Positions 1 to 64,000 of a DNA stretch of 64,000 nt are shown here, piece by piece (position 1 is the first letter of the stretch; each line of letters opens with the position of its first letter). Below the pieces are notes generated by a model that worked only from the letters and a program-made list of their open reading frames with translations, searched no databases and was not told the origin of the DNA. This DNA comes from Candidatus Levyibacteriota bacterium (lineage in GTDB: Bacteria; Patescibacteriota; Microgenomatia; Levybacterales; UBA12049), in contig JACPLG010000007.1 in assembly GCA_016186625.1 (NCBI GenBank), forward strand, positions 10,426 to 74,425, read 5' to 3'. A program made the position numbers and the translations under genes.

Positions 1-111
1 GCGGGTCAAGAGGGAGATTCACTAGCAGATTATGATAGATGCTACCGTCAAGTTGTGTTGTGTGGGGTCAAGAGGCAGCCTGAGGTTATATTGAAAGGTG
101 AAAAAAATAAC

Positions 112-636
112 TTACCTACTCGCGCATGTGCCAACTGGTCGCCCAGTGGGCATACAAAAACCGCTACGACACTGGCTGTGATCAGTACAAGCGCTGCCGT
201 TTGTTAAACCCCCTCCTCCACCGCCCCCGCTGAGACTGGGAATGCTAAGGTTTCTTATGCTTTCAAGGCCAAAGAAGGTGAATAAGAAGTTGATTATAAA
301 GAATGCCAGAAATACGAGTATCAATCCCACCACAGAAGCAACAATTGTACCTCTGGCTTCCTCAACTTTTGTCTTATCTCCTCCTGAGAGAATCCAGCGG
401 ATACCGCCAAATATTAAAAATGCCAGGGCAATTAAGACAGCCAAAATGAATGCCAATGTTACCAGCTTTCCAATAAATCCTCCTGAAAGAGTAAAGTTGC
501 ACAGTGTTCCAAAACCCACCCCGCCTCCTCTTACGCAAGGATTTACATTTGTTTGTGCAAAGACAGGAGAAGTTATGGCGAAAAATGAAAAAATAAAAAA
601 TAAAAAAGAGGAACCTGCGGCAATTAGCTTTCTCAT
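112..636 (-). CDS. TrbC/VirB2-like T4SS-type pilin (signal peptide plus two TM helices; Gly-run and Cys-rich C-terminus)
   Basis: Motif IFGGIRWILSGGDKTKVEEARGTIVASVVGLILVFLAFFIINF is typical of CPR TrbC/VirB2 pilin domains. Likely start is the internal Met (MRKLIAAG...) preceding the hydrophobic signal peptide. Confidence 0.6.
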   Translation of the reverse strand: MRKLIAAGSSFLFFIFSFFAITSPVFAQTNVNPCVRGGGVGFGTLCNFTLSGGFIGKLVTLAFILAVLIALAFLIFGGIRWILSGGDKTKVEEARGTIVASVVGLILVFLAFFIINFLFTFFGLESIRNLSIPSLSGGGGGGGLTNGSACTDHSQCRSGFCMPTGRPVGTCASR

Positions 637-703
637 ACTTAATTCGATCGTAGAAGAATTCCTCAGGTTTGTCAAGGAGAGAGCTAATAGCTAAACTAAA
701 AGG

Positions 704-2194
704 ATGCAACTTGTTAAAATAAATAAATTTAATTTTCTGATATTAATTTCTGCTTTCTTGCTCTTTTTTGCAATAGGAACCCTTTTTCTTGACCCTGATT
801 TTGGGTGGCATATGAAAATGGGGGAGCTGATGCTTGCAAAAGGAATCCCCAAGAATGACCCCTTTTCCTACACTATGCCAAGTTACCCTTTTGTGGATCA
901 TGAGTGGCTCACGGATATTATTCTTTATCTTATCTACCAAAATATCGGATATGCCTCACTTGCAGTACTTTTTGGCCTAATAGCAGTTCTATCAATACTA
1001 ATAATGTTTAGATCAAGACAAGATCAATCCTACTTCCTCGTACCTTTTATACTCGGCGCAGGATCACTTTTGCCATCCTCGGGAGTAAGGCCCCAGGTTA
1101 TCTCCTGGCTATTTTTTTCTATTTTAGTAAGCTTCTTTTTTGATGAGAAAATCTATAAACGACTTCGTATATTTCTTCCAGTCTTTTTTCTTGCGTGGGC
1201 AAATCTTCACGGAGGATTTGCCATAGGAATTTTTACGCTCGCAACATTTATATTCTTTAAATTTCTGAAGGATAAAAAGATAAATTTTATAGATATATGG
1301 GTAGTTATTTTTTGCGCTCTAGCAACTTTAATAAATCCCTACGGTATAAATCTTTGGAAAGAAATTTATATGTCAGCCTCAGATTCATCTCTTAGATGGG
1401 GAATCCAGGAATGGGCTCCGGCATTCTTTTTCTTTAATGTCCCTCTCATAACACTTGTTTGCCTTTCAGCGTTTCTTGTCATAAGATTTAGAAAAAATTT
1501 TGGACTTTTTGAAAAAGCTCTCTATTTGGGTTTACTTTTAGCCGGATTATCAAGCGTTAGGCACATGCCATTTTTTGTCCTAGTTAGCCTGCCTCTACTT
1601 TCAAAAAGCATAGGTTTTTTGGGCAAAGAGGCAGAAAGAGTCAAATATGGAAGGCAAAGGTTTAAAAAAGCCTACACTTTTATGGTGGCTCTTTCAATTT
1701 TTACCGTAATTGTGCCGCTTGTGTCAGGAAAAGATCTCTTATTTTCCAGACAAAGCGCATATCCTGCAGATGCTTTAGGCTATTTAAAACGCAATCCTGG
1801 TAGCGGTAATTTATTTTCAGAATATGGTTGGGGAGGATATCTTATATGGAGGTATCCCGAGAAAAAAGTTTTTATAGACGGAAGAATGCCCAGCTGGCGG
1901 TGGCAGGCTGATATAAAAAATGAAAGCAATTACGCCTTCAAAGAATACAAGGATTTAATGAATGGGAAATCAAAGCTTAGTTATGCCATTAATAAATATA
2001 ATATAGATACATTTTTACTTCCTGTTCAAGTAAAAAAAGAGCTATCATATCCTGAACTTTTATTTGAGCGGCTTGAAAATAAAATATTTAGAAAAGAAAA
2101 ATATGATAATATTTATATCCAGCTAGAAAGGGAGGGCTGGAATGTTGTCTACCAGGATAAAGTTGCAATTGTTTATAGAAAGAGTAGATTATAA
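704..2194 (+). CDS. polytopic membrane protein, possibly GT-C type glycosyltransferase
   Basis: 496 aa with more than 10 predicted TM helices and a large loop. No firm family call is possible from sequence alone. Confidence 0.35.
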   Translation: MQLVKINKFNFLILISAFLLFFAIGTLFLDPDFGWHMKMGELMLAKGIPKNDPFSYTMPSYPFVDHEWLTDIILYLIYQNIGYASLAVLFGLIAVLSILIMFRSRQDQSYFLVPFILGAGSLLPSSGVRPQVISWLFFSILVSFFFDEKIYKRLRIFLPVFFLAWANLHGGFAIGIFTLATFIFFKFLKDKKINFIDIWVVIFCALATLINPYGINLWKEIYMSASDSSLRWGIQEWAPAFFFFNVPLITLVCLSAFLVIRFRKNFGLFEKALYLGLLLAGLSSVRHMPFFVLVSLPLLSKSIGFLGKEAERVKYGRQRFKKAYTFMVALSIFTVIVPLVSGKDLLFSRQSAYPADALGYLKRNPGSGNLFSEYGWGGYLIWRYPEKKVFIDGRMPSWRWQADIKNESNYAFKEYKDLMNGKSKLSYAINKYNIDTFLLPVQVKKELSYPELLFERLENKIFRKEKYDNIYIQLEREGWNVVYQDKVAIVYRKSRL

Positions 2195-2225
2195 TTATAA
2201 AATCCGAATATCGAAATTCGAAATC

Positions 2226-2340
2226 CGAAACAACAATGGTCAGAATACTCGGATGATTACTAAGATAGTTCAGAAGACTCAGAATACTCAGACCACCGGA
2301 GCATCAGAGAGTCCGACTAACAGAAAACCAGAAGACCTGT
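2226..2340. repeat. dispersed repeat family A copy (CAGAA/CTCAG word element)
   Basis: The words cagaatactcgg and cagaagactcagaatactcag are shared with the elements at 15236, 24036 and 27341. Confidence 0.5.
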
Positions 2341-2368
2341 TATTATAAGTTAATGATCAGGGATGTAA

Positions 2369-2713
2369 TTGATCTTGAAGTATATAAAGAATCGCTACGA
2401 CTTCTTAAAAAACTTTATCCTCAAAAAAGTACCCAAATCTGAATATGATTCTGTTATCCAATCTAAGAAATGTGGAAAATCAATTCCTTCGAATATTGCA
2501 GAGGGGTGGGCGAAGAGATCATCTGAAGCTGAGTTTAAAAGATTTTTGAAAATTGCAATTGGCTCAAGCGATGAATTAATCTCACATTTGCGAACAATCG
2601 CCATTGCAGTCCCAAGATTATTAGAAGAGGCAAAAGAGCTCGTTGAAGACTACAAAGTATTATCTAAAAGAATTAATAAACTTCATTCGATCTGGAGATC
2701 TGGCACATTCTGA
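2369..2713 (+). CDS. four-helix bundle protein (23S rRNA intervening-sequence protein family)
   Basis: Motifs SIPSNIAEGWAKRS and IAIGSSDELISHL are characteristic of the family. Confidence 0.75.
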   Translation: MILKYIKNRYDFLKNFILKKVPKSEYDSVIQSKKCGKSIPSNIAEGWAKRSSEAEFKRFLKIAIGSSDELISHLRTIAIAVPRLLEEAKELVEDYKVLSKRINKLHSIWRSGTF

Positions 2714-2760
2714 TTTTCTGACATTCTGGATTTCTGAGTTTTCCGAGTTTTCAGAAATAT
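2700..2760. repeat. dispersed repeat family A half-element (reverse orientation)
   Basis: Its reverse complement matches the second arm of the element at 15325..15400 (cagaaaatcaga...ccagatctccagatc). Confidence 0.5.
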
Positions 2761-2795
2761 TTCAAATTGAAAATTAACAGTCTTTTGTCCAGCGT

Positions 2796-3140
2796 CTATC
2801 TTGGAACTGTGATTCCCAGTAGCTTTACGCCAAGAAAGTCGCCGATTGTATTTATTATAAAAAAAGCAAGAAAAGCAATTATGAGTCCAATTAGAGCGTA
2901 AACTAGTCTATTTCTGGCGGCCTCAATTTTTTGTTTGTCTCCGCCGGAAGTTATCCACTGGATCCCTCCCCAAATAAGAAAAAAGAGAGAAGTTATGCTT
3001 ATGGCAATAAAAAGAACAGTTACGCCCCATCTAAGAACATCAACAGCTGTTCCAAGGCCGCCGCTTGGCATCCCTCTAACAGGGTTAATGGAATAATCCC
3101 CGGGTAAATTAAAAGCAAGACGTTCCATAGTTAAATTCAA
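2796..3140 (-). CDS. TrbC/VirB2-like pilin
   Basis: WGGIQWITSGGDKQKIEAARNRLVYALIGLIIAFLAFFIIN, plus an N-terminal signal region. Confidence 0.65.
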   Translation of the reverse strand: MNLTMERLAFNLPGDYSINPVRGMPSGGLGTAVDVLRWGVTVLFIAISITSLFFLIWGGIQWITSGGDKQKIEAARNRLVYALIGLIIAFLAFFIINTIGDFLGVKLLGITVPR

Positions 3141-3178
3141 AAGTCAAAAGTTAAAAGTCAAAAGTTAAAGTAAAAATG

Positions 3179-3553
3179 TTAAAAGTTTTTTGCCTTAAGC
3201 TTTATAACTCCTGAACCAAGCATATTTGCTATTTCTGTGACTTCTGCCAGTAATTCTTCTATTTTATAGGCTTCTGTAAGCTTAGCATCACTTAGAAGAT
3301 TAAGCCAATATTTAGTTTCATTTGCACTTTTTAAAGCAATTTCATAATATTTTTTGAACTCTAATCTGGAGCTAGATGCGCGAGCTTCTACTAAATTCGC
3401 TCCAATAGAAGTTGCAGAACGGATTAATTGGTCTGCTATTATCCATGCGCTTCTCTTGTTGGGTAAGCTATCTGTTAGCTTGATAACATTTAGACTGAAT
3501 TTATAACAGCGTTCAACAAGATCGATTTTGAATTTTGAATTTAATTTTTGCAT
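3179..3553 (-). CDS. four-helix bundle protein (23S IVS protein family)
   Basis: ATSIGANLVEARASSS and YEIALKSANETKYWL motifs. Start chosen at the internal Met (MQKLNSKF) because the upstream part of the ORF overlaps the A/T palindromic repeat. Confidence 0.7.
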   Translation of the reverse strand: MQKLNSKFKIDLVERCYKFSLNVIKLTDSLPNKRSAWIIADQLIRSATSIGANLVEARASSSRLEFKKYYEIALKSANETKYWLNLLSDAKLTEAYKIEELLAEVTEIANMLGSGVIKLKAKNF

Positions 3554-3578
3554 TTTGCCTTTTGAATTTTGACTTGTA

Positions 3579-4487
3579 TTACCCGCCGAAGCCGGGTAAC
3601 CCCAGTATATCTCTTGTAATAAGTTCAAGTATAACAAGGGAGAATATGATAAAGAGAAGTCCAACAATTGCAGCCGTAAGCTGGTCTCTGGCATTTTTTA
3701 TTTTCTCAGGATCTCCCGCAGAAGTCATAAGACGGTATCCTGAGATAATTATAATAAGAATTACAATTGCTCCTGAAATACTTAAAACAAATCCTAAGAC
3801 CCAGCGTGTAAAATTATTTGCAGAAGTACCCACCCATCCAAAAGCAGTCTTTATTCTCACACACCCTCTCTCAAAACTACTATTCGCATCACTACAAGGC
3901 TTTGACAGAGGCTGATTGGGCTCCGTTACTGACCCCGGCCTAGCTGTTGGAGGCGTCTCTTTTGTCTCGCATTTTCCATTGATATCCAAATAAGGGTCTT
4001 TATCTCTATTAAATAGATGACCATCTCTATCAAGGCAATATCTCGTAGAGCAATCAGCTTCATCCCCCTCTCTACATTGTGCATTTGAGGTGCAGTTGTT
4101 TCGCACATTTTCGCACTGTCCAGGATCTGGCAAATCTGAGGGAGAGCAGCCTCCTATTTGGCGGCAAACTGGCTCTGAGTCAGTACACACCTCTTCATTT
4201 ACAACAGGAATAAGTAGATCCATTCTTGCTTCATGGTCTGTGCTCTCATAAAGACAATAAGGCGGCGGAGGATTACCGATACCTATTTGATCGGGGTCAC
4301 AATCATAGGCTTTCCCGCATTGTGCTGCAATCCCATCAAATATTTGTGGAGTTTTGTAGCCACTTTTTAAAGGGCAGAAGTTCTCACATTTATCACCTGC
4401 TGCGCCTAAAGCTGTTTTAGGGTTTAAATATGCAAAGGAGGCTAGCAGAATAAAAAAAGAGATTAATGCAAGCAGGATTTTTCTCAT
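3579..4487 (-). CDS. secreted Cys-rich protein with C-terminal TrbC/VirB2-like pilin domain
   Basis: Signal peptide, about 20 Cys in the central domain, and a C-terminal IISGYRLMTSAGDPEKIKNARDQLTAAIVGLLFIIFSLVI pilin-like segment. Confidence 0.6.
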   Translation of the reverse strand: MRKILLALISFFILLASFAYLNPKTALGAAGDKCENFCPLKSGYKTPQIFDGIAAQCGKAYDCDPDQIGIGNPPPPYCLYESTDHEARMDLLIPVVNEEVCTDSEPVCRQIGGCSPSDLPDPGQCENVRNNCTSNAQCREGDEADCSTRYCLDRDGHLFNRDKDPYLDINGKCETKETPPTARPGSVTEPNQPLSKPCSDANSSFERGCVRIKTAFGWVGTSANNFTRWVLGFVLSISGAIVILIIIISGYRLMTSAGDPEKIKNARDQLTAAIVGLLFIIFSLVILELITRDILGLPGFGG

Positions 4488-4488
4488 C

Positions 4489-4563
4489 CCGTTAGAAAAC
4501 CTCCTTTCTAATGTTGACTATTGAGGTTTTAGTTTGCTGATTTAAAAACATTTTTCTAACGGG
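4489..4563 (-). promoter_or_regulatory. 5' UTR hairpin enclosing the SD of the pilin-domain gene
   Basis: Inverted repeat cccgttagaaaa / ttttctaacggg. The aggagg sits in the loop next to the 3' arm and the ATG follows the stem immediately. Confidence 0.35.
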
Positions 4564-4754
4564 ACTCACAACTTTATCGTAATTAAAAAACTTGATTAAC
4601 GCAAGTTTTTTAATTAGAAGGTAGGTGATAGAGCATAGAAGGTAGATTACGGAGGGTAGAAGATGGAAAATGGAATACGGATAAGGAATTTGAAATTTTT
4701 AGTTTTCAATTTCCCGCCTGCCATTGCAAGCAAGGCTTTGCGGGCAGGTCGAAT

Positions 4755-4787
4755 TGAAAATTGTTTTACTGCGTGGTGTGGTATAAT
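4755..4787 (+). promoter_or_regulatory. extended -10 promoter (TGgTATAAT) with a likely leaderless start
   Basis: tgtggtataat lies 6 nt before the ATG at 4794. Confidence 0.35.
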
Positions 4788-4911
4788 CATGCCATGAAAA
4801 AAAATTTTCCTTCATTAATAAAACAATACGCCAAAATGTCTGGAGATACCAAAATTAGACTTGGTCTTTCTCTCTCTCGAACAGTCAGAAAAGTAAGACA
4901 AGACGGCATTA

Positions 4912-5517
4912 GTGATGCTCAGAAATACCATGGAAACGGAAACCGATCAGGGATTACTCCTTAAAGAAATCACTTTATTTTTAGGCAAGAATAAAATCCC
5001 CTATATGATCACAGGTGCATGGAGTGTAATTTTTTATGCAAGGCCCCGCGCTTCTCATGACATTGATTTTGTGGTAGAGATGCATGAGAGAGATTTAGAT
5101 AAAATATTAAAGATTTTTGAAAGATTACCCAAAGAATTTCTCGTGCAGCCCGAGCAGATTAAAGACGCCATTTTAAACAAGGGAATGTTTAACATTCTTC
5201 ATTTGCCAACAGCGTTAAAGCTCGATTTCTGGATGCTGGGAAATGGTAAATTCAATAAAAGCCGTTTCTTACGAAAGAAAAGAAAGAGTATTTTAGGGCA
5301 ATTTATGTATATAGCAAGTCCTGAAGACACTATTCTTAAAAAGCTGTTTTGGTACGAGGAATCAAAAATAGAGAAACACTTAATAGATGCTGCATTTGTA
5401 TATCAAATTCAGAATAAAAATCTCGACAAGGCTTATCTATCCAAATGGGCAAAAAAACATAAAATACAAAAGTTACTGGGAGAATTAAAATCGATAGACC
5501 TGGAGTCTTACTACTAA
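4912..5517 (+). CDS. nucleotidyltransferase-like protein, possibly frameshifted from an upstream 4794 start
   Basis: GAWSVIFYARPRASHDIDFVV resembles the NTase fold. The 57-codon ORF starting at 4794 overlaps it in another frame. Confidence 0.4.
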   Translation: MMLRNTMETETDQGLLLKEITLFLGKNKIPYMITGAWSVIFYARPRASHDIDFVVEMHERDLDKILKIFERLPKEFLVQPEQIKDAILNKGMFNILHLPTALKLDFWMLGNGKFNKSRFLRKKRKSILGQFMYIASPEDTILKKLFWYEESKIEKHLIDAAFVYQIQNKNLDKAYLSKWAKKHKIQKLLGELKSIDLESYY

Positions 5518-5638
5518 ATATTTTTTAAATCCCAACTGTAATTATCTAATCCTAAACAATATCCAAATTTGAATTTTAAAATTTTTTGATCATTTTAATT
5601 TGTTTCGGATTTCGTATTTAGGATTTCGAATTTGAAAT

Positions 5639-6997
5639 TTACGGATTAAATTTGAATCCTCTTCCTTTCACGGTCTGAATGTGTTGAGGTTGGTTGGGGT
5701 TTTCTTCTATCTTTTTCCTGACTCTAAAAATTAGTTGGTCTAGGGCTTGTTCACTTACCCCTGCTGTTGAGGAAAGGTCTGCCCAGACAGCATTAATTAT
5801 CTCATCTCTTTCAAGGATTTTTCCTGAGTTCTGTGCCATGAATTTTAAAAGTTTAAACTCAGAAGAAGTGAGCCCTTCGGATATGATAATCTCGCCTTTC
5901 CTGATTTCATTAGCTTGTTCATCGAAAACAATGTCTTGGCTTTTGGTTTCAATTTGATCTTTTGCAAAAGCTTCAAGCAGAGGTACGGTAATTTTTCCAT
6001 CCTTAATTAGACCAACTTTTTCAAGATGGGCAAGCTCAGAACTAGACGCTAGACGCTGATCACTAGACGCTAGTAGGCCTTGCTCATATGGGGAGAGTGA
6101 GCTCCAAATTTCATCCAAAACGGCACGTACTCGGTTTTGATTCATGAGAAAACCGAGTAAATTGTTCGATTGTTTCATTGTCTCATTGCTGTTTAAACAG
6201 GATTCGATGCTAACTAGCCATAATTTACCTAATCCCCCTGTAATCTTAGTTACTTCATCAAGGACTTTTTTATCTACACTTTTCCCTGTTGTTTTTTTAA
6301 GATATGAAAGTCTGAATTCCCTTATTTTCTCATCTCCCAGAGTTAAATAGACCAAATTTCCGACTAAAAATTCATAAAAAGAGGAAATAATTTCTGTCCC
6401 AACAGTATCCTCAAGCGGGCGATTGAGAGGAAAAACGCATGAGAAGCGGTATTTGGCTCTATCTCTAAGGACTCGTAAATGGTCAAAAAAGACAGGTTCC
6501 AAAACTCCCACGTATTCTTCAAATCGATCGAACAGTAAGATTAGGCTCAGTTCTTTTTCAAGACAGAGGTAATCAATTGTTTTCTTAAGGCCCTGGAAAA
6601 TCACCATTTCATCGCCTGATTTTAAGCCTTGGTCAAACAGCTCCTTAACACTCTTATGTTCCTCGTTCATTTTTCGGGCAGACAATGACTCAAGGATTTC
6701 AAGGAAAATATATTTTGTTGAGTCTGCTAAAGGCCTTTTTTTAATTTCTGCAAAATTCATCATCACAAAGTGAAACCATTTCTGGTTTTCTCCCAGATGA
6801 AGCTTGCGAACTGAATGATTGTATGCCAGGATCCGAAGAACATTTGATCTTCCCACTCCCCGAAGTGAAATCACCTGGCAGGAATTACCGCTTTTAAAAA
6901 AAGAGAGAATCTTCTCAATCTCCTCAAAACGCGAATCAGCGGGATAGAGACTCTCGAAGTGAGTCGTTTCCATTGTTCCATTATTCAATTGTTTCAT
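5639..6997 (-). CDS. P-loop NTPase (STAND/ORC-like) fused to a C-terminal OmpR/PhoB-type winged-helix DNA-binding domain
   Basis: Degenerate Walker A LRGVGRSN, Walker B-like LILLFDRFEE. C-terminus ALDQLIFRVRKKIE...HIQTVKGRGFKF matches the OmpR wHTH. Contains an in-frame tagacgctag repeat at 6025..6075. Confidence 0.6.
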   Translation of the reverse strand: MKQLNNGTMETTHFESLYPADSRFEEIEKILSFFKSGNSCQVISLRGVGRSNVLRILAYNHSVRKLHLGENQKWFHFVMMNFAEIKKRPLADSTKYIFLEILESLSARKMNEEHKSVKELFDQGLKSGDEMVIFQGLKKTIDYLCLEKELSLILLFDRFEEYVGVLEPVFFDHLRVLRDRAKYRFSCVFPLNRPLEDTVGTEIISSFYEFLVGNLVYLTLGDEKIREFRLSYLKKTTGKSVDKKVLDEVTKITGGLGKLWLVSIESCLNSNETMKQSNNLLGFLMNQNRVRAVLDEIWSSLSPYEQGLLASSDQRLASSSELAHLEKVGLIKDGKITVPLLEAFAKDQIETKSQDIVFDEQANEIRKGEIIISEGLTSSEFKLLKFMAQNSGKILERDEIINAVWADLSSTAGVSEQALDQLIFRVRKKIEENPNQPQHIQTVKGRGFKFNP

Positions 6998-7001
6998 TGT
7001 T

Positions 7002-7541
7002 CTAAAAGCTAAGACGCTTAATTCGCTTTCTAAAAAGGTTTTCGGTGTATCCGCCTTCCTCTATAAAGCTTTTTTCCAAAGACTGAATTTGCCTATCCAA
7101 AAGATAATTAGCTTGATTTATTAGGCAAATTAAGCAGTTAGCCGCAGTTTCGGGAGACTTCAGATAGGACCTATAGGTCTCATATGACTTATCAGTCTTA
7201 TAGGTCAGATTTCTAATTTCCCAAGCACGCGGATCATCCTTGTCCCAAATTTTAAGTCCTCGTTGTCTTAAGAAATCCTCATAATCTAGTAGAAGTTCTT
7301 CAAGAGAGGCTCTGGCAACGCCCACAAGCTTTATTTCTGATTTCTTTGAAGTACCTGATGCCTGAGATCCCTCTGCTATATTTTGTCTCCCTGATCTTGC
7401 AGCCTGAACCATTTGGTCATAAGTTCTTGAGGTTTTCTTTATATATAAATTACAGAATTCAGCAGTCAGATCATAAATCAAAGTAGCTGTTTGATAAGAC
7501 TTGAGATTTCGGTATCCTCCATGAGCTTTCTGCTTTTGCAT
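7002..7541 (-). CDS. four-helix bundle protein (23S IVS protein family, long form)
   Basis: N-terminal GGYRNLKSYQ with RSGRQNIAEGS and ARASLEEL motifs. Confidence 0.7.
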   Translation of the reverse strand: MQKQKAHGGYRNLKSYQTATLIYDLTAEFCNLYIKKTSRTYDQMVQAARSGRQNIAEGSQASGTSKKSEIKLVGVARASLEELLLDYEDFLRQRGLKIWDKDDPRAWEIRNLTYKTDKSYETYRSYLKSPETAANCLICLINQANYLLDRQIQSLEKSFIEEGGYTENLFRKRIKRLSF

Positions 7542-7658
7542 GGATCAATTATAGTTCATTAATCTTTAATCTTAAATCATTAATCTGAGGAAATCTGTAA
7601 AGTTTTTATAAGGCAAATATCAAGGCAAAATGTTTACTTAGAGATAGAATGCTCGCAT

Positions 7659-10600
7659 ATGACAAATGAAATGCAACCCGTTCGACCCGCTTCGCAGCGA
7701 GGCGAGCAAGCTCAGGGCGAGCAAGCTCGATTGACAGGGCAAAACATTAATCCTACACTGAGAAGTGAAGGAAATATTTTCATGCCGGATGCAGCTACGG
7801 GGATAAAAGTGGAAAATCCAACTACAACAGAAGGAAAAGACACTCCCGCGGAAAAAGCCACTGATGATACGCCAAAGTTTAATGGTCAAGGAAAAGACGC
7901 CGATTCCAGGACAACACTAAAGGTTATAAGCGAAGAAAATAGTGTTCCGCAAGATGTAAGAGAAGCCGCAAGAAGAGAGTTGGAAAGAGCAAAAGAAACA
8001 CACAGGGAATCTATCAGAAAAGAGTGGCAAAAGGCAAAATCAGAAGCAAAAGAAGGAGTACTAGATGATGATTCAATTGAGGCTGCCATTGAGGCGGGGC
8101 ATGGCCCAGATACTCACACTTCTAAATTATTAACCAACTTAACTGCAAGGCAGGTAATTGAGAATGCCAATCTTGACAGAGAAAGCGAAATGACACCGCA
8201 GGAAGCAAAGGAGCTTCTGGAAAGAGACAAATTATCAGAGAAGGATCAAAATGAGATTCTTGAAGCTCACCGAGAAAGACTGGATAAAGCAGAGACATTA
8301 CTTGGCAGAAAGATTTCAGTTGGACAAAAACTGGCTATTCTGCGAGCCCATTATGTAGGTTTGGGAGAATTGGGCAAAAATGGAAAGGACGCGGGAGTTT
8401 TTAACCTTAAAAAAGATCAGATTGAAAGAAGAGTAGTAATTCTAGAGAAGGCAGGGTTTAATAAAGACCAAATACGCGTACTCATAGAATCCGGCCTAAT
8501 AGCCATGGGTGCACCACCTCCCGCCCCGGGAACTGAACAATATTATACCCAGCAGATAGAAAATGTCATAAACGACTTGGACGCACTGCTAACGCCCAGA
8601 GCTGGTCATTTTACCGATACCTTTGTTGATGACACAAGTCAGCAAATACACGAACTATATACAGTTCCACGCCAAGAGCGGGAATCTGCTCGAATATGGC
8701 TAGATCGTCATGCAAACGAGGTTTACAAATATGGATCAGAACATCCAGGGCCCGCGGCGAGAGAAGCCCGAGAATTAATGGGATTTATTCGAAGGATAGC
8801 AAGTATAGACGATATAAGGCTTGGTAGAGAAGAGCAGAACGAAAGATTTAGAATCGAATTTGATACTCTTAAAGCAGATCCAGGCGCACGGGATGCGTTA
8901 GTTGAGAAAGTAATAGAGTATGTAGCAAGTATTAATCCTTCTCACCGCGAAATACCAAGCGATATTTTAAAACGAATTATCCAAACAGAGGATGAGGGAA
9001 AATCACTTGAGCGATTAGTTATTAGAATTGTTGGTACTCCTCTTCAGTCAGAGACAGGAGAGTATAGCCTTGGGTTTTATGGCAACATCAACCTAGAATC
9101 AATAAGTAATCTTTTGCAAGCAATGTCTGAAAATCCAAATCTAGAAGGTTTACAAAATCTTCCCAGGGGAGAACAGAGACGAGTGATGGACGCTAGATAC
9201 TATCAATTGCAAGAAGTCCACACAATTAAAGAGGGAGTAAGATATATCCATGAACTTAACAAGTATACTGTTACGGATCAGTTGGAAAATGCTAGGCAAT
9301 TAGGGAATCAGATGCCCCCAGAATATCTTAATAAGTTTCAAAGGCTAAAAGGTGTGGGAACTGTTATGAGATATCTTGAGTGGGCTCTTTCAGAGGTAGT
9401 TTCAAGAGAGGGTATTCTAAACAATGAAAACTTTAATAAATTAACAGGACAGGTTAGAAACCCAGACACAGGAAAATACGAAGTTAGTCAAGAGAGTTCA
9501 GTTTTTCAATCCTTCAGAAGATACATTGACATGCTAAGAAGTGGCCGGGATATAAATGGCGCCATTCTTTCTCCCAATGACCTTACTGAACTTGCCGGTT
9601 TGGAAGATTGGGAAATAAGACTAGCCTACAATATTGGGAGAAACCTTTATAACGTTGAGCATAGAAGCGTAGAGTGGGCTGCACAAGGAAGTCCCAGACC
9701 CGGATATAGCATGTGGAAATCTCCTGTTATGGAAGGATTTGCAAGGATCTTGAATTTCGGAAAGTGGTTGAATTTAAGATTTGCACTCGGAGAAGGTAGA
9801 GGAGGAATGGTTTTATTTAAGCATGTCATAGAAGTTATGCAAAGGCTAAGGCGCAATAAAGGCTATGAGAGAAATAACCCTATGACACTTGATAAAATCA
9901 AAGGTGAAGATATTGCTATGTTTGAACTGGCAAATATGACTGCGCCAAGAGGCTTCTGGGCTTCGTGGAGAGCAATGGGTGGTCTTTTGGAACAATTTGC
10001 AGCGAAATTTCATATTCGACCAAACACGCTCATTAGCGGTTATGACGTAATACATGATAAAGATGTATTGAATCCCCAGGATACTAATTTAGCATTTATA
10101 TTAGATTTCCAAGCTTTATCACTCAAAAGAGGCAACGAAGATCCTATAAAATGGGACAAAGCTACGGATGAGATGAAAATGGACTATTTAAGAGCCGTTT
10201 TTCTAAATCCGGAAAACCCAGCCCAACTGCGCCCTGATCTTAGGATTGGACTTGGCGCAATTCTTAGAATAGCCCTGACTCCAGAAGGGGGCAAAAAACA
10301 TCGGGAACTAGATAGTCTTAGGGAGACTATTAGAACCAAGATCTGGGAAAGAGTAGCAGAAGATAATCCTCTAGCTGTTGCTCCATATCTGCACGGATTG
10401 AAATATAAAGGCGGGAGAACTGTAGATATATATAATCATAATCCAAATGTAAATTGGCTGGAATTTTCCAGAAAGCTGGCATACCTAAATGAAATAAGAC
10501 TCGCTCATATTAGAGGCTATAGAGACCCAGCTACAGGCCGGATTGTAGCGAGTATAAATTATACACTCCAAGACGCAATAAATAGCGTGAGAAATGCAAC

Positions 10601-11378
10601 CCAAGGCCGTCCCGATGCCTCCCTTTATAACTTAACTGGGGCTGAAAATGATTTACTGCAGCATATTACTTTAGAAGGAAGGACAGCTGCAGCAGATCTT
10701 GCAAATGTGGAATTCCCTTTTATCCCTTTCCTTAACGATATACTTTTTGAAAGGGCTGATTATGATGAGCCTGGAGCTCAAGCTGTGGGAAGGCATTTTA
10801 ATGACTTGGCTCAAATTCATGGTTCTAACCAAGCATCAGCCGACATGTTAGTCTTTCCTGCCCAATTTATTCAAAAGGATCCTAATGCTACAGTAGAAGC
10901 ATTTAAGAAATTTGAGCAAGGAATAACAGCAGTACACGGAGATAAAGTAGGCAAAGCTAGGTTATATCCGTTTGTTGAATCGATACTTTGGTTTCATAGG
11001 AGAGGAGAAAATGGGGGCGGTCGAGTTAGAAGGTTTATTAGGAAGCAGGATGAGATTCATACGATACTGCAGAAATTTAGAATCCCAAAGATTGGATACA
11101 ACTCAGTAGCTCAGCAAGAGCTCAAAAGTTACAAACCTGAAACCCTAGACCTTGGGCAAGTTTTTGATTACATTGATTTACTTAGCGCTGAGGGACTGAT
11201 GGGTGAAGATGAACAAGATGAAGCAAAGAAAAGGCTTGGAGGCGCAGGCCGCTTTGGATGGCTCTTTATACTTAGAATGATCTGGGAGGGAGTTCAGAGA
11301 GGTACAAAAGCAGGTGCTGTAATTGGAGGAGCAGAGCTTCTTAAAAGATCATTTAATCCTAAAGGGGCTGTTGAATAA
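7659..11378 (+). CDS. giant hypothetical protein (1239 aa), no recognisable domain
   Basis: Long uninterrupted ORF with normal codon bias. Charged, coiled-coil-like N-terminal 300 aa. No TM segment or catalytic motif recognised. Confidence 0.5.
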   Translation: MTNEMQPVRPASQRGEQAQGEQARLTGQNINPTLRSEGNIFMPDAATGIKVENPTTTEGKDTPAEKATDDTPKFNGQGKDADSRTTLKVISEENSVPQDVREAARRELERAKETHRESIRKEWQKAKSEAKEGVLDDDSIEAAIEAGHGPDTHTSKLLTNLTARQVIENANLDRESEMTPQEAKELLERDKLSEKDQNEILEAHRERLDKAETLLGRKISVGQKLAILRAHYVGLGELGKNGKDAGVFNLKKDQIERRVVILEKAGFNKDQIRVLIESGLIAMGAPPPAPGTEQYYTQQIENVINDLDALLTPRAGHFTDTFVDDTSQQIHELYTVPRQERESARIWLDRHANEVYKYGSEHPGPAAREARELMGFIRRIASIDDIRLGREEQNERFRIEFDTLKADPGARDALVEKVIEYVASINPSHREIPSDILKRIIQTEDEGKSLERLVIRIVGTPLQSETGEYSLGFYGNINLESISNLLQAMSENPNLEGLQNLPRGEQRRVMDARYYQLQEVHTIKEGVRYIHELNKYTVTDQLENARQLGNQMPPEYLNKFQRLKGVGTVMRYLEWALSEVVSREGILNNENFNKLTGQVRNPDTGKYEVSQESSVFQSFRRYIDMLRSGRDINGAILSPNDLTELAGLEDWEIRLAYNIGRNLYNVEHRSVEWAAQGSPRPGYSMWKSPVMEGFARILNFGKWLNLRFALGEGRGGMVLFKHVIEVMQRLRRNKGYERNNPMTLDKIKGEDIAMFELANMTAPRGFWASWRAMGGLLEQFAAKFHIRPNTLISGYDVIHDKDVLNPQDTNLAFILDFQALSLKRGNEDPIKWDKATDEMKMDYLRAVFLNPENPAQLRPDLRIGLGAILRIALTPEGGKKHRELDSLRETIRTKIWERVAEDNPLAVAPYLHGLKYKGGRTVDIYNHNPNVNWLEFSRKLAYLNEIRLAHIRGYRDPATGRIVASINYTLQDAINSVRNATQGRPDASLYNLTGAENDLLQHITLEGRTAAADLANVEFPFIPFLNDILFERADYDEPGAQAVGRHFNDLAQIHGSNQASADMLVFPAQFIQKDPNATVEAFKKFEQGITAVHGDKVGKARLYPFVESILWFHRRGENGGGRVRRFIRKQDEIHTILQKFRIPKIGYNSVAQQELKSYKPETLDLGQVFDYIDLLSAEGLMGEDEQDEAKKRLGGAGRFGWLFILRMIWEGVQRGTKAGAVIGGAELLKRSFNPKGAVE

Positions 11379-11381
11379 TCA

Positions 11382-13034
11382 TTAAATTTTAAAGATTTGT
11401 CTCCAAACAGCTTGTGGACCACCTTTTACTCCAGGCGCGGGAGTCTTCATTGAATAAGCAGCAGTACCTCTGGCAAAAGCTCCTATGGTGGCACCTGCTT
11501 CACCTGCGGGTTGGAAGACAGGGCCGTAGTTAACTCCTGTTGCTTTTATAGCGCTTCTTGTTACATTAAGAACGTTTGGAGTGAGGAACAGAAATCCTAA
11601 GGCAATAATTCCTGAGAAAATCGGTGATCCTGCGCCTGCGCCACCTCCCGCCAGAGGAGGAATAAATATCGGGCCAGTTGCACCAAAGAGGCTTGGGTCT
11701 GCCGCAATCTGGCTAAATACTTTACCAAGAATAATCATTGAAAGCGCAGTTGGGAATACAGCCAAGTTGGCAATCATGTCCTTAAACCACGCGCCTACTC
11801 CAACAGTTGATCCTGGGAAGAGGCCAATAAGAAACCAGAAAGGCGCAAAAACTATGTCAATAAGAATAGTTATATAAGCAACAATTAGTATTATCCAAAG
11901 CCTTATTGCCGTATAAATTAAGGCAATAAATATTATTAGTGCGGATAAGACTCCCACAATTAGCCCTACTACTGCTGCAAACATATTGCCAATAATGTCA
12001 AAAAAGCCTGGTTCAAATTTGAAATCGGATGGTGGTACTCCCCCGGGAGAACCATTCAGCGCTACCTCAACCAGTCTTCTAATTGTATCCGAGCCTTGGG
12101 CAGCAAGTTCAGGAAATCCTCCCCCACCTATAACCTCTAAATCCGGATCTCCTGGCCAGAGCCTGTTTATTAAATCAAAAGGAGTGGGGGAAGTTGCAAT
12201 TTCATTAAAGCCGATTTGCTGCGCGGTGGCAGAAGGTTGCCTGATAAGATCAAAAAGGATACCCCCAACTAAATAAATTGCAACGTACATAACATCAACC
12301 AGAAATCCGGCAATTGCAAAGGAAAATGTGACCAGAAGTATTCCTACAATTATTCTGGGAATCTGGTTCTCAATGGTCATAACAGTTCTGGGATCTATAT
12401 GGACCCTAAGCATTATGGCAAGGCCAATTAGGACAAAAATTAGAACAAATAGAAGATAGGCAATATTTCTCATGGCAACCCAGATTGAAATAAGGGGCCT
12501 GATGCCACAAAACCCTACTCCTTGCGAAGCGCCTGCGCATAGATTGGTCTGGGCATATGCTTTTTTGGTTATGCCAAAATTGCCAGCCAAATAGTTTATA
12601 TACTCTCCGGAGCTTACTGGAGGGGTGAAAGTGTAGGCAATAAATGTTCCTATTATCCCAACCGCTCCATTGCCGTTTTCCACAAACCCGATTTTTCCTG
12701 TCACAGGATCAATACCCAAACACTCCTGGCCACTTCTTACTAAATCCATACCTGAGAGCTGGCAGACCATGGCAGCCATCACCTCAATTACTACAGACTG
12801 AACATAACTGTGCTGGTCTTTGGGCACATCCGGATTTAAGTTGGGAGCATAAGCGGCTGATTGCTGATTGCTGATTGCTGATTGCTGATTTCCAACTACT
12901 ACAGTAGCGTTGGTTTGAGCATAGGCTGTTCCAATATAAAATATAAAATAGAAAAAAGAAAATAGACCGAAGAATAAAACTAAACGCTTAACGCTTAACG
13001 CTAGACGCTTCGCTTGGGCAGCAATTCTCATCAA
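11382..13034 (-). CDS. polytopic membrane protein, VirB6/TrbL-like
   Basis: Signal peptide, 6 or more TM helices, Gly-rich loops. An in-frame ctgattg x5 repeat at 12855..12895 and a gcttaacgc repeat lie in the N-terminal region. Confidence 0.45.
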   Translation of the reverse strand: MMRIAAQAKRLALSVKRLVLFFGLFSFFYFIFYIGTAYAQTNATVVVGNQQSAISNQQSAAYAPNLNPDVPKDQHSYVQSVVIEVMAAMVCQLSGMDLVRSGQECLGIDPVTGKIGFVENGNGAVGIIGTFIAYTFTPPVSSGEYINYLAGNFGITKKAYAQTNLCAGASQGVGFCGIRPLISIWVAMRNIAYLLFVLIFVLIGLAIMLRVHIDPRTVMTIENQIPRIIVGILLVTFSFAIAGFLVDVMYVAIYLVGGILFDLIRQPSATAQQIGFNEIATSPTPFDLINRLWPGDPDLEVIGGGGFPELAAQGSDTIRRLVEVALNGSPGGVPPSDFKFEPGFFDIIGNMFAAVVGLIVGVLSALIIFIALIYTAIRLWIILIVAYITILIDIVFAPFWFLIGLFPGSTVGVGAWFKDMIANLAVFPTALSMIILGKVFSQIAADPSLFGATGPIFIPPLAGGGAGAGSPIFSGIIALGFLFLTPNVLNVTRSAIKATGVNYGPVFQPAGEAGATIGAFARGTAAYSMKTPAPGVKGGPQAVWRQIFKI

Positions 13035-13122
13035 TTTTAGTTTGATTTATTTTGAGCTAGATGTCAAGCAGCCCTACACTAAAGTTTCGGATCTGCGAGC
13101 AGCGTCGGATCGGCGAAAGACG

Positions 13123-13211
<89 letters not shown>

Positions 13212-13261
13212 TTAGGTGTATTTTACCAGTTTTTGAGCTTGGGTTAAAGTAAGACTGAAAT

Positions 13262-14674
13262 TTAAGCGGGTCTTCTTTGTGGCTGAGAAGTCTGTTCCAC
13301 AGTACCTCTTGCCTGTTTGAATGAATCCATTACGGTATTTGCAAATAAGACTAAAAAGATACCTAATAAGAAACTTCTTATCCTTCTTTTCCTTTTCTCA
13401 TGTCTGATCATTAAATAATGCTGGTTTGCCCCCTCATATCTTGCTTCAGCTCGATCAATTTTACTTTGATCGCCGGATCTAATTGCCTCATCAAGCTCTG
13501 ATTTTAATTGGTCTCTGTATGCTTTTGCCCCTTCATCAGCTTTTGCCACTCGTTCTTCATACGAGCGAGTTGAGTCTGTCTTGGCAGCTTTTTTCATTGG
13601 CTCAAAAACCCTCTCTTTATATAGCTCAGCATGCTGTTTTCTTATTTCACTTGAACTACTATCAGCATTTGTTCCTCTTCCAAATAAGGTACGGATTCTT
13701 GAACCCAGATGTCCAAGCTTTCCTCCAATCGCTCTCTCAGCTTGTGCCCTGATATAAGAGGAATTAAGAAGCTCATCATTTTCTTCAGCCTCTTGCAGTC
13801 TTGTTTCAAACAATTTTCTATCTTGTGCATTTAAATTTCCTTCTGCTTTTTCCTCAGCCTCAGCCAACTCCTTTTGAACATCTGCGGCAAAAGAAAATAT
13901 AGGTTCGGCCGTTTCATCAGGCTCCGGAGGTTCTGCGGCAGGTGTGTCTGGCTCATCGTCTACAGGAGGAGCCTCGGCAGGTACTCCGGCGACATCCTGA
14001 TTTTCAGCTCCTACAACATCTTTTGGAGCTTCTTCAATTTCCGAACTTTCTGCTACTGTTGGGGCATCCGCCTCATCTTGAGCTGATGTAGGCGATTCAA
14101 CTATAGGGCCTGCTGCTTCCGTGGCAGAATCTGACACCTCCTTAAACCTGAGCTTTGCTGCCTCATGTCTTAATCTAGCCTGTTTAATAGCAAGTTCGTT
14201 TCCAGAAGCAAGCGCGTCATTGAGTTCTTGTAGCGTACTATCTCTGGCGGAGGCTACATCAGCAAGCTTATCTTCCACAGGACGATAATTTGCTTCGGAT
14301 CCAACAGGAGTCGGTTCCGCAGTTTCTATTGTGGGTTCAGCTGGAGTAGTTTCTGGGGAAGCATTTTTGTCTCCTGCTGATTCAGGTGTCATTGGTTCAG
14401 CGACTGGTGGAGGAAGAGATGCGGGGTCCACATCTGCTACTGTTGCCAAGCCATTATCAACAGCAGGCGGCGCAGCTTCTTCAGACTGGCCTCCTATTGC
14501 TGTTTGAACTCTCGCTGCTAGAGCTTCACCAGCTGTGGTTTCGGCGTGGCTTGGCCCAGCTGGAGATCCGCTTTCTGGAGTCGAACTTCCGGCTGCTTCC
14601 ACAGCGCCTGGTGATGCTCCTGCTTCTGCCGGTGGTGGAGCGACTGTTATGTCTGGTGATGGTAATCCTCCCAT
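13262..14674 (-). CDS. acidic Ala/Glu/Pro-rich low-complexity protein with C-terminal TM anchor
   Basis: 470 aa with coiled-coil segments. C-terminal FLLGIFLVLFANTV is hydrophobic. Confidence 0.5.
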   Translation of the reverse strand: MGGLPSPDITVAPPPAEAGASPGAVEAAGSSTPESGSPAGPSHAETTAGEALAARVQTAIGGQSEEAAPPAVDNGLATVADVDPASLPPPVAEPMTPESAGDKNASPETTPAEPTIETAEPTPVGSEANYRPVEDKLADVASARDSTLQELNDALASGNELAIKQARLRHEAAKLRFKEVSDSATEAAGPIVESPTSAQDEADAPTVAESSEIEEAPKDVVGAENQDVAGVPAEAPPVDDEPDTPAAEPPEPDETAEPIFSFAADVQKELAEAEEKAEGNLNAQDRKLFETRLQEAEENDELLNSSYIRAQAERAIGGKLGHLGSRIRTLFGRGTNADSSSSEIRKQHAELYKERVFEPMKKAAKTDSTRSYEERVAKADEGAKAYRDQLKSELDEAIRSGDQSKIDRAEARYEGANQHYLMIRHEKRKRRIRSFLLGIFLVLFANTVMDSFKQARGTVEQTSQPQRRPA

Positions 14675-14873
14675 ATACCCTTTCTTTAGTCTAAGCTTAC
14701 TTAGCTTAGTTTGTCAAAGTATACAGTGAGGCAAGCCCGACAGCTTGATAACAACTTTACAGAAAGATTATAAGATTAGACGGTAGATGATAGATAATTG
14801 AAGATAGAATTTTTGAAGATAGAAGATTGAGGATGGATCGATTTTCTATTTTCCATATCCAAATTCCTACTTT

Positions 14874-15227
14874 CTATGTTCTATTTTCTATCGTCGAACT
14901 CTCCGTCAGGGTTTTGGCAGTTGAAATTGCTGAGTCAATATTGCCCTGTCTTATAAAATCCCGCATTTGATTTAAAACCTGGTCTCTTTTTTCATCAGTT
15001 GCTTTTTCAAGCTCATCAAGATAAACTTTCTCAGCCTCAGGATATTTTTGTCCCAAGTTTTTAAGCTTTTGCAAAAGATCAGCCTGGTCTTTTATAGGAA
15101 GAACGGCAAGGAAATCACGGGCCAGTTGCTGAGCCGCCCCAGCCTCAATTTTATTACTCTTAAGATGCTCGATAATAAGTTGGAGCAACTCTTTTTTTAC
15201 TTCTTCAACCTCTTGCGTAATATCCAC
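14874..15227 (-). CDS. hypothetical helical protein
   Basis: 117-aa ORF with no recognised motif. Confidence 0.45.
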   Translation of the reverse strand: MDITQEVEEVKKELLQLIIEHLKSNKIEAGAAQQLARDFLAVLPIKDQADLLQKLKNLGQKYPEAEKVYLDELEKATDEKRDQVLNQMRDFIRQGNIDSAISTAKTLTESSTIENRT

Positions 15228-15235
15228 ACATTTAT

Positions 15236-15410
15236 TTTACCAGAAAACTCGGAAAACTCAGAGTTCCGGAAATTCAGGTAACCAGAAAATCTGATAAGCT
15301 AAAAGTGTGGTGCGAGATGTTACAGATCTGGAGATCTGGTACATTCTGATTCTCTGATTTTCTGACAATCTGAGTAATCACCTGAGTATTCTGAACTATT
15401 TGTCTTGACG
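15236..15410. repeat. dispersed palindromic element, family A (full hairpin-type copy)
   Basis: The first 24 nt cagaaaactcggaaaactcagagt are identical to 27372..27395. The second arm is the inverted word set. Confidence 0.6.
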
Positions 15411-15421
15411 TTCGAGTTCAC

Positions 15422-16015
15422 TTGAGATACATTAGAGATATGGAAAATGAAACTGAGGGAAAAGAGTTTGAAAGGAGGGAAGAGGCACCAACTTCAAGCA
15501 GTACTCTTCCCCATGAGCATGAGCATAGCCTCAAAACCCTTCTTTCCTGGTCTGCTCCGGGACGTCCTTTTAAAGCTAGGTCAAAGCAATTTTATATGAC
15601 CGCACTCCTTATTGCCTTTTTTATTGAAGTAATACTTTTCTTATTTTCTCAGTACATGCTTATGTTTGTTGTTGCATCTCTGGTCTTTGTAGGATTTGCT
15701 TTTGCCTACGTTCCTCCCAAGAATTTTCATTATAGAATTTCAACTGAAGGACTTATGATTGAAGACCATTTTTATATCTGGCATGAGCTTTATGATTTTT
15801 ATTTTACAAAAAGACAAGGTGTTGAAGTATTAAATATTAGGACTAAAAGCATTTTCCCGGGAATTCTAACAATCTCCTTGGGGGATGTTACAAAAGAGCA
15901 CGTAAAGGATGTTTTGCTTAGATATCTGCCTTTTAGAGAGTATATTAAGCCTACTTTTCTTGAAAGATCTGGAGATTGGCTCAGCCGCAATTTCCCCCTT
16001 GAAAGACCCCAATAA
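15422..16015 (+). CDS. hypothetical membrane protein
   Basis: Two adjacent TM helices after a charged N-terminus. Confidence 0.45.
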   Translation: MRYIRDMENETEGKEFERREEAPTSSSTLPHEHEHSLKTLLSWSAPGRPFKARSKQFYMTALLIAFFIEVILFLFSQYMLMFVVASLVFVGFAFAYVPPKNFHYRISTEGLMIEDHFYIWHELYDFYFTKRQGVEVLNIRTKSIFPGILTISLGDVTKEHVKDVLLRYLPFREYIKPTFLERSGDWLSRNFPLERPQ

Positions 16016-16042
16016 ATTTGTTTACGTTGAGCCTGCGAAGTG

Positions 16043-16129
16043 CGGAGGGGGCGGGATTTGAACCCGCGATATCCTTGCGGATATACCTGCTCTCCAAGCA
16101 AGCGCACTAGGCCACTATGCGACCCCTCC
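16043..16129 (-). tRNA. tRNA-Ser(GGA)
   Basis: Class II tRNA. Anticodon loop uuGGAga, variable arm gatatcc-gcaa-ggatatc, T-arm gcggg-ttcaaat-cccgc. Confidence 0.85.
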
Positions 16130-16138
16130 AAAATGAAT

Positions 16139-16570
16139 TTAAAATTTCAAATTTAAAATTTTCTTGGCTTCTTCCCAGACTTTTTTATCCGAGGGATAAG
16201 TAAGTCTTTTTGAAACATCATTATAATCAATCCACTCAACTTTCTCCATCTCCCAATCATGATTCTCCGTGTTTCCTGAAATATATCTCATTATGAAAAA
16301 ATATACCGTTTTTTTAACTTTCTCTCCTTCCCATAGGTACCAGTAAGTAGAGGGGGCTAGCGATTTCTCAATTTTAGCCTCAATTCCCGTCTCTTCCTTA
16401 ACTTCTCTAATGGCAGTTTCCTCTTTTGTTTGATCTTTATTACCTCTGTGGTCTCCAATCAGTCCTTTTGGAAAAACCCAGCCGTGATGGCCGGAATGCT
16501 GGCAAACAAGAATCTTAATTCCTCTATTTTTTTTGTAAACAATCCCACCAGCTGAAAATTCAAATTTCAT
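16139..16570 (-). CDS. NUDIX hydrolase
   Basis: Nudix box GX5EX7REVKEETGIEA. Start moved to the internal Met (MKFEFSAGG) because the ORF's 5' extension overlaps a tRNA. Confidence 0.8.
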   Translation of the reverse strand: MKFEFSAGGIVYKKNRGIKILVCQHSGHHGWVFPKGLIGDHRGNKDQTKEETAIREVKEETGIEAKIEKSLAPSTYWYLWEGEKVKKTVYFFIMRYISGNTENHDWEMEKVEWIDYNDVSKRLTYPSDKKVWEEAKKILNLKF

Positions 16571-16576
16571 ACTTTG

Positions 16577-16663
16577 CGGTGGGAGAGGGATTTGGACCCC
16601 CGTGAGATTTTCATCTCGCATGGTTTTCGAAACCAGCCTGTTAGACCACTCCAGCACCCCACC
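16577..16663 (-). tRNA. tRNA-Ser(CGA)
   Basis: Class II tRNA. Anticodon loop uuCGAaa, variable arm gagat-gaaa-atctc, T-arm ggggg-tccaaat-ccctc. Confidence 0.8.
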
Positions 16664-16688
16664 TGTTTACATTGAGTTTTTCGAAATG

Positions 16689-16762
16689 CACCCTCGAATG
16701 GATTCGAACCATCGACCTTAGCGTCCGCAACGCTACGCTCTATCCAACTGAGCTACGAGGGC
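16689..16762 (-). tRNA. tRNA-Arg(GCG)
   Basis: Class I cloverleaf. Anticodon stem tagcg/cgcta, loop uuGCGga, T-arm gatgg-ttcgaat-ccatt. Confidence 0.7.
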
Positions 16763-16832
16763 AAGTATACATATTTTAGTCGATTATCTGAGGCTAAGCA
16801 AGTTTAAATTACCGAACATAAGCGGACTTGGG

Positions 16833-16922
16833 CGGAGGAGGTGGGATTAGAACACACGCGAGTCTTATTCAGGATCAAGGGTTTAGAAAAACCTCGCAAT
16901 GGAACTACTATGCGACTCCTCC
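16833..16922 (-). tRNA. Ser-type tRNA-like sequence with anticodon UCU (possible pseudo-tRNA)
   Basis: 5' end ggaggagtcgcatagt is near-identical to tRNA-Ser(GGA). Anticodon loop uuUCUaa, a U-C mismatch in the anticodon stem, a poorly paired variable arm and an atypical T-loop (ttctaat). Confidence 0.4.
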
Positions 16923-17025
16923 TCAAAAGACGACTAGATAGTTGAGTAATTATACACCATGAGAGCCTTGTTTGCGACCTGTCAATAAATATTGAAGTGA
17001 GTTAGCAATTGCTTATAATGTTGAT

Positions 17026-18522
17026 ATGCTTAAAAAATTTTCAATAAGCCTCAGGATAAGATTACTGATCTCAATTGCAGTAGCTTCCTTAGTTATCGCT
17101 CCACAAATCGTTGCATTTCTAATTACTCCAAGTATGTACGTATTTAATGGCATAAACACAATTTCTAATTTCAACGATGTTGAAGGAGTTTACTTCTCAG
17201 TGATTAAACAGTCTTCTGAGGGTGGCTTCAAATATATTAATCAATTTGACTTTGGCTCAACCCCATTTTTTCTTTACCCCGTTTATTTAGTCCTCGGAAA
17301 AATTGCAGCACTTGGTAATTTATCAATACCATTTGTATACCACCTGTCTTCTCTCATTCTCTCTTTCACTTTTTCTATGTTCCTCTTTAAGTTTTTATCC
17401 CTATTTTTCACTAAAGTCAAAGAAGTATTTTTAGCCTTTTTATTAATTAATTTTGGTGGAGTATTGTTAATGATTGTTCCCGAAGCTAATGTTTTTGTTA
17501 GCTACACCTTCCCGCATTTTATAGTTGCTCAGATGTCTCTTTTTATATCCATCTATTTTCTAATAAGATATGCTTCTTATCAAAACCCCCTGAACCTATT
17601 TGTCATTTTTTTTGCAACTTTTATCCTTTCTATGGTTCATCCCTGGATGAGTCTTCTTTTAGGAGTTTCATATTTTATATGGGCAACTTACTTATTCCAG
17701 AGAAACGGTAATCCTAGATATTATTTGCCAATGATTGCAATCCTAGCCGCTTCAGTTCCTTGGCTGTATTTTTATAGTTCAAATGTTTTTTGGACAACAT
17801 TTCCCTTAAAGTCAAAAATAGTTTTGTTGCCTCTCATTTTCGGGCCCTTTTTATTCCTGGCAATACTAGGTCTGTTTAATATTAAATTCAAGAAGAAAAT
17901 AGACTCTTTCATATTCTTAAGAATTTGGCTTTTAACTCAAGTTGTCTTCATGTATCTTCCTTTTGCATTCCAAAGGAGGTTTTCTGAAGGAATCTCTGTA
18001 CCAATTGCAATCTTTGCTGTATTAGGCATAAAGAAACTGATAAATTTCCATGCTCCTTCTAAGCCACTAATAGTTATAACTCTGCCATTTTTATTTACCT
18101 TCATTTTTGTCTATCCTTTAATTAATATTTTCTGGTTAATAGATAATAAAGATGTATACAAAACTCCCGGAGAAATAAATGCAGCTAAATACCTAGATCA
18201 AAATGGTGGGTTTGATAAAAGAATTTTATCTTCTCCTTACAATGGTAATTTCATTGCAGGAAGGGCGAAAATCTCAGTTTACCTAGGCCATGGAACACAA
18301 ACACCTAATTTTGACCAAAAATTGATTATTACTGCCAGTTTCTATAAAGGAGAAACGAGTAAAAAGGAAAGGGAGGAATTTCTTAAGAAAGAAAGCATTT
18401 GTTATATTTACGTAGGTCCTCAAGAAACTCAAGTTCTAAAGATAAACTTAGATAAAGAGACGTACATTCAGAAGGTTTTCCATGAAAATGAAATCTCTTT
18501 GTATAAACTCAAAATCTGTTAG
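17026..18522 (+). CDS. polytopic membrane protein (possible glycosyltransferase or other envelope function)
   Basis: 498 aa with more than 10 TM helices and no catalytic motif recognised. Confidence 0.4.
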   Translation: MLKKFSISLRIRLLISIAVASLVIAPQIVAFLITPSMYVFNGINTISNFNDVEGVYFSVIKQSSEGGFKYINQFDFGSTPFFLYPVYLVLGKIAALGNLSIPFVYHLSSLILSFTFSMFLFKFLSLFFTKVKEVFLAFLLINFGGVLLMIVPEANVFVSYTFPHFIVAQMSLFISIYFLIRYASYQNPLNLFVIFFATFILSMVHPWMSLLLGVSYFIWATYLFQRNGNPRYYLPMIAILAASVPWLYFYSSNVFWTTFPLKSKIVLLPLIFGPFLFLAILGLFNIKFKKKIDSFIFLRIWLLTQVVFMYLPFAFQRRFSEGISVPIAIFAVLGIKKLINFHAPSKPLIVITLPFLFTFIFVYPLINIFWLIDNKDVYKTPGEINAAKYLDQNGGFDKRILSSPYNGNFIAGRAKISVYLGHGTQTPNFDQKLIITASFYKGETSKKEREEFLKKESICYIYVGPQETQVLKINLDKETYIQKVFHENEISLYKLKIC

Positions 18523-18527
18523 TTTTT

Positions 18528-19088
18528 TTAGACCTCGTATTTATAGATTTTGGCTCTCTCGTGTTCGAATGAGGACATCTGAAGTTGCGTCATTTTTTCA
18601 AAATAGCGCCTAATGGGCCGAAGGCTGTTTCCCGAAGCGCAGATAAAAATGACGTCATTTTGCCAGACGTTTTGAAGAAGCTCTTTGAGAAACTCTAAAA
18701 CTCTTTCTTCAACCTGTTTTAGGCTCTCGCCTCCCGGAGGAGGAGTGTCATAGCCCCTGTGCCAGGCTGGATATTCTTTGGGGTAAAGCTCGGCTGTTTT
18801 TTTCTTACTTTTTCCGGTAAGATCCCCATAATCCCTCTCTCTAATTCTTGGATCTGCAACTACAACTTCTGTTCCGCCGTGTGGCTCTAAGACAATTTCC
18901 AGGGTGTGCTTTGTCCGTTTATTTGGAGCGCAAAATGCCTTGGTAACTTTTTCTTTTTTTAGCTCGTCTCTTATTTTTTTTGCTTCCTCCAAACCTTGTG
19001 GCGTTAAATCCGGGTCGCGGCGTCCTGAAAAAATGCCGTCTTTGTTGTCTGTTGTCTGGGCATGACGGAAAACAAATAATTTTGCCAT
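18528..19088 (-). CDS. histidine phosphatase family protein (phosphoglycerate mutase-like)
   Basis: N-terminal FVFRHAQTTDNKDGIFSGRRDPDLTPQG matches the RHG motif. Confidence 0.75.
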   Translation of the reverse strand: MAKLFVFRHAQTTDNKDGIFSGRRDPDLTPQGLEEAKKIRDELKKEKVTKAFCAPNKRTKHTLEIVLEPHGGTEVVVADPRIRERDYGDLTGKSKKKTAELYPKEYPAWHRGYDTPPPGGESLKQVEERVLEFLKELLQNVWQNDVIFICASGNSLRPIRRYFEKMTQLQMSSFEHERAKIYKYEV

Positions 19089-19169
19089 GATATATTAGGG
19101 TGTAGGGCGTAGGTGGTAGGGTGTAGTTCGAATCAAACTAAACGCTATACGCTAAACCCTATTCGCTAA

Positions 19170-19958
19170 ATGAAATTGCTTGATCTTATTTTCCCAAAAT
19201 ATTGTGTTAATTGCAAAAAATTCGGCGATTATCTTTGTCCTGATTGTTTTTCCCGTCTCTCATTTGATACAAAAAATATCTGTTTGGCATGCGGAAATCC
19301 TTCTTTTGACGGTTTGACTCATCCAAGGTGCAGTAGCCGTTATCGAATAGATGGCTCATTCACAGGAGTTGTTTTTAATCCTATCTCAAAAAAGCTAATT
19401 TATCAATTCAAATACAAGCCTTATTTATCCGGTTTGTCATCGTTTTTAACAGATTTACTTTATGAATCTCTTATTCAAAATGAAGAGTTTAATAAGGTTC
19501 TTCGTTTGCCATTGATGCTTGTTCCAATTCCTCTTAGCCCGAAACGATTTAAAAAAAGAGGATATAACCAGGCTGAAATTCTGGCAAAAAGTCTTTCCAA
19601 AAAGTTTGGTTCCCCGGTTGTTAATTACCTTGTTCGAACGAGAGAAACTCGTTCGCAAGTTGGTTTAACCAAAGAAAAGAGGAAAGAAAATGTTTCCGGC
19701 GCATTTGCATTGAGGAAAAATGTTCGGGGTCCTGCCACTCGTTTCCCTCCCGCCAGTGCTCGTTCACGAAACACTGACATCCGCGCTGTCTGGAGCCCTT
19801 CCACTCCTGTCACCCCTCACATTTTAATTGAAAATAAAAATATAATTCTAATTGACGATGTTTTGACAACTGGTTCTACTTTCTCCGAAGCTGGAAATGT
19901 TTTGAAAAGAGCTGGAGCTGCAAAAGTCTGGGCAATTGCCTTTGCAAGGGAACAATGA
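19170..19958 (+). CDS. comFC: ComF family protein (double zinc ribbon plus phosphoribosyltransferase domain)
   Basis: CVNCKKFGDYLCPDCF and CLACG ribbons. C-terminal IILIDDVLTTGSTF is the PRTase motif. A GC-rich in-frame insertion at 19727..19815 matches the family A repeat terminus. Confidence 0.75.
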   Translation: MKLLDLIFPKYCVNCKKFGDYLCPDCFSRLSFDTKNICLACGNPSFDGLTHPRCSSRYRIDGSFTGVVFNPISKKLIYQFKYKPYLSGLSSFLTDLLYESLIQNEEFNKVLRLPLMLVPIPLSPKRFKKRGYNQAEILAKSLSKKFGSPVVNYLVRTRETRSQVGLTKEKRKENVSGAFALRKNVRGPATRFPPASARSRNTDIRAVWSPSTPVTPHILIENKNIILIDDVLTTGSTFSEAGNVLKRAGAAKVWAIAFAREQ

Positions 19959-19997
19959 TCTTAGCTGTTAGCAACTAGCTTCTAGCGTCTAGTTATT

Positions 19998-20030
19998 GTT
20001 GACTTTGGACGGCGAAATATGATAATATAC
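19998..20030 (+). promoter_or_regulatory. sigma70-like promoter of the putative tmRNA
   Basis: ttgact, 18-nt spacer, taatat, then 8 nt to the ggggatg start. Confidence 0.45.
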
Positions 20031-20037
20031 GCACATT

Positions 20038-20436
20038 GGGGATGCATCGCATCGACAAGATTAGTTCTTTAAAAACTGCAAGCCGTCAACGATTAAAAAG
20101 ACGTTAACTTTGATCAAAAATTAAATGCTATAAAAGCGTTTAAAGCTAATGTTTTGGCTTTTGCCAGAACACTTAGCGCTCCATTTGCAGCACCGGCATT
20201 AGCCTTTGCTTAAATAGAGCTGTTCATTATATCTTCCTCAGGTGAGACATTTTGAGCATAAACTTAGCCTGAGAAACTGTAAGGAAGGCGGTTAGGTCCT
20301 TATTGTATTTATAACCTCGGCTCTTTTTATGGATGTTGATTTTCAAAGAAAAGAGTGATCAAAAAAATAATCAACTATGCTTGTAGAAGTTTTTAAACGC
20401 AATTCTTGCACTCGGGATCACTTCCCGACATCTCCA
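20038..20436 (+). ncRNA. ssrA: putative tmRNA (SsrA)
   Basis: 5' end ggggatgcatcgcatcgac resembles the tmRNA consensus GGGG.UG...UUCGAC. The 3' T-arm-like tcggg-atcactt-cccga is followed by catctcc pairing with the 5' end. Internal open frame ends ...AAPALAFA-taa at 20211. Adjacent to smpB. Confidence 0.55.
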
Positions 20437-20440
20437 CAAA

Positions 20441-20472
20441 AAGCCCTGACATAGTGTTCAGGGTTTTTTATT
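20441..20472 (+). terminator. intrinsic terminator after the tmRNA
   Basis: gccctgaca-tag-tgttcaggg followed by ttttttatt. Confidence 0.5.
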
Positions 20473-20917
20473 GGGATCCTGCGAGTTCTTGTTCTATATC
20501 TCGATTAAGATCTGCTCTTTTTTTAGCCTCTTTTTTGTCATATTGGCGTTTGCCTTTTCCAAGGCCTACCTCAACTTTAATCAACCCGTGTTTGTCATAA
20601 AGCGAAATAGGCACCAAGCTGGTGTTTGATCCTTCAGTTTTTCCCTTGAGTGAAATTATTTCTTTTTTATGGAGCAAAAGCTTTCTGGTTCTTGTTTCCT
20701 GATAGTTTTCCGGCCGGGCGTATTCGTATGGAAAAATTTTGGCATTAATTAGATATGCCTCGCTTCCCATAATGCGAACAAAGCTTCCGGTCAGGTCCGC
20801 ATGACCCATTTTAACAGCCTTAACTTCAGCTCCATTAAGATTTATGCCAGCCTCAAACTTATCCCCGATAAGATAATCATAAAATGCGCGTCTATTAGTG
20901 ATTTTCATATAGTTCAA
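20468..20917 (-). CDS. smpB: SsrA-binding protein SmpB
   Basis: Full-length match to SmpB (AFYDYLI...GAEVKAVK...LLLHKKEI). Confidence 0.9.
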   Translation of the reverse strand: MNYMKITNRRAFYDYLIGDKFEAGINLNGAEVKAVKMGHADLTGSFVRIMGSEAYLINAKIFPYEYARPENYQETRTRKLLLHKKEIISLKGKTEGSNTSLVPISLYDKHGLIKVEVGLGKGKRQYDKKEAKKRADLNRDIEQELAGSQ

Positions 20918-21029
20918 TTGTTACATTGTTCGATTGCTGCTCGGCTTGCCTCGCTTATTGTTGAACAGTTAGCAATTAAACAATAGAGCAATGGAGCAAT
21001 TGCTTTCCAATCATAGCCCAAAAGAGGGT

Positions 21030-22910
21030 TTACTTCAAATCGATTTGGTAGACTTTGCCACCGGAGAGAATAAAGATTTTTTTGCCGGTTTCGTCAACAT
21101 CAAGATCTTTTGCATTTTTTATGACACCGGCTGAATAAGCAGACACAAATTTACCATCTTTGTCAAGAACGATCACTCTTGAATTACCATTGTCCAGAAT
21201 ATAGATATTGTCCGAATCTTCGTTGGTGGCTATTCGAGAAGGTTTGGACATTGCTTTTTCAACCCCTGAAACAGAGAATGAATCCTCTTTCCCTCTTGTA
21301 TATTTTTTAATAGAGCCATCATCAAGGAGAATATAGACTGATCCATCAATTGCCATGGCAATACTACTTCCCAGATCAGGAGCCTCTGAAAAATAATCAG
21401 TTTTGTTGTAAGCGCTTTCTGAGGCTCCAACAAATTTCAATATCCCATCTCGCCTGTCTAGCACATAAACATTAGAGCCAAACAGACCAATTCCGCCCTC
21501 CTCTTTCCAATCCTTTTTTATGATTTGCTCTTTTTCATTGTTTCCTTTATCAATTCGAGACACTCCAGAGGAGTCAACAAAATAAATAAAATCCTCATTT
21601 TGGGCAAAATATGTGGCTTTTGGATTGTCAATTTCTACTAAGAGGAGCTTGCTTTCAGACTTTTCTACTTCTTTTGCTGAAACAATCTGTCCATCGGTGC
21701 TTGCGGAAACCTCTTTATTAACCTGTGCGAGAAGGTCTTCAATTTGTTTATCTTCCGTTGAACCCTGCCTAAACCTGTCTTTGTTTTCATCCAATATTTT
21801 CTTGGCTTCCCTAAAACTTTCCTGTGCAAGAGGCGCATTTAAATCTTTTAAGTTTTGTCCCTCGTCATATTTTTCCTGAGCTGAAGTAATTACGCTCTCA
21901 AAAAGTTCTTTGTCCGCTTGAGACTGTCTTCCTGTGAGAGCTAAAAATGCGCTTGCAGCAATAAGAACAATTAAAACTCCGGCAATAGTTAGCGCCACTC
22001 TTCTTCTATGAGATAAGGGATAAGGCAGTCTTTTTACCAAACCTAAGCCAAAACCAAACGAGACTCTCCTTCTTCTGGGCAACTGATCAGATAAAAATGG
22101 AGAAGTTGGCTCCATTGCCTCTTCTACCTCATCAATTGGAAAAGTCTCCGGCTGGGGTTCTTGTACGGGCTCTGACACTTGGTCTATATCCTCTGGAGGA
22201 GTCTTTGCAAGAGTCTGATCACTTGAAGTAATTTGCTCTTTCTCCTCTAAGGCCTCGTCTTCTATTTCGGTTTCTGGCTCTTCGGAGGGAGGAGTCATTT
22301 CTTCAAGACCGGCCTTTTTATATAAAAGTATAATTGATGAGGCAGCGCCTTCCGGCTTTTCATGCAAATGTGGCGCTAAGCTTTCCGCAATATCCTCTGG
22401 GTTGTTATGATCAAGAGACGAGGCTAAAATAGACTGTGGAATTACTTTCTGGAAAGATTTTGTCTCAAGAATAATTATATCTTCCTCCTGAACGTATCCC
22501 GAAGCAGACTTAATAGTTTGGGTTTCATCAGCCTCAAGAACAGTCCCAATTTTGTCCCCACTCTTAAGAACAGCTTTACCGCCACCTGTAGCAAAAAGAT
22601 AAAGGACATTTTCACTAAGATAACAAAGAATCATGGAAAGTTTGATGTCTTCTCTTATTTTCCCAACAGTAGTAGTGATGGCTTGTTTTATGGACTGAAG
22701 ATCTTTTTTTTCAAGTGTAAAAAATTCGCTTTCAAGTGTTGAAATTAAATCTTTGCCAATAGAATTTAGATGTTCCCCTCCGGCCTCTGGGATAATATCA
22801 GTCTCAAGAGAAAAGGCAGCAAAGAGGCGTCCTGCGCTATATGCCTGAGACCAGGCTCCTGGCGTAGGTGTTGCGACAACTTTACTAAAATTTAAATTTG
22901 TTTCTGCCAT
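21030..22910 (-). CDS. single-pass membrane protein with a cytoplasmic N-terminal domain and extracytoplasmic beta-propeller-like repeats
   Basis: TM at about residue 300. C-terminal repeated (V/I)Y(V/I)LD motifs (VYVLDRRDG, VYILLDDGS, IYILDNGNS) suggest NHL/YVTN-type blades. Confidence 0.45.
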   Translation of the reverse strand: MAETNLNFSKVVATPTPGAWSQAYSAGRLFAAFSLETDIIPEAGGEHLNSIGKDLISTLESEFFTLEKKDLQSIKQAITTTVGKIREDIKLSMILCYLSENVLYLFATGGGKAVLKSGDKIGTVLEADETQTIKSASGYVQEEDIIILETKSFQKVIPQSILASSLDHNNPEDIAESLAPHLHEKPEGAASSIILLYKKAGLEEMTPPSEEPETEIEDEALEEKEQITSSDQTLAKTPPEDIDQVSEPVQEPQPETFPIDEVEEAMEPTSPFLSDQLPRRRRVSFGFGLGLVKRLPYPLSHRRRVALTIAGVLIVLIAASAFLALTGRQSQADKELFESVITSAQEKYDEGQNLKDLNAPLAQESFREAKKILDENKDRFRQGSTEDKQIEDLLAQVNKEVSASTDGQIVSAKEVEKSESKLLLVEIDNPKATYFAQNEDFIYFVDSSGVSRIDKGNNEKEQIIKKDWKEEGGIGLFGSNVYVLDRRDGILKFVGASESAYNKTDYFSEAPDLGSSIAMAIDGSVYILLDDGSIKKYTRGKEDSFSVSGVEKAMSKPSRIATNEDSDNIYILDNGNSRVIVLDKDGKFVSAYSAGVIKNAKDLDVDETGKKIFILSGGKVYQIDLK

Positions 22911-23062
22911 TTCGTCGTCGGATCACAGCTTCCTGTCTTCATTGCGAACTTTAGTTCGCAATTTTGACTTCTTGCTGGATCCTCCTCTTCAAAATCCTTC
23001 GGATTTTGAGAAAATCTCGCTTACGCTCGATTTTAAAAAATTATTGCCTTATAAACAATAAT

Positions 23063-23311
23063 TTATAAAACAATAAGGGCAGCAACAAAAATTGAAATTC
23101 CAATAATAACGTTAAGTAATGCAATACTGTTGAGTAAAGACGAAGAAGTTCCGTCATTTACTACTGCCTGCATTGCCCTAGATTGCTTATAAACAACAAG
23201 AAGAAACCCAACATACATTCCGTTAACAATAAGGAATATAACTTTAATTAAAGTTAGGGCAGAGAATATGTTAAAAATTTGATCAAACATGAATATGTTG
23301 AACTTTTCCAA
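23063..23311 (-). CDS. small membrane protein
   Basis: 82 aa with two TM helices. Weak call. Confidence 0.3.
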   Translation of the reverse strand: MEKFNIFMFDQIFNIFSALTLIKVIFLIVNGMYVGFLLVVYKQSRAMQAVVNDGTSSSLLNSIALLNVIIGISIFVAALIVL

Positions 23312-24002
23312 TCAAATCATTAATGATGTTAATTATTCTCTCAGGATGGGGGACAGCAAGAAATTCGAAGTTTGCCGCCGGACCTGCCGTATGTATATGG
23401 ACATCTCCGTAGTCAAAAATCGAGCGAATTATTCCTACCTGTTTATAACCAACATCTTCTACCTGGCTCAACTTGGTAGCATCTACATTTTCAAACACTA
23501 AGCTTGAAAAGTCAATATCTATTATTCGTTTGTCAGTAACCAGTCCAATGTTGTAAAACCAGGTTAAATAATTAACGAATATAAATCCCACTACAAAAAA
23601 ATAATAAAGAAGAAGAATCATGAAAATATAAATAGGAGGGAGAAAATTAATTGGTAAACCCCCAAATTGCGTAATGGCAATGAAAATAAACGGAGAAATT
23701 ACCAGTGCTAGGGCTGAAACGATCCAAGGTACATTGGTAATAAAATGTTTTCGCAAAAATAATAAAAGCTCTTCATTTTCAAGTCGATCGGCAAAGGTCA
23801 CTCCAAGAGGCCTTTCACAATACGCTGTAGTCAGATGATTATGAGAATGACCTTCGTTACCCTCAAATTCTATTATTTGTTTTCTTAAATCTATGCTCTT
23901 TAGTTCTTTGTTTTTTCTTTTCTCTTCCGCCTTGCTCTCTGTTATCTCCTCACTTTTAGGGTTGTCGTTTTTTAATGTATTTCCGACAAAAATATCAGGC
24001 AT
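23283..24002 (-). CDS. YdbS/YdbT-like bacterial PH-domain membrane protein (bPH_2)
   Basis: TM hairpin followed by VTDKRIIDIDFSSLVFENVD. Confidence 0.5.
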   Translation of the reverse strand: MPDIFVGNTLKNDNPKSEEITESKAEEKRKNKELKSIDLRKQIIEFEGNEGHSHNHLTTAYCERPLGVTFADRLENEELLLFLRKHFITNVPWIVSALALVISPFIFIAITQFGGLPINFLPPIYIFMILLLYYFFVVGFIFVNYLTWFYNIGLVTDKRIIDIDFSSLVFENVDATKLSQVEDVGYKQVGIIRSIFDYGDVHIHTAGPAANFEFLAVPHPERIINIINDLIGKVQHIHV

Positions 24003-24035
24003 TGTAAAAATAGTAAATAGTAAATAGTAAATATT

Positions 24036-24200
24036 TTTCAGAATACTCAGAAGTTTACTCAGATCGTCAGAAAAAATCAGACAATCAGATAATCAGAAAT
24101 CCGGAACTCTGAAACACTGATTCTCTGAAAATATCTGGTACTCTGAGTTTTCCGAGTTTTCTGGGCAGGGAGAACGAGCGACAGGACCCCGAGCGGAGAT
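24036..24200. repeat. family A palindromic element, inverted copy of 27341..27575
   Basis: Reverse complement is near-identical (about 170 bp) to the 27341 copy, apart from a 62-bp GC-rich insertion in the latter. Confidence 0.7.
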
Positions 24201-24240
24201 CGATGATTTAACATGCGACAATTATAGCATTCTCCTGCAA

Positions 24241-25923
24241 TTATTTTCTCTCAATATTATAAAGGGGACCGACTATTTGAATATTGGCTGGAGCGCGCAA
24301 ATTAAAGTATGTTTTAAAATCAGAGCCGGAAAAAGTTTGAGAACCTGAGTTGCCAACTATTGTTATTGAACTTACTCTTCCACCACCAAAATCGGCAGAA
24401 ACCGTTACGCTTGAAACGCTGGTAAAAGGCGTCCCGCCACGACTTCCTAGCTCTTGTCTTACTCTTGCGCCGTCCCAAGTGTCAGTCCCTGCCGGGTTGG
24501 GCTTATCAATTTGATATAAATGTTCTCTTGTCCCGCCATCTCTGGCAACTAGCATTAAAACATTTACAATGTCGGCTACCTCTTCAGATTTTAGCCAAGC
24601 AGTTTTATTGTACTCCGTCCTAGATCCCCAATCGCAGTAAAACCATGGAGAATCTTTATCATAAGCATTTGACGAAAGATCGGAAAATCCTGAGGCTGAT
24701 CCACTGGTAGTATCTGTTGCGTGTTTTGTCCAAGAAGTATCATTCCAGCCAATTTCTCCTGTTGTAAATATATATCCGCCATGTGTTGAAGAGTACCAAG
24801 ACTTTATCGGGTTTCCACCCTGAACCATTACCCATCCCCGAGTTTCATTAACAGCTTGTTCCCAGCGCCCGCCCTTGGGATCTGGTTTAAATACCTGACA
24901 ACTTTGAGTTGTACAAATTGACCCCGCTCCGTTATTTGTATAAGCAAGCGCATAAGACCGCGCCGCAACGGCTTGCGCTTTTAAAGCCTCCATCTCCCAA
25001 GACTCTGGCATTTCATAAATTCTTTTAACATAGTCCTCTATGTTATACGCTCCGTATCCATCTACATTGATATTGATATCGGCTGAATAGTCTTTCTTAA
25101 GTTCAAAGTTTTGATAATAAGCATTTAGTATTGTTTCTGCATTTTGCCCTGCTTTTGCTCTTCCATTTGCGCCATATTGATTTAAGCCTGTCCTATTGGG
25201 AACTCCATAAGTAAAGAAAGCGAATGCATTCGAAAAACCAGGATCTTTGTCTCTATCATCAACACAGCCTGCAAGGATTGTTCCCGCGGATCTTGGAATA
25301 TTAAGGCTTGCAAGTCGCTGCGATAATATCTGTTGCTGGCGGGCTGAAAGGGCTGCAATTTGACCGGAGAGAACTGCCTGGTATTTTTTTGCATCAGTTA
25401 CAATCTTATCAAGTCTGACTTTTATTTCTGCTAATCTTTTCTGCTCATCTTCAAGACTTGCCTTTTTTTCCTCGAGACTATTTATAAGAAGGGCGATGTT
25501 GGTGATTATTAGTTTATCTTTGTCTGCCGTAGCTCTCTGATAGGCAAGCACTTGGGTTAATTCGCTAGCTGAGCTTGCCGAGAGAAGAAGAAGCAGTGGG
25601 GAATTATAGTAGCTTTTGATGTAATAATTCCTTATTGCCAGGTTTAATTTTTCTGTTTGTTTTTCTAAATCTTTATAACCTTTTTCAATGTCATTCCTCT
25701 TTCTAATAAGATCATTTTCAATAAAGGCAACGCGATTCTTAATTACATTCAATTGCTGCTCAACTGGAGCGGTTGCGGCTTTTGACTGATTAAGAGCAGC
25801 TGTTAGCTCACTTATTTGTTTATTAATGTCATCAAGCTCATCTCCCCAAACCTTAGTAATGCCAATAAAAAGAGACAGCGCAAAAAGAAAAGAGAATAAA
25901 AAAAGAATGTGTTTGGGCATCAA
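24241..25923 (-). CDS. SpoIID/LytB domain protein with N-terminal coiled coil
   Basis: EALKAQAVAARSYA...CTTQSCQVF and WYSSTHGGY motifs, plus a signal peptide. Confidence 0.7.
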   Translation of the reverse strand: MMPKHILFLFSFLFALSLFIGITKVWGDELDDINKQISELTAALNQSKAATAPVEQQLNVIKNRVAFIENDLIRKRNDIEKGYKDLEKQTEKLNLAIRNYYIKSYYNSPLLLLLSASSASELTQVLAYQRATADKDKLIITNIALLINSLEEKKASLEDEQKRLAEIKVRLDKIVTDAKKYQAVLSGQIAALSARQQQILSQRLASLNIPRSAGTILAGCVDDRDKDPGFSNAFAFFTYGVPNRTGLNQYGANGRAKAGQNAETILNAYYQNFELKKDYSADININVDGYGAYNIEDYVKRIYEMPESWEMEALKAQAVAARSYALAYTNNGAGSICTTQSCQVFKPDPKGGRWEQAVNETRGWVMVQGGNPIKSWYSSTHGGYIFTTGEIGWNDTSWTKHATDTTSGSASGFSDLSSNAYDKDSPWFYCDWGSRTEYNKTAWLKSEEVADIVNVLMLVARDGGTREHLYQIDKPNPAGTDTWDGARVRQELGSRGGTPFTSVSSVTVSADFGGGRVSSITIVGNSGSQTFSGSDFKTYFNLRAPANIQIVGPLYNIERK

Positions 25924-25985
25924 CGGTATTATACCAAATCAAGTGTTGATGATTGAAATTTATTGTGATATAGTAAGCCAAAATT

Positions 25986-26546
25986 ATGGAAGAGATCTCT
26001 TATTCCGGAGGGAGAGTTCCTATAAGAAGAAGAGTCCCAAAAAGACTTGCTCTTTTTGGCATATTTTTTCTTATCATACTTCTACTTTTGGGAAGTGTTG
26101 CATATTTTGCTACCAGAGGAAGCTCCAACGATCAAGTCACAGAGTCGATTACTCTGCCAGAAGAGTCCGAACCAGAAATAACCGAAGAAGAGCCGACTCC
26201 GGAGGAATCTCCCGAGCCAACTGAAGAAGAAGAGCCAACTCCTACTCCCACAAGAGCTTCAACGCAAACCTCGTCTGGCACAGTTTCGGTTCAGAACGGA
26301 AGCGGGGAAACAGGAGTTGCCGCAGCTGCTGCAGCGGTTCTTCGTGACGGCGGATTTTCAATTGCATCAACTGGAAACGCGGATAATTTTGACTACACTG
26401 ATGTGACAATCCAAGTCAAAAATTCAAAAAAGAGCATTTTATCTTTACTTCAAGATGCCCTTTCTTCGGATTACACAATTGGTAAAACCTCAACAGACCT
26501 TCCGGAAAGCTCAGGCTATGACGCCCTGGTTATTATTGGAAAATAG
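25986..26546 (+). CDS. LytR_C domain-containing membrane-anchored protein
   Basis: N-terminal TM, Pro/Glu-rich linker, C-terminal VSVQNGSGETGVAAAAAAVLRDGGF...DVTIQV. Confidence 0.6.
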   Translation: MEEISYSGGRVPIRRRVPKRLALFGIFFLIILLLLGSVAYFATRGSSNDQVTESITLPEESEPEITEEEPTPEESPEPTEEEEPTPTPTRASTQTSSGTVSVQNGSGETGVAAAAAAVLRDGGFSIASTGNADNFDYTDVTIQVKNSKKSILSLLQDALSSDYTIGKTSTDLPESSGYDALVIIGK

Positions 26547-26725
26547 GACTTTTTAAAGCTTTGATGTCGCTTGCAAAATTTTCTTGGAGACGCTCCGCTC
26601 GCGTCGGCTAGGTCCTTTAATCCCGACGCTGCTTCGCTTGCCCTCCTGCGAAAATTTCGCAAGCTCCATACGCCTTTTCCCTTTGGTACTTGTGGTACTT
26701 TTGATACCCGTGATACCCTTACAAT

Positions 26726-27340
26726 ATGATTATTCCCACAATTCTAGAAAAGACCTGGGAGGAAATAGAGGAAAAATTTGAAATATATAAAAATTTTGCA
26801 AAAGTAGTCCACGTAGATTTTATTGATGGAAAGTTTACCAACAATTTAACTTTCCTTGATGTCGAGCCTTTCTCAAAATATTCCAAGTATTTTGATCTTG
26901 AAGCGCATTTAATGGTCGAAGAACCTATAAGCTATTTGGATGAGTTGTCATCGGCAGGATTTAAAACTTTTCTTGGACAAATTGAAAAAATGATTGATCA
27001 AGTGGAGTTTGTTGCCAAGGGAGAAATGCTAGGCGCAGTAGGACTTGCACTTGATATTGAAACGCCCAGCTCTCAAATAAAAGTCTCATATGAGGACTTG
27101 GACAGAATTCTTTTAATGGGAGTGCATTTGGGAGCTTCGGGTAGACCATTTGATGGAAGAGTAATTCCTAAGATGAAAGATATTTCACAATCTGGTTTTG
27201 TAAACATTCAGGTTGACGGAGGCGTTGATGATAAAACTTTGCCAATGCTCCGACAAAACGGAGCAAGGTTTTTCTGCGTCAATAGCTTTCTTTTTAAAGG
27301 CGATCCAAAAAAACAGTTTGAAATTCTTGAATCACTTTGA
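26726..27340 (+). CDS. rpe: ribulose-phosphate 3-epimerase
   Basis: VHVDFIDGKFTNNLTF, HLMVEEP and C-terminal VDGGV motifs. Confidence 0.8.
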   Translation: MIIPTILEKTWEEIEEKFEIYKNFAKVVHVDFIDGKFTNNLTFLDVEPFSKYSKYFDLEAHLMVEEPISYLDELSSAGFKTFLGQIEKMIDQVEFVAKGEMLGAVGLALDIETPSSQIKVSYEDLDRILLMGVHLGASGRPFDGRVIPKMKDISQSGFVNIQVDGGVDDKTLPMLRQNGARFFCVNSFLFKGDPKKQFEILESL

Positions 27341-27575
27341 GCTAGGGGTCCTGTCGCTCGTTTCCCTGCTCAGAAAACTCGGAAAACTCAGAGTACCAGA
27401 TATTTTCAGAGAATCAGTGTTTCAGAGTTCCGGATTTCCCGCCTGCCATGGCCTGCCAGCCCGCTTGCCAAGCGAAGCGGCCAGGGGCACTGGCGGACAG
27501 GCTGATTATCCGATTGTCTGATTTTTTCTGACGATCTGAGTAAACATCTGAGTATTCCGAAAAATATTTTCTATG
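27341..27575. repeat. family A palindromic element carrying a nested GC-rich hairpin insertion
   Basis: ggggtcctgtcgctcgtttccctgctcagaaaactcggaaaactcagagt... The nested 62-bp insert (tttcccgcctgccatggc...) resembles the hairpin at 4705..4750. Confidence 0.7.
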
Positions 27576-27611
27576 TATATTTGCTATTTAAAATTTGATA
27601 TTTAATATGAT

Positions 27612-29894
27612 TTAGGGGTTTGGTTTTTGCTCCGAAAGACTAATTGGTCTACATAGTACCCTATTTTCTGTGCCTTTTATAAAGTATTCGTTTTTCCCTC
27701 CACACGGCTTGACCACAATATTTTTGGGTGGAGATAAGAGTTCGTCCTTAGGATCACTACTACTTAACAAATTATTCATTATCTTATTCCAAATAGGAGC
27801 AGCCCCTGTAATTCCTGAAGCAAGTCTTGGATTCATAGGGGAGTTATTGTTATTTCCCACCCAAACAGCAGTTAAAATATTGGGAGTATAGCCTATTGTC
27901 CAATTGTCTCTTTTATTATCCGTTGTCCCGGTTTTAACAGAAACAGTATGTCTTGGTATATTAAGTGGAGAATTATAACCAAACTCCATTGCCCGAGAAT
28001 TATTATCAGATAGAATATTTGAAATTATAAATGCAACCTCTTCGGGAACTGCCCTTTTCTTTTTAATTTCTTTCTTCTCTTCGAAAACCTGTCCTTGATA
28101 GTTGGTGACTTTAAGAATTGGGTTAAGCTCTATTTTTTCCCCTTGGTTGGCAAGAGTTCCATAAACAACTGCCATGTCGGTCATTTTTACCTCAGCAGCA
28201 CCAAGAGTTATTGCAAGTCCGTAATTTTGCGGATCTTTCCACGAAGTAATTCCCATTTTTTTGCCCAAATCAACCATTGTCTGAATTCCAATTTTATTAA
28301 GAATTTTTACTGCAGGGATATTGATTGAATTTCCAAGAGCATTCCTAAGAGTTACAGTTCCGTGGAATCTGCCGTCATAATTAACTGGTGAGTAGACAAG
28401 CGCTCCGGCGGGAGCATAGGAAACAGGGGTGTCTTGGACTGTTGTTGCAGCAGTGAAACCATTAAGAAGCGCTGCTGAATAAGTGACAACTTTTATTGCT
28501 GATCCGGGCTGGCGAAGTGCTGTTGTCACATTGTAATTCCCACTATCCTCCGCAAAATAATCTTTCCCTCCTACCATAGCCAGGATGTCTCCATTTTTAG
28601 GGTTTGTGATCAGTGCTGCGGCATTAGTCAGGTTTAGATAAGCTGAGTTTTCAACTTCCGCAGTTACAATCTTCTGGGCCATATCCTGAGTTTTTAAATC
28701 AAGACTTGTAATAACAGAGAGCCCACCCCGCTCAACAATAGGAAGACCGTAGCGTTCAATCAAAAGCTGCCTAACATACATTACAAAGTGAGGAGCCTTT
28801 ATGCTATTTTTATTTTCTCTAAATTCTAATTTTTCATTCTCCGCTTTTTTTGCTTGTTCCGAAGTTATGAAATTTAGCGAAACCATTTGGGCAAGAACCT
28901 CTTTTTGTCGGGCATTCCACAAGTTAGGATTTTGACCATACGGAGAGTATGTTGAAGGAGCCTGGGGAAGTCCTGCCAAAAATGCGCTTTCCGAAAGTGA
29001 AAGCTGTGTTACATCTTTTCCAAAATAAGTTTGAGCAGCGGCTTGGGCTCCCCAGGCAGTGCCTCCATAAGGAACTTGGTTAAAATACATTTCCAAAATT
29101 TGGTCTTTGGTATAAATCCGCTGTGCCCATACTGAAAGGATGACTTCTTTTATCTTTCTTTCAAGTGTTCGCTCAGGGGTTAAGAGCCTTGATTTTACCA
29201 GTTGTTGGGTAATAGTTGAGCCTCCCTGAAGAGGACGGCCCGTTAGATCAACTATTGCAGCCCTAAGTATTGCTAGGACGTCAAAGCCTGGAGTTTTGTA
29301 GAAATTCTTGTCCTCAATTGCTATTGTTGCATTTTTAAGATCCTGGGGAATTTTAGATAAGGGGACATTTGTTCTATCCTGATTGGCGTAAATTTGATAG
29401 AGAAGAGTTTTGTTTCTGTCATAAATTTTTGTTGTTTGAGAAATTTCTTGGTGAGCAAGAGTAGAAGGGTTTGGCAAGCTTCTAATAAATATTATGGAAA
29501 CTATGGGCATAAAAATAAAGAAAAAAGAAAAAATACTCCCAATTAAGATATATTTGAGTCTGGTTTGAAATGGAAGTCTAAGAGGAAGTCTTGGACGGCC
29601 TCTTTTTTTATGCTTTAAATGAAATTTTGGGAGATGCGGCCTTGAAAGTTTGATCTGCTGCATTTTTACCACGGGAAGTTTGAAAACAGGAAGTTTAAAC
29701 TGTGGCAGGCGGGGAAGTTTGACTATTGGTTTTTTAGTTTCTTCCTCAGTGCTAAAGATTATCTGTTCAACAATTTTTTTTCGCCGCAAGTGTATGAGGA
29801 TTTTCCACAGGAGAGATAAAAAAAGAAGAGTTACATCGCCAATAAAAATTAGTATTTTGGCAGCAAGAATGATAAGGTCCTCAACCAGTTTCAT
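27612..29894 (-). CDS. class A penicillin-binding protein (PBP1A-type transglycosylase/transpeptidase)
   Basis: GT51 motifs EDKNFYKTPGFD and GGSTITQQLVK. Transpeptidase SxxK/SxN motifs downstream. Confidence 0.9.
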   Translation of the reverse strand: MKLVEDLIILAAKILIFIGDVTLLFLSLLWKILIHLRRKKIVEQIIFSTEEETKKPIVKLPRLPQFKLPVFKLPVVKMQQIKLSRPHLPKFHLKHKKRGRPRLPLRLPFQTRLKYILIGSIFSFFFIFMPIVSIIFIRSLPNPSTLAHQEISQTTKIYDRNKTLLYQIYANQDRTNVPLSKIPQDLKNATIAIEDKNFYKTPGFDVLAILRAAIVDLTGRPLQGGSTITQQLVKSRLLTPERTLERKIKEVILSVWAQRIYTKDQILEMYFNQVPYGGTAWGAQAAAQTYFGKDVTQLSLSESAFLAGLPQAPSTYSPYGQNPNLWNARQKEVLAQMVSLNFITSEQAKKAENEKLEFRENKNSIKAPHFVMYVRQLLIERYGLPIVERGGLSVITSLDLKTQDMAQKIVTAEVENSAYLNLTNAAALITNPKNGDILAMVGGKDYFAEDSGNYNVTTALRQPGSAIKVVTYSAALLNGFTAATTVQDTPVSYAPAGALVYSPVNYDGRFHGTVTLRNALGNSINIPAVKILNKIGIQTMVDLGKKMGITSWKDPQNYGLAITLGAAEVKMTDMAVVYGTLANQGEKIELNPILKVTNYQGQVFEEKKEIKKKRAVPEEVAFIISNILSDNNSRAMEFGYNSPLNIPRHTVSVKTGTTDNKRDNWTIGYTPNILTAVWVGNNNNSPMNPRLASGITGAAPIWNKIMNNLLSSSDPKDELLSPPKNIVVKPCGGKNEYFIKGTENRVLCRPISLSEQKPNP

Positions 29895-30006
29895 ACTAGA
29901 TTTTAAATGAGCAGAAGATAAAGCCGTATTCAGCTTCGATTAGTGGGACGAAACTATTTGGATTATACAAAAAGGATTACTGCTTGGAAAGAGGGATTTT
30001 AGGTGA

Positions 30007-30432
30007 TTACCTGCCTGTAAATCTTGCGTAAGTAATAATAAGGAGTCCGATTGCGAGAAATCCTAGACCAACTCCTTGGAATAAAGTTACTTTTTCTTTA
30101 AAAAAGAAATAGCTTAAGATTGCAGATACTAAGATTGATCCGCCAAAAACAATTGGAACAACAACCGCAACTTTATTTTGTGAATAACTTTTAGTTAGAG
30201 CAATGCTAAAAAGAGCAATAAAAACACCAGCGATTAATGCTGCAATGAGTCCCAGCCTTTGGTTTTGAATATTTGCTTTGTTTAATATCGGAATTGCTAC
30301 AAGTGTAGGAATTATTGCTGACACAATGTTTATAAGAGCAGCAACAATAGTAGTATTTGCCATTCTTGATGCAAAAGCCCCAACGAGGATTGCCGAACTA
30401 TAAAAAAGCGTTGCGAGGAATATATATATCAC
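30007..30432 (-). CDS. small 4-TM membrane protein, EamA/DMT-like
   Basis: 141 aa with four hydrophobic helices. Confidence 0.4.
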   Translation of the reverse strand: MIYIFLATLFYSSAILVGAFASRMANTTIVAALINIVSAIIPTLVAIPILNKANIQNQRLGLIAALIAGVFIALFSIALTKSYSQNKVAVVVPIVFGGSILVSAILSYFFFKEKVTLFQGVGLGFLAIGLLIITYARFTGR

Positions 30433-31309
30433 TAGGAAAAATTATATCAGATTGAGAGATTGGCTTTTGGGCAATTACCGTGACCATCCCTCCATACTTT
30501 TGATCTTCCCATGTTTCCAGACGTTCGAGGTAGTGATTATTTCTTCCCTTCCCCCAGTCTTTGCCATAAATAAGATTTTGTTGACCTGTAGTAGGAATAA
30601 CGCGCGAATAAACTATACCAAGCCCCCTTCGTTGAAAATATTCCAAAAGGTGAGTCTGTCCGAAGAAAAGGATTTTGCCCGGTTCTTCCTCAACATCTTC
30701 CCTGTGATGATGTCCATGATGAGTGACAAAAGCTCTTGCTGGTCTAGATCGTAAGGCTTCTGGGTTCTCGCTGCTCTCTATCATAATCTGATCATATAAG
30801 TAGTCAGCGCTACCAAAGGTTCTGATGTAAATATGCCCGGAAGGTTTAGTAGCATTAATTGCCTTATCTATTACAGAATATGCGGCCTCAAGACTTGGAA
30901 AATGAAAAAAAGTATCAGCTAGCATTACAGTATCGTATTGATTCTCACCAAGATCAGCTCTTGTTATATCTTCTTCGCGCAATTCAATGGGGAGGTTAAA
31001 TCCAGAAGCCATATTTCTGACTAAATCTACAAATGTAGGATCATACTCGTATCCGACAACATTCATTCCTTGTAATGCAAAAAATAGAGATGATCTTCCT
31101 TCACCTATGCCCAAATCAAGTAGTTTACCTGCGGGAACCAAAAGCCTATCTTTAAATTTCCAGAATTCTGGATCTCCTGCCATGTAGTCCCAACCGTTAT
31201 CGGGAGAAAACCTAGCCCCCCTATTTCCAATTAGAAATAAGAAGGTATATGCAGAATCCGGCCACGTTTCAGGTTTGGGAATTATTGGCTCAATTTCCGC
31301 TCTATTCAT
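30398..31309 (-). CDS. class I SAM-dependent methyltransferase-like protein
   Basis: LLDLGIGEGRSSLFFALQG matches motif I, with an acidic motif II downstream. Confidence 0.5.
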   Translation of the reverse strand: MNRAEIEPIIPKPETWPDSAYTFLFLIGNRGARFSPDNGWDYMAGDPEFWKFKDRLLVPAGKLLDLGIGEGRSSLFFALQGMNVVGYEYDPTFVDLVRNMASGFNLPIELREEDITRADLGENQYDTVMLADTFFHFPSLEAAYSVIDKAINATKPSGHIYIRTFGSADYLYDQIMIESSENPEALRSRPARAFVTHHGHHHREDVEEEPGKILFFGQTHLLEYFQRRGLGIVYSRVIPTTGQQNLIYGKDWGKGRNNHYLERLETWEDQKYGGMVTVIAQKPISQSDIIFPSDIYIPRNAFL

Positions 31310-31396
31310 AGAAGTGAATTATACCAAAAGTGCCCTATAGTAGCAATGTTTTAGGGGTTTGGGGTGGGGGAAGGTGAGAGTTCGGGATGAGGAGAA

Positions 31397-31621
31397 TTAC
31401 TCTTTTTCGAAAAAATCTTTCTCATCTACGCCAGCTTGTTTTATAATGTTTTTTAAAGTTCCGACTCTGATTTCTCTGTGATGAGGTATAACACAAGTTT
31501 TTCTTGTTTTTTCATTCCACCATATTTCGTGTGAACCGCCAGTTGATCGCCTAAAAGAAAACCCTAACTTACGAAGTTTTTTAATTACCACTCTGTAAGA
31601 AAGAGGTTTTACTCCTGGCAT
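31397..31621 (-). CDS. hicA: HicA-family toxin (mRNA interferase)
   Basis: KLRKLGFSFRRSTGGSHEIWWN...IPHHREIRVGTLKNIIKQAG. Confidence 0.8.
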   Translation of the reverse strand: MPGVKPLSYRVVIKKLRKLGFSFRRSTGGSHEIWWNEKTRKTCVIPHHREIRVGTLKNIIKQAGVDEKDFFEKE

Positions 31622-31624
31622 AAA

Positions 31625-31903
31625 TTAATTAGTTGAAACAACTAACGGGAAGGTAAGAGTGATATTTGACGAGGGTTTTTTGGAAGTATTTTTTAATTTC
31701 AATGGTACTTTTAACCCTTCTTCTTTATAAAGTTCGATTAAAGAAGATGCTACATAGGCTATTTCGTTGATTGCTTCTTCTAAACTGTCTCCTTGTGCGT
31801 AACAATCTTTCCACTTTGTGCAAACTGCAATAAATGCTCCATCCTCCTCATGGATGGTAATTGGTAATTCATACTCAGCAATAGTTAGAGTTTTACTTTT
31901 CAT
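31625..31903 (-). CDS. hicB: HicB-family antitoxin (UPF0150)
   Basis: YELPITIHEEDGAFIAVCTKWKDCYAQGDSLEEAINEI. Gene ends 3 nt from the hicA start. Confidence 0.75.
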   Translation of the reverse strand: MKSKTLTIAEYELPITIHEEDGAFIAVCTKWKDCYAQGDSLEEAINEIAYVASSLIELYKEEGLKVPLKLKNTSKKPSSNITLTFPLVVSTN

Positions 31904-31927
31904 GCAAGTTATTATAACACAAAAAAC

Positions 31928-34096
31928 TTAAGGTGTAGGAGTGGGAGAAGGGGAGAGGTCGGGGTGAGGGCAATCAACACAATACCTGTCTCCAGTCTCG
32001 TCCGTTATTACATAATGTTCTTTTAGCTCCAGATTTTCCGTTTGTTTTGGATCCTTTGGAAGGTCCTGGGTATCTTTATCAACAAAAACATTTTGTTTTC
32101 CCGGATCTCTCTTTTTAGGATACATATTTCTTATAAAATAATCTGATCTTGTTTCGCATCCTGCGCCCTCCGAAGCGAAATACCCGGAGTATCTGCACGC
32201 ACTTAGCCTTACTACATTTTTTGGAGGAGACCAAGGTGAGGTTTTCTTGCCTTTGAGTAAAAATTCCGTAATCTCCCTCCAGATAGGAGAAGCACCAGTT
32301 ACGCCTGAAACCACTGCGCCCATTGGGCTGTTATCATTATTGCCAACCCAAGTTGTCACAACATATTCTGGAGTATATCCTATTGTCCAATTATCTCTAT
32401 AATCATTTGTAGTTCCTGTTTTTACCGAAACGGTTTGACCAGGTATATTAAGAACAGAATTTGTGCCAAAAGCAATAGTTCGAGCACCATTATCAGCTAA
32501 AATATCTGAGATTATAAATGTAACTTCCTCAGGTAAAACTTTCTCACCAAAAATAGGCGACTGGTCTCTCTTCCTCTCAAGTACTTTTCCACGAGAATCC
32601 TTTATTTCTAAAATCGGATTTAAATCAACTCTATAGCCTTTATTTGCAAAAACCCCAAAAGCAGTTGCCATGTCCATCATAGTCACTTCCCCTCCTCCCA
32701 GTGTTAGAGAAAGCCCATACCTCCCAGGATCTGTAAAAGTTGTTATTCCCATGGCAGAGGCTGTTGCCATCATAGCCTCAACCGTATTTAGTTTTAGCAT
32801 TTTAACCGCCGGAATATTTAGTGAGCTACCAAGAGCCTCTCTCATTGATACTACTCCATGAAACTTTCCGTCATAATTTCTCGGGCAATAGTATGGATTT
32901 GGCGGATTTGGAAAACAGATCTCCTTATCAACAAATACAGTTGCCGCAGAATAACCATTCAATAGGCCGGCTGCATAATTAATAGGTTTAATTGAGGAAC
33001 CGGGCTGGCGCCTTGCCAGTGCAATATTTACATTCCCATCAATTGATGAATCAAAATAGTCCTTACTTCCAACAAGAGCCAAAATATCTCCTGACCCGGG
33101 ATCAGTTACTACTGCTGCTCCATTTGAAACTCTTGCCCCTCGGAGCTTCGCAACTTCTGAGGCAACTGCAAGCTCCGCAAATTCCTGAATAGCAGAATCA
33201 AGTGTAGTTCTTACTTGGAATCCACCTTCTTCCGTGAATTTTTCTCCATACTTTTTTTCCAACAGATCTTTTACATATAAAACAAAATGAGGAGCTTTTA
33301 TGCTGTCAGAAATATTTTTATATTCGAGTTTTTCTTCTTTTGCCCTTTTCTCCTCCTCCTTAGTGATATAGCCCTGCTCTCGCATTCTTGAAAGTACGAG
33401 TTCCTGTCTTTTTTTGGCAAGCTCAGGACGCGAACCAAAAGGCGAATAAAGAGTAGGGCTTTGCGGAAGTCCAGCAAGAAGGGCTGCCTCGGAAAGAGTC
33501 AGATTATGGGCGCTTTTTCCAAAATAAGTTTTTGCGCCGGCCTCAATCCCATAAGCAGTGCCCCCGTAGGGGATTTGGTTAAGATACATCTCAAGAATTT
33601 GAGACTTTGAGTAAAGTATTTCTGTTGCAAAAGCCAAGACAATCTCTTTTATTTTTCTCTGAACAGAACGCTCAGGAGTCAGTAGACTGCTTTTTACAAG
33701 CTGCTGAGTTAAAGTGGATCCTCCTTGGATGGGCTTTCCAGATATATTTGCAACAGAGGCTCTTATAATTCCTCTAACATCAATTGCTCCGTGGCGGTAA
33801 AAATCCTTATCCTCAATTGCCACAGTTGCGTCCTGGACATGCTTTGGAATTTCCGAAAGCTTAATTTGAGTCCTGTTTTTATTTAAATAGACTGTATATA
33901 AAAGCTCACCGTTGCGATCAAAAATCTGACTTGACTGGGGAATATTAACGGGGCTATTTAGTCTGGTTGGAGAGGGAAGATCTTTAAGAATAAAAAAATA
34001 AGACAAAGCAATCAAAAATGCAGCCAAAATAAAAATAACAAGACCAAAAAATCTCTTTTTCCGAAATTTTGCGTAAAACTTCCCGAAGCCTTTCAT
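31928..34096 (-). CDS. class A penicillin-binding protein (second PBP1A paralog)
   Basis: EDKDFYRHGAIDVRG and GGSTLTQQLVK, with a transpeptidase module. Confidence 0.9.
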   Translation of the reverse strand: MKGFGKFYAKFRKKRFFGLVIFILAAFLIALSYFFILKDLPSPTRLNSPVNIPQSSQIFDRNGELLYTVYLNKNRTQIKLSEIPKHVQDATVAIEDKDFYRHGAIDVRGIIRASVANISGKPIQGGSTLTQQLVKSSLLTPERSVQRKIKEIVLAFATEILYSKSQILEMYLNQIPYGGTAYGIEAGAKTYFGKSAHNLTLSEAALLAGLPQSPTLYSPFGSRPELAKKRQELVLSRMREQGYITKEEEKRAKEEKLEYKNISDSIKAPHFVLYVKDLLEKKYGEKFTEEGGFQVRTTLDSAIQEFAELAVASEVAKLRGARVSNGAAVVTDPGSGDILALVGSKDYFDSSIDGNVNIALARRQPGSSIKPINYAAGLLNGYSAATVFVDKEICFPNPPNPYYCPRNYDGKFHGVVSMREALGSSLNIPAVKMLKLNTVEAMMATASAMGITTFTDPGRYGLSLTLGGGEVTMMDMATAFGVFANKGYRVDLNPILEIKDSRGKVLERKRDQSPIFGEKVLPEEVTFIISDILADNGARTIAFGTNSVLNIPGQTVSVKTGTTNDYRDNWTIGYTPEYVVTTWVGNNDNSPMGAVVSGVTGASPIWREITEFLLKGKKTSPWSPPKNVVRLSACRYSGYFASEGAGCETRSDYFIRNMYPKKRDPGKQNVFVDKDTQDLPKDPKQTENLELKEHYVITDETGDRYCVDCPHPDLSPSPTPTP

Positions 34097-34196
34097 TTAG
34101 ATACTAATAATATCATTCGGGTAGCATTAGAAACAACAATTTATCCAGCACCTTTTTTCTGCAGAAAAAAGGTGCTGGATTTATTATAATAAGTTT

Positions 34197-35228
34197 ATGA
34201 TTCCACTTGATAATATTCAGGATTTTCTCACGTTTCTCTCAATTCCTTTTGTTAATTTAAATTTTGTTGATCTAGCAATTATTTTAGTAATTCTGGTTTA
34301 TGCTATTGAGGGATATGCACTTGGATTTATTAAAGGATTCTCAGATTTCATAAGCTTTGTTTTATCATTCTTATTTGGCCTTACATTTTATAGTATATTT
34401 GGTGATTTTTTAGTAAATAACTTTAATATTCCAAAAGGTTTTGGAAATGCTTTAGGCTTTTTCCTAGCTGCTTTCATTGCTGAGGTTGCACTGACTTTAA
34501 TCTTAAGATTTGTGATTTTACCATTTATATTAACTAAACTTGAAAAATTAAAATATCCAAGACAAATTGAAAAGTTAACCGGGATAATCCCCGGAGTTTT
34601 TTCCGCTGTTGTACTTCTGGCATTTGTTTTAACAATGGTTGTTGCGCTTCCCCTTTCGCCATATCTTAAAAATTCCGTTTCTGTATCTAAATTGGGAGAA
34701 CCCCTTGTTTCACAAATTCAGGGATTTGATAAACAGCTTAATGAAGTATTTGGAGGCGCAGTTAATGATGCTCTTACTTTCTTAACAATTGAGCCAAAAA
34801 GCGAAGAACTTTTGCAGTTAAACTTTTCTACATCAAATGTCTCTTTGGATAGAGATTCAGAGATTGAAATGCTTGGGCTAGTAAATAGCGAGAGAGAAGC
34901 TGCAGGGCTGGGTGTACTTGATGAGGATCCTGCGCTTCGGGAAGTTGCCAGGAATCATTGTCTGGACATGCTTGAGCGCGGTTATTTCTCTCATTACACA
35001 CCAGAAGGAAAATCTCCATTTGACAGAATGACGGAAGGAAATATTGACTTCAAATTTGCCGGAGAGAATCTTGCTCTTGCACCCAATACTAAGCTTGCCA
35101 TGAGAGGACTTATGGGCAGCCCAGGACACCGTGCAAATATTTTGTCAGAAGATTTTGGTAGAGTAGGAATAGGAGTAATTGACGCAGGCATATACGGAGA
35201 AATGTTTTGCCAGGAATTCGCAGACTAG
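34197..35228 (+). CDS. CvpA-family membrane domain fused to a CAP/SCP (PR-1-like) domain
   Basis: N-terminal four-TM CvpA-like segment. C-terminal GHRANILSEDFGRVGIGV plus HYTPEG motifs match CAP. Confidence 0.65.
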   Translation: MIPLDNIQDFLTFLSIPFVNLNFVDLAIILVILVYAIEGYALGFIKGFSDFISFVLSFLFGLTFYSIFGDFLVNNFNIPKGFGNALGFFLAAFIAEVALTLILRFVILPFILTKLEKLKYPRQIEKLTGIIPGVFSAVVLLAFVLTMVVALPLSPYLKNSVSVSKLGEPLVSQIQGFDKQLNEVFGGAVNDALTFLTIEPKSEELLQLNFSTSNVSLDRDSEIEMLGLVNSEREAAGLGVLDEDPALREVARNHCLDMLERGYFSHYTPEGKSPFDRMTEGNIDFKFAGENLALAPNTKLAMRGLMGSPGHRANILSEDFGRVGIGVIDAGIYGEMFCQEFAD

Positions 35229-35263
35229 TGATTAGATATTAGTTACTAGATACTAGTTCGATT

Positions 35264-36436
35264 ATGGTAAATTTGCCGAGTTTGGAGTCTGCCAATGTTA
35301 GAAACAAAAGAGTTTTTGTAAGGTGTGATTTTGATGTTCCGCTATCGCAACAGCCAACTGCCAACAAACAACCTGCCTCGCCGGCAGGCAGGCAAACAAC
35401 TATTGCGGATGATATGCGTTTGATTTCCGGGGTTTCCACGATTGAGCATCTACTCGAACAAGGAGCCACAGTTATTGCTGCTGGTCATCTTGGACGGCCC
35501 GCTCGCCATCGCTACGCTCAGGAGTTAGCGGGCGAACCCGGCGACCAATTTCAAATTACTGAGCCGCAGTTCAGTTTACTTCCTATTGCACAGTGGTTTG
35601 CGGAGGAATTCCCGGGGACAAGCGTAAAGCAAACCCATATTGGAGGATTTTCAGCTTGGAAACTTAAGGAAAATTTTTATATTCTTGAGAATCTGAGGTT
35701 TTATAAAGAGGAAGAGGAAAATGACAGAGCTTTCTATCATAAATTAGCTTATCTTGTAGATATCTATGTTAATGAAGCTTTTGGCTCATCTCATAGGCCG
35801 CATGCTTCAATTGTTGGAATCCCTTCACTTCTTCCTCATTTTCCCGGCTTCCATTTCCAGAAAGAAGTAAAGATTTTAAGTAGTGTAATTGATAATCCCA
35901 GAAGACCTTTTACTTTTATTGTGGGAGGAGCAAAAATCGAAACCAAACTTCCGCTAATTTCAAGAATGCATAAATTTGCTGATTATGTTTTGGTGGGAGG
36001 GGAACTAGCTGAACAAGATAAAGTTTTGATAAAAGAACAGCATGAGAGTATGTCTTCAAACAAAGCAATGCTTTTTGTTGCGGATCTAAACTCTGACAAA
36101 ACAGATATTACGCCAAAAAGTCTTGAGAATTTTTTACAGATTGTTCCGCGCTCGAAATGTATTATCTGGAACGGGCCGATGGGATTAATAAATGAAAAAT
36201 TAAAAATTAAAAATGAAAAACTTGAGGAAGGGGACGGGGGATATACGAGTTTAAAACTGGCTGAAGAGATTATTGCAAGCGGAGCATATAAAGTTGTTGG
36301 GGGAGGAGATACAATTGGACTTCTTAACAAACACAAACTTTTGGGAAACTTCGATTTTGCATCCGTAGGAGGCGGTGCAATGCTTGAGTTTCTCTCAGGA
36401 GAAACTTTGCCAGGAGTTTTAGCTCTTCAAAATTAA
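35264..36436 (+). CDS. pgk: phosphoglycerate kinase
   Basis: VRCDFDVPL, GHLGRP and VVGGGDT motifs. An in-frame GC-rich insertion lies at about 35350..35400. Confidence 0.85.
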   Translation: MVNLPSLESANVRNKRVFVRCDFDVPLSQQPTANKQPASPAGRQTTIADDMRLISGVSTIEHLLEQGATVIAAGHLGRPARHRYAQELAGEPGDQFQITEPQFSLLPIAQWFAEEFPGTSVKQTHIGGFSAWKLKENFYILENLRFYKEEEENDRAFYHKLAYLVDIYVNEAFGSSHRPHASIVGIPSLLPHFPGFHFQKEVKILSSVIDNPRRPFTFIVGGAKIETKLPLISRMHKFADYVLVGGELAEQDKVLIKEQHESMSSNKAMLFVADLNSDKTDITPKSLENFLQIVPRSKCIIWNGPMGLINEKLKIKNEKLEEGDGGYTSLKLAEEIIASGAYKVVGGGDTIGLLNKHKLLGNFDFASVGGGAMLEFLSGETLPGVLALQN

Positions 36437-36474
36437 TACTTGATGATTTAGGCAACCCCTTCTATAATTTGTAA

Positions 36475-37065
36475 ATGACACCTGTTGACTTTCCTAATAT
36501 ACGGAATATTACCATCTCCGGTAGAATTGCTTCCGGCACCACAACCTTAGCGAATAACCTTATAAAAACATTAGGATGGGAACTTTTGGAAGGTGGAGAA
36601 TTGTTTGGAAAATTTCATGAAGAACACCTCGATGATAAATCGGAGCTTGCCGTTTCCCGAAGACCTGATGAGGTGGATTTAGAATATGAAGAAATGATTA
36701 AAAAGATTTTAAAAGAGAAAAATCATCAGATAATTCAGAGTCATCTAGCAGGCTTTGACGCTCAAGGAATTCCGGGTGTTTTTAAAATTTTAGTAACCTG
36801 CGAGGATGCAAACGGCGAGGACAGGATTGATATAAGAATCGATAGACTTGTGAACAGAAAAGGATTACACGTGGATGATGCCAAACACGAAATTCGGGAA
36901 AGAGAAAAAAGTAACTTAGAGAAGTGGAGAAGAATGTATGCAGGGGAAGATCCCAACTGGGTTTATTGGGATCCAAAATATTATGATTTGATAGTCAACA
37001 CTTATGATCATAATCCTGAGGAAAGTCTCAATTTAGTTCTGGAAAAGATAGGATTTAATAAATAA
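36475..37065 (+). CDS. cytidylate kinase-like family protein
   Basis: ITISGRIASGTTTLANNLIKTLGWELLEGGELF matches the cmk-like P-loop. Confidence 0.5.
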   Translation: MTPVDFPNIRNITISGRIASGTTTLANNLIKTLGWELLEGGELFGKFHEEHLDDKSELAVSRRPDEVDLEYEEMIKKILKEKNHQIIQSHLAGFDAQGIPGVFKILVTCEDANGEDRIDIRIDRLVNRKGLHVDDAKHEIREREKSNLEKWRRMYAGEDPNWVYWDPKYYDLIVNTYDHNPEESLNLVLEKIGFNK

Positions 37066-37211
37066 TCACTAACTTCTGACTTCTAAGACACTTCGTTCTA
37101 AATCGCTAATTGTTAGAGCAATAGCGTCTCAGGAGCAAGAGTGAAACGTCTTATTAGTTGATCAGGACTTGATATTTTTATCTTCTGGTGGTAGAGTAGG
37201 GTAGATTCGCA

Positions 37212-37679
37212 TTGGTATTAGAGGCAAGGATTATGAAAGTAGCAAATGCGATGAGTAAGAAAGTTGACTATGTTACTCCTGAAACCAGAGTTAAGGAATT
37301 TTCAAAATTGATTTTTTCACATCACATCAACGGTGTCCCAGTTCTAAAACGAAAAAAAGTGATTGGTTTTATCACCGAGAGAGATATTCTCAAGCAATTT
37401 TTTCCTTCCATCCGAGAATACATGGAAGACCCTGTAAATGAAGCAAACTTTGAAAAAATGGAAAAGAAAATCTCAAGAATTTTTGATCTTCAGGCAAAAA
37501 AAATAATGAGCAAACGCCCCGTTACAATTCTACCAGACGTACCTCTTCTTGAAGCACTGTCAACAATGTTTACCAACAAAGTTGGAAGACTCCCGGTAGT
37601 TAATAAAAAAGGATATATGGTAGGTATCATTGCAAAAAGAGATATATTTAAATATCTTGTTGGTAAGAAGCTAAAATGA
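37212..37679 (+). CDS. CBS domain pair protein
   Basis: Two CBS motifs (HHINGVPVL and VGRLPVVNKKGYMVGIIAKRDI). Confidence 0.7.
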   Translation: MVLEARIMKVANAMSKKVDYVTPETRVKEFSKLIFSHHINGVPVLKRKKVIGFITERDILKQFFPSIREYMEDPVNEANFEKMEKKISRIFDLQAKKIMSKRPVTILPDVPLLEALSTMFTNKVGRLPVVNKKGYMVGIIAKRDIFKYLVGKKLK

Positions 37680-37732
37680 CCCGTTCGACATGCTTCGCAA
37701 AGAGGCGAGGGTCTAGGTAGTAAGATATAGCT

Positions 37733-38284
37733 ATGAAAAAAATATTTTTGAGCTTTATTTTCTTTTTGATTGCATTTTCAACTCCTGTATATGCGCAGAC
37801 TGAAATTCCAATACCAACTGTTAGCACCAGCCCTACTCCAACACAACAACTTATAGATTATCAGCTGCCATATCCAGGAATTCTTCCAGGCAGTCCCCTT
37901 TATTCTATAAAAATGATAAGAGACAGGATTATAGAATTTCTTATTTCCGATCCTTTAAAAAAAGCGGACTTTTATATTTTGCAAGCAGACAAAAGAGTAG
38001 CAGCTGCAATCTTACTTTTTGAAAAAGGAAACAATAGTCTTGGACAAACAACAATTTCAAAGGGCCAGAACTATTTAGAAAAATCTTTAGAAAAAGCAAT
38101 GGCGGCAAAAAACTCGGGAAAAGATGCCAAAGATGTTTTAGCCCGAGTAAAAAACTCGGCAACCAAACAAAGACAAGAAATAGAAAATCTTAGTAAAAAA
38201 TCTAATGAAATAAAAAGAATACTTTCGGGAGATCTTGGAAGAGTTCAAAGATTCGAAAAAAGTGTAGAAGAGATTAAGCCATAA
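37733..38284 (+). CDS. secreted hypothetical protein
   Basis: Signal peptide MKKIFLSFIFFLIAFSTPVYAQT followed by a helical domain. Confidence 0.4.
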   Translation: MKKIFLSFIFFLIAFSTPVYAQTEIPIPTVSTSPTPTQQLIDYQLPYPGILPGSPLYSIKMIRDRIIEFLISDPLKKADFYILQADKRVAAAILLFEKGNNSLGQTTISKGQNYLEKSLEKAMAAKNSGKDAKDVLARVKNSATKQRQEIENLSKKSNEIKRILSGDLGRVQRFEKSVEEIKP

Positions 38285-38447
38285 AGGCAGGCTTAACTCA
38301 ACTTTCGCGTCATTTTTTTACTCGCCACATAATTTAAATAAGCTATTTTTTTACCCGAATTTTAGTAAATTTTTTCTTACAACTTTAATGAGATCAAAAA
38401 ACGAGGCTAAAAAATGACTTGATTAGTTTTGATGTACTTATTGTTAG

Positions 38448-38500
38448 TTGACACCCCACTTATAGGGGCATATGATCGATCTTGACACTAGATTTAGTGT
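38448..38500 (+). promoter_or_regulatory. nrdR-nrdJ promoter (TTGACA-17-TATGAT) with NrdR-box palindrome
   Basis: ttgaca cccc...ggggca tatgat. The 16-bp palindrome acactagatttagtgt at 38485..38500 overlaps the predicted TSS. Confidence 0.5.
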
Positions 38501-38583
38501 ATCGGATTTAAGTTCGAGCACAGATCAGTAGAGCACTTTAACTTGCCCTATTTGCTATTTGATATTTACTTTTTAATATTTCT

Positions 38584-39033
38584 ATGAAGTGTCCATATTG
38601 CGGATCAAAAGATACTGAAGTAGTTGAAACCAGAGACTCGGAAGATTTGGAAACCATTAGGAGGAGACGAAACTGCGTTAAATGTGAGAAAAGATTTACT
38701 ACATATGAGCGAGTCGAGAATGTTAATCTGGTTGTTATTAAAAAAGACGGAAGGAGAGAGCAATTTAATAGAGACAAGCTCAAAAATGGAATTATTAGAT
38801 CCTGCGAAAAGACCAAAGTTTCGGTTGAAGACATAGAGAAAATTGTTACAGAAGTTGAAAGAGAACTGCGAGGTGCAGACTCGGTTGAGGTAGAAAGTAA
38901 AAAGATCGGGCAGATGGTTGCGGGCAAATTAAAAAAGTTAGACAAGATAGCATACATCCGTTTTTCAAGTGTATTTAGAAGATTTGTAGATATTGAAGAT
39001 TTTGAGAAAGAAGTAAAGAAACTTATTAACTAA
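38584..39033 (+). CDS. nrdR: transcriptional repressor NrdR
   Basis: MKCPYCGSKDTEVVETR zinc ribbon plus ATP-cone. Confidence 0.9.
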   Translation: MKCPYCGSKDTEVVETRDSEDLETIRRRRNCVKCEKRFTTYERVENVNLVVIKKDGRREQFNRDKLKNGIIRSCEKTKVSVEDIEKIVTEVERELRGADSVEVESKKIGQMVAGKLKKLDKIAYIRFSSVFRRFVDIEDFEKEVKKLIN

Positions 39034-39127
39034 GTCAAAAAGCAAAATGCAAAAGTCAAAATTTAAAGTAAAAAGTAAAAAAGTTTAATAATTTTGAATT
39101 GTACTTTTGAGTTTTGATTTTTAACTT

Positions 39128-41530
39128 TTGAATTTTATGAAATTAGACGGTGTGAGACAAAAAGTATTTTTAGACAGATACTCTTTAAAAGATAAAGAGG
39201 GAAAACCTCTTGAAAAAACTCCGGATGAGATGTGGCGGCGCGTTGCCAAGGGAATTGCAGGACAGGAAAAGAAAAGTCTTCAAAAAATCTGGGAGAAGAA
39301 ATTTTATGATGCTATATCTGGGTTTAAGTTTCTTCCGGGCGGACGAATTCTTGCAGGAGCAGGGACTGGATTTGATGTAACTTATTTTAATTGTTTTGTA
39401 ATTCCTTCCCCAAAAGACTCCCGTGACGGAATTTTAGATAACCTCAAAATCATGATTGAAATTATGGCACGCGGCGGAGGAGTTGGAATTAATTTATCTT
39501 CTCTTCGTCCAAAAGGAGCAAGAGTTAAAAAAGTAAACGGATTTTCCTCAGGCCCTATGAACTGGGCTGAGCTTTATTCTTTGGCAACTAAAGATATTAT
39601 TCAGCAAGGAGGAAGCAGGCGCGGCGCTTTAATGCTTATGCTTCATGATTGGCATCCGGATATTGAGGAGTTCATTACTGTTAAAGAAGATCTAAGAAGA
39701 ATTAACGGCGCAAATCTATCCGTCTGTGTTTCCGATGATTTCATGGAGGCAGTAAAAAATGATTCGGATTGGAAACTGGAATTCCCGGATTTGGATGACC
39801 CCAAGTATGACAAAAAATGGGATGGAGACTTAAAAGCCTGGAAGGCACGTGGCGGGCGAGTTGTAGTCAAGAAGACAGTTAAGGCAAAATACCTCTGGGA
39901 TCTAATTTGCAGCGCTGCATGGAGATCTGCTGAGCCAGGACTTCACTTTTTGGACAGAAGCAACAAGCGTTCGAATACGTATTATTTTGAGCAGTTAATT
40001 GCAACCAACCCTTGCGGAGAACAGCCACTTGGGGAGTGGGCGGTTTGTAATCTTGGCGCAATTAATCTCTCAGCCTATGTACATGGAGGAGAGTTTGATT
40101 ATAAAAACTTTGGTAAAGATGTAAGAACTGCCATCCGATTTTTAGATAATGTTATTGATGATACATATTATTTTTATCCTGAAAATGAAAAAATTGCTAA
40201 GGATATCCGCCGAACAGGCCTTGGTATCTTAGGCCTTGCTGACGCTTTAATTAAAATGAAGCTAAGGTACGGCGCTGCGGAAACAGAAGAGACATTGCGA
40301 AAAATCTTTGAGACTTTGCGAGATAATGCGTATGACGCATCAGCTGACATTGCCAAAGAAAAAGGAGCTTTTCCTAAATTTAAGGCGGCAAAATATCTTA
40401 AAGGTTATCATATACAAGCCTTGCCCCAGAAAATTAAAGACAAGATTGCCAGAAATGGAATAAGAAACGCAGTACTTCTTACAATTGCGCCAACTGGAAC
40501 AACCTCTTTAATCTCAGGAGTTTCTTCTGGAGTTGAGCCTGTTTATGAGTTCGAGTTCATAAGACGCGACCGCCTTGGAGAACACAAAATGTACCATCCT
40601 TTGTTTGAAGCATGGAAAAAAAATCACCCAAATGACGTAAAACCGGATTACTTTGTCTCAGCAAATGATCTGACACCCGAAGAGCACGTTATGGTGCAAT
40701 CTATTGCTCAGGAATATATTGATTCTTCAATTTCAAAAACCGTTAACGCGCCCAATGCCCACACCCCGGAGGACGTCAAAAATCTCTATATGCTGGCTTA
40801 TGAGCACGGTCTTAAAGGCATTACATATATGAGAGAGGGAAGCAGGGAAGGAGTTTTGTCTAGGGTGAATGATAAAAAAGACCAGACTTTGGGCAGGCAG
40901 GAGTCTGCGCCGGCCACTCTTCCCAAAGAATATGTTAGAGCGCCTCGTCCAATGATGGTTGAAGGAGTTACCTACAAAACTCAAACTCCAGTTGGAGATA
41001 CCTTTATCACTCTAAATCATGATCAAGGGGGAGAACCTTTTGAAGTATTTATAACAATTGGAAAAACAGGATCAGATCTTTCTGCAATGGCTGACGCTCT
41101 GGGCAGAATGATTTCCCTAAACCTTCGTCTCGCAGGCAACCTGCCGCCGCGCGAGAGGATTAGACAGGTTATATCACAGCTCTCAGGAATCGGGGGCGCT
41201 CGAAGCGTAGGCTTCGGAGAAAATAGAGTGCGCTCCCTTCCTGATGCTGTTGCCAAGATTTTGGCAAAGCAATATGCATTTAGAGTAAATGGTGCTGTTG
41301 AAGACAAACTTGCGCCAGGTGTCCTAACACCGGTTGCCACACCGGCGGCAGATTTACCTTCGGAAAAGGAAGAAATAACAGTTTTGCAACAACTCCCTTT
41401 ACAAGAAGGGATTGTAGGTAGTAAAGCAGACACTCATTTATTTGATATTTGTCCTGAATGCGGAGCAGGAGCATTTGCATATGAAGAAGGTTGCAGGAAA
41501 TGCTATTCCTGCGGCCACTCTGAATGCTAG
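39128..41530 (+). CDS. nrdJ: ribonucleoside-diphosphate/triphosphate reductase, class II (adenosylcobalamin-dependent)
   Basis: 800 aa. Motifs PGGRILAGAG, NPCGEQPL and C-terminal CxxC...CxxC. Confidence 0.9.
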   Translation: MNFMKLDGVRQKVFLDRYSLKDKEGKPLEKTPDEMWRRVAKGIAGQEKKSLQKIWEKKFYDAISGFKFLPGGRILAGAGTGFDVTYFNCFVIPSPKDSRDGILDNLKIMIEIMARGGGVGINLSSLRPKGARVKKVNGFSSGPMNWAELYSLATKDIIQQGGSRRGALMLMLHDWHPDIEEFITVKEDLRRINGANLSVCVSDDFMEAVKNDSDWKLEFPDLDDPKYDKKWDGDLKAWKARGGRVVVKKTVKAKYLWDLICSAAWRSAEPGLHFLDRSNKRSNTYYFEQLIATNPCGEQPLGEWAVCNLGAINLSAYVHGGEFDYKNFGKDVRTAIRFLDNVIDDTYYFYPENEKIAKDIRRTGLGILGLADALIKMKLRYGAAETEETLRKIFETLRDNAYDASADIAKEKGAFPKFKAAKYLKGYHIQALPQKIKDKIARNGIRNAVLLTIAPTGTTSLISGVSSGVEPVYEFEFIRRDRLGEHKMYHPLFEAWKKNHPNDVKPDYFVSANDLTPEEHVMVQSIAQEYIDSSISKTVNAPNAHTPEDVKNLYMLAYEHGLKGITYMREGSREGVLSRVNDKKDQTLGRQESAPATLPKEYVRAPRPMMVEGVTYKTQTPVGDTFITLNHDQGGEPFEVFITIGKTGSDLSAMADALGRMISLNLRLAGNLPPRERIRQVISQLSGIGGARSVGFGENRVRSLPDAVAKILAKQYAFRVNGAVEDKLAPGVLTPVATPAADLPSEKEEITVLQQLPLQEGIVGSKADTHLFDICPECGAGAFAYEEGCRKCYSCGHSEC

Positions 41531-41599
41531 ATGCGAATGCATGCGAATTTTTACTTCGAATTAATTCGAATAGATTCGGAATAAAAATTAGTATACATT

Positions 41600-41760
41600 A
41601 GATTTCAGTAAGGTTTGGGCAAGCGAGGTTTAATACCTTCACAGTGCCGCTACCGTAAAGTCGGAAAACCACCTTACGCTATTTACCCGAGCAGGTTTTT
41701 AAACGCGCAAACTTCTCGGGATACCGAAGAACGGGGCAAACGAGGAGTTTTTTTATGGTT
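41600..41760 (+). ncRNA. probable cobalamin riboswitch
   Basis: ccgctaccgtaaagtcggaaaaccacc resembles the cgcagcgguaagg and B12-box (aagcccgaagaccugcc) segments. Downstream cccgag...ctcggg hairpin and U-run. Precedes a DUF4430 gene. Confidence 0.55.
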
Positions 41761-41826
41761 CGACAGGGACTTCGGCTGAGCTTAGTCGAATGCCCTGACC
41801 ATAAATCCTGAGCTTGTCGAAGGATT

Positions 41827-42201
41827 ATGACAAAAAGAGCAAAGATTTATTTACTTGCCGCTGTAGTTTTCATTTTAATTTTTAATGTTTTCTTTGGTTT
41901 GTTTCTAATGCAAAGAAATACAAAACCTGAGTCAGAAATCAAACCAACTGTTGCCATTCAAAATAATATTTTTTCTTATAAAGGAGAAGATGGAAAAGAC
42001 GCACTGACAATTTTGAAAGAGAAAATTAGAGTCGAGGAGTCCTCTTCCGGTTTGGTTATTTCGATAAACAATAGAAAAGCAGAAGAGGACAATAAAGAGT
42101 TTTGGGCATTCTATGTGAATGGGAAAATGGCAGAAGTGGGTCCCTCGGATTATCAAACAAAGGATGGGGATTTGATAGAATGGAAAATTCAAAAATATTA
42201 A
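41827..42201 (+). CDS. DUF4430-like secreted B12-binding candidate
   Basis: N-terminal TM or signal peptide. C-terminal FWAFYVNGKMAEVGPSDYQTKDGDLIEW. Confidence 0.55.
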   Translation: MTKRAKIYLLAAVVFILIFNVFFGLFLMQRNTKPESEIKPTVAIQNNIFSYKGEDGKDALTILKEKIRVEESSSGLVISINNRKAEEDNKEFWAFYVNGKMAEVGPSDYQTKDGDLIEWKIQKY

Positions 42202-42734
42202 GCATTGAAAAAATAATTTTGCCTGTTGCGATTGTATTGTTCGGAGTATTACTTCGGCTAGTTCCGCATCCTCCAAACTTTGCTCCAATTGCGGCAATGG
42301 CGCTTTTTGGAGGAGCATACATTAGCAAGAGATATGCCTTGATTGTTCCTTTGACTGCGTTATTTTTATCAGACATTGTTATTGGATTTCACTCCACAAT
42401 GCCCTTTGTCTATATTAGTTTTATATTGATCGGACTTGTGGGATTGTGGCTTAGGAAAAGGAGGAGTTTGAAGTGGGTTCTGGGGGCAACTCTCTTTTCT
42501 TCTTTACTTTTTTTTGTAATTACTAACTTTGGAGTTTGGACCGTTGGCGCTTTATATCCCCTGACTTTAGATGGTTTAATCCGCTGTTTTTATCTTGCTT
42601 TGCCTTTTTTCCGAAATACGGTTGTTGGAGATTTGATTTTTGTTGGGTTGTTTTTTGGAAGTTTTGAGCTCGTATTAAGGCTATCACAAAGGTTTGTCTA
42701 TGGCAGGAAAAATTTATACAAGAACAGGAGATAA
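42180..42734 (+). CDS. small polytopic membrane protein, candidate ECF-type or vitamin transporter substrate component
   Basis: About 184 aa with 5 to 6 TM helices and an HPPNFAPIAAMALFGG motif. Start set at the internal Met. Confidence 0.4.
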   Translation: MENSKILSIEKIILPVAIVLFGVLLRLVPHPPNFAPIAAMALFGGAYISKRYALIVPLTALFLSDIVIGFHSTMPFVYISFILIGLVGLWLRKRRSLKWVLGATLFSSLLFFVITNFGVWTVGALYPLTLDGLIRCFYLALPFFRNTVVGDLIFVGLFFGSFELVLRLSQRFVYGRKNLYKNRR

Positions 42735-43257
42735 AGGTAAAACCTCACTTTTTGACGGGAAAAGAGTTTTAAAATCTGATAAAAAAGTTGAGGCTTATGG
42801 AACCATAGACGAATTAAACAGTGCAATCGGCGCCGCATCGGCGTTTATAAAAGTTCGATCGATCCAAGAGGAACTTGAAGAAATACAAAACGATCTTTTG
42901 GAAATCGGCTCATCTCTTGCAGTTTCCTCAACTTTGCCCGTAGATCAATTATCCAAACGTCCCGAAGAGTTTGAAAAACTGATAGACAAACTCACCAAAG
43001 AGCTCCCGGCCTTAAATCAGTTTATTTTGCCGGGCGGGGGAAAAGGAGGCTCCCTATTACACTTGGCTCGAACAATAACCCGCCGGGCAGAGCGGCGCGT
43101 TGTTGGCTTATCCAAAAGCGAAAACATTGATCAAACAATAATAACTTACTTAAATCGCCTTTCAGACCTCCTTTTTACAATGGCGCGTTTCGTTAACCAC
43201 AAAGAAAACCGCAACGGCTCGCTCAGGGCAAGCGAAAAAATTTGGAGGAAAAAATGA
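42694..43257 (+). CDS. ATP:cob(I)alamin adenosyltransferase, PduO type
   Basis: IYTRTGDKGKTSLFDGKRVLKSD...VEAYGTIDELNS. Confidence 0.8.
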   Translation: MSMAGKIYTRTGDKGKTSLFDGKRVLKSDKKVEAYGTIDELNSAIGAASAFIKVRSIQEELEEIQNDLLEIGSSLAVSSTLPVDQLSKRPEEFEKLIDKLTKELPALNQFILPGGGKGGSLLHLARTITRRAERRVVGLSKSENIDQTIITYLNRLSDLLFTMARFVNHKENRNGSLRASEKIWRKK

Positions 43258-44435
43258 CAGAAAGAGCAGATATTCCCCAGTACAACACAGTATTTGACAG
43301 CCGGAGATTCGTAGCGCTTATGGCGGAGAGGAGAACAGTTGGGTTTGAAACATCACTTGTTAGAGAGAAAGCTTATATTGGGCAGCAATTAAAAACTGAT
43401 TTAGGAGAAAGACTAGATGTTGCAAAAAGCACATTTGTTTATGAGATAAGAGATGGAAAATTATATGAACCAGGTAGAGACGAGCCAATGGAGGAAGTGA
43501 TCAAAAGAGGGATGGGGAGAAATCCAAAAGACAGAGAAAGAGATGCAGCAGAATTGGGTTCATTTACAGGTGTTATTCAGGGATTTTTAGCAAAAGAGGA
43601 TACGCCGGATGGGACTACTGTTCTTGCAGTCTCTCCACGAGGACTGCCGGGCTCTTTTGAGAAAAAAAACTTCTTTCAGGTTTATGTTAGGGAAGGGGAA
43701 TATATAATTGGTACAAGGTATTTTTCAGATTTAACCAACGAGGATTATCGAAGAAAAATCATAAGCATAAATCCTGCTTATTCTACTCTTATACCAGAAA
43801 AACCAACAGACGTGGATCTTAAATCAAATCCTATGGTTATTCCGTGTCATCTTGATTATTCAGCAGATCCTGACAAATTGGCTATGTTTCTTTTGAAAAA
43901 AGAAATAGGAATGCCGCAGGAGCAGTTAGATGAGGTATGGGAAGTTGTAACTCCGCTGGTAACAAGTTATACAAATACTTTGATAGAAAAACCAGGAGAC
44001 CTATATTGGCTTGAAATGAATTATAGAGCATTACTTAATGGCGCGCATAAAACCAGCGAGCGAGTATTAGAACAAAAATTCAACTACGCAGAGTTAACAC
44101 TGGACGAAAGAGCTCGGACTACTTACTTCGCCTGGACTGGAACACGGATTGAGATCGAAATGCTCGCGGGTGAAGAAATAAAAATTGGTGGGGGGGCGTG
44201 CGGTTCAGGGTCCTGCTCAACGTCATCGGAATCATCATCCGGGGTTTCAGATTCACCCTTGGATAACCTTGACGGAATGGGGAAAATAAACTTTCGCTGT
44301 CCGGATTGCAATGAGCTGAACACCAGAGAGTTATTTAACTATGTAAAGAGTTGTAAAAATTGCGGAAGTGATAAAGTACTTCCTCCCAGCCTAAGAGGCA
44401 AGATTTTTCAGCTGGGCCAAATGATGAACCAATAA
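43242..44435 (+). CDS. hypothetical protein with C-terminal zinc ribbon
   Basis: CPDCNELN...CKNCGSD at the C-terminus. No other motif recognised. Confidence 0.4.
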   Translation: MEEKMTERADIPQYNTVFDSRRFVALMAERRTVGFETSLVREKAYIGQQLKTDLGERLDVAKSTFVYEIRDGKLYEPGRDEPMEEVIKRGMGRNPKDRERDAAELGSFTGVIQGFLAKEDTPDGTTVLAVSPRGLPGSFEKKNFFQVYVREGEYIIGTRYFSDLTNEDYRRKIISINPAYSTLIPEKPTDVDLKSNPMVIPCHLDYSADPDKLAMFLLKKEIGMPQEQLDEVWEVVTPLVTSYTNTLIEKPGDLYWLEMNYRALLNGAHKTSERVLEQKFNYAELTLDERARTTYFAWTGTRIEIEMLAGEEIKIGGGACGSGSCSTSSESSSGVSDSPLDNLDGMGKINFRCPDCNELNTRELFNYVKSCKNCGSDKVLPPSLRGKIFQLGQMMNQ

Positions 44436-44495
44436 TTCTTGTTAGGAATTTGTTAGGATTTTTTCAATTAATCTAGCTTTGTTGTGGTATCATAG

Positions 44496-44849
44496 TTGTG
44501 TATGGAAGACAAAAGAAAAGTTCCAGTTGGTGTAACACCTAGCCTGAATACAGAAGGAGCACCTGTAACAACAGGTCCAAGTCCTGATATTACAGAGTTT
44601 GTGAAACCTACCCATGGTGAGGCAGAGGTTCCTATAACTCTTCAAGGTTATATAAAACAAAATCCAGTAGCTAAATTACCTAATGCTCCGGGAATGGAGC
44701 CAGTTCCTCCAGTTTTTGAGAGTTTAGAATCAATTCGGGGGAATGTGATTCCGATTAAGCAATTAAGAGAGAAGAGTGAAGGAGATGCAGAAAGCGGAGC
44801 TGCTGATTTAGCAAGAGTTAGAAAAAGACAGCTTAATAGAGCTGCTTAG
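44496..44849 (+). CDS. hypothetical small protein
   Basis: 117-aa Pro-rich ORF. Confidence 0.35.
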   Translation: MCMEDKRKVPVGVTPSLNTEGAPVTTGPSPDITEFVKPTHGEAEVPITLQGYIKQNPVAKLPNAPGMEPVPPVFESLESIRGNVIPIKQLREKSEGDAESGAADLARVRKRQLNRAA

Positions 44850-44886
44850 GGACGGTTTTAATCTGTACGGATTCCTGTTTAACATT

Positions 44887-47211
44887 ATGCTGACCATATT
44901 AATACTTGGTCTTCTTGTTGCTGGTACAATCGCATTTGGATATTTGGCGTTTCTCAAATATAAATTTAGAAACAAGGAAAAAGAGTCGCTTGATTCAACT
45001 CTTATTCAGGTAGCACTGCCCCGCGATAATGAAATAAAAGTTGATGCTTCGGAACAGCTTTTCTCAAGCTTTGCCTCACTTCATAAGAGTGGAACAATTC
45101 CTTTTCTTATAACTCAACCAAGTATTTCTTTTGAAATAGTAGGAATGCCTGGAGACATCCGCTTTTTTGTTTCAACCCCCAATAAATATAAAGATTTTGT
45201 CGAAAAACAGATCCATGGAGCATACCCGGACGCAGAAATAAGAGAGGTTGATGAAAAAACACCCCTTAAAGAAGGGTATGTGGTGGGAAATGACTACAAT
45301 ATTTTCGCAGAAAATGCAAAAGTAGCATTTGCGCAACTCGTTCTTAAAAAATCAAATTATGAGCCCATTAAAGTTTATAAAGACCTTCCCACAGATCCTC
45401 TCTCAACAATCACTTCAGTTCTTGCCAAGATGACTGAAGGAGAAGGAGCTGCAATTCAGGTGCTAATTTCCCCGGCTGACTCAAAATGGAAAAAGTTAGG
45501 AAGAGACTTCCTGGCAAAGACCAAAAAAGAGGAAGCAAACCCTGAAACAGCAAAATACTCGGCCGATCCAAAAGAGCTTGAGGGGATTGAAAATAAGATA
45601 GGAAAGCCTGGGTTTAGCACAGTTATTAGAGTAGTTGTTTCTTCATCAACTAAAGAATCAGCGGAAGCACATCTTAACAATATTGTCAATGTTTTCAGTC
45701 AGTTTTCGGGTCTTAATTCTTTCACAAAAAGCGCAGTAAGAAGACAAAAATCTTTTATGGACGATTTTATTTATCGTTATCCTAAAAGAATAGGTACTTC
45801 GTCAATTTTAACCTCGGAAGAACTTGCAACAATCTATCATTTTCCAAATAAATCTGTTGCAACACCTCACATTTTCTGGATTACTTCAAAAAGAGCTCCA
45901 GCTGCTGCACACGTTCCGACAACAGGTTTGTACCTTGGAAAAAGTTCGTATAGAGGTTTGTCTCGAGATGTGTTTATCGAGCGAGATGATAGAAGACGCC
46001 ATATGTACATAATCGGAAAAACAGGAACTGGAAAAACAGAATTTCTAAAACAAATGATTATGCAGGATATAAAAAACGGAGAAGGAGTAGGAGTAGTAGA
46101 TCCTCATGGAGATTTAATTGAAGATGTTTTGCAGCTGATTCCGCCTGAGAGAGCAGAAGATGTTATTCTTTTTGACCCATCAGACACAGCCCGCCCCATG
46201 GGGCTAAATATGCTTGAGGCTTCAACTGAGGAGGAAAGACACTATGTTGTCTCATCAATAGTTGGCCTTATGTACAAGCTTTATGATCCTAATAAAACCG
46301 GAATAATCGGCCCCAGATTTGAACACGCAATTAGAAACGCAATGTTAACGGTTATGAGTAAGCCGGGAAGTACATTTATTGAGGTTGTCCGCGTTTTAAC
46401 TGATGCTAATTTTGTTCAGGAACTTTTGCCTTACGTCCAGGATCCTATCGTTCGCCGTTACTGGACGGACCAAATTGCTCAAACTTCAGATTTTCATAAG
46501 TCCGAGGTTTTGGACTATATAGTTTCCAAGTTTGGCCGCTTTGTTACCAATAAAACCATGAGAAACATAATAGGCCAATCCGAATCTGCGTTTAATTTCC
46601 GGGATGTTATGGATAATCAGAAAATACTTCTTGTTAATCTTTCCAAGGGAAAAATCGGAGAAGAAAATTCAGGTTTCCTGGGATTAGTTTTAGTCCCCAA
46701 GATTTTAGTAGCTGCAATGAGCAGGCAGAGTGTTTCAATGGATCAGCGTAAAGACTTTTTTCTCTATGTTGATGAATTCCAGAATTTTGCAACTCCGGAT
46801 TTTGCTCAGATTTTGTCCGAAGCCAGAAAATATCGTCTGGATTTAATAGTTGCCAATCAATTTATAGGACAAATGGAAGAGGAGGTTAAAAACGCGATTT
46901 TTGGAAATGTTGGGACACTTGCTGCATTTCGCGTAGGGGTAACTGATGCAAATTACCTCCAGCATGAGTTCCAACCAACGTTTACGGAAGCAGATCTAAT
47001 CAATATTGACCGCTTCAACGCTTATATGAGAACCGTTGTAAACGGAGAGCCAATTCCTCCATTTTCACTTGATACGACAAAGGATATGGAGCGCGAAAAA
47101 GCAATGATGAATCCAAGAGTTTCAGAGTTAATTAAGGAATTATCCAGACTCAAATACGGAAAAGATGTTGGTGTGATTGAGCAGGTAATAGCCCAGAGAG
47201 CATTACTTTAG
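44887..47211 (+). CDS. T4SS-type ATPase of the FtsK/HerA superfamily (VirB4/TraC-like, possibly VirD4-like) with N-terminal TM
   Basis: Walker A IIGKTGTGKTEF, Walker B FFLYVDEFQNF, ARKYRLDLIVANQ. Confidence 0.6.
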   Translation: MLTILILGLLVAGTIAFGYLAFLKYKFRNKEKESLDSTLIQVALPRDNEIKVDASEQLFSSFASLHKSGTIPFLITQPSISFEIVGMPGDIRFFVSTPNKYKDFVEKQIHGAYPDAEIREVDEKTPLKEGYVVGNDYNIFAENAKVAFAQLVLKKSNYEPIKVYKDLPTDPLSTITSVLAKMTEGEGAAIQVLISPADSKWKKLGRDFLAKTKKEEANPETAKYSADPKELEGIENKIGKPGFSTVIRVVVSSSTKESAEAHLNNIVNVFSQFSGLNSFTKSAVRRQKSFMDDFIYRYPKRIGTSSILTSEELATIYHFPNKSVATPHIFWITSKRAPAAAHVPTTGLYLGKSSYRGLSRDVFIERDDRRRHMYIIGKTGTGKTEFLKQMIMQDIKNGEGVGVVDPHGDLIEDVLQLIPPERAEDVILFDPSDTARPMGLNMLEASTEEERHYVVSSIVGLMYKLYDPNKTGIIGPRFEHAIRNAMLTVMSKPGSTFIEVVRVLTDANFVQELLPYVQDPIVRRYWTDQIAQTSDFHKSEVLDYIVSKFGRFVTNKTMRNIIGQSESAFNFRDVMDNQKILLVNLSKGKIGEENSGFLGLVLVPKILVAAMSRQSVSMDQRKDFFLYVDEFQNFATPDFAQILSEARKYRLDLIVANQFIGQMEEEVKNAIFGNVGTLAAFRVGVTDANYLQHEFQPTFTEADLINIDRFNAYMRTVVNGEPIPPFSLDTTKDMEREKAMMNPRVSELIKELSRLKYGKDVGVIEQVIAQRALL

Positions 47212-47270
47212 CGTTTAGCTACTAGCGTTTAGTTTTTCTTGGTGTGCTGAAAGCACTGAGCTTGTCGAAG

Positions 47271-47342
47271 TGCTCCCGCTTGGATTCGAACCAAGGACAT
47301 CTACTTTATAAGAGTAGCGCTCTACCACTGAGCTACAGGAGC
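47271..47342 (-). tRNA. tRNA-Ile(UAU)
   Basis: Cloverleaf. Acceptor gctcctg/cgggagc, anticodon stem ctact/agtag, loop cuUAUaa, T-arm cttgg-ttcgaat-ccaag. Confidence 0.8.
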
Positions 47343-47396
47343 AAGTGGAGAATATTATAAACTCTTTTATGGACAAATTCTACTTGAGAGCAGCGA

Positions 47397-48257
47397 TTAT
47401 AGCTCTGAGAGGACTTGGGATTCGGGGGCGCGCTGGGGAACATACTGAAGATATCGCTCGGTTGTTGAAAGTCTTTTGTGACCAAGCATTTTTGAAAGAA
47501 GAACAATTGAAGCGCCGTGTTTGAGATGGTGGGCAACAAAAGTATGTCTTAGGTCATTTACTTTGGCATTTTTGATCTCGGCAAGCCTGAAATACCTCTC
47601 AACTGATGTCCTTATGTTTCTGATCAAAAACGGCCTTCCAGATTTTGTGACAAATAAATGGTCTTCCGTAACTTTTGGACGCACATCCAAATACCTTTTT
47701 AAGGCTTCCTGAGCTCTTTTGTTAAGGGGAACCACTCTTTCTTCATGTTTTTCTAACGCCGGAATGTGTATTTGGTCTTTTCGAATATCTGAGAGCTTAA
47801 GAGCAGTGAGCTCTCCTATTCTAATACCGGTTTGGAGCAAAAGTTCAATTATTGCACTCATCCGAGCATCATTTCTGGCTGCATCTCGCAAAGCCCTATA
47901 TTCCGTAGGAGTTAAAATTCTAGGAGGCGCAAGCTCATATTTTGGGTGAGCTACCAAAAGTGAAGGATCATCTGTTATGTATTCATTTATCTTTAAAAAC
48001 CTATAAAAAGTGCGAGTTGAATTAATTTTCCGCGAGATTGACTTAGGAGTGTAACCGTCTTTGTTCATCTTAGCTAAGAATGCTTCAAGATCCTCTTTTG
48101 TTATATCGCGGACATGATGTTTTTGAAGGTCGTTTAAAAAGTCCACAAGCTGCTCTATATCTTTACCGTATGCTACAATAGTTGAGGTTGAGTGACCTTT
48201 TTCTTTAAGAAAATTTTTAAATCCTAAGCTGGCATCAGCAAGTTTTATTTGATTCAT
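47397..48257 (-). CDS. tyrosine site-specific recombinase (XerC/XerD-like)
   Basis: C-terminal RHTFVAHHL...LGH...TTERYL catalytic motifs. 286 aa. Confidence 0.85.
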   Translation of the reverse strand: MNQIKLADASLGFKNFLKEKGHSTSTIVAYGKDIEQLVDFLNDLQKHHVRDITKEDLEAFLAKMNKDGYTPKSISRKINSTRTFYRFLKINEYITDDPSLLVAHPKYELAPPRILTPTEYRALRDAARNDARMSAIIELLLQTGIRIGELTALKLSDIRKDQIHIPALEKHEERVVPLNKRAQEALKRYLDVRPKVTEDHLFVTKSGRPFLIRNIRTSVERYFRLAEIKNAKVNDLRHTFVAHHLKHGASIVLLSKMLGHKRLSTTERYLQYVPQRAPESQVLSEL

Positions 48258-48297
48258 GATGGCCTATAATATCATAGGAACGGACTAGTAGTCAACT

Positions 48298-48636
48298 ATG
48301 AAAAAAATACTTTTTTTTGTTGGAATTGCAGTTGGTATAGTTATAATCAACGGATTGGTACGCTCAATCTACGATTTATGGAAAAAACAAGATTTGGTAG
48401 TATCAGCCAAAAGGGAACTTGAAAAAGAGAAAAAAGAAAATGAGAAGCTAAAGCGTCAGCTAGTTTTGGTAGGAACAGAGGAATTTATTGAAAGTGAAGC
48501 AAGAAACAAGCTTTTTATGGTAAAGCCCGGAGAAGAAGGCGTAATTGTGCCTCAGGATCTAATTAAAAAGAAAGAAAAAAAGGAAGTTGCAAAACTCCCA
48601 AACTGGCAGCAGTGGGTTAATTTGTTCGGATTTTGA
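48298..48636 (+). CDS. septum formation initiator (FtsB/DivIC-like)
   Basis: N-terminal TM, coiled coil, and a C-terminal EARNKLFMVKPGEEGVIV motif. Confidence 0.55.
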   Translation: MKKILFFVGIAVGIVIINGLVRSIYDLWKKQDLVVSAKRELEKEKKENEKLKRQLVLVGTEEFIESEARNKLFMVKPGEEGVIVPQDLIKKKEKKEVAKLPNWQQWVNLFGF

Positions 48637-48638
48637 TT

Positions 48639-49547
48639 TCAAGGAAAAATTATGCAGCTTTTACCCTCTTTTTTGTAAGAGAACGGAGATCTTTTCCCGT
48701 TTAGGGTATATACGTCAAAGTCAAAGAGTCTGCCTAATCTTCTCGAAAGAGGGGAATCGGTCCCTTTTTCTTTTCGTGAATTCCTGTTTGCTTGCTCAAG
48801 AGCCTCATAGTTAAATCCAGGCCGATGCATTAATGTCCATTTTATGCCTTCGTACAGGAAATAGATAGCTTCAAACTTTGACTTTAACCCAGTTAGCTTA
48901 TTTACAAGCTTTGCCGTATGGTTATGTTCGTGGACGAATGGTCTTTCTTCGCCAGTCTCGGCATATTGTCTTTCTGCAATAGGAACCTGTTTCCACGGCT
49001 TTGGATTGCCGTCTTTGTCGACATCAAGTACCTTTCTTACTTTGTATCTTCTGTTAATTCTATGAATGTCTTTTTCTCTTAGAATGTCTTCGACAGATTT
49101 ATATTGTGGTTTTAGACCAAGACCTTTGTAAATTAGAGGGATAGTTCCAAATCTTCTTCCAAGAATAGAAATGAGTGAATGGTGCTTTGAAAAAGCGACA
49201 TCTAAAAGATTCGTCCAACCATGTTGTTTTGCTTCCTCAACAAATGTTTTAACTTCTCCTCCTGTACTCCAGGCGTCTTGCCTTAGAACAATGTCCTCAT
49301 GGGGAATATGGTAATGTTCTTCAAGCTCTTTAGCTATAAGTTCTCCTTCGCTAGGCTCCGTAGGTCCCCATAAGCGGTCAAGATTAACAAAAACTGTTTT
49401 GGTTTCTCTTTGATTTAATTCTACTGCAGCGGCTCTGGTAGACAAGCGGCTTCTTAAACCAAGACCGGTTCTGTGTTCACTCATCCAGTAACCATGAGCT
49501 AAAAGCGCATCATACCTCGGGCGGCTTTGTGGTGCTTCTATTGGCAT
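48639..49547 (-). CDS. hypothetical protein (weak DUF218/YdcF-like resemblance)
   Basis: 302 aa with no secure motif. Confidence 0.3.
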   Translation of the reverse strand: MPIEAPQSRPRYDALLAHGYWMSEHRTGLGLRSRLSTRAAAVELNQRETKTVFVNLDRLWGPTEPSEGELIAKELEEHYHIPHEDIVLRQDAWSTGGEVKTFVEEAKQHGWTNLLDVAFSKHHSLISILGRRFGTIPLIYKGLGLKPQYKSVEDILREKDIHRINRRYKVRKVLDVDKDGNPKPWKQVPIAERQYAETGEERPFVHEHNHTAKLVNKLTGLKSKFEAIYFLYEGIKWTLMHRPGFNYEALEQANRNSRKEKGTDSPLSRRLGRLFDFDVYTLNGKRSPFSYKKEGKSCIIFP

Positions 49548-49608
49548 ATTGGGGGGAATTATAGTACGAGGAAACTATTAAATCAAATTTGTTACGGGGA
49601 TTGGGAAA

Positions 49609-49887
49609 TTATTTACTTTTAAAATATTCCTTTAACATCATTCGAAGCGTTGCTTTTCCCTTTGTAGTTTTAAAATATTCTTCTCTTCTTTTTGCGTCTT
49701 TTTCATTCCCGTATGCTTCATAAAATATTAATTCGAATGGTGCGTAGGCTTTCGTGGAAAGTTCCTCTTTATTGTTGTGTTCAACGAATCGTTTCCTGAG
49801 ATTGGCAGTGATACCTACATAAATAAAGTCTCTATTTATGCTTTTGAGGACGTAGACATAGAAGAATTTCATTTCTGTGAGACGCAC
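49609..49887 (-). CDS. GIY-YIG nuclease family protein (small stand-alone type)
   Basis: FYVYVLKSINRDFIYVGITANLRKRFVEHN. Confidence 0.8.
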   Translation of the reverse strand: MRLTEMKFFYVYVLKSINRDFIYVGITANLRKRFVEHNNKEELSTKAYAPFELIFYEAYGNEKDAKRREEYFKTTKGKATLRMMLKEYFKSK

Positions 49888-50215
49888 CAGTCGTGAAACT
49901 CCGGTGCATCTCTTGTGTTGAGACGTACTAGTCGCATTCGCTCCAGTACATCCCTACGAGACATACCATTCGGTATATCTCTAACGCTCACCACTCATTT
50001 TAATACCACCCATTAAGTGTTTGTTGCAAGAGTGATTTATCACTCGCAGCAGTGAACCCGAATGTTAATGAGTGGTTCGCTGTTGCGGGGCTAGGAGTTG
50101 CGCCTAGCCTGTGAGATTATGAGCCTCACGTGCACTGTACACTACCCCGCGCGTGAGCGCATTATACCAGTTTGCCTTGAGGCTGGTCAACCTGATATAC
50201 TTAAGTGTTGTGCAT
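49888..50215 (+). other. GC-rich, highly paired noncoding region of unknown identity
   Basis: Several stem-loops (gagacgcacc...ggtgcatctc; ggctagg-agttgcg-cctagcc; gtgag-attatgagc-ctcac) and a long-range caccactcatt/aatgagtgg pairing. GC content well above the local average. Strand is not determined. Confidence 0.3.
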
Positions 50216-50287
50216 GTCAGGGTAGCTCAACGGTGGAGCGGAGTCTTCATAAGGCTATGGTTGAGGGTTCGAATCCCTCCCCTGACA
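50216..50287 (+). tRNA. tRNA-Met(CAU) (elongator-type or lysidine Ile2 candidate)
   Basis: Acceptor gtcaggg/ccctgac, anticodon loop uuCAUaa, T-arm gaggg-ttcgaat-ccctc. Lacks the initiator-type anticodon stem. Confidence 0.85.
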
Positions 50288-50330
50288 CAAGGCGCAGGGC
50301 CACCACAACTTCTGATATAATTCCCCCAAT

Positions 50331-51674
50331 ATGAATAGTCCTCAAACAAACTTTAAAGGTAAAAAAATTGCCGTAATTGGAGAGGGACTTGAGGGTAAAA
50401 GTTCGGCATCTTATCTCAGAAAACAGGGAGCTGAGGTCACTATTCTAGATATAAAACAAGGCAAGGATTACCTCAAAGACCTTGATAAGTATGATTTAAT
50501 AGTCAGAAGCCCTGGTATTAAGTTATCCAAGATTGAGAAACTCGTTCCCAAGGATAAAATTACGTCCCAAGCAAAACTTTTTTTTGATCTTGCCAAAGGC
50601 GCAATTATTGGAGTTACAGGCACAAAAGGAAAGGGGACAACAGCATCGCTTATTTATGAAATGTTAAAAACTTCGGGCAAAGACGCATATTTAGGAGGGA
50701 ATATTGGCGTCCCCCCTTTTGAATTTCTTGATAAGTTAAACAAAGAGTCATGGGTAGTTTTGGAAATAAGCTCATTTCAGCTTCAGGATTTGAAGAAAAG
50801 CCCGCATATTGCAGTGGTTCTTATGATAACGAGCGAGCATTTGGATGATTGGGGTGATCGTAATCGTCATGAATCACTTGGTGAGTATATTGATTCCAAG
50901 AGAAATATTCTGCGTTATCAAACGTCTTCGGATTTTGCGGTTATTAACCGTGATTATCCTGCCAGCAACGAATCGGATATTTACGCAGAGAGTAAAGTTT
51001 ATTTTGTAAGTCGTGATAGGGAAGTGGAGGAAGGATGTTTTGCGCTTGGGAATCAAGTGATTTTAAGAGCCAATGGGAAAGAGATTCCTATAATTGATAC
51101 CCGGGAATTACTTTTGAGAGGTAATCATAACCATGAAAATGTTTGTGCTGCTGTAATGGCTGCATATCTGGCAGGAGTTAGAATCGATTCGATTAAAAAA
51201 GTTCTAAAGACATTTAAAGGTCTTGAGCATCGGCTTGAATTGGTAGATAAAATTGATGGAGTTGAGTATTATAATGATTCATTTTCAACAACCCCTGAAA
51301 CAGCAATTGCTGCCATCAAATCTTTCAAAAATCCCGAGATTTTAATGCTTGGAGGATCATCTAAGAACAGCGATTTTTCGGAGCTCGGAAAAGTAATAAG
51401 TAATGCAGAAAATATAAAGGCAATTATTCAGATTGGAGAAGAATGGCCAAGGATTAAAGAGAGAATTAAGAATAATGAATCAAGAATTATGATTATCGAG
51501 GGAGCGAGGGACATGAGGACGATTGTTGCAGCGGCTTCGAAAATAGCTGCTCCGGGGGATGTAGTATTGCTATCTCCTGCCTGTGCCAGCTTTGATATGT
51601 TTAAAAATTACAAAGACCGCGGACAGCAGTTTAAGAACGAGGTTCTTAAACTGAAATCCGAAATCCGAAATTAG
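50331..51674 (+). CDS. murD: UDP-N-acetylmuramoylalanine--D-glutamate ligase
   Basis: N-terminal Rossmann segment VIGEGLEGKSS plus the Mur ligase P-loop GVTGTKGKGTT. Confidence 0.8.
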   Translation: MNSPQTNFKGKKIAVIGEGLEGKSSASYLRKQGAEVTILDIKQGKDYLKDLDKYDLIVRSPGIKLSKIEKLVPKDKITSQAKLFFDLAKGAIIGVTGTKGKGTTASLIYEMLKTSGKDAYLGGNIGVPPFEFLDKLNKESWVVLEISSFQLQDLKKSPHIAVVLMITSEHLDDWGDRNRHESLGEYIDSKRNILRYQTSSDFAVINRDYPASNESDIYAESKVYFVSRDREVEEGCFALGNQVILRANGKEIPIIDTRELLLRGNHNHENVCAAVMAAYLAGVRIDSIKKVLKTFKGLEHRLELVDKIDGVEYYNDSFSTTPETAIAAIKSFKNPEILMLGGSSKNSDFSELGKVISNAENIKAIIQIGEEWPRIKERIKNNESRIMIIEGARDMRTIVAAASKIAAPGDVVLLSPACASFDMFKNYKDRGQQFKNEVLKLKSEIRN

Positions 51675-51776
51675 AAATCCGAAACAAATCCTAATTTTCT
51701 AAATTCAAATGCCCAGAAGTTTTGTATTTTTGTCATTTGAAATTGTTTCGAGATTCGATATTCGTGCTTCGAATTT

Positions 51777-53087
51777 ATGAATAAACCAACCTTCAAAATC
51801 ATTTCTAAAGATGGAAAAGCGCGGGCCGGTGAGATCAAAACAGACCATGGCATCGTGCTGACTCCTGCTTTTTTGCCTGTAGGGACGAAGGCTACGGTAA
51901 AGAGTTTAACTCCGCAGCAATTAAAAGAGATTGGAATTGAGGCTGTTTTAGCAAACACATATCATCTGCATCTCCAGCCGGGAGAAGATACGATTGGAAA
52001 GCTTGGCGGATTGCATAAGTTTATGAATTGGAATAAACCTCTTATGACTGATTCCGGAGGATTTCAGGTTTTTTCTTTGGGGGTTGGGCTTGAAAAACCG
52101 GGAGTAAAATTCCTAAAAGATTTAGACTATGGAAGATTGAAGATAGAAAATAGAACTTTGAAGGTAGAAGATAGAAGATCGAACCATCATCCATCCTCCA
52201 TCATCAATAATCTATCATCCACCGTCAATCCTCTATCGTCAAATGAAGAGTCGCGCCCTCGTTTAAACAGAATTACAGAGGAGGGAGTGGAGTTTCAGTC
52301 TCATATTGATGGAAGCAAACACAAACTTACACCTGAACTATCTGTGGAAATCCAAGAGAAAATCGGTGCTGATCTCATCATAGCGTTTGATGATTTAGAG
52401 TCTCCGACATATTCTTTCGAACAAACAAAAAAAAGCTTGGAACTAACCAATCGCTGGGAACTCAGAAGTCTAAAAACCCATTTAGCCTTCCAAGGCGTCG
52501 CCTTGGAGCCTCAAAGGCAGCTTTTGTATGGGGTCACCCACGGAGGGCAGTTTGAAAGCTTGCGGAGAGAATCGGCGAGATTTGTTGACAAACATTTTGA
52601 TGCTGTAGCTTTGGGTGGAGCCCATCGCAACAAATCGAACATGTATCAGGTGATTGAATGGACCGTTGAAGAGCTCGATGAAGAAAAACCTAGACATATG
52701 TTGGGAATTGGAGAAGTGGATGATATTTTTGAGGTGATTGAGCGAGGAGTTGATACATTTGACTGCGTAATTCCAACTCGGCTTGGACGAATGGGCCACG
52801 TTTTCATCTATCCTCCAGAAGGAAATATTAAGAATCGGTTCAGATACGATATAACCAAGTCCAAATATGCAAAAGACCAGCGACCAATAGCCAAAGACTG
52901 CGACTGCTACGTTTGTCAAAATTTCACCCAAGCCTATATAAACCATCTATTTCGAAGCCGCGAACTCTTAGCTTACACTCTTGCCACCTACCACAACGTT
53001 TATTTTATTAATGATTTAACCAACAAAATTCGCCAGGCTATTTTAAATAAGAAGTTTATTGAATTAAAGAAAAAATGGTTACTGTAG
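51777..53087 (+). CDS. tgt: queuine tRNA-ribosyltransferase with a repeat-derived internal insertion
   Basis: LTPAFLPVGTKATVK, MTDSGGFQVFSLG, and Zn-site CxCxxC...H motifs. An approximately 55-aa insertion at 52085..52265 is built of gaagatagaa-type repeat words. Confidence 0.85.
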   Translation: MNKPTFKIISKDGKARAGEIKTDHGIVLTPAFLPVGTKATVKSLTPQQLKEIGIEAVLANTYHLHLQPGEDTIGKLGGLHKFMNWNKPLMTDSGGFQVFSLGVGLEKPGVKFLKDLDYGRLKIENRTLKVEDRRSNHHPSSIINNLSSTVNPLSSNEESRPRLNRITEEGVEFQSHIDGSKHKLTPELSVEIQEKIGADLIIAFDDLESPTYSFEQTKKSLELTNRWELRSLKTHLAFQGVALEPQRQLLYGVTHGGQFESLRRESARFVDKHFDAVALGGAHRNKSNMYQVIEWTVEELDEEKPRHMLGIGEVDDIFEVIERGVDTFDCVIPTRLGRMGHVFIYPPEGNIKNRFRYDITKSKYAKDQRPIAKDCDCYVCQNFTQAYINHLFRSRELLAYTLATYHNVYFINDLTNKIRQAILNKKFIELKKKWLL

Positions 53088-53645
53088 TTTTGCTTTTGAA
53101 GAGTCAGCCTGGACAGATCCGGGAGGAATTTCTTCGTTTTTAGCCACTTCATCAACTACCCTTTGTGCAGAACTGAGTATGATTTTTCTTAGCGCCTCAT
53201 TATCTCCGGCTCCTTTTATCATCTCGTCAAACTTCATAAAAGTAGCTGTAAGAGGAGTTTTTGAACCTTCAGGTGGTGTCAATTGCTCTGTAACTGATCC
53301 AGACAGAGAGCTAAGATTTGGCTCGGTTGCTGAAGGAGACGCAGGCTCTACTGTTTGAGCAGGAGATAACGTTGGATCCGATGAGGTTTGACCATCAAGA
53401 GAGGTTGTTGGGATCTCGGTCAGATCGTTAGAGGAAGGAGCTTCAGAGGGTTGAGTGGGCTCCGCAGGAGTTCCAGTAATGAGATTTGGTTCTACTCCTG
53501 GCTGTGGAGCATCAGGTATTGATGGAGGGACAATTCCTGGCTGCATGACTGGATTTTGAGCGGTTTCGGGAGATGGAGTAATTCCTGGAGGAGGCGGAAT
53601 AGCTCCTGTGATAGGCTGTGGCTCAAACGAAGTGGCAGTTGACAT
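53079..53645 (-). CDS. Pro/Thr/Ser-rich hypothetical protein
   Basis: Low-complexity N-terminal 130 aa with a helical C-terminus. Confidence 0.4.
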   Translation of the reverse strand: MSTATSFEPQPITGAIPPPPGITPSPETAQNPVMQPGIVPPSIPDAPQPGVEPNLITGTPAEPTQPSEAPSSNDLTEIPTTSLDGQTSSDPTLSPAQTVEPASPSATEPNLSSLSGSVTEQLTPPEGSKTPLTATFMKFDEMIKGAGDNEALRKIILSSAQRVVDEVAKNEEIPPGSVQADSSKAKLQ

Positions 53646-53783
53646 TCCACTAGATTAAGCCAAAAATTCTAAATTGTCAATATAGAAATGTTTGATTCAC
53701 CTTATGAATACTTGCTAATCACGTTACGTCTTGTGCCAACACATTAAGAATACCCAGAACTGGGTTAATGATATAATGATTTT

Positions 53784-54764
53784 ATGGATAAAAAGAAAGT
53801 TTATTCCGGGATTCGTGCGACTGGACGCCTTCATCTAGGCAATTATTTTGGTGCAGTTAAGGGAATGCTGCAGCTTCAAGATAAGTATGACTGCGTTTTT
53901 TCTGTGGTTGATCTACACGCAATTACCACTCCGTATGACCCTAATACTTTAAAGCAGAATGTCCGCGATGTAATCTTAGATTATTTGGCCGCGGGGTTGG
54001 ACCCCGAAAAATGTCTCATCGAAATTCAAAGCAGCGTACCGGAACATACAGAACTTGCATATCTCCTCTCAACAATTTATCCAGTTTCCAGGCTTGAAGA
54101 CCTCCCTACATACAAAGATAAAAAAGTCCAGTACCCAAAGTATATAAATATGGGACTCTTGTTTTATCCAGTTCTAATGGCAGCGGACATCTTGCTTTAT
54201 AAAGCGGAGTTTGTGCCTGTGGGAATTGACCAGGAGCCCCATTTGGAAGTAACAAGAGAGATTGCCAGAAAGTTTAACCAGATGTTCGGGCAGACTTTTC
54301 CCGAGCCTCAGAGGTTCAAGAGCGATGGTGAATATGTACCTTCTCTTACCGGGGAAGGTAAGATGAGTAAGACTATTGAAGGAAGTTTTATACTACTAAC
54401 GGATGATTTAGCAACAATTAAATATCGTCTGGCAGCTGTCCCAACGGATAGCGGAAAATTGGGCGGAGAAGTACCAAAGACCGGAGGCATTGCTACATTG
54501 TTTTCATTGCTGCGATTGTTCGAACGCGACGACTTGTATAAGAAATATGAACAGGATTACAAAGAGGGAAATATCAAATATTCTGAGATGAAAAAGGAAA
54601 TCGCAGATGTTATTTTCAATACTTTAAAACCCATTCAACAAAAAAGAGCAAAGCTTGAGGATTCGTTTGATCTAAACGAAATGATAGAGAAGCACACCCA
54701 AATCTGCAGAGAGGTAGCAAACCAAACATTAACTCAAGTCAAGCAAGAAATGGGCCTCATCTAA
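53784..54764 (+). CDS. trpS: tryptophan--tRNA ligase
   Basis: Class I HIGH-like GIRATGRLHLGNYFG and KMSKT motifs. Confidence 0.9.
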   Translation: MDKKKVYSGIRATGRLHLGNYFGAVKGMLQLQDKYDCVFSVVDLHAITTPYDPNTLKQNVRDVILDYLAAGLDPEKCLIEIQSSVPEHTELAYLLSTIYPVSRLEDLPTYKDKKVQYPKYINMGLLFYPVLMAADILLYKAEFVPVGIDQEPHLEVTREIARKFNQMFGQTFPEPQRFKSDGEYVPSLTGEGKMSKTIEGSFILLTDDLATIKYRLAAVPTDSGKLGGEVPKTGGIATLFSLLRLFERDDLYKKYEQDYKEGNIKYSEMKKEIADVIFNTLKPIQQKRAKLEDSFDLNEMIEKHTQICREVANQTLTQVKQEMGLI

Positions 54765-55011
54765 AATTTCTAATTATTCTAAGTGGCACGCTTGTCAAGC
54801 AAGCGAGCTCCTTCGCTGCGCTCGTCCGCTCTAATTGACCTAAAGAATTCCCAAGCACCAATTTTAGGAATTTTGAAATTGAGATTTTATTAGAAATTAG
54901 AGCAATTAGGTTAATTAGGTAAATTTTCATCGGCTCCCCGCGCTGAATATCTAGCTTTCAGCTTCGAAAATCTAGAAATTTCAGCCTCATTATGGTATAA
55001 TTTTATTTCAA

Positions 55012-56877
55012 ATGGCAAGTATAAGAAAAACCAAAAAATCATTAATTCCAAACCTGCGGAAATTAAAAAACTGGAAAAGCATTGTCATCTACTCATTGGC
55101 TTTTGCTTTTCTGGCGCTTCTTTTTATGGGCATCAATCAACCTCTTGAAGAAACAAATTCAATTCCACTTTCTCAGGCAATACAAAGTGTCAAAAGCGGA
55201 AAAGTTACCGAGATTGAGGTACATGACAACAAACTTGTTCTTAAGGAAGACGGAAAAAAGCTTGAGGCTTTTAAAGAACCGGGAGCAAATGTTTATACTC
55301 TTTTTAAAGACGCGGGGGTTGATCTTAGTAAAACAAAAGTTGTGATAAATGATAAAACAACTCTTAATAACTGGGTTAACATATTTGCATCAATTTTACC
55401 CATAATTTTAATGGTTGGGTTTTTCTATTTCATTTTCCGCCAGGCAAGAGGAGCGCAGGAGAATATATTTTCTTTCGGACAGTCCCGTGCCAAGCTTTAC
55501 AGCAAAGATACTCCAAAGATAGGATTTAACGACGTTGCCGGAGTTGATGAGGCCAAGCAAGAACTAACCGAGGTTGTGGATTTTCTTAAAAACCCGGGCA
55601 AATACAGAGCAATTGGCGCCCGTACTCCAAAAGGAGTTCTTATGATTGGTCCATCTGGAACCGGAAAAACACTTCTGGCCCGAGCAACAGCTGGGGAGGC
55701 AAATGTACCTTTCTTTTCCATGGCAGGCTCAGAATTTATGGAAATGTTAGTGGGAGTGGGGGCATCCCGCGTTCGAGATTTGTTTAATACTGCTAAAAAG
55801 AACCAACCGGCAATTATTTTTATAGATGAGATTGATGCAATCGGCCGTCAGCGTGGGTTCGGTTTTATGGGTGGGCATGATGAGCGCGAGCAGACTCTCA
55901 ATCAAATTTTGGTTGAGATGGATGGATTTTCTCCAAATGAGCAATTGGTAGTTATGGCGGCAACAAATAGGCCTGATGTTTTGGATCCGGCACTTGTTAG
56001 GCCCGGCAGGTTTGACCGCCGTGTCGCACTAGAGCTTCCTGATGTTAAAGGAAGAAAAGAGATATTAGCAATCCATGCAAAGGGTAAACCATTTGATACC
56101 AAAGTGGATTGGGAGCGCGTTGCCAAAAGAACAGTTGGTTTTTCAGGAGCCGATCTTGAAAATATGTTAAATGAAGCTGCAATTCGTACAGCTAGGCTTA
56201 ATAAGAAAAAAATTGACATGTCAGATCTTGAGGAAGCTGCAACAAAAGTAAAACTTGGTCCTGAAAAAAAGAGACTTCAAACTGATGAAGACAGGAAAAT
56301 GACAGCATATCATGAGGCAGGCCATGCTCTTGTTGCATGGGAAATGCCTCATATTGATCCAATTCATAGGATCTCAATTGTTTCCCGCGGTATGAGTCTA
56401 GGCCACACCATGACTGAGCCAATTGATAGAGTGCATGAAACAAAATCACATCTTCTTGAAGAGATTTCAATGATGTTAGGAGGACAAGCCGCTGAGAGGT
56501 TGGTTTTTAACGATATCACAACTGGAGCATCAAATGATTTGGACAAAGCCACTCAGGTGGCCAGAGCCATGGTAATGAAATTTGGAATGAGCAATCTTGG
56601 CCCAATTACCTTTGATCTTCAGAGGGAAACACCATATGATCAGGATGAGCTTTCTCCTGAGATGAGAGCAAAGGTGGACATTGAAGTTAAGAGAATAATT
56701 GATGAAGCATTTGATAGGACAACAAAAGTTCTCAGAAGGCTAAGAAGCAAGCTTGATCTTTTGGCTGAAGAGCTATTAAAAAAAGAGACGTTAGAATCTG
56801 AAGAGTTTGAGAAATTAATTGGCCCCAAAAAATTACTTCCGGGAAGTAAACTCGCAATTCTTACCGTTGAAGCATAA
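55012..56877 (+). CDS. ftsH: ATP-dependent zinc metalloprotease FtsH
   Basis: Two TM helices, AAA module [11 protein letters not shown], and the HEAGHA zinc site. Confidence 0.95.
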
Positions 56878-56981
56878 ATTAGCGTTTAGCGTATAGGGTG
56901 TAGCGTATAGTTTTCGTTTATAGCGAGTGTTCGCAGTTTCACTTCTTGACTTTTAAATAAATAAGACGGAAAATCAGCTTA

Positions 56982-57584
56982 GTGAAGCAATTTGACAAAA
57001 TTGGCCTTATTAAACATGCCTGGGAAATTGTCAAAAAGAATGTGCGTCTAATTGCACTTCTTGTTGGCGCATTTATTGTCTATCAAATAATTCAGGGAAT
57101 TGTCCAGGGCTTTTTCCGCGAATCAGTTCTTGCAGTTTTAGTTTCTCTTGCTTTTACGGTAATAACTTTATTTCTGGAGATTGGAGCAATCAAAATATTT
57201 CTTAAGCTTGTTGATGGACAGAAAGCAGAAATTACAGAGCTTTGGGCATATCCACAGTATTTGCTTAGGATGATTGGCGCTTCAATTTTATTTGGTTTAA
57301 TTGTTTTGGCAGGATTTATTCTTTTAATAATTCCGGGAATATATCTTGCTATCAGGCTCCAGTTTTATAGCTTTTATATAGTTGATAAAAATGAGGGAGT
57401 AATAGATTCTTTGCAAAAAAGCTGGAAGGTTACGCAGGGAAATGTAATAAATCTTTTCTTATTTATGCTTCTTTTAGTCGCTCTAAATATTTTGGGCGCT
57501 TTGGCCCTTCTTGTTGGACTTTTAGTTACAATTCCTGTTTCATTTATTGCAGTAACACTTCTTTACAGAAAACTGGCAGTATAA
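56982..57584 (+). CDS. hypothetical membrane protein
   Basis: 200 aa with four TM helices. Confidence 0.4.
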   Translation: MKQFDKIGLIKHAWEIVKKNVRLIALLVGAFIVYQIIQGIVQGFFRESVLAVLVSLAFTVITLFLEIGAIKIFLKLVDGQKAEITELWAYPQYLLRMIGASILFGLIVLAGFILLIIPGIYLAIRLQFYSFYIVDKNEGVIDSLQKSWKVTQGNVINLFLFMLLLVALNILGALALLVGLLVTIPVSFIAVTLLYRKLAV

Positions 57585-57676
57585 CTGCAGATTGTTAACT
57601 CGCTTCGCTCGTCTTATTGCTCAATTGCTAAATTGTTAAAAGATCGAATATGCTCCTTCTTTGATATAATCCACTT

Positions 57677-58621
57677 ATGAAAAAGCTCGTACTCGTGGAT
57701 GGTAATGCTATTGTACATAGAGCCTATCATGCCCTGCCGCCGCTTTCGAGAAAAGACGGGAAGCTCACAAATGCTGTTTACGGCTTCTTCTCTATGGTTT
57801 TAAAAATAGTTTCAGACATTGCTCCGGACGGCTTGATTGTCTGTTTTGACCGCGCAGCTCCTACGTTCAGAAAGCAGCTTTATGTGGCATATCAAGCAAC
57901 AAGGCCCAAGATGGAAGATGATTTGTCCTACCAATTTGAGGTAATCCACGATGTTCTTTCAAAAGCAAACATTAAGATTTTTGAACTGGACGGATACGAA
58001 GCAGATGATCTTATAGGCACGCTTGCAAGGCAAGCCGTTGAAGACGGTAGTCCGATGTTTGACCAAGTGATAATATTAACAGGAGATAGAGACATGCTTC
58101 AATTGGTAAATCACAATGTTTTTATTCTGGCGCCTGTTGTGGGTGTCACGAAAATGATTTTATTTGATGAGGAAAAAGTTAAGGAAAAATACGGACTTCT
58201 GCCTCATCATCTGGTTGATTATAAAGCGCTTGTTGGAGACGCATCTGATAATTATCCGGGGGTCGCGGGGATAGGACCAAAAACCGCCTCAACTCTCATC
58301 AATAAATTCGGTTCGCTTGAAGGAATTTACAGGAATTTAGGGGAAATTAATCCTAAAGTTTCGGAAAAACTGGCAAAAGATGCCGAACAATCAGCTCTTG
58401 CCAAAAAACTGGCAACAATTGATACAAATGCGCCGATTCACTTGGAGTCGGAAGAATGTTCGCTTACCAAACTCGATAGGAAAGCACTGCTTTCGGAGTT
58501 TGAAAAACTCTCATTCAACAGCCTAATTAATCGTTTTAAGCTAGATAAATCAGCAACACAAAAGAATAATAGTTCGAACAGTAAAAATGAAACAACCGAA
58601 GACCAGTTGAATTTATTGTAG
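57677..58621 (+). CDS. 5'-3' exonuclease (stand-alone Pol I N-terminal / FEN-like domain)
   Basis: LVLVDGNAIVHRAYHA, acidic active-site residues, and the H3TH motif GVAGIGPKTAS. Confidence 0.85.
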   Translation: MKKLVLVDGNAIVHRAYHALPPLSRKDGKLTNAVYGFFSMVLKIVSDIAPDGLIVCFDRAAPTFRKQLYVAYQATRPKMEDDLSYQFEVIHDVLSKANIKIFELDGYEADDLIGTLARQAVEDGSPMFDQVIILTGDRDMLQLVNHNVFILAPVVGVTKMILFDEEKVKEKYGLLPHHLVDYKALVGDASDNYPGVAGIGPKTASTLINKFGSLEGIYRNLGEINPKVSEKLAKDAEQSALAKKLATIDTNAPIHLESEECSLTKLDRKALLSEFEKLSFNSLINRFKLDKSATQKNNSSNSKNETTEDQLNLL

Positions 58622-58695
58622 ACGATTGCTCCATTGCTCGATTGCTCGATTGCTTAAACAACAATAAGCGAGCTGAGCGAGCAGCAATGTAACAA

Positions 58696-59925
58696 TTGAC
58701 GTATATGAAAGTAGCTATTGTTCATGATTACATAAAGGAATATGGCGGAGCAGAAAGGGTTTTGGAAGCACTATCTGAGATTTATCCCAAAGCTCCGATT
58801 TATACTGCATTTGTTGATAAAAATTCCAGTGCTTACGAGAGGTTTAAGAATAAAAAAATTATTTCTTCGTGGTTTGGCTATCTGCCATTTGCATCAAAAC
58901 TTGCAAGCCCGCTGCGGTTTTTAACTCCTTTTATTTGGGGCTCGTTTGATTTCTCAAAATATGACCTGGTGATTTCCAGTGCATCGTGGTACATCACTAA
59001 AGGTTTTGGTTCAGGCAAGCAATCGAGCAATGAAACAATCGAACAATCTGGCCGAAGGCCTATCGAGATTTGTTATTGTCATACGCCTCCCAGATGGCTT
59101 TATGGCTATACCACTTCTGTAAACTTTCAAAAATACGCTCTTGTTCGTCTCTATGCGCATGTTGTAGGACATTTCCTTCGTCTATACGATTTTAAACAAG
59201 CACAAAAGGTAGATTATTTTATAGCGAATTCGCAAGAAGTGGCAGCAAGAATTAAAAAATTTTACAGAAGAGACTCAACTGTGATTTACCCGCCGGTAAG
59301 TTTGCAAAATCCGAAATCCGAAATCCGAAATCCGAAATCCGGTAAGGATTATTATTTTATGGTTTCGCGAATTGTTGGAGCAAAAGGTCTGGAGTTGGCA
59401 GTGGAAGCTTCAATTAAGGCAGGGTTTAAGCTTAAAATCGCTGGAGCAAAAGCAGGATATTATTCGGATCGTGGACTTCGAGAAAACGCCCAAGAAAACG
59501 TCGAGTTTCTGGGACAAGTTTCAGATGAGGAGTTAGCTGAGCTTTACAGGGGAGCAAAAGGATTTTTGGCTTTAGCTCGCGATGAGGATTTTGGAATAAC
59601 ACCGGTTGAGGCAATGATGGCAGGAACACCTGTTATTGCTTACAACGGAGGAGGGTATAAGGAGAGCGTTATTGATCCTTCGGCAGCTTCCTCCAAAGGC
59701 GGACAGGCAGGACAAGCGGCAACAGGAGTTTTATTTGATGATTATTCTGTTGATGGTCTTATTTCGGCGATTAAAAAATTTGAAAAGACCAAGTTTGACC
59801 CAGACGTTTTAATAAACCACGCACAAAAGTTTAGCAAAGAAAGATTTGAGAAAGAAATCAGGGAGTTTGTTGAAAAGCATGCAATCACAGAAGCACAGAG
59901 GAGTCCGCAGAAAACTCAGAAATGA
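58696..59925 (+). CDS. glycosyltransferase family 4 protein with in-frame microsatellite insertion
   Basis: GT4 N-terminus MKVAIVHDY...GGAERV and C-terminal EDFGITPVEAMMAGTPVIA. A (aaatccg)n repeat at 59298..59340 encodes NPKSEIRNPKSG. Confidence 0.8.
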   Translation: MTYMKVAIVHDYIKEYGGAERVLEALSEIYPKAPIYTAFVDKNSSAYERFKNKKIISSWFGYLPFASKLASPLRFLTPFIWGSFDFSKYDLVISSASWYITKGFGSGKQSSNETIEQSGRRPIEICYCHTPPRWLYGYTTSVNFQKYALVRLYAHVVGHFLRLYDFKQAQKVDYFIANSQEVAARIKKFYRRDSTVIYPPVSLQNPKSEIRNPKSGKDYYFMVSRIVGAKGLELAVEASIKAGFKLKIAGAKAGYYSDRGLRENAQENVEFLGQVSDEELAELYRGAKGFLALARDEDFGITPVEAMMAGTPVIAYNGGGYKESVIDPSAASSKGGQAGQAATGVLFDDYSVDGLISAIKKFEKTKFDPDVLINHAQKFSKERFEKEIREFVEKHAITEAQRSPQKTQK

Positions 59926-60290
59926 AGTATCTCTACAGCGATTTGACTCAAAAGATTATTGGCGCAGCAGTTAATGTTCATAAAGAACTAGGTCCAGGTC
60001 ACCCGGAAAAAATTTATCAAAGAGCCCTGGCAGAAGAGTTTACGAAACAAGAAATACAATATATCAGAGAAAAGAGATTTGATATATTTTACAATGGCAA
60101 AAGTGTGGGATACGAAACTATGGATTTTATCGCATTTGATAAGATTGCTATAGAATTAAAAGCTGCAAGAGAGATCATGGATTTGCATGCCAAACAATTA
60201 GTAGGTTATCTTAAGGGAGCAAATATAAAACTTGGTTTAATATTGAATTTTGGGAAAAATCAATTAGAAATAAAAAGAGTTATTATATAA
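59922..60290 (+). CDS. GxxExxY protein
   Basis: IIGAAVNVHKELGPGHPEKIYQRAL matches the family signature. Confidence 0.7.
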   Translation: MKYLYSDLTQKIIGAAVNVHKELGPGHPEKIYQRALAEEFTKQEIQYIREKRFDIFYNGKSVGYETMDFIAFDKIAIELKAAREIMDLHAKQLVGYLKGANIKLGLILNFGKNQLEIKRVII

Positions 60291-60400
60291 TTTGTTGAGA
60301 AAGGACTGCAATCACAGAGCGCACTGAGAAGTCCACGGAGAACACAGAGACTAAAATTCTGTGGACTCAGTGGACAATTCTGTGATTCAGTGATTACAAG

Positions 60401-61306
60401 GTGCCGGAGCTTCCAGAGGTTGAAACCATACGCTTAGGTTTACAAAAATACGTTGTTGGACACAAAATCGAAAATGTCGAAGTTCGATTGCCAAAGATTT
60501 TCCCTGGAGACCCAAAACAAGTAATCGGTGCAAAGATTATTGCCGCTAGACGCTTTGGGAAAGGTTTGGTCATTGATTTATCAAACGGTTATAGCCTCGC
60601 CATCCATGTAAAGCTGACAGGGCAACTTGTTTATCGCGACCCAAAAACTTCAAAACTTCCTGTATCAAAGGCAAAAGTAGGAACAGTGCCGAATAAGTTT
60701 ACCCACGTGATATTTAAGCTAAAAGCTAAAAGCGGAAAGCGAAAAAATAAGAACGGAGATGCAGTTCTTTATTACAACGATCAAAGAAGATTTGGGTGGA
60801 TAAAAGTTATCCCAACGAATAAAGTTTTGGAAATGCCTTATTTCAAGGGAATCGGACCTGAGCCCCAGATAAATGTATCAAAGGCATCAGGAGTATCAAA
60901 GGGAAAACTTACGTTTGAAAAATTCAGGGCTATAGTTTCCATATCCCATGTTGTAATAAAATTCCTTCTTATGGATCAGAAAAAAATTGGAGGAATTGGA
61001 AATATTTATGCCAATGACGCGCTTTTCCTCGCCGGCATTGATCCCAGAAGAAAAGCCCACACTTTAACAGAGGAAGAAATCAAAAAACTTTATAAAGCAA
61101 TCCATACCGTAATGGAGAGAGGTTTCAAGTATGGAGGAGCAAGCGAACTCCAGTTTGTCAACGTCTTAGGACAAGAAGGAGAATACCAAAACCACAGTTT
61201 GGTTTATGGCAAAAAAGGAAAAGATTGCCCCAATGGGAATGGTAAGATCAAAAAGATATTTTTAGGAGGACGGGGGACGTTCTTTTGCTCCGCCTGTCAA
61301 AGGTAA
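60401..61306 (+). CDS. mutM: formamidopyrimidine-DNA glycosylase (Fpg/MutM/Nei family)
   Basis: N-terminal PELPEVE, H2TH region, and C-terminal zinc finger CPNGNGKI...CSACQR. GTG start. A Lys-rich insertion derives from gctaaaa repeats. Confidence 0.85.
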   Translation: MPELPEVETIRLGLQKYVVGHKIENVEVRLPKIFPGDPKQVIGAKIIAARRFGKGLVIDLSNGYSLAIHVKLTGQLVYRDPKTSKLPVSKAKVGTVPNKFTHVIFKLKAKSGKRKNKNGDAVLYYNDQRRFGWIKVIPTNKVLEMPYFKGIGPEPQINVSKASGVSKGKLTFEKFRAIVSISHVVIKFLLMDQKKIGGIGNIYANDALFLAGIDPRRKAHTLTEEEIKKLYKAIHTVMERGFKYGGASELQFVNVLGQEGEYQNHSLVYGKKGKDCPNGNGKIKKIFLGGRGTFFCSACQR

Positions 61307-61684
61307 GCCTATTTCGGGTAGTGAAGAGGACCCAAGAGGTTTTATAATGCCTTCGCCCCATAATCCAATCTCAACCCCTTCACTCAGTGGTCTTAAGGGA
61401 TCCACCCTTCGAACCAATTCATTGTGATCTGTTTCTCTTCCTGAATAATTGCCTCTTCTTGTTCGTCTATATCTCTGTGACATGGTAGGAATTCTATCAA
61501 AAAAAATATTTGTAGTAAATAAAAGTGAGATCGCCTCACTTTTTGCAAAAATGAGGGACAGGTATTGACGTTTTAGGAGGATTGGAATAAAATTAGGGCT
61601 AGATTAAGTACCCTTAAGGGTGTTTTTTTAAGCTTAATTTATGCCCTTCGACAATTGCTCAGGGCACATTAAGTAAAACTTAAT

Positions 61685-62392
61685 ATGGGTTCGAACTATA
61701 CAGATAAGGTTGTAATCTCAGTTGGGGGGTCACTCATTTACCCCAACGGAGGAATTGATACAAGATTCCTCACCAACCTTAATAGGTTCGTAAGAGAACA
61801 ATTGGCGGAGAACAAATCCCGCCAATTTTTTTTGATAACTGGAGGAGGCAAGATTGCCAGACACTATCGAGACGCAGGAGCAGAAGTTATAGGACATGCC
61901 ATTACCCGAGATGATCTGGACTGGCTGGGAATCCACGCCACAAAAATGAACGCACATTTGGTCCGCACAATTTTTAGAGATATTGCCCATCCCTTTGTGG
62001 TCAAACACTATGAAATAATTAGAAAAGTTGAGGAGCCAGTGGTTGTTGCCTCTGGTTGGAAGCCGGGCTGGTCCACAGACTATTGTTCTGTAATGATTTG
62101 TGAAGATTATGGAATAAAAACTCTGGTCAACCTTTCAAACGTTGACCAGGTTTTTGATAAAGACCCTACCAACAATCCAGATGCAAAGCCACTCTCAAAA
62201 GTTTCTTGGGAGGATTTTAGAAAAATGGTAGGAGACGAGTGGATTCCCGGAATGAATTCGCCTTTTGACCCTGTGGCTGCGAAAAAGGCGCATGAGTTAG
62301 GAGTAAAAGTAGTAGTAATGGATGGTAATAATTTTGAGAATCTTGAAAAGTACTTCAGGGGAAAAGAGTTTGTGGGAACTGTGATAGAATAA
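61685..62392 (+). CDS. pyrH: uridylate kinase, archaeal-type (amino-acid kinase family)
   Basis: VVISVGGSLIYPNG...FFLITGGGKIARHY...LGIHATKMNAHLV. Confidence 0.6.
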   Translation: MGSNYTDKVVISVGGSLIYPNGGIDTRFLTNLNRFVREQLAENKSRQFFLITGGGKIARHYRDAGAEVIGHAITRDDLDWLGIHATKMNAHLVRTIFRDIAHPFVVKHYEIIRKVEEPVVVASGWKPGWSTDYCSVMICEDYGIKTLVNLSNVDQVFDKDPTNNPDAKPLSKVSWEDFRKMVGDEWIPGMNSPFDPVAAKKAHELGVKVVVMDGNNFENLEKYFRGKEFVGTVIE

Positions 62393-62501
62393 ATTTAAAA
62401 TTCAAAATGCAAAATTCAAAATTACAATTAAAAAGTTAAAAGTTTGCCTCTTTCTTAATTTTGAATTTAACTTTTGCCTTTTGACCTTTGACTTTTGAAT
62501 T

Positions 62502-63545
62502 ATGTTAACCAGTCTCCAATTACAGAACTTTCGCAACTATAAAAAAGCCTCTTTTAATTTTGATAAATCGGTTATTATCATTGGCCCAAATACTTCGGGT
62601 AAGTCTAACTTAATTGAAGCAATATTTTTACTATCAAGCGGAAAAAGTTTCAGGGCTGAAAGAGATCCAGAAATGGTTAGGTTTGGTAGTGAAATGGGAA
62701 GGGTCAGGGGACGAGCAGATGATATTGATTTGGAAGTGGTAGTAACAGTCGGGGAAGTTGGAGGAGTAAGAAGCCAATTTAAAAGATATTTTGTGAATGG
62801 CGTTGCTAAAAGAAGGCAGGATTTTGTCGGAAATCTGCCGGCAGTTTTATTTTCTCCGCAAGACTTAGAAATTGTTGTTGGAAGTCCTGGTCTTAGGCGA
62901 GATTTTCTGGACAGTGTTTTGGAACAAACAGACAGAGAGTATCGAATAGCGCTTATCTCTTACACAAAAACGCTCAGGCAAAGGAACGCGCTTTTGGAAT
63001 TGGTCAAGAAAGGCCTAAGAAGAGACGATAGGCAATTTGAATATTGGAACAAATTAATAATTACAAATGGACAGATCCTCACAGCGAAGAGGGAAGATTT
63101 TATTGACTTTTTAAATAAGGCGAAAAAGGAAGTTTTAAGTTTCAAACTTGAATACGATAAAAGCGTTATTTCAGAAGAGCGTTTGAGTCAGTACCGCGAG
63201 GCCGAGACTGCTTCAGGCATAACTTTGGTGGGGCCCCATAGAGACGATTTTATTGTTTATTTCAATAAAGGCCATGATCTTAGATCGTTTGGCTCCAGAG
63301 GCCAGCAAAGACTTGGAGTTTTGCAATTGAAATTGCTTGAGCTAGAATATGTTCGGGCCCGGGTTGAAAACGAGCCAATTTTGCTTCTGGACGATGTTTT
63401 TTCTGAACTTGATGAAGATCACATAATTCATATTTTGGAAAAAGTGGGAGGACAGCAGACAATCATAACTACAACACATGAGGAATTTATTCCCGCAAGA
63501 ATTAAGAGTAAAATGGAGATAATAGAGCTGAAAGCTAACAATTAA
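62502..63545 (+). CDS. recF: DNA replication and repair protein RecF
   Basis: LQLQNFRNY, Walker A GPNTSGKSNLIEAI, and C-terminal LLLDDVFSELD. Confidence 0.9.
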   Translation: MLTSLQLQNFRNYKKASFNFDKSVIIIGPNTSGKSNLIEAIFLLSSGKSFRAERDPEMVRFGSEMGRVRGRADDIDLEVVVTVGEVGGVRSQFKRYFVNGVAKRRQDFVGNLPAVLFSPQDLEIVVGSPGLRRDFLDSVLEQTDREYRIALISYTKTLRQRNALLELVKKGLRRDDRQFEYWNKLIITNGQILTAKREDFIDFLNKAKKEVLSFKLEYDKSVISEERLSQYREAETASGITLVGPHRDDFIVYFNKGHDLRSFGSRGQQRLGVLQLKLLELEYVRARVENEPILLLDDVFSELDEDHIIHILEKVGGQQTIITTTHEEFIPARIKSKMEIIELKANN

Positions 63546-63580
63546 CAATTGACATTTGACTAACAATTAACAAATAACAT

Positions 63581-64000
63581 ATGAAGAGAGAGGTTGAATT
63601 TAAAGTAGGAAGAGAAACGCTCCGCGGTTCGCTATTTGTTCCAAAAGGAAAAGGGCCTTTTCCCGGAGTAGTTTTTTATCACGGAAGAGGTTCAAGCAGG
63701 AAAAGATATCTTGAGATAAGCAAAAGGCTTTCAAACAAAGGAATTATGGCTCTTGCTTTTGATTTTAGAGGTTGCGGAAAAAGTGACGGAGTTTTCAAAA
63801 ACCAAACACAACGAATGGGAATCGATGACTCAAGGGCAAGCCTTGAGTTTCTACTGAGTCAAAACGTAGATAGAAAAAGAATCGGAATCGCGGGCTCAAG
63901 CTTTGGTGGATTTGTTGCAGCGATTCTTATGAGTGATTTTGATTTTGTGAAGTCATTAGTCTTCAGAGCCCCAGCAGTTTATCCAAATGAACTTCTTGAT
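63581..64000 (+). CDS. alpha/beta hydrolase (dienelactone hydrolase / S9-like), truncated by window end
   Basis: FYHGRGSSRKRY and the nucleophile elbow GIAGSSFGG. Confidence 0.6.
   Translation, partial: MKREVEFKVGRETLRGSLFVPKGKGPFPGVVFYHGRGSSRKRYLEISKRLSNKGIMALAFDFRGCGKSDGVFKNQTQRMGIDDSRASLEFLLSQNVDRKRIGIAGSSFGGFVAAILMSDFDFVKSLVFRAPAVYPNELLD

Follow-up and report, generated by a model that had tools for sequence, protein, structure and literature searches.

The 64-kb window (i.e. the whole stretch of DNA that was analysed, part of a Levybacteria MAG) contains, in the spacers of a bPH/SpoIID/LytR_C/rpe/PBP/PBP gene cluster, two palindromic repeats in opposite orientation that bracket the SpoIID, LytR_C and rpe genes. 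This arrangement had been noticed in an earlier, sequence-only reading of the DNA, and the domain scan bears it out, with SpoIID, LytR_C and Ribul_P_3_epim being the domains found between the copies at 24036 and 27341. The first palindrome (site 1, 24037-24164, minus strand) consists of arms only and is located in the SpoIID/bPH spacer, with the stop codon of SpoIID on one side and the start of the bPH-like gene on the other. It is accompanied by a GC-rich leader (24165-24197, minus strand; reverse complement GCTCGGGGTCCTGTCGCTCGTTCTCCCTGC), which according to the alignments was duplicated along with the palindrome and whose motif matches a second GC-rich repeat (19724-19818, and L025 1928-2012) in its 5' part. 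On its other side lies a trailer of AAATAGT heptamers (24003-24036, minus strand; TRF 24008-24033, period 7, 3.7 copies, 100% matches), immediately upstream of the bPH-like start codon and partly homologous to the trailer of site 2. The second palindrome (site 2, 27370-27561, plus strand), likewise arms only, follows a GC-rich leader that starts right behind the rpe stop codon (27341-27369, plus strand), has 64 nt of GC-rich sequence inserted at its apex (27439-27502, plus strand) and is succeeded by a trailer of TATTTGCTATTT / ATATTTA words (27562-27611, plus strand; TRF 27577-27608), which forms a direct repeat (D16) with 38549-38579.

Both palindromes belong to a family (Family A) that is present in the window as four elements, the other two being located at 2240-2757 and 15240-15396 (both plus strand). 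All four lie between protein-coding genes and none within a gene; three have no ORF and measure 128-192 nt, and the fourth is a long form of 518 nt. The sequence-only reading had counted five internally palindromic copies. The repeats are real, but the stretches at 2226..2340 and 2700..2760 turn out to be the two arms of one element, single arms around a 23S_rRNA_IVP gene. The long identical stretches that it reported are there: the 24-mer CAGAAAACTCGGAAAACTCAGAGT has exact copies at 15241(+), 24140(-) and 27371(+) and one copy with 3 mismatches at 2731(-), against a chance expectation of 0.00. Outside the four Family A places, YCRGA/TCYGR words cluster at only two points: 46794-46809, with a small group of forward words, and 59302-59347, where the cluster is one of the AAATCCG family.

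That sites 1 and 2 are reverse complements of each other was also correct. The arms are 99% (24096-24171 vs 27363-27438) and 93% complementary (24021-24096 vs 27502-27577), and over leader, palindrome and the start of the trailer, with one insert excluded, the sites are identical at 160/165 positions (97%). The extent given for the pair needs correction, as the homology passes the palindrome by ~30 nt on either side.

The long form and its gene

The element at 2240-2757 consists of a left word array (2240-2339), a pseudogene (2353-2713) with a frameshift near 2418 resulting from a 5-nt deletion, and a right word array (2689-2757). The pseudogene belongs to the four-helix-bundle family 23S_rRNA_IVP (PF05635, Pfam E = 4e-15; also TIGR02436), and arms and gene are colinear with elements from Curtiss-, Chisholm- and Gottesmanbacteria and one further MAG (L007, L014, L051, L067). 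In the long forms of 5 genomes and ~30 metagenome loci, a four-helix-bundle protein is the sole ORF. The copy at 15240-15396 has both arms and retains ORF sequence from either end, ~9 codons at the start and ~25 nt at the close (remnants at about 15305-15349), and differs from the full-length elements by one ~345-nt gap, located at a GATCT microhomology. Judging from this alignment, it is an internal-deletion derivative of the ORF-carrying form.

A second ORF-carrying element, with words of a different family (AAAAGTC / TTTTGAA), is located at 3106-3575 (minus strand). Its four-helix-bundle gene (~3179-3553) is apparently intact (Pfam E = 2e-24; PDB 2RLD E = 3e-16) and is enclosed by inverted arms (3133-3177 / 3525-3569; repeat families D1/D2/I1/I4/I6), with arm-only kin at 39031-39137 and 62385-62503. 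Since the Family A gene of the window is frameshifted, it cannot have been the helper for the recent duplication that produced site 1, unless an intact copy exists outside the window.

An alignment of 5 close four-helix-bundle sequences served as the query for a search of metagenomes. At the first loci, 8/8 four-helix-bundle genes were flanked by inverted word arrays, and by inspection the flanks at 61 distinct loci are inverted arrays of 7-9-nt words, the sequence of which differs (by eye) with gene lineage. The flank-flank duplex energy is -72.5 kcal/mol, compared to -44.9 kcal/mol for shifted controls (Mann-Whitney p = 2e-30, n = 72); the 72 contain several identical loci, and the 61 distinct ones average -72.8 kcal/mol. 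Some loci lie within 16S or 23S rRNA genes, as do the homologous ORF-plus-array units of L099, L132 and L141. Gene and arms may occur together through shared descent instead of functional dependence. A literature search returned no work linking four-helix-bundle/IVS ORFs to word arrays, MITE-like derivatives or insertions in CPR coding sequences.

Folding, ends and the nested insert

The RNA folding that the sequence-only reading had proposed as a check yields long bulged hairpins for all three short copies, with z = -5.0 vs shuffles for site 1 (-58.7 kcal/mol), -3.2 for site 2 and -3.7 for the copy at 15240-15396. The ends of Family A, which can be written as CAGAAAACTCGGAAAACTCAGA, are conserved across Microgenomates. 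The conserved end CAGAARACTCRGAAWACTCAGA and its inverse form terminal inverted repeats in 34 minimal-copy rows across genomes, which include overlapping calls of one element and represent ~31 distinct copies. Pairing of the ends is imperfect, with recurrent mismatches. Covariation between the arms was considered and rejected, as the variable end positions are anticorrelated (453 matches vs 476 +/- 6 expected), which points to two end types without compensatory change.

The nested GC-rich piece of site 2 had been described as a 62-bp hairpin related to one at 4705-4750. It is present as the 64-nt insertion, but by itself it folds no better than shuffles (z = -0.2), and the relationship comes down to a single 16-nt identity (4709-4724; E = 0.011 in a small database) that is partly host-element sequence, with no further match. 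A family of GC-rich nested hairpins was therefore discarded.

Family A in other genomes

An end-pattern search of GTDB genomes gave 84 stretches. In the Microgenomates copies the inverse end follows 60-180 nt from the matching end, and the number of words varies between copies (runs in L019, L066 and L079). In 18/34 minimal-copy rows, or about 15/31 distinct copies, the element lies in-frame within a long ORF, the ORFs including those for RadA-like, DNA ligase, UvrA, transketolase, PBP1, TrxB-like, Wzy_C, TopA (two insertions) and 5'-3' exonuclease proteins. Filled and empty orthologues could be compared for MurD, with 33 additional codons in L015, and for the 5'-3' exonuclease, with a filled/empty contrast at L019. 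Phages were considered as a vector and dropped: IMG/VR gave 3 end-pattern matches, none of them a Family A palindrome.

The inverted pair in related genomes

Four related Levybacteria (L165, L166, L167 and L168) have the bPH/SpoIID/LytR_C/rpe/PBP/PBP order with the same orientations. The empty sites that the sequence-only reading had suggested looking for exist for both copies: site 1 is vacant in 4/4 relatives, and site 2 in 3/4 (L165, L167, L168), which have a 4-nt overlap of the rpe and PBP genes instead. In L166, site 2 is occupied by an orthologous copy (6613-6790, after rpe) with the same leader and trailer (the latter also common to L008b), without the 64-nt insert and with one 9-nt word fewer. 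Because none of the four relatives has an element at site 1 whereas site 2 is filled in L166, site 1 is a young duplicate of the older site-2 copy. The donor copy was retained, which implies a movement other than cut-and-paste. The duplicate includes ~30 nt of flank beyond the palindrome on both sides, which, going by the alignment, would fit recombination as well as transposition. Target-site duplications, also among the proposed checks, were not visible in the filled/empty comparisons at MurD, the exonuclease, site 1 and site 2, at a resolution limited by the divergence between the genomes; TAGGGGT recurs at 27343 and 27613, but as an interrupted repeat.

The site-2 copies of the window and L166 are 88% identical, compared to 56-75% nucleotide identity for the neighbouring genes and 38-55% at their third codon positions. 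This better conservation could point to a host function instead of selfishness, or to repeated overwriting. Between donor and copy in the window there is only a handful of differences (5 counted), which by eye are not A-specific, and DGR-like adenine mutagenesis was accordingly set aside.

The relatives have also kept a CACAGAG palindrome that separates the GxxExxY gene from fpg. The GxxExxY (PDDEXK_3) nuclease was considered as mobile cargo, but its conserved place upstream of fpg in the relatives marks it as a stable resident.

Discussion

The reading that we favour, with a probability of roughly 0.7, is that Family A is an IVS-type element (IVS, rRNA intervening sequence), selfish and palindromic, that resides in the genome of a Candidatus Levybacteria (Microgenomates/CPR). 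Its full-length form carries a gene for a ~120-aa four-helix-bundle protein (PF05635/TIGR02436, S23p/Avd-like) between two imperfect inverted arrays, whose 7-9-nt CAGA-type words are predicted to pair into a long bulged stem, and loss of the gene by internal deletion leaves arm-only miniature copies. The window contains the whole series, i.e. a pseudogenised full-length copy, a deletion derivative with ORF stubs and two minimal hairpins. The site-2 copy was probably gained in a common ancestor of the source genome and its closest sampled relative (L166), and later duplicated, in inverted orientation and with ~30 nt of flank per side, into the SpoIID/bPH spacer, after which the site-2 copy would have taken up the 64-nt insertion at its apex; this insertion is missing from both the site-1 copy and the L166 orthologue. 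Spread would be replicative and dependent on factors supplied in trans, for which the four-helix-bundle protein from intact full-length copies is the sole element-encoded candidate; hairpin-driven recombination or template-switching by host enzymes may provide an alternative route. As the analogy to rRNA IVSs suggests, RNase III would be expected to cut transcripts of the stem, for which a sense-strand folding bias of ORF-carrying copies gives some support, and copies within genes are presumably translated as hydrophilic loops.

Part of this also holds for a classical MITE, i.e. a non-autonomous IS derivative moved by cut-and-paste through a transposase encoded elsewhere in the genome. The ends conserved across genomes resemble terminal inverted repeats, there is insertion polymorphism as well as a long-form/short-form relationship, and inspection covered 64 kb of the source genome (plus a handful of relatives). 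The sequence-only reading had likewise proposed non-autonomous elements, mobilised in trans, in DNA lacking a transposase. Indeed, no transposase domain was found among the window ORFs scanned, nor a RAYT (Y1) gene in the window, and the short copies derive from an ORF-carrying form; what does not stand is a transposase-encoding IS parent, as every long form found encodes the four-helix-bundle gene only. Considering also that no target-site duplication was seen, that the duplicate takes in flanks outside the ends and that the donor was kept, a MITE is unlikely.

Another reading holds the copies to be host cis-acting RNAs, i.e. 3'-UTR or operon-punctuating hairpins for processing, stability or termination, with mobility being incidental or ancient. 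It is improbable, given that the orthologous spacers in most relatives are without the element, with genes abutting or overlapping, and that the same element also occurs within coding sequences. Neither 24003-24240 nor 27341-27611 holds a site resembling an intrinsic terminator (GC-rich stem and U-tract), and an Rfam scan of the window gave no match to the elements and no rRNA, only tmRNA, tRNAs and an AdoCbl-II riboswitch. What speaks for host RNAs is the 88% conservation of the site-2 copy in spite of saturated third codon positions, along with the retention of the GxxExxY/fpg palindrome, the better folding of intergenic than coding windows (z = -0.63 vs +0.10), a sense-strand folding bias in ORF-carrying copies, and the position of the copies directly behind stop codons, co-oriented with a neighbour gene in 4/4 cases (not significant). 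A selfish element could later have been co-opted for such a role, which means that the two readings overlap partly and are not fully exclusive.

Low-complexity DNA, in which short words slip and palindromy arises by chance or local inversion, is very hard to maintain: period 7-9 arrays do occur throughout this genome (97 TRF rows) and word number does vary among copies, but a 165-nt stretch is 97% identical at two distant sites, the same ends recur in several Microgenomates lineages, filled and empty sites in genes are clean and ORF stubs persist at 15240-15396, so that the defined ends and insertion polymorphism exclude the drift that the sequence-only reading had named as its refutation. The inverted pair is an accident of two insertions and not a composite transposon: although two 97%-identical inverted copies 3.2 kb apart could in principle be substrates for homologous inversion, a mobile or invertible cassette (composite transposon or recombinational switch) is extremely improbable, since the four relatives have the same gene order and orientation while lacking one or both copies, the copies differ in age and the segment has neither recombinase nor transposase.

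Going beyond the IVS-type reading, it may be speculated that four-helix-bundle (S23p/Avd-like) genes with inverted heptamer-word arrays form a previously unrecognised, transposase-less class of mobile elements. The small protein would recognise its own lineage-specific array and promote its copying, rRNA IVSs would merely be the best-tolerated landing sites, and in CPR swarms of miniatures would fill spacers and sit in-frame in essential genes. We regard this as doubtful, but if true it would explain both the purpose of the IVS ORF and the way in which IVSs move, a question that has stood for 30 years.

On the favoured reading, an ORF-plus-stem unit of IVS type lives outside rRNA and decays into arm-only miniatures, which are gained at new sites, including the inside of MurD, TopA, UvrA, RadA-like and PBP genes. 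Since sites are found filled as well as empty, helper genes intact as well as dead, and the words fall into several families, the elements offer a comparative system for the question of mobility. In practice, metagenome assemblies are interrupted by repeats of this kind, as in the case of the L166 contig, which stops at the element, and protein families acquire spurious low-complexity inserts from them.

Comparison with known systems

The four-helix-bundle protein belongs to the same superfamily as Avd, with a weak match below cut-off (E = 1e-6) to NCBIfam NF033474, a family named for the accessory protein of diversity-generating retroelements (reverse transcriptase users). Unlike these, Family A shows neither a reverse transcriptase nor a template/variable repeat pair, and the substitutions between donor and copy are not adenine-specific. 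Cyanobacterial STRRs are tandem heptamer words in intergenic DNA, where small dispersed GC-rich repeats are nested in hairpins. By description, Family A shares both the heptamer words and the small GC-rich pieces, although the phylum differs, and we know of no documented link between STRRs and four-helix-bundle genes. REPs measure 20-40 nt, have a conserved tetranucleotide head and are paired with a Y1 (RAYT) transposase gene. As with REP/BIME, Family A consists of extragenic imperfect palindromes in many intergenic spacers, but its units are 128-192 nt, without a tetranucleotide head and without a Y1 gene in the window.

Prokaryotic MITEs (Correia, ERIC, Nezha) are similarly small and multi-copy, with TIR-like ends, insertion polymorphism and an origin by internal deletion; Family A differs in having no transposase-encoding parent, no target-site duplication seen and one copy unit that extends past the ends. 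The Rickettsia palindromic elements (RPE; summarised in PMC10969869) resemble it in being palindromes of ~100-150 nt, a large fraction of which lie in-frame in unrelated housekeeping genes and are read as an extra peptide (for Family A, in the related genomes). The likeness is one of features, the host (CPR) is unrelated, and Family A has an ORF-carrying parent and periodic word-array arms. An RPE-like phenomenon would thereby extend to the Candidate Phyla Radiation, a group with small genomes that are generally regarded as streamlined.

The closest parallel is the rRNA IVS, a selfish element with terminal inverted repeats that are cut by RNase III (PMC4990558), which in Leptospira and Coxiella carries an S23p / 23S_rRNA_IVP ORF (PMC4990558, citing Ralph & McClelland 1993); IVS origin, mobility and the function of the small ORF are still called unclear (PMC4990558). 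Shared with it are the ORF family PF05635/TIGR02436 (a pseudogene in Family A, intact at 3106-3575), the inverted terminal arrays forming a long stem around the ORF, and the selfish character and patchy distribution, with kindred metagenome units inside 16S/23S rRNA genes. In contrast to rRNA IVSs, the window copies lie between protein-coding genes, with further insertions in coding sequences, the arms are built from 7-9-nt words and bulge periodically instead of forming a plain 28-bp stem, and Family A has ORF-less miniatures.

Family A copies in the window

The repeats that defined Family A in the sequence-only reading are real: the 24-mer CAGAAAACTCGGAAAACTCAGAGT is found at four places, three of them exact matches (15241(+), 24140(-) and 27371(+)) and the fourth with 3 mismatches (2731(-)), where none would be expected by chance. 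The conserved end of the family is CAGAAAACTCGGAAAACTCAGA. Clusters of YCRGA/TCYGR words are confined to the same four places, with two exceptions, i.e. a small cluster of forward words (46794-46809) and a member of the AAATCCG family (59302-59347). The copy number has to be corrected, as 2226-2340 and 2700-2760, earlier counted as separate palindromes, are the two arms of one full-length element (2240-2757). This element encloses a 23S_rRNA_IVP/TIGR02436 'four helix bundle protein' gene. Units with colinear arms and gene are found in MAGs of Curtiss-, Chisholm- and Gottesmanbacteria and in one further MAG, and compared to these the window gene has a 5-nt deletion that breaks its frame.

The copy at 15240-15396 has an internal deletion and aligns in four parts with full-length elements: it retains the left arm, the stretch leading up to the start codon and the first ~9 codons (VRDVTDLE), which a single ~345-nt gap, placed at a GATCT microhomology, separates from the final ~25 nt of the ORF and the right arm. 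The window thus holds a decay series: a full-length pseudogenised copy, a derivative that retains ORF stubs, and two hairpins reduced to the arms. Folded as single strands, the elements form long hairpins (4-8-bp helices with small internal loops between them), which are more stable than those of dinucleotide shuffles (z = -5.0, -3.2 and -3.7). No terminator-like tail was found at the elements, and no Rfam family matches them.

The inverted pair

The copies in the SpoIID/bPH spacer (24037-24164(-), site 1) and after rpe (27370-27561(+), site 2) are inverted as described, with two 76-nt blocks complementary at 99% and 93%, and are identical at 160/165 positions (97%; leader, palindrome and start of the trailer, with a 64-nt insert set aside). 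SpoIID-, LytR_C- and ribulose-phosphate-3-epimerase-family genes do lie between them, but the pair does not form one unit with this 3.2-kb segment, as the gene order is the same in four relatives lacking one or both copies. The order and orientation common to these assemblies are bPH-like(-), SpoIID(-), LytR_C(+), rpe(+), PBP(-), PBP(-), and their rpe proteins share 74-78% identity with that of the window, which is itself 100% identical to HYW63_02120 (Candidatus Levybacteria MAG, 94.8-kb contig). The site 1 spacer measures 238 nt in the window (24003-24240), compared to 27-118 nt, without Family A, in the relatives; that of site 2 measures 271 nt (27341-27611), while rpe and PBP overlap by 4 nt in three relatives. 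The closest relative, L166 (contig CAZFNO010000022), carries a Family A copy directly 3' of rpe that shares its GC-rich leader and its TATTTGCTATTT trailer with site 2 and lacks the 64-nt insert. The L166 contig terminates right after this copy, suggesting that the assembly broke at the repeat.

The most economical history is that a common ancestor gained Family A after rpe, that an inverted duplication into the SpoIID/bPH spacer followed in the window lineage, and that a 64-nt GC-rich piece then entered the apex of the older (site 2) copy. At three of the differing positions site 2 has the L166 state and site 1 the derived one (three-way alignment, read by eye), and the duplicated unit reaches ~30 nt past the palindrome on each side. 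The inverted pair is an unremarkable outcome of two insertions.

The orthologous copies after rpe (window 27311-27641, L166 6589-6876) are 88% identical, compared to 56-75% nucleotide identity for the neighbouring genes and 38-55% at third codon positions, i.e. this copy is conserved far better than expected of neutral DNA. The sequence itself, beyond its pairing, may be under constraint; alternatively, similar master copies may have served to renew both, and a third similar copy is present elsewhere in the relative's genome (L008b).

Several other small pieces are found around the pair. The words GGTACTTGTGGTACTTTTGATACCCGTGATACC lie upstream of rpe in the window (26690-26725) and downstream of the post-rpe copy in L166 (6780-6830), and are another word module that changed place between the two. 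The 'leader' of Family A is the 5' part of another GC-rich repeat of ~95 nt (19724-19818, inside a ComF-like gene at 19170..19958, and L025 1928-2012), the first ~28 nt of which match the leader of both copies; this repeat may be another small insertion element within coding sequence. The claimed relationship of the nested piece to the strong stand-alone hairpin at 4700-4765 (-28.3 kcal/mol, z = -4.8) comes down to 16 nt (ATTTCCCGCCTGCCAT) shared with the start of the insert (27434-27449).

Copies beyond the window

A search for the end pattern CAGAARACTCRGAAWACTCAGA in GTDB contigs, with one genome per species, gave 84 stretches. Those from Prevotella and actinobacteria are simple tandem repeats. 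Copies from Microgenomates MAGs have their inverse end 60-180 nt downstream, and the interior is variable but always consists of xCAGA words followed by TCTGx words. Several MAGs titled 'Gammaproteobacteria' behave likewise, one of them syntenic with the window. The CAZFNO01 contigs (L008, L015, L025, L166) carry the title 'uncultured Gammaproteobacteria bacterium' and are syntenic with the window at 68-90% protein identity; the title of this MAG is probably wrong.

Long ORFs read in frame through 18 of the 34 minimal-copy rows (~15 of 31 distinct copies, since some elements are represented by several overlapping rows). According to Pfam, the host ORFs encode RadA-like, ATP-dependent DNA ligase, UvrA, transketolase, class A PBP, thioredoxin-reductase-like, O-antigen ligase, topoisomerase I (two insertions) and 5'-3' exonuclease proteins. 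Two clean filled/empty pairs with the window orthologues are available, i.e. MurD, with 33 extra in-frame codons in L015, and the 5'-3' exonuclease, with an in-frame insert in L019; no duplicated target is visible at either. Insertion polymorphism is seen at MurD, the exonuclease, site 1 and site 2.

Four-helix-bundle genes and their flanks

In the first set of loci, each of the eight four-helix-bundle genes lies between inverted word arrays, and the words vary between genes. Five Family A proteins, used as queries against metagenomes, returned 80 loci (37-87% identity), in which the words follow the protein lineage (CAGAA, GTCAGTAA, TTTCAGTT, CGGATTTC, TAGAAGGTAGAAG, GGAAGCTGGAAG and others). 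The 130-nt flanks pair with an average RNA duplex energy of -72.5 kcal/mol, compared to -44.9 kcal/mol for control positions shifted inside each locus (Mann-Whitney p = 2e-30; 72 loci, several identical), and -72.8 kcal/mol for the 61 distinct loci. Several metagenome loci are bona fide rRNA intervening sequences (IVSs), located within 16S rRNA, 23S rRNA or the spacer between them, in agreement with the 23S_rRNA_IVP ORFs reported in CPR rRNA insertions (PMC11270868). The conserved strings AATACCGWGGGAAGT ... GACCCCGTAGAGACT bracket many units in or next to rRNA genes (L087, L088, L094, L097, L099, L100, L109, L112, L128, L130, L134, L155, L158, L163) and may mark a recurrent structured landing site, e.g. 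an intron or spacer helix; an Rfam search of these loci gave no family at threshold.

Another ORF-carrying element, built with AAAAGTC words, lies at 3106-3575 in the window (arm-only relatives at 39031-39137 and 62385-62503), and a third gene of this kind, a 'four helix bundle suffix domain' (TIGR04258) gene, at 7002-7541(-). TTAATCT heptamers lie upstream of the latter (7559-7586).

In 40 of 61 ORF-carrying units, pairing between the flanks is stronger in the ORF sense strand than in the antisense strand (Wilcoxon p = 8e-4). This bias is the hallmark of G-U pairs and is consistent with a stem acting in the transcript, as when IVSs are excised by RNase III (PMC4990558). Of the minimal copies inside genes, 13/15 fold worse in the mRNA strand than in its complement (p = 0.003), which points to selection against stable folding of coding mRNA, or to amelioration in the direction of purine-rich coding strands. 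Minimal copies do not have mirror-image ends: variable positions of the two ends are anticorrelated (453 matches observed, 476 +/- 6 expected), so that mismatches recur in the stem and the element has a polarity.

Other word families in the window

Word arrays of period 7-9, usually followed by inverse words, occur in about two-thirds of the printed spacers (read by eye), TRF reports 97 rows, and folding is more stable in intergenic 120-nt windows (z = -0.63) than in coding ones (z = +0.10). At least seven other word families are each followed by their inverse (AAATCCG, AGATAGA, TAGGGTG/CTAAACG, ATTGCTC, AAAAGTC, CACAGAG, TAGCGTT), with examples at 5584-5641, 14776-14895, 19096-19170, 20918-21029, 39031-39137, 51648-51776, 58622-58695, 60291-60400 and 62385-62503. 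Such arrays also enter coding sequence, at 51653-51684 (end of MurD), 52132-52237 (TGT gene), 12856-13010 and, in a glycosyltransferase gene (58696..59925), at 59017-59048, 59307-59341 and 59697-59725; compared to its L019 orthologue, this protein has 12-13-aa inserts (GKQSSNETIEQSG, SAASSKGGQAGQAA). A CACAGA-word arm, which doubles as the C-terminal tail of this glycosyltransferase, lies directly upstream of a GxxExxY/PDDEXK_3 nuclease-superfamily gene (59922..60290; region 59880-60400), and a complete CACAGAG palindrome lies downstream. As this gene and palindrome occupy the same place upstream of fpg in five related contigs, they are stable residents.

The window further contains a tmRNA next to smpB (20038-20439), an AdoCbl-II riboswitch just above threshold (41608-41677, upstream of DUF6580 and cobalamin adenosyltransferase genes), a small stand-alone GIY-YIG gene (49609-49887), and three T4SS-pilin genes with a TrwB-like coupling protein (112-675, 2796-3140, 3579-4487, 44887-47211).

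Mechanism and classification

Family A has been gained at formerly empty sites with retention of the donor copy, and has an ORF-carrying parent, conserved ends, a hairpin structure and tolerance within genes. With a probability of about 0.7, it is best described as an IVS-type selfish element with miniature derivatives, the pair resulting from two separate insertions. Its spread would be replicative, with factors supplied in trans. Hairpin-promoted recombination or template switching is an equally live route, since the young duplicate carries flanks. The four-helix-bundle protein would be the only element-encoded candidate mobility factor, a role already proposed for the ORFs of IVSs (Ralph & McClelland 1993, as quoted in PMC4990558), and it belongs to the superfamily of the DGR accessory protein Avd (weak match) and of PDB 2RLD; that this small protein is the specific factor nevertheless seems doubtful. 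The MITE reading fits the behaviour but fails on a transposase parent, as none is found among the window ORFs scanned, and apparently on target-site duplications, as none is visible at the filled/empty comparisons.

Because the literature searched yielded no description of word-array arms around four-helix-bundle genes, of miniature derivatives of such units or of palindromic insertions in CPR coding sequences, Family A is regarded as a novel form of known elements. The inserts in relatives' genes match the in-frame gene inserts of Rickettsia palindromic elements (RPEs; PMC10969869), and the elements in general behave as MITEs and RPEs do, while the long form is homologous to the S23p-type IVS but differs from it in location.

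What the first reader, a model, noticed from the sequence alone, without database searches (positions are those of the whole stretch)
39128..43257. Cobalamin riboswitch plus DUF4430, S-component-like and PduO genes immediately downstream of the B12-dependent RNR
The only ribonucleotide reductase in the window is class II (adenosylcobalamin-dependent). Directly after it, a B12-riboswitch-like leader (B12-box-like aagtcggaaaaccacc, with a terminator-like hairpin) controls three genes: a DUF4430 secreted protein, a small polytopic membrane protein and a PduO-type adenosyltransferase. Together they form a compact scavenge-and-adenosylate module, consistent with dependence on host-derived corrinoids.
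Basis: partly seen in the sequence, partly recalled or inferred. Interest (0 to 1): 0.55.

Follow-up and report, generated by a model that had tools for sequence, protein, structure and literature searches.

The report
B12-repressed vitamin B12 salvage operon
Right after its B12-dependent ribonucleotide reductase, this tiny-genome (CPR) bacterium has a real B12 riboswitch controlling four genes, not three, for capturing, importing and activating vitamin B12; two of the four belong to uncharacterised protein families that this context now ties to B12.

Summary
A class-II cobalamin aptamer lies at 41608-41677. It matches Rfam RF01689 only just (36.8 against 36.5 bits) and does not match RF00174. 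It is nonetheless conserved at the same position in relatives and is strongly supported by covariation. Its expression platform has a repressing design. A kissing loop (L5 UGCCG with L13 CGAGCA) competes with an antiterminator, and the terminator also hides the ribosome-binding site.

The switch controls four overlapping genes:
- A membrane-anchored DUF4430 protein, homologous to the C-terminal B12-binding domain of transcobalamin.
- A DUF6580 membrane protein with the fold of an ECF S-component.
- A PduO-type adenosyltransferase.

DUF6580 lies downstream of a cobalamin riboswitch in 27 of 30 non-CPR loci, usually after a TonB-dependent receptor. No searchable paper mentions the family. The 393-aa family is either fused to PduO or has its own B12 riboswitch in relatives.

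In this window a 72-nt repeat insertion has split the ancestral start codon from the first gene.

Dependence on host-derived corrinoids and absence of other reductases cannot be tested from 64 kb.

The parts
38584..39033 (+). nrdR, repressor of ribonucleotide reductase genes
   Evidence: Pfam Zn_ribbon_NrdR and ATP-cone. Kept upstream of nrdJ in 15 related loci.
39137..41530 (+). nrdJ, class II (adenosylcobalamin-dependent) ribonucleotide reductase. The ORF opens at TTG 39128; relatives start at the MKLDGVR ATG.
   Evidence: TIGR02504 573.7 bits, cut-off 399.95. Pfam Ribonuc_red_lgC, lgN and TSCPD. No paralogue in the window.
41531..41599 (.). AT-rich spacer with short direct repeats and palindromes between nrdJ and the aptamer. 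Role unknown. No sigma-70-like promoter or terminator was called here.
   Evidence: Repeats; scan. A different AT-rich palindromic spacer sits at the same place in L082.
41608..41677 (+). Cobalamin riboswitch aptamer, class II (no P6 extension). P1 is 41608-41613 with 41672-41677.
   Evidence: RF01689 36.8 bits, E 2.2e-6. Model R1 76 bits. Covariation.
41645..41649 (+). L5 kissing-loop bases UGCCG
   Evidence: Nearly invariant across 25 aptamers. They co-vary with L13 in L036, L032, L021 and L082. The published L5 consensus is UCCCG (PMC10327014).
41685..41696 (+). P13 (ACC/GGU) with loop L13 CGAGCA (41688-41693), the kissing-loop partner of L5
   Evidence: A CGAG-containing loop closed by a co-varying short stem is found in 26 of 26 related riboswitches.
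41686..41720 (+). Antiterminator / anti-sequestor hairpin. It uses the P13 and L13 bases as its 5' strand.
   Evidence: Inverted repeat I4. Folding energy -13.5 kcal/mol against -1.1 for P13 alone. The same arrangement occurs in relatives.
41711..41754 (+). Terminator that also sequesters the Shine-Dalgarno sequence: ACUUCUCG (41711-41718) pairs with CGAGGAGU (41741-41748), followed by U7 (41748-41754)
   Evidence: Folding energy -15.3 kcal/mol. The motif (G/A)AGGAG-U6-8-AUG recurs in most relatives.
41755..41811 (+). Ancestral start codon, now opening an 18-codon uORF (MVRQGLRLSLVECPDHKS*)
   Evidence: Translation. In L001, L026, L030, L003 and L082 the AUG after the U-run is the DUF4430 start.
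41758..41829 (+). 72-nt insertion: a hairpin plus a CCTGAGCTTGTCGAAGG repeat unit. It supplies a new SD (GAAGGA) and duplicates TTATG.
   Evidence: Absent from L082, L001 and L026 at the same point. A second copy of the unit lies at 47255-47271; 0.11 matches expected by chance. Hairpin energy -29 kcal/mol.
41827..42201 (+). DUF4430 protein with an N-terminal membrane anchor; predicted extracytoplasmic corrinoid binder
   Evidence: Pfam PF14478, E 1.2e-13. The family profile hits the C-terminal domain of transcobalamin-1 (E 1.1e-4), intrinsic factor (0.02) and transcobalamin-2 (0.03).
42180..42734 (+). DUF6580 six-helix membrane protein; predicted corrinoid transporter with an S-component fold
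   Evidence: Pfam PF20221, E 1e-52. AF2 pLDDT 86. Best folds are FolT, RibU and ThiT, probability 0.98. Best PDB profile hit is 6fnp_A. Linked to a riboswitch in 27 of 30 non-CPR loci.
42700..43257 (+). PduO-type ATP:cob(I)alamin adenosyltransferase
   Evidence: TIGR00636 193.5 bits, cut-off 108; Pfam Cob_adeno_trans, E 2e-58.
43254..44435 (+). 393-aa protein of an unannotated family, with a C-terminal four-Cys zinc ribbon and an invariant Cys in a Gly-rich loop. Translationally coupled to pduO (ATGA overlap). Predicted partner of PduO in corrinoid processing.
   Evidence: No Pfam or NCBIfam hit. 453 representative clusters. Has its own B12 riboswitch in L002, L009, L021, L003, L075 and L073. 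Forms a riboswitch-PduO-unk unit without the transporter genes in L085, L086 and L090.

Best explanation
This is a cobalamin-repressed corrinoid salvage operon that supplies adenosylcobalamin to the adjacent class II ribonucleotide reductase.

How the switch works:
- Transcription arriving from nrdJ, or from an unrecognised promoter in the spacer, first makes a class-II cobalamin aptamer.
- With cobalamin bound, L5 (UGCCG) forms a kissing loop with L13 (CGAGCA), which is presented by a 3-bp P13.
- This holds the 5' strand of the antiterminator. The anti-SD segment (ACUUCUCG) then pairs with the SD region (CGAGGAGU) and forms a terminator followed by U7.
- Transcription stops and the ribosome-binding site is hidden.
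- Without cobalamin, the 12-bp antiterminator forms and the operon is expressed.

What the products do:
- The membrane-anchored DUF4430 protein captures corrinoid outside the cell, like the beta domain of transcobalamin.
- The DUF6580 protein, with an S-component fold, carries it across the membrane.
- PduO adenosylates it, which also traps it inside the cell.
- The coupled 393-aa zinc-ribbon protein assists PduO. Its role may be reduction, removal of the upper ligand, or hand-over of the corrinoid.

Shown:
- Element positions, homologies and predicted fold.
- Conservation and covariation of the aptamer, P13 and the kissing loop.
- Genomic linkage of the genes.

Inferred:
- The sign of regulation and the identity of the ligand form.
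- The transported substrate and the role of the fourth protein.
- Whether nrdJ and the operon share one transcript.
For: Aptamer:
- Rfam hit.
- Same position in relatives.
- 96.5% of cells paired, 10 of 14 pairs compensatory.

Kissing loop:
- CGAG loop with a co-varying P13 stem in 26 of 26 riboswitches.
- Three kinds of compensatory L5/L13 change: L036, L032, and L021 with L082.
- Published consensus and the repressing metE model (PMC10327014).

Platform:
- Mutually exclusive hairpins.
- SD-U7-AUG motif conserved.

DUF4430:
- Pfam hit; profile hits to the transcobalamin and intrinsic factor C-terminal domains; PMC4350170.

DUF6580:
- S-component fold.
- Weak profile similarity to chain 6fnp_A.
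- One family member also carries PF12822, ECF_trnsprt.
- RF00174 upstream on the same strand in 27 of 30 non-CPR loci, typically riboswitch, then TonB-dependent receptor, then DUF5074 in some, then DUF6580.
- NrdJ-riboswitch-DUF4430-DUF6580-PduO order in CPR loci.

PduO.

Fourth gene:
- Start and stop codons overlap with PduO in the window and in L081-L091.
- Own riboswitch in six loci.
- In L003 it heads an operon with CobS, a CobC-like phosphatase and CobT.
- Riboswitch-PduO-unk units occur without transporter genes.
Against: - The Rfam score is at threshold and RF00174 does not match.
- The sign of regulation is deduced from structure only. Activating corrinoid riboswitches do exist.
- The terminator (-15.3) is only slightly more stable than the antiterminator (-13.5), so the outcome depends on co-transcriptional kinetics.
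- The 72-nt insertion separates the controlled SD and AUG from the DUF4430 start. In this genome translational control now acts on a uORF, and only termination is certain to remain.
- No binding or transport data exist for DUF6580. Its similarity to 6fnp_A is not significant (E 0.066), and Foldseek E-values are 0.3-0.8 despite the high probability.
- The fourth protein has no structural or sequence relative that suggests a chemistry. Two close lineages (L026, L030) lack it.
Confidence: 0.75

Rival explanations
1. The riboswitch is an activating (ON) switch: cobalamin stabilises an antiterminator and turns the uptake and adenosylation genes on.
For: An activating corrinoid riboswitch is documented upstream of cobT in A. 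halodurans. The first hairpin after the aptamer is an antiterminator.
Against: The conserved kissing-loop bases CGAGCA are base-paired inside that antiterminator, so the kissing loop and the antiterminator exclude each other. P13 does not overlap the terminator strand, which is the feature that defines the activating design. The layout matches the repressing metE model. In L036 the 3' strand of the candidate P13 (cc[CGAGUA]gg) is followed directly by AAAUG in the leader printed. I read the GG as part of the SD, which would give simple ligand-dependent occlusion; this is my reading of the sequence, not a tool call.
Confidence: 0.07
2. In this particular genome the switch is crippled. The 72-nt insertion uncoupled the DUF4430 start from the regulated SD and AUG, so the operon is largely constitutive or follows nrdR/nrdJ control.
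For: The insertion is absent from relatives, and a new SD and AUG lie outside the regulated hairpin. L004 has a comparable insertion. L002 has no riboswitch at this site at all.
Against: The aptamer, L13, antiterminator, terminator stem and U7 are all intact, so transcription attenuation should persist. The uORF ends 15 nt before the new AUG, which allows coupling.
Confidence: 0.12
3. DUF6580 is not a corrinoid transporter. It may import another B12-related substrate (cobalt, a lower ligand, or cobinamide only) or have a non-transport role.
For: B12 riboswitches also control cobalt and precursor transporters (established knowledge). No significant sequence match to the closest PDB chain 6fnp_A or to BtuM.
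Against: It sits after a TonB-dependent receptor of the BtuB type in Gram-negative phyla, and beside a transcobalamin-like binder and an adenosyltransferase in CPR. Cobalt import is of no use without corrin synthesis genes, and none are seen in any of these loci.
Confidence: 0.12
4. The 393-aa gene is only a syntenic neighbour with no role in B12 metabolism.
For: No recognisable domain apart from a zinc ribbon. It is followed by a conserved, unrelated TrwB-like ATPase block. It is absent in L026 and L030.
Against: Six independent loci place a cobalamin riboswitch directly in front of it. It overlaps the pduO stop codon in at least 8 loci. It stays with PduO when the transporter genes are absent.
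Confidence: 0.08

Closest known systems
Class-II cobalamin riboswitches (Rfam RF01689; env8HyCbl) and the repressing P. megaterium metE corrinoid riboswitch
   Same: Aptamer core without a P6 extension. L5-L13 kissing loop with a bulged base. P13, antiterminator and terminator compete as in the metE model (PMC10327014).
   Different: L5 is UGCCG in a very small hairpin. P13 is only 3-4 bp and is nested inside the antiterminator. The terminator's 3' strand is the SD, and the U-tract is the SD-AUG spacer, so one hairpin does both jobs. Orthologous sites in relatives carry P6-extended aptamers that score as RF00174 (L004, L021, L073). Ligand form is unknown.
ECF S-components for vitamins; from my recollection the nearest PDB chain, 6fnp_A, is CbrT of the Lactobacillus delbrueckii ECF-CbrT B12 transporter
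   Same: Small six-helix membrane protein with the S-component fold. 6fnp_A is the best PDB profile hit. B12 context.
   Different: Similarity is not significant (E 0.066). No ECF module is seen in the window or next to any of about 90 loci. DUF6580 also occurs in Gram-negative phyla after a BtuB-type receptor.
BtuM of Thiobacillus denitrificans (solitary S-component-like B12 transporter, co-localised with btuB and btuR)
   Same: Same genomic logic: a small S-component-like protein next to the outer-membrane receptor or the adenosyltransferase, allowing metabolic trapping (PMC6072759).
   Different: The BtuM family has an invariant cobalt-ligating cysteine and is mostly proteobacterial. DUF6580 has no invariant cysteine (its invariant residues include R26, H30, N33, D65, N116, W120) and no detectable sequence match to BtuM.
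Transcobalamin / intrinsic factor / haptocorrin, C-terminal (beta) domain
   Same: The DUF4430 domain is homologous (profile E 1.1e-4 to transcobalamin-1). Some relatives (L075, L006) pair it with an alpha/alpha-toroid protein, recalling the two-domain eukaryotic carriers.
   Different: Here it is a single domain tethered by an N-terminal transmembrane helix. No alpha domain is present in this window.
PduO-type adenosyltransferase with a partner reductase (for example PduS in Salmonella; established knowledge)
   Same: PduO needs cob(I)alamin and usually works with a reducing or chaperone partner encoded nearby. The 393-aa gene is translationally coupled to pduO.
   Different: The 393-aa protein shows no similarity to PduS, flavodoxins or any Pfam family. 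Any reductase role is conjecture.

Membership tests
Cobalamin riboswitch, class II (Rfam RF01689, clan CL00101) | Score at or above the curated gathering threshold | tested here: met
   36.8 bits against 36.5; E 2.2e-6 in the local search. Marginal.
Cobalamin riboswitch, class II (Rfam RF01689, clan CL00101) | Conserved core helices supported by covariation in relatives | tested here: met
   25 sequences, 96.5% paired, 10 of 14 pairs with compensatory changes. Exceeds all 500 shuffles and all slid controls.
Cobalamin riboswitch, class II (Rfam RF01689, clan CL00101) | L5-L13 kissing loop to the expression platform | tested here: met
   UGCCG with CG(A)GCA; motif in 26 of 26; compensatory changes in L036, L032, L021 and L082.
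Cobalamin riboswitch, class II (Rfam RF01689, clan CL00101) | Binds a cobalamin form and changes gene expression | not testable with these tools
   Needs binding and reporter assays. Selectivity for AdoCbl against MeCbl or HyCbl is unknown.
Classic cobalamin riboswitch (RF00174) | Match to the RF00174 model, including the P6 extension | tested here: not met
   No RF00174 hit in the window at the gathering threshold. Weaker same-clan matches were suppressed. The aptamer lacks a P6 extension.
ECF transporter S-component | Six-helix S-component fold | tested here: met
   AF2 pLDDT 86. Top PDB folds FolT, RibU, ThiT and PanT, probability 0.89-0.98, TM 0.5-0.63.
ECF transporter S-component | Works with an EcfT/EcfA/EcfA' module encoded in the genome | not testable with these tools
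   No ABC signature in the 64-kb window. The whole genome is not available.
B12-specific S-component (PDB chain 6fnp_A, which I recall as CbrT) | Significant sequence similarity to the solved chain | tested here: inconclusive
   Best PDB profile hit, but E 0.066 over the first half only.
BtuM | Invariant cobalt-ligating cysteine (Cys80 in BtuM of T. denitrificans) | tested here: not met
   No invariant or near-invariant Cys in alignments A1 and A2. The defining feature is taken from PMC6072759.
DUF6580 (PF20221) | Pfam gathering score | tested here: met
   179 bits against 27.
DUF4430 / transcobalamin beta-domain | Pfam match and homology to the C-terminal domain of TC, IF and HC | tested here: met
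   51.7 bits against 23.8. Profile E 1.1e-4 to 4kki residues 328-433.
DUF4430 / transcobalamin beta-domain | Binds cobalamin | not testable with these tools
   Inference from homology and riboswitch linkage only.
PduO-type ATP:cob(I)alamin adenosyltransferase | Equivalog-domain model score | tested here: met
   TIGR00636 193.5 bits against 108.45.
Class II ribonucleotide reductase (NrdJ) | NrdJ equivalog score and no adjacent class I beta subunit | tested here: met
   TIGR02504 573.7 bits against 399.95. The neighbours are NrdR and the riboswitch.

The most novel reading that the evidence does not exclude
Two uncharacterised families would gain a function.

1. DUF6580 (more than 6,600 clusters at 90% identity) would be a new and widespread family of corrinoid transporters with an S-component fold. 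It would be the inner-membrane partner of BtuB-type receptors in Ignavibacteriota, Bacteroidota and other phyla, and the sole membrane step in CPR bacteria. It is distinct from BtuM and from the solved B12 S-component.

2. The unannotated 393-aa zinc-ribbon family, seen here only in CPR bacteria, would be a new cytoplasmic B12-processing partner of PduO-type adenosyltransferases, acting for example as a reductase, a dealkylase/decyanase or a hand-over chaperone.
Probability: 0.35. Interest if true: 0.72.

Novelty: new variant of a known kind. Interest (0 to 1): 0.58.

Why it matters
B12 uptake across the cytoplasmic membrane is unexplained in many auxotrophs that lack BtuCDF. A family that sits in the B12 regulon of several phyla is a concrete candidate, and it can be tested with the E. 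coli complementation assay already used for BtuM.

CPR bacteria have minimal genomes, yet they keep a B12-dependent reductase for DNA precursor synthesis. The four-gene module shows what they keep to feed it. It also points to a previously unnoticed protein that travels with the adenosyltransferase.

The riboswitch is a compact natural example in which one hairpin serves as terminator, SD sequestor and SD-AUG spacer, with the kissing-loop bases embedded in the antiterminator.

Tried and rejected
- RF00174: no hit. The aptamer is RF01689.
- My first kissing-loop guess paired the loop UUUAAUA of the 41625-41639 hairpin with UUAAAC in the next hairpin. I dropped it because it is AU-only, not conserved, and uses the wrong loop. 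The literature consensus pointed to UGCCG.
- An ON-switch reading was considered while the antiterminator was mistaken for P13. It was rejected once L13 was located.
- My recollection that BtuH carries DUF4430 was not supported: the BtuH paper contains no such term. I dropped it.
- DUF6580 as a single sequence against the PDB gave nothing.
- NCBIfam gave nothing for DUF4430, DUF6580 or the 393-aa protein.
- The 393-aa protein: Foldseek against the PDB gave only weak PAS-GAF-like matches (TM about 0.16). Pfam on 105 family representatives gave only weak zinc-ribbon hits. The PDB profile search hit only ribosomal zinc ribbons. The third homology search returned only hypothetical proteins.
With A3 it gave only 7 close loci.
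- Literature searches for DUF6580, PF20221, and for CPR or Patescibacteria with cobalamin riboswitch found nothing relevant.

Full report
**What is there.** The window comes from a Candidatus Levybacteria (CPR/Patescibacteria) genome, according to the source names of identical proteins. On the + strand the order is:
- nrdR (38584-39033)
- class II reductase nrdJ (39128/39137-41530)
- a 296-nt leader
- four tightly packed genes: DUF4430 (41827-42201), DUF6580 (42180-42734), pduO (42700-43257) and an unannotated 393-aa gene (43254-44435)

Each of the four genes overlaps the next, and the last junction is an ATGA overlap.

**The riboswitch is real.**
- Rfam places a cobalamin-clan aptamer at 41608-41677. 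The family is RF01689 (class II, no P6 extension), and the score is barely above threshold at 36.8 against 36.5 bits. RF00174 does not match.
- I fetched 80 loci that encode DUF6580 relatives, and later 11 more anchored on the fourth gene.
- Rfam found the same aptamer class between nrdJ and DUF4430 in L003, L026 and L030.
- A covariance model built from six aptamers then found it in 25 places in CPR loci, and also in loci that were not used to build it, such as L082, L087, L088 and L090.
- On the 25-sequence alignment, 96.5% of cells pair and 10 of 14 pairs carry compensatory changes. The covariation score is 0.62, against 0.145 for shuffles and at most 0.13 when partners are slid. That alignment is fitted to the model, so it leans towards the structure, but the margin is large.

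**How the switch works.**
- The published L5 consensus is UCCCG, and L5 pairs with L13 of the expression platform (PMC10327014).
- Here L5 is UGCCG (41645-41649). Immediately after P1, every one of 26 related riboswitches has a short hairpin whose loop begins CGAG, usually CGAGCA. Its 2-6 bp stem co-varies (acc/ggu, ucu/aga, cuuc/gaag, cuu/aag).
- CGAGCA is complementary to UGCCG with one bulged A.
- Where L5 differs, L13 differs to match:
  - UACCG with CGAGUA in L036
  - UUCCG with CGAGAA in L032
  - AGCCG with CGAGCU in L021 and L082
- In the window, P13 is ACC[CGAGCA]GGU (41685-41696), with a folding energy of -1.1 kcal/mol. The same bases form the 5' strand of a 12-bp hairpin with 41709-41720 (-13.5 kcal/mol).
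- The 3' strand of that hairpin, ACUUCUCG, can instead pair with CGAGGAGU (41741-41748). This pairing gives -15.3 kcal/mol, is followed by U7 (41748-41754) and then by AUG (41755).
- So the kissing loop plus P13 competes with an antiterminator, and the antiterminator competes with a terminator whose 3' strand is the Shine-Dalgarno sequence.
- This is the logic shown experimentally for the repressing metE riboswitch. It is not the logic of the activating cobT riboswitch, where P13 itself overlaps the terminator.
- I therefore infer repression by cobalamin, through transcription termination and SD occlusion together.
- The SD-U6-8-AUG arrangement recurs in most relatives. Which cobalamin form is sensed cannot be decided here.

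**A local peculiarity.**
- In L001, L026, L030, L003 and L082, the AUG after the U-tract is the DUF4430 start codon.
- In the window, 72 nt (41758-41829) are inserted exactly there. They comprise a stable hairpin and a unit, CCTGAGCTTGTCGAAGG, that recurs at 47255-47271.
- The ancestral AUG now opens an 18-codon uORF that ends at 41811. DUF4430 starts at 41827 behind a new GAAGGA.
- Termination control should survive this. Direct translational control of the first gene probably does not. L004 has a comparable insertion.

**DUF4430.**
- The protein has an N-terminal hydrophobic helix followed by the domain.
- A profile of 13 such proteins hits the C-terminal domain of transcobalamin-1 (E 1.1e-4), intrinsic factor (0.02) and the isolated beta domain of transcobalamin-2 (0.03).
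- Some relatives add alpha/alpha-toroid proteins under the same riboswitch (L075, L006). This recalls the two-domain eukaryotic carriers.

**DUF6580.**
- The family is large: 6,632 clusters passed E 1e-3. I found no paper that mentions it.
- The AF2 model (pLDDT 86) has six helices. Its best PDB folds are ECF S-components, probability up to 0.98 and TM 0.5-0.63.
- The best PDB profile hit is chain 6fnp_A, E 0.066. The tool labels it only 'Membrane protein'. I recall 6FNP as the ECF-CbrT B12 transporter, but I did not verify that here.
- DUF6580 is not a BtuM. That family is defined by an invariant cobalt-binding cysteine (PMC6072759), and DUF6580 has none.
- The strongest evidence is genomic context:
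  - In CPR loci it lies between DUF4430 and PduO after nrdJ.
  - In 27 of 30 loci from Ignavibacteriota, Bacteroidota and other phyla, an RF00174 riboswitch lies upstream on the same strand. The usual order is riboswitch, TonB-dependent receptor, then DUF5074 in some loci, then DUF6580.
- This is the same reasoning that originally identified BtuM. Adjacency to an adenosyltransferase also fits metabolic trapping.
- Whether DUF6580 needs an ECF module is unknown. No ABC signature occurs in the window.

**The fourth gene.**
- It has no Pfam or NCBIfam match. All relatives returned with a name are called hypothetical proteins, from Levybacteria or Patescibacteria.
- An exhaustive profile search finds 453 representative clusters. 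Among 105 of them, Pfam sees only weak zinc-ribbon hits.
- The family keeps the following features:
  - a GER motif
  - an SPxG motif
  - an invariant Cys in a Gly-rich loop (C316)
  - a C-terminal four-Cys ribbon
- The AF2 model (pLDDT 81) has no convincing structural neighbour in the PDB.
- Its link to B12 is genomic but consistent:
  - A cobalamin riboswitch lies directly upstream of it in L002, L009, L021, L003, L075 and L073. Several of these loci therefore carry two riboswitches.
  - It overlaps the pduO stop codon in the window, L081, L082, L085-L088, L090 and L091.
  - In L085, L086 and L090 the riboswitch controls only pduO plus this gene.
  - In L003 it heads a riboswitch-controlled operon with CobS, a CobC-like phosphatase and CobT.
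- I read it as a cytoplasmic partner of PduO in corrinoid processing. The chemistry is conjecture.

**What cannot be said.**
- The 64 kb contain no second reductase-like gene and no other B12 gene. Neither the absence of B12 synthesis, nor of class I or III reductases, nor of an ECF module in the whole genome can be judged.
- 'Host-derived' corrinoid is plausible for a CPR bacterium but is untested.
- No promoter or terminator was called between nrdJ and the aptamer. In L002 the uptake genes follow nrdJ after only 55 nt, with no riboswitch between them. The switch may therefore act as an internal attenuator of an nrdR-nrdJ transcript. That is an inference.

**Verdict.** The finding is correct in substance and ordinary in concept: a B12 riboswitch on B12 salvage genes. 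It carries two leads of real value, a probable new family of corrinoid transporters (DUF6580) and an unannotated PduO-linked family, together with a cleanly resolved riboswitch mechanism.

Noticed in passing
window 41758-41829 and 47255-47271: A short repeat unit (CCTGAGCTTGTCGAAGG / ACTGAGCTTGTCGAAGT) occurs twice. The first copy is part of a 72-nt hairpin-forming insertion flanked by duplicated TTATG, so it looks like a miniature mobile or REP-like element. The second copy abuts a tRNA gene (47271-47342, minus strand).
   Followed up: partly
window 41531-41599; L082 5377-5456: The spacer between the nrdJ stop codon and the aptamer is filled with AT-rich direct repeats and palindromes (ATGCGAAT twice, TTCGAATT/AATTCGAA). 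L082 has different palindromes (TAGATACTAGT) at the same place. This could be an operator, a promoter or a weak terminator.
   Followed up: no
window 39034-39127: The nrdR-nrdJ spacer carries repeated AAAAGTCAAAA and TTTTGAGTTTTGA-type words in inverted orientation. These are candidate NrdR boxes.
   Followed up: no
window 44496-47211: A small Pro-rich ORF (117 aa) and a 774-aa DUF8128/TrwB-like coupling-protein ATPase follow the B12 module. The same pair follows it in most CPR relatives, whether or not the 393-aa gene is present.
   Followed up: partly
L009, L021, L003, L075: These loci carry two cobalamin riboswitches about 1.7-3.7 kb apart. One precedes DUF4430-DUF6580-PduO and the other precedes the 393-aa family gene.
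   Followed up: yes
L004 5972-6093; L021 8079-8189; L073 7546-7675; L001 6484-6591: At positions orthologous to class-II aptamers, some relatives have aptamers with an extra hairpin. L004, L021 and L073 have a P6-type extension, and L021 and L073 score as RF00174. L001 has an insertion in the first hairpin loop. This suggests easy switching between riboswitch subclasses, and perhaps between ligand preferences.
   Followed up: partly
L075 4309-5931; L006 2046-3437 (minus strand): Riboswitch-controlled proteins that combine or pair an alpha/alpha-toroid (prenyltransferase-like) domain with DUF4430. This recalls the alpha plus beta domain architecture of transcobalamin.
   Followed up: partly
L003 8583-9429: CobT (DBI_PRT) is split into two ORFs, so it is either frameshifted or mis-assembled. 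It lies in a riboswitch-controlled operon of unk432, CobS, a CobC-like phosphatase and CobT in a CPR genome.
   Followed up: partly
L001, L002, L012, L021, L036 record titles: MAG records titled 'uncultured Gammaproteobacteria' carry the typical CPR gene order. The nrdR and nrdJ products of L001, L002 and L021, and nrdJ alone in L012, are 59-87% identical to those of the Levybacteria window. The taxonomic labels are probably wrong.
   Followed up: no
window 20038-20439: tmRNA gene (RF00023, 96 bits). Seven tRNA genes occur elsewhere in the window.
   Followed up: no
window 7659-11378: A 1239-aa ORF with no Pfam match.
   Followed up: no
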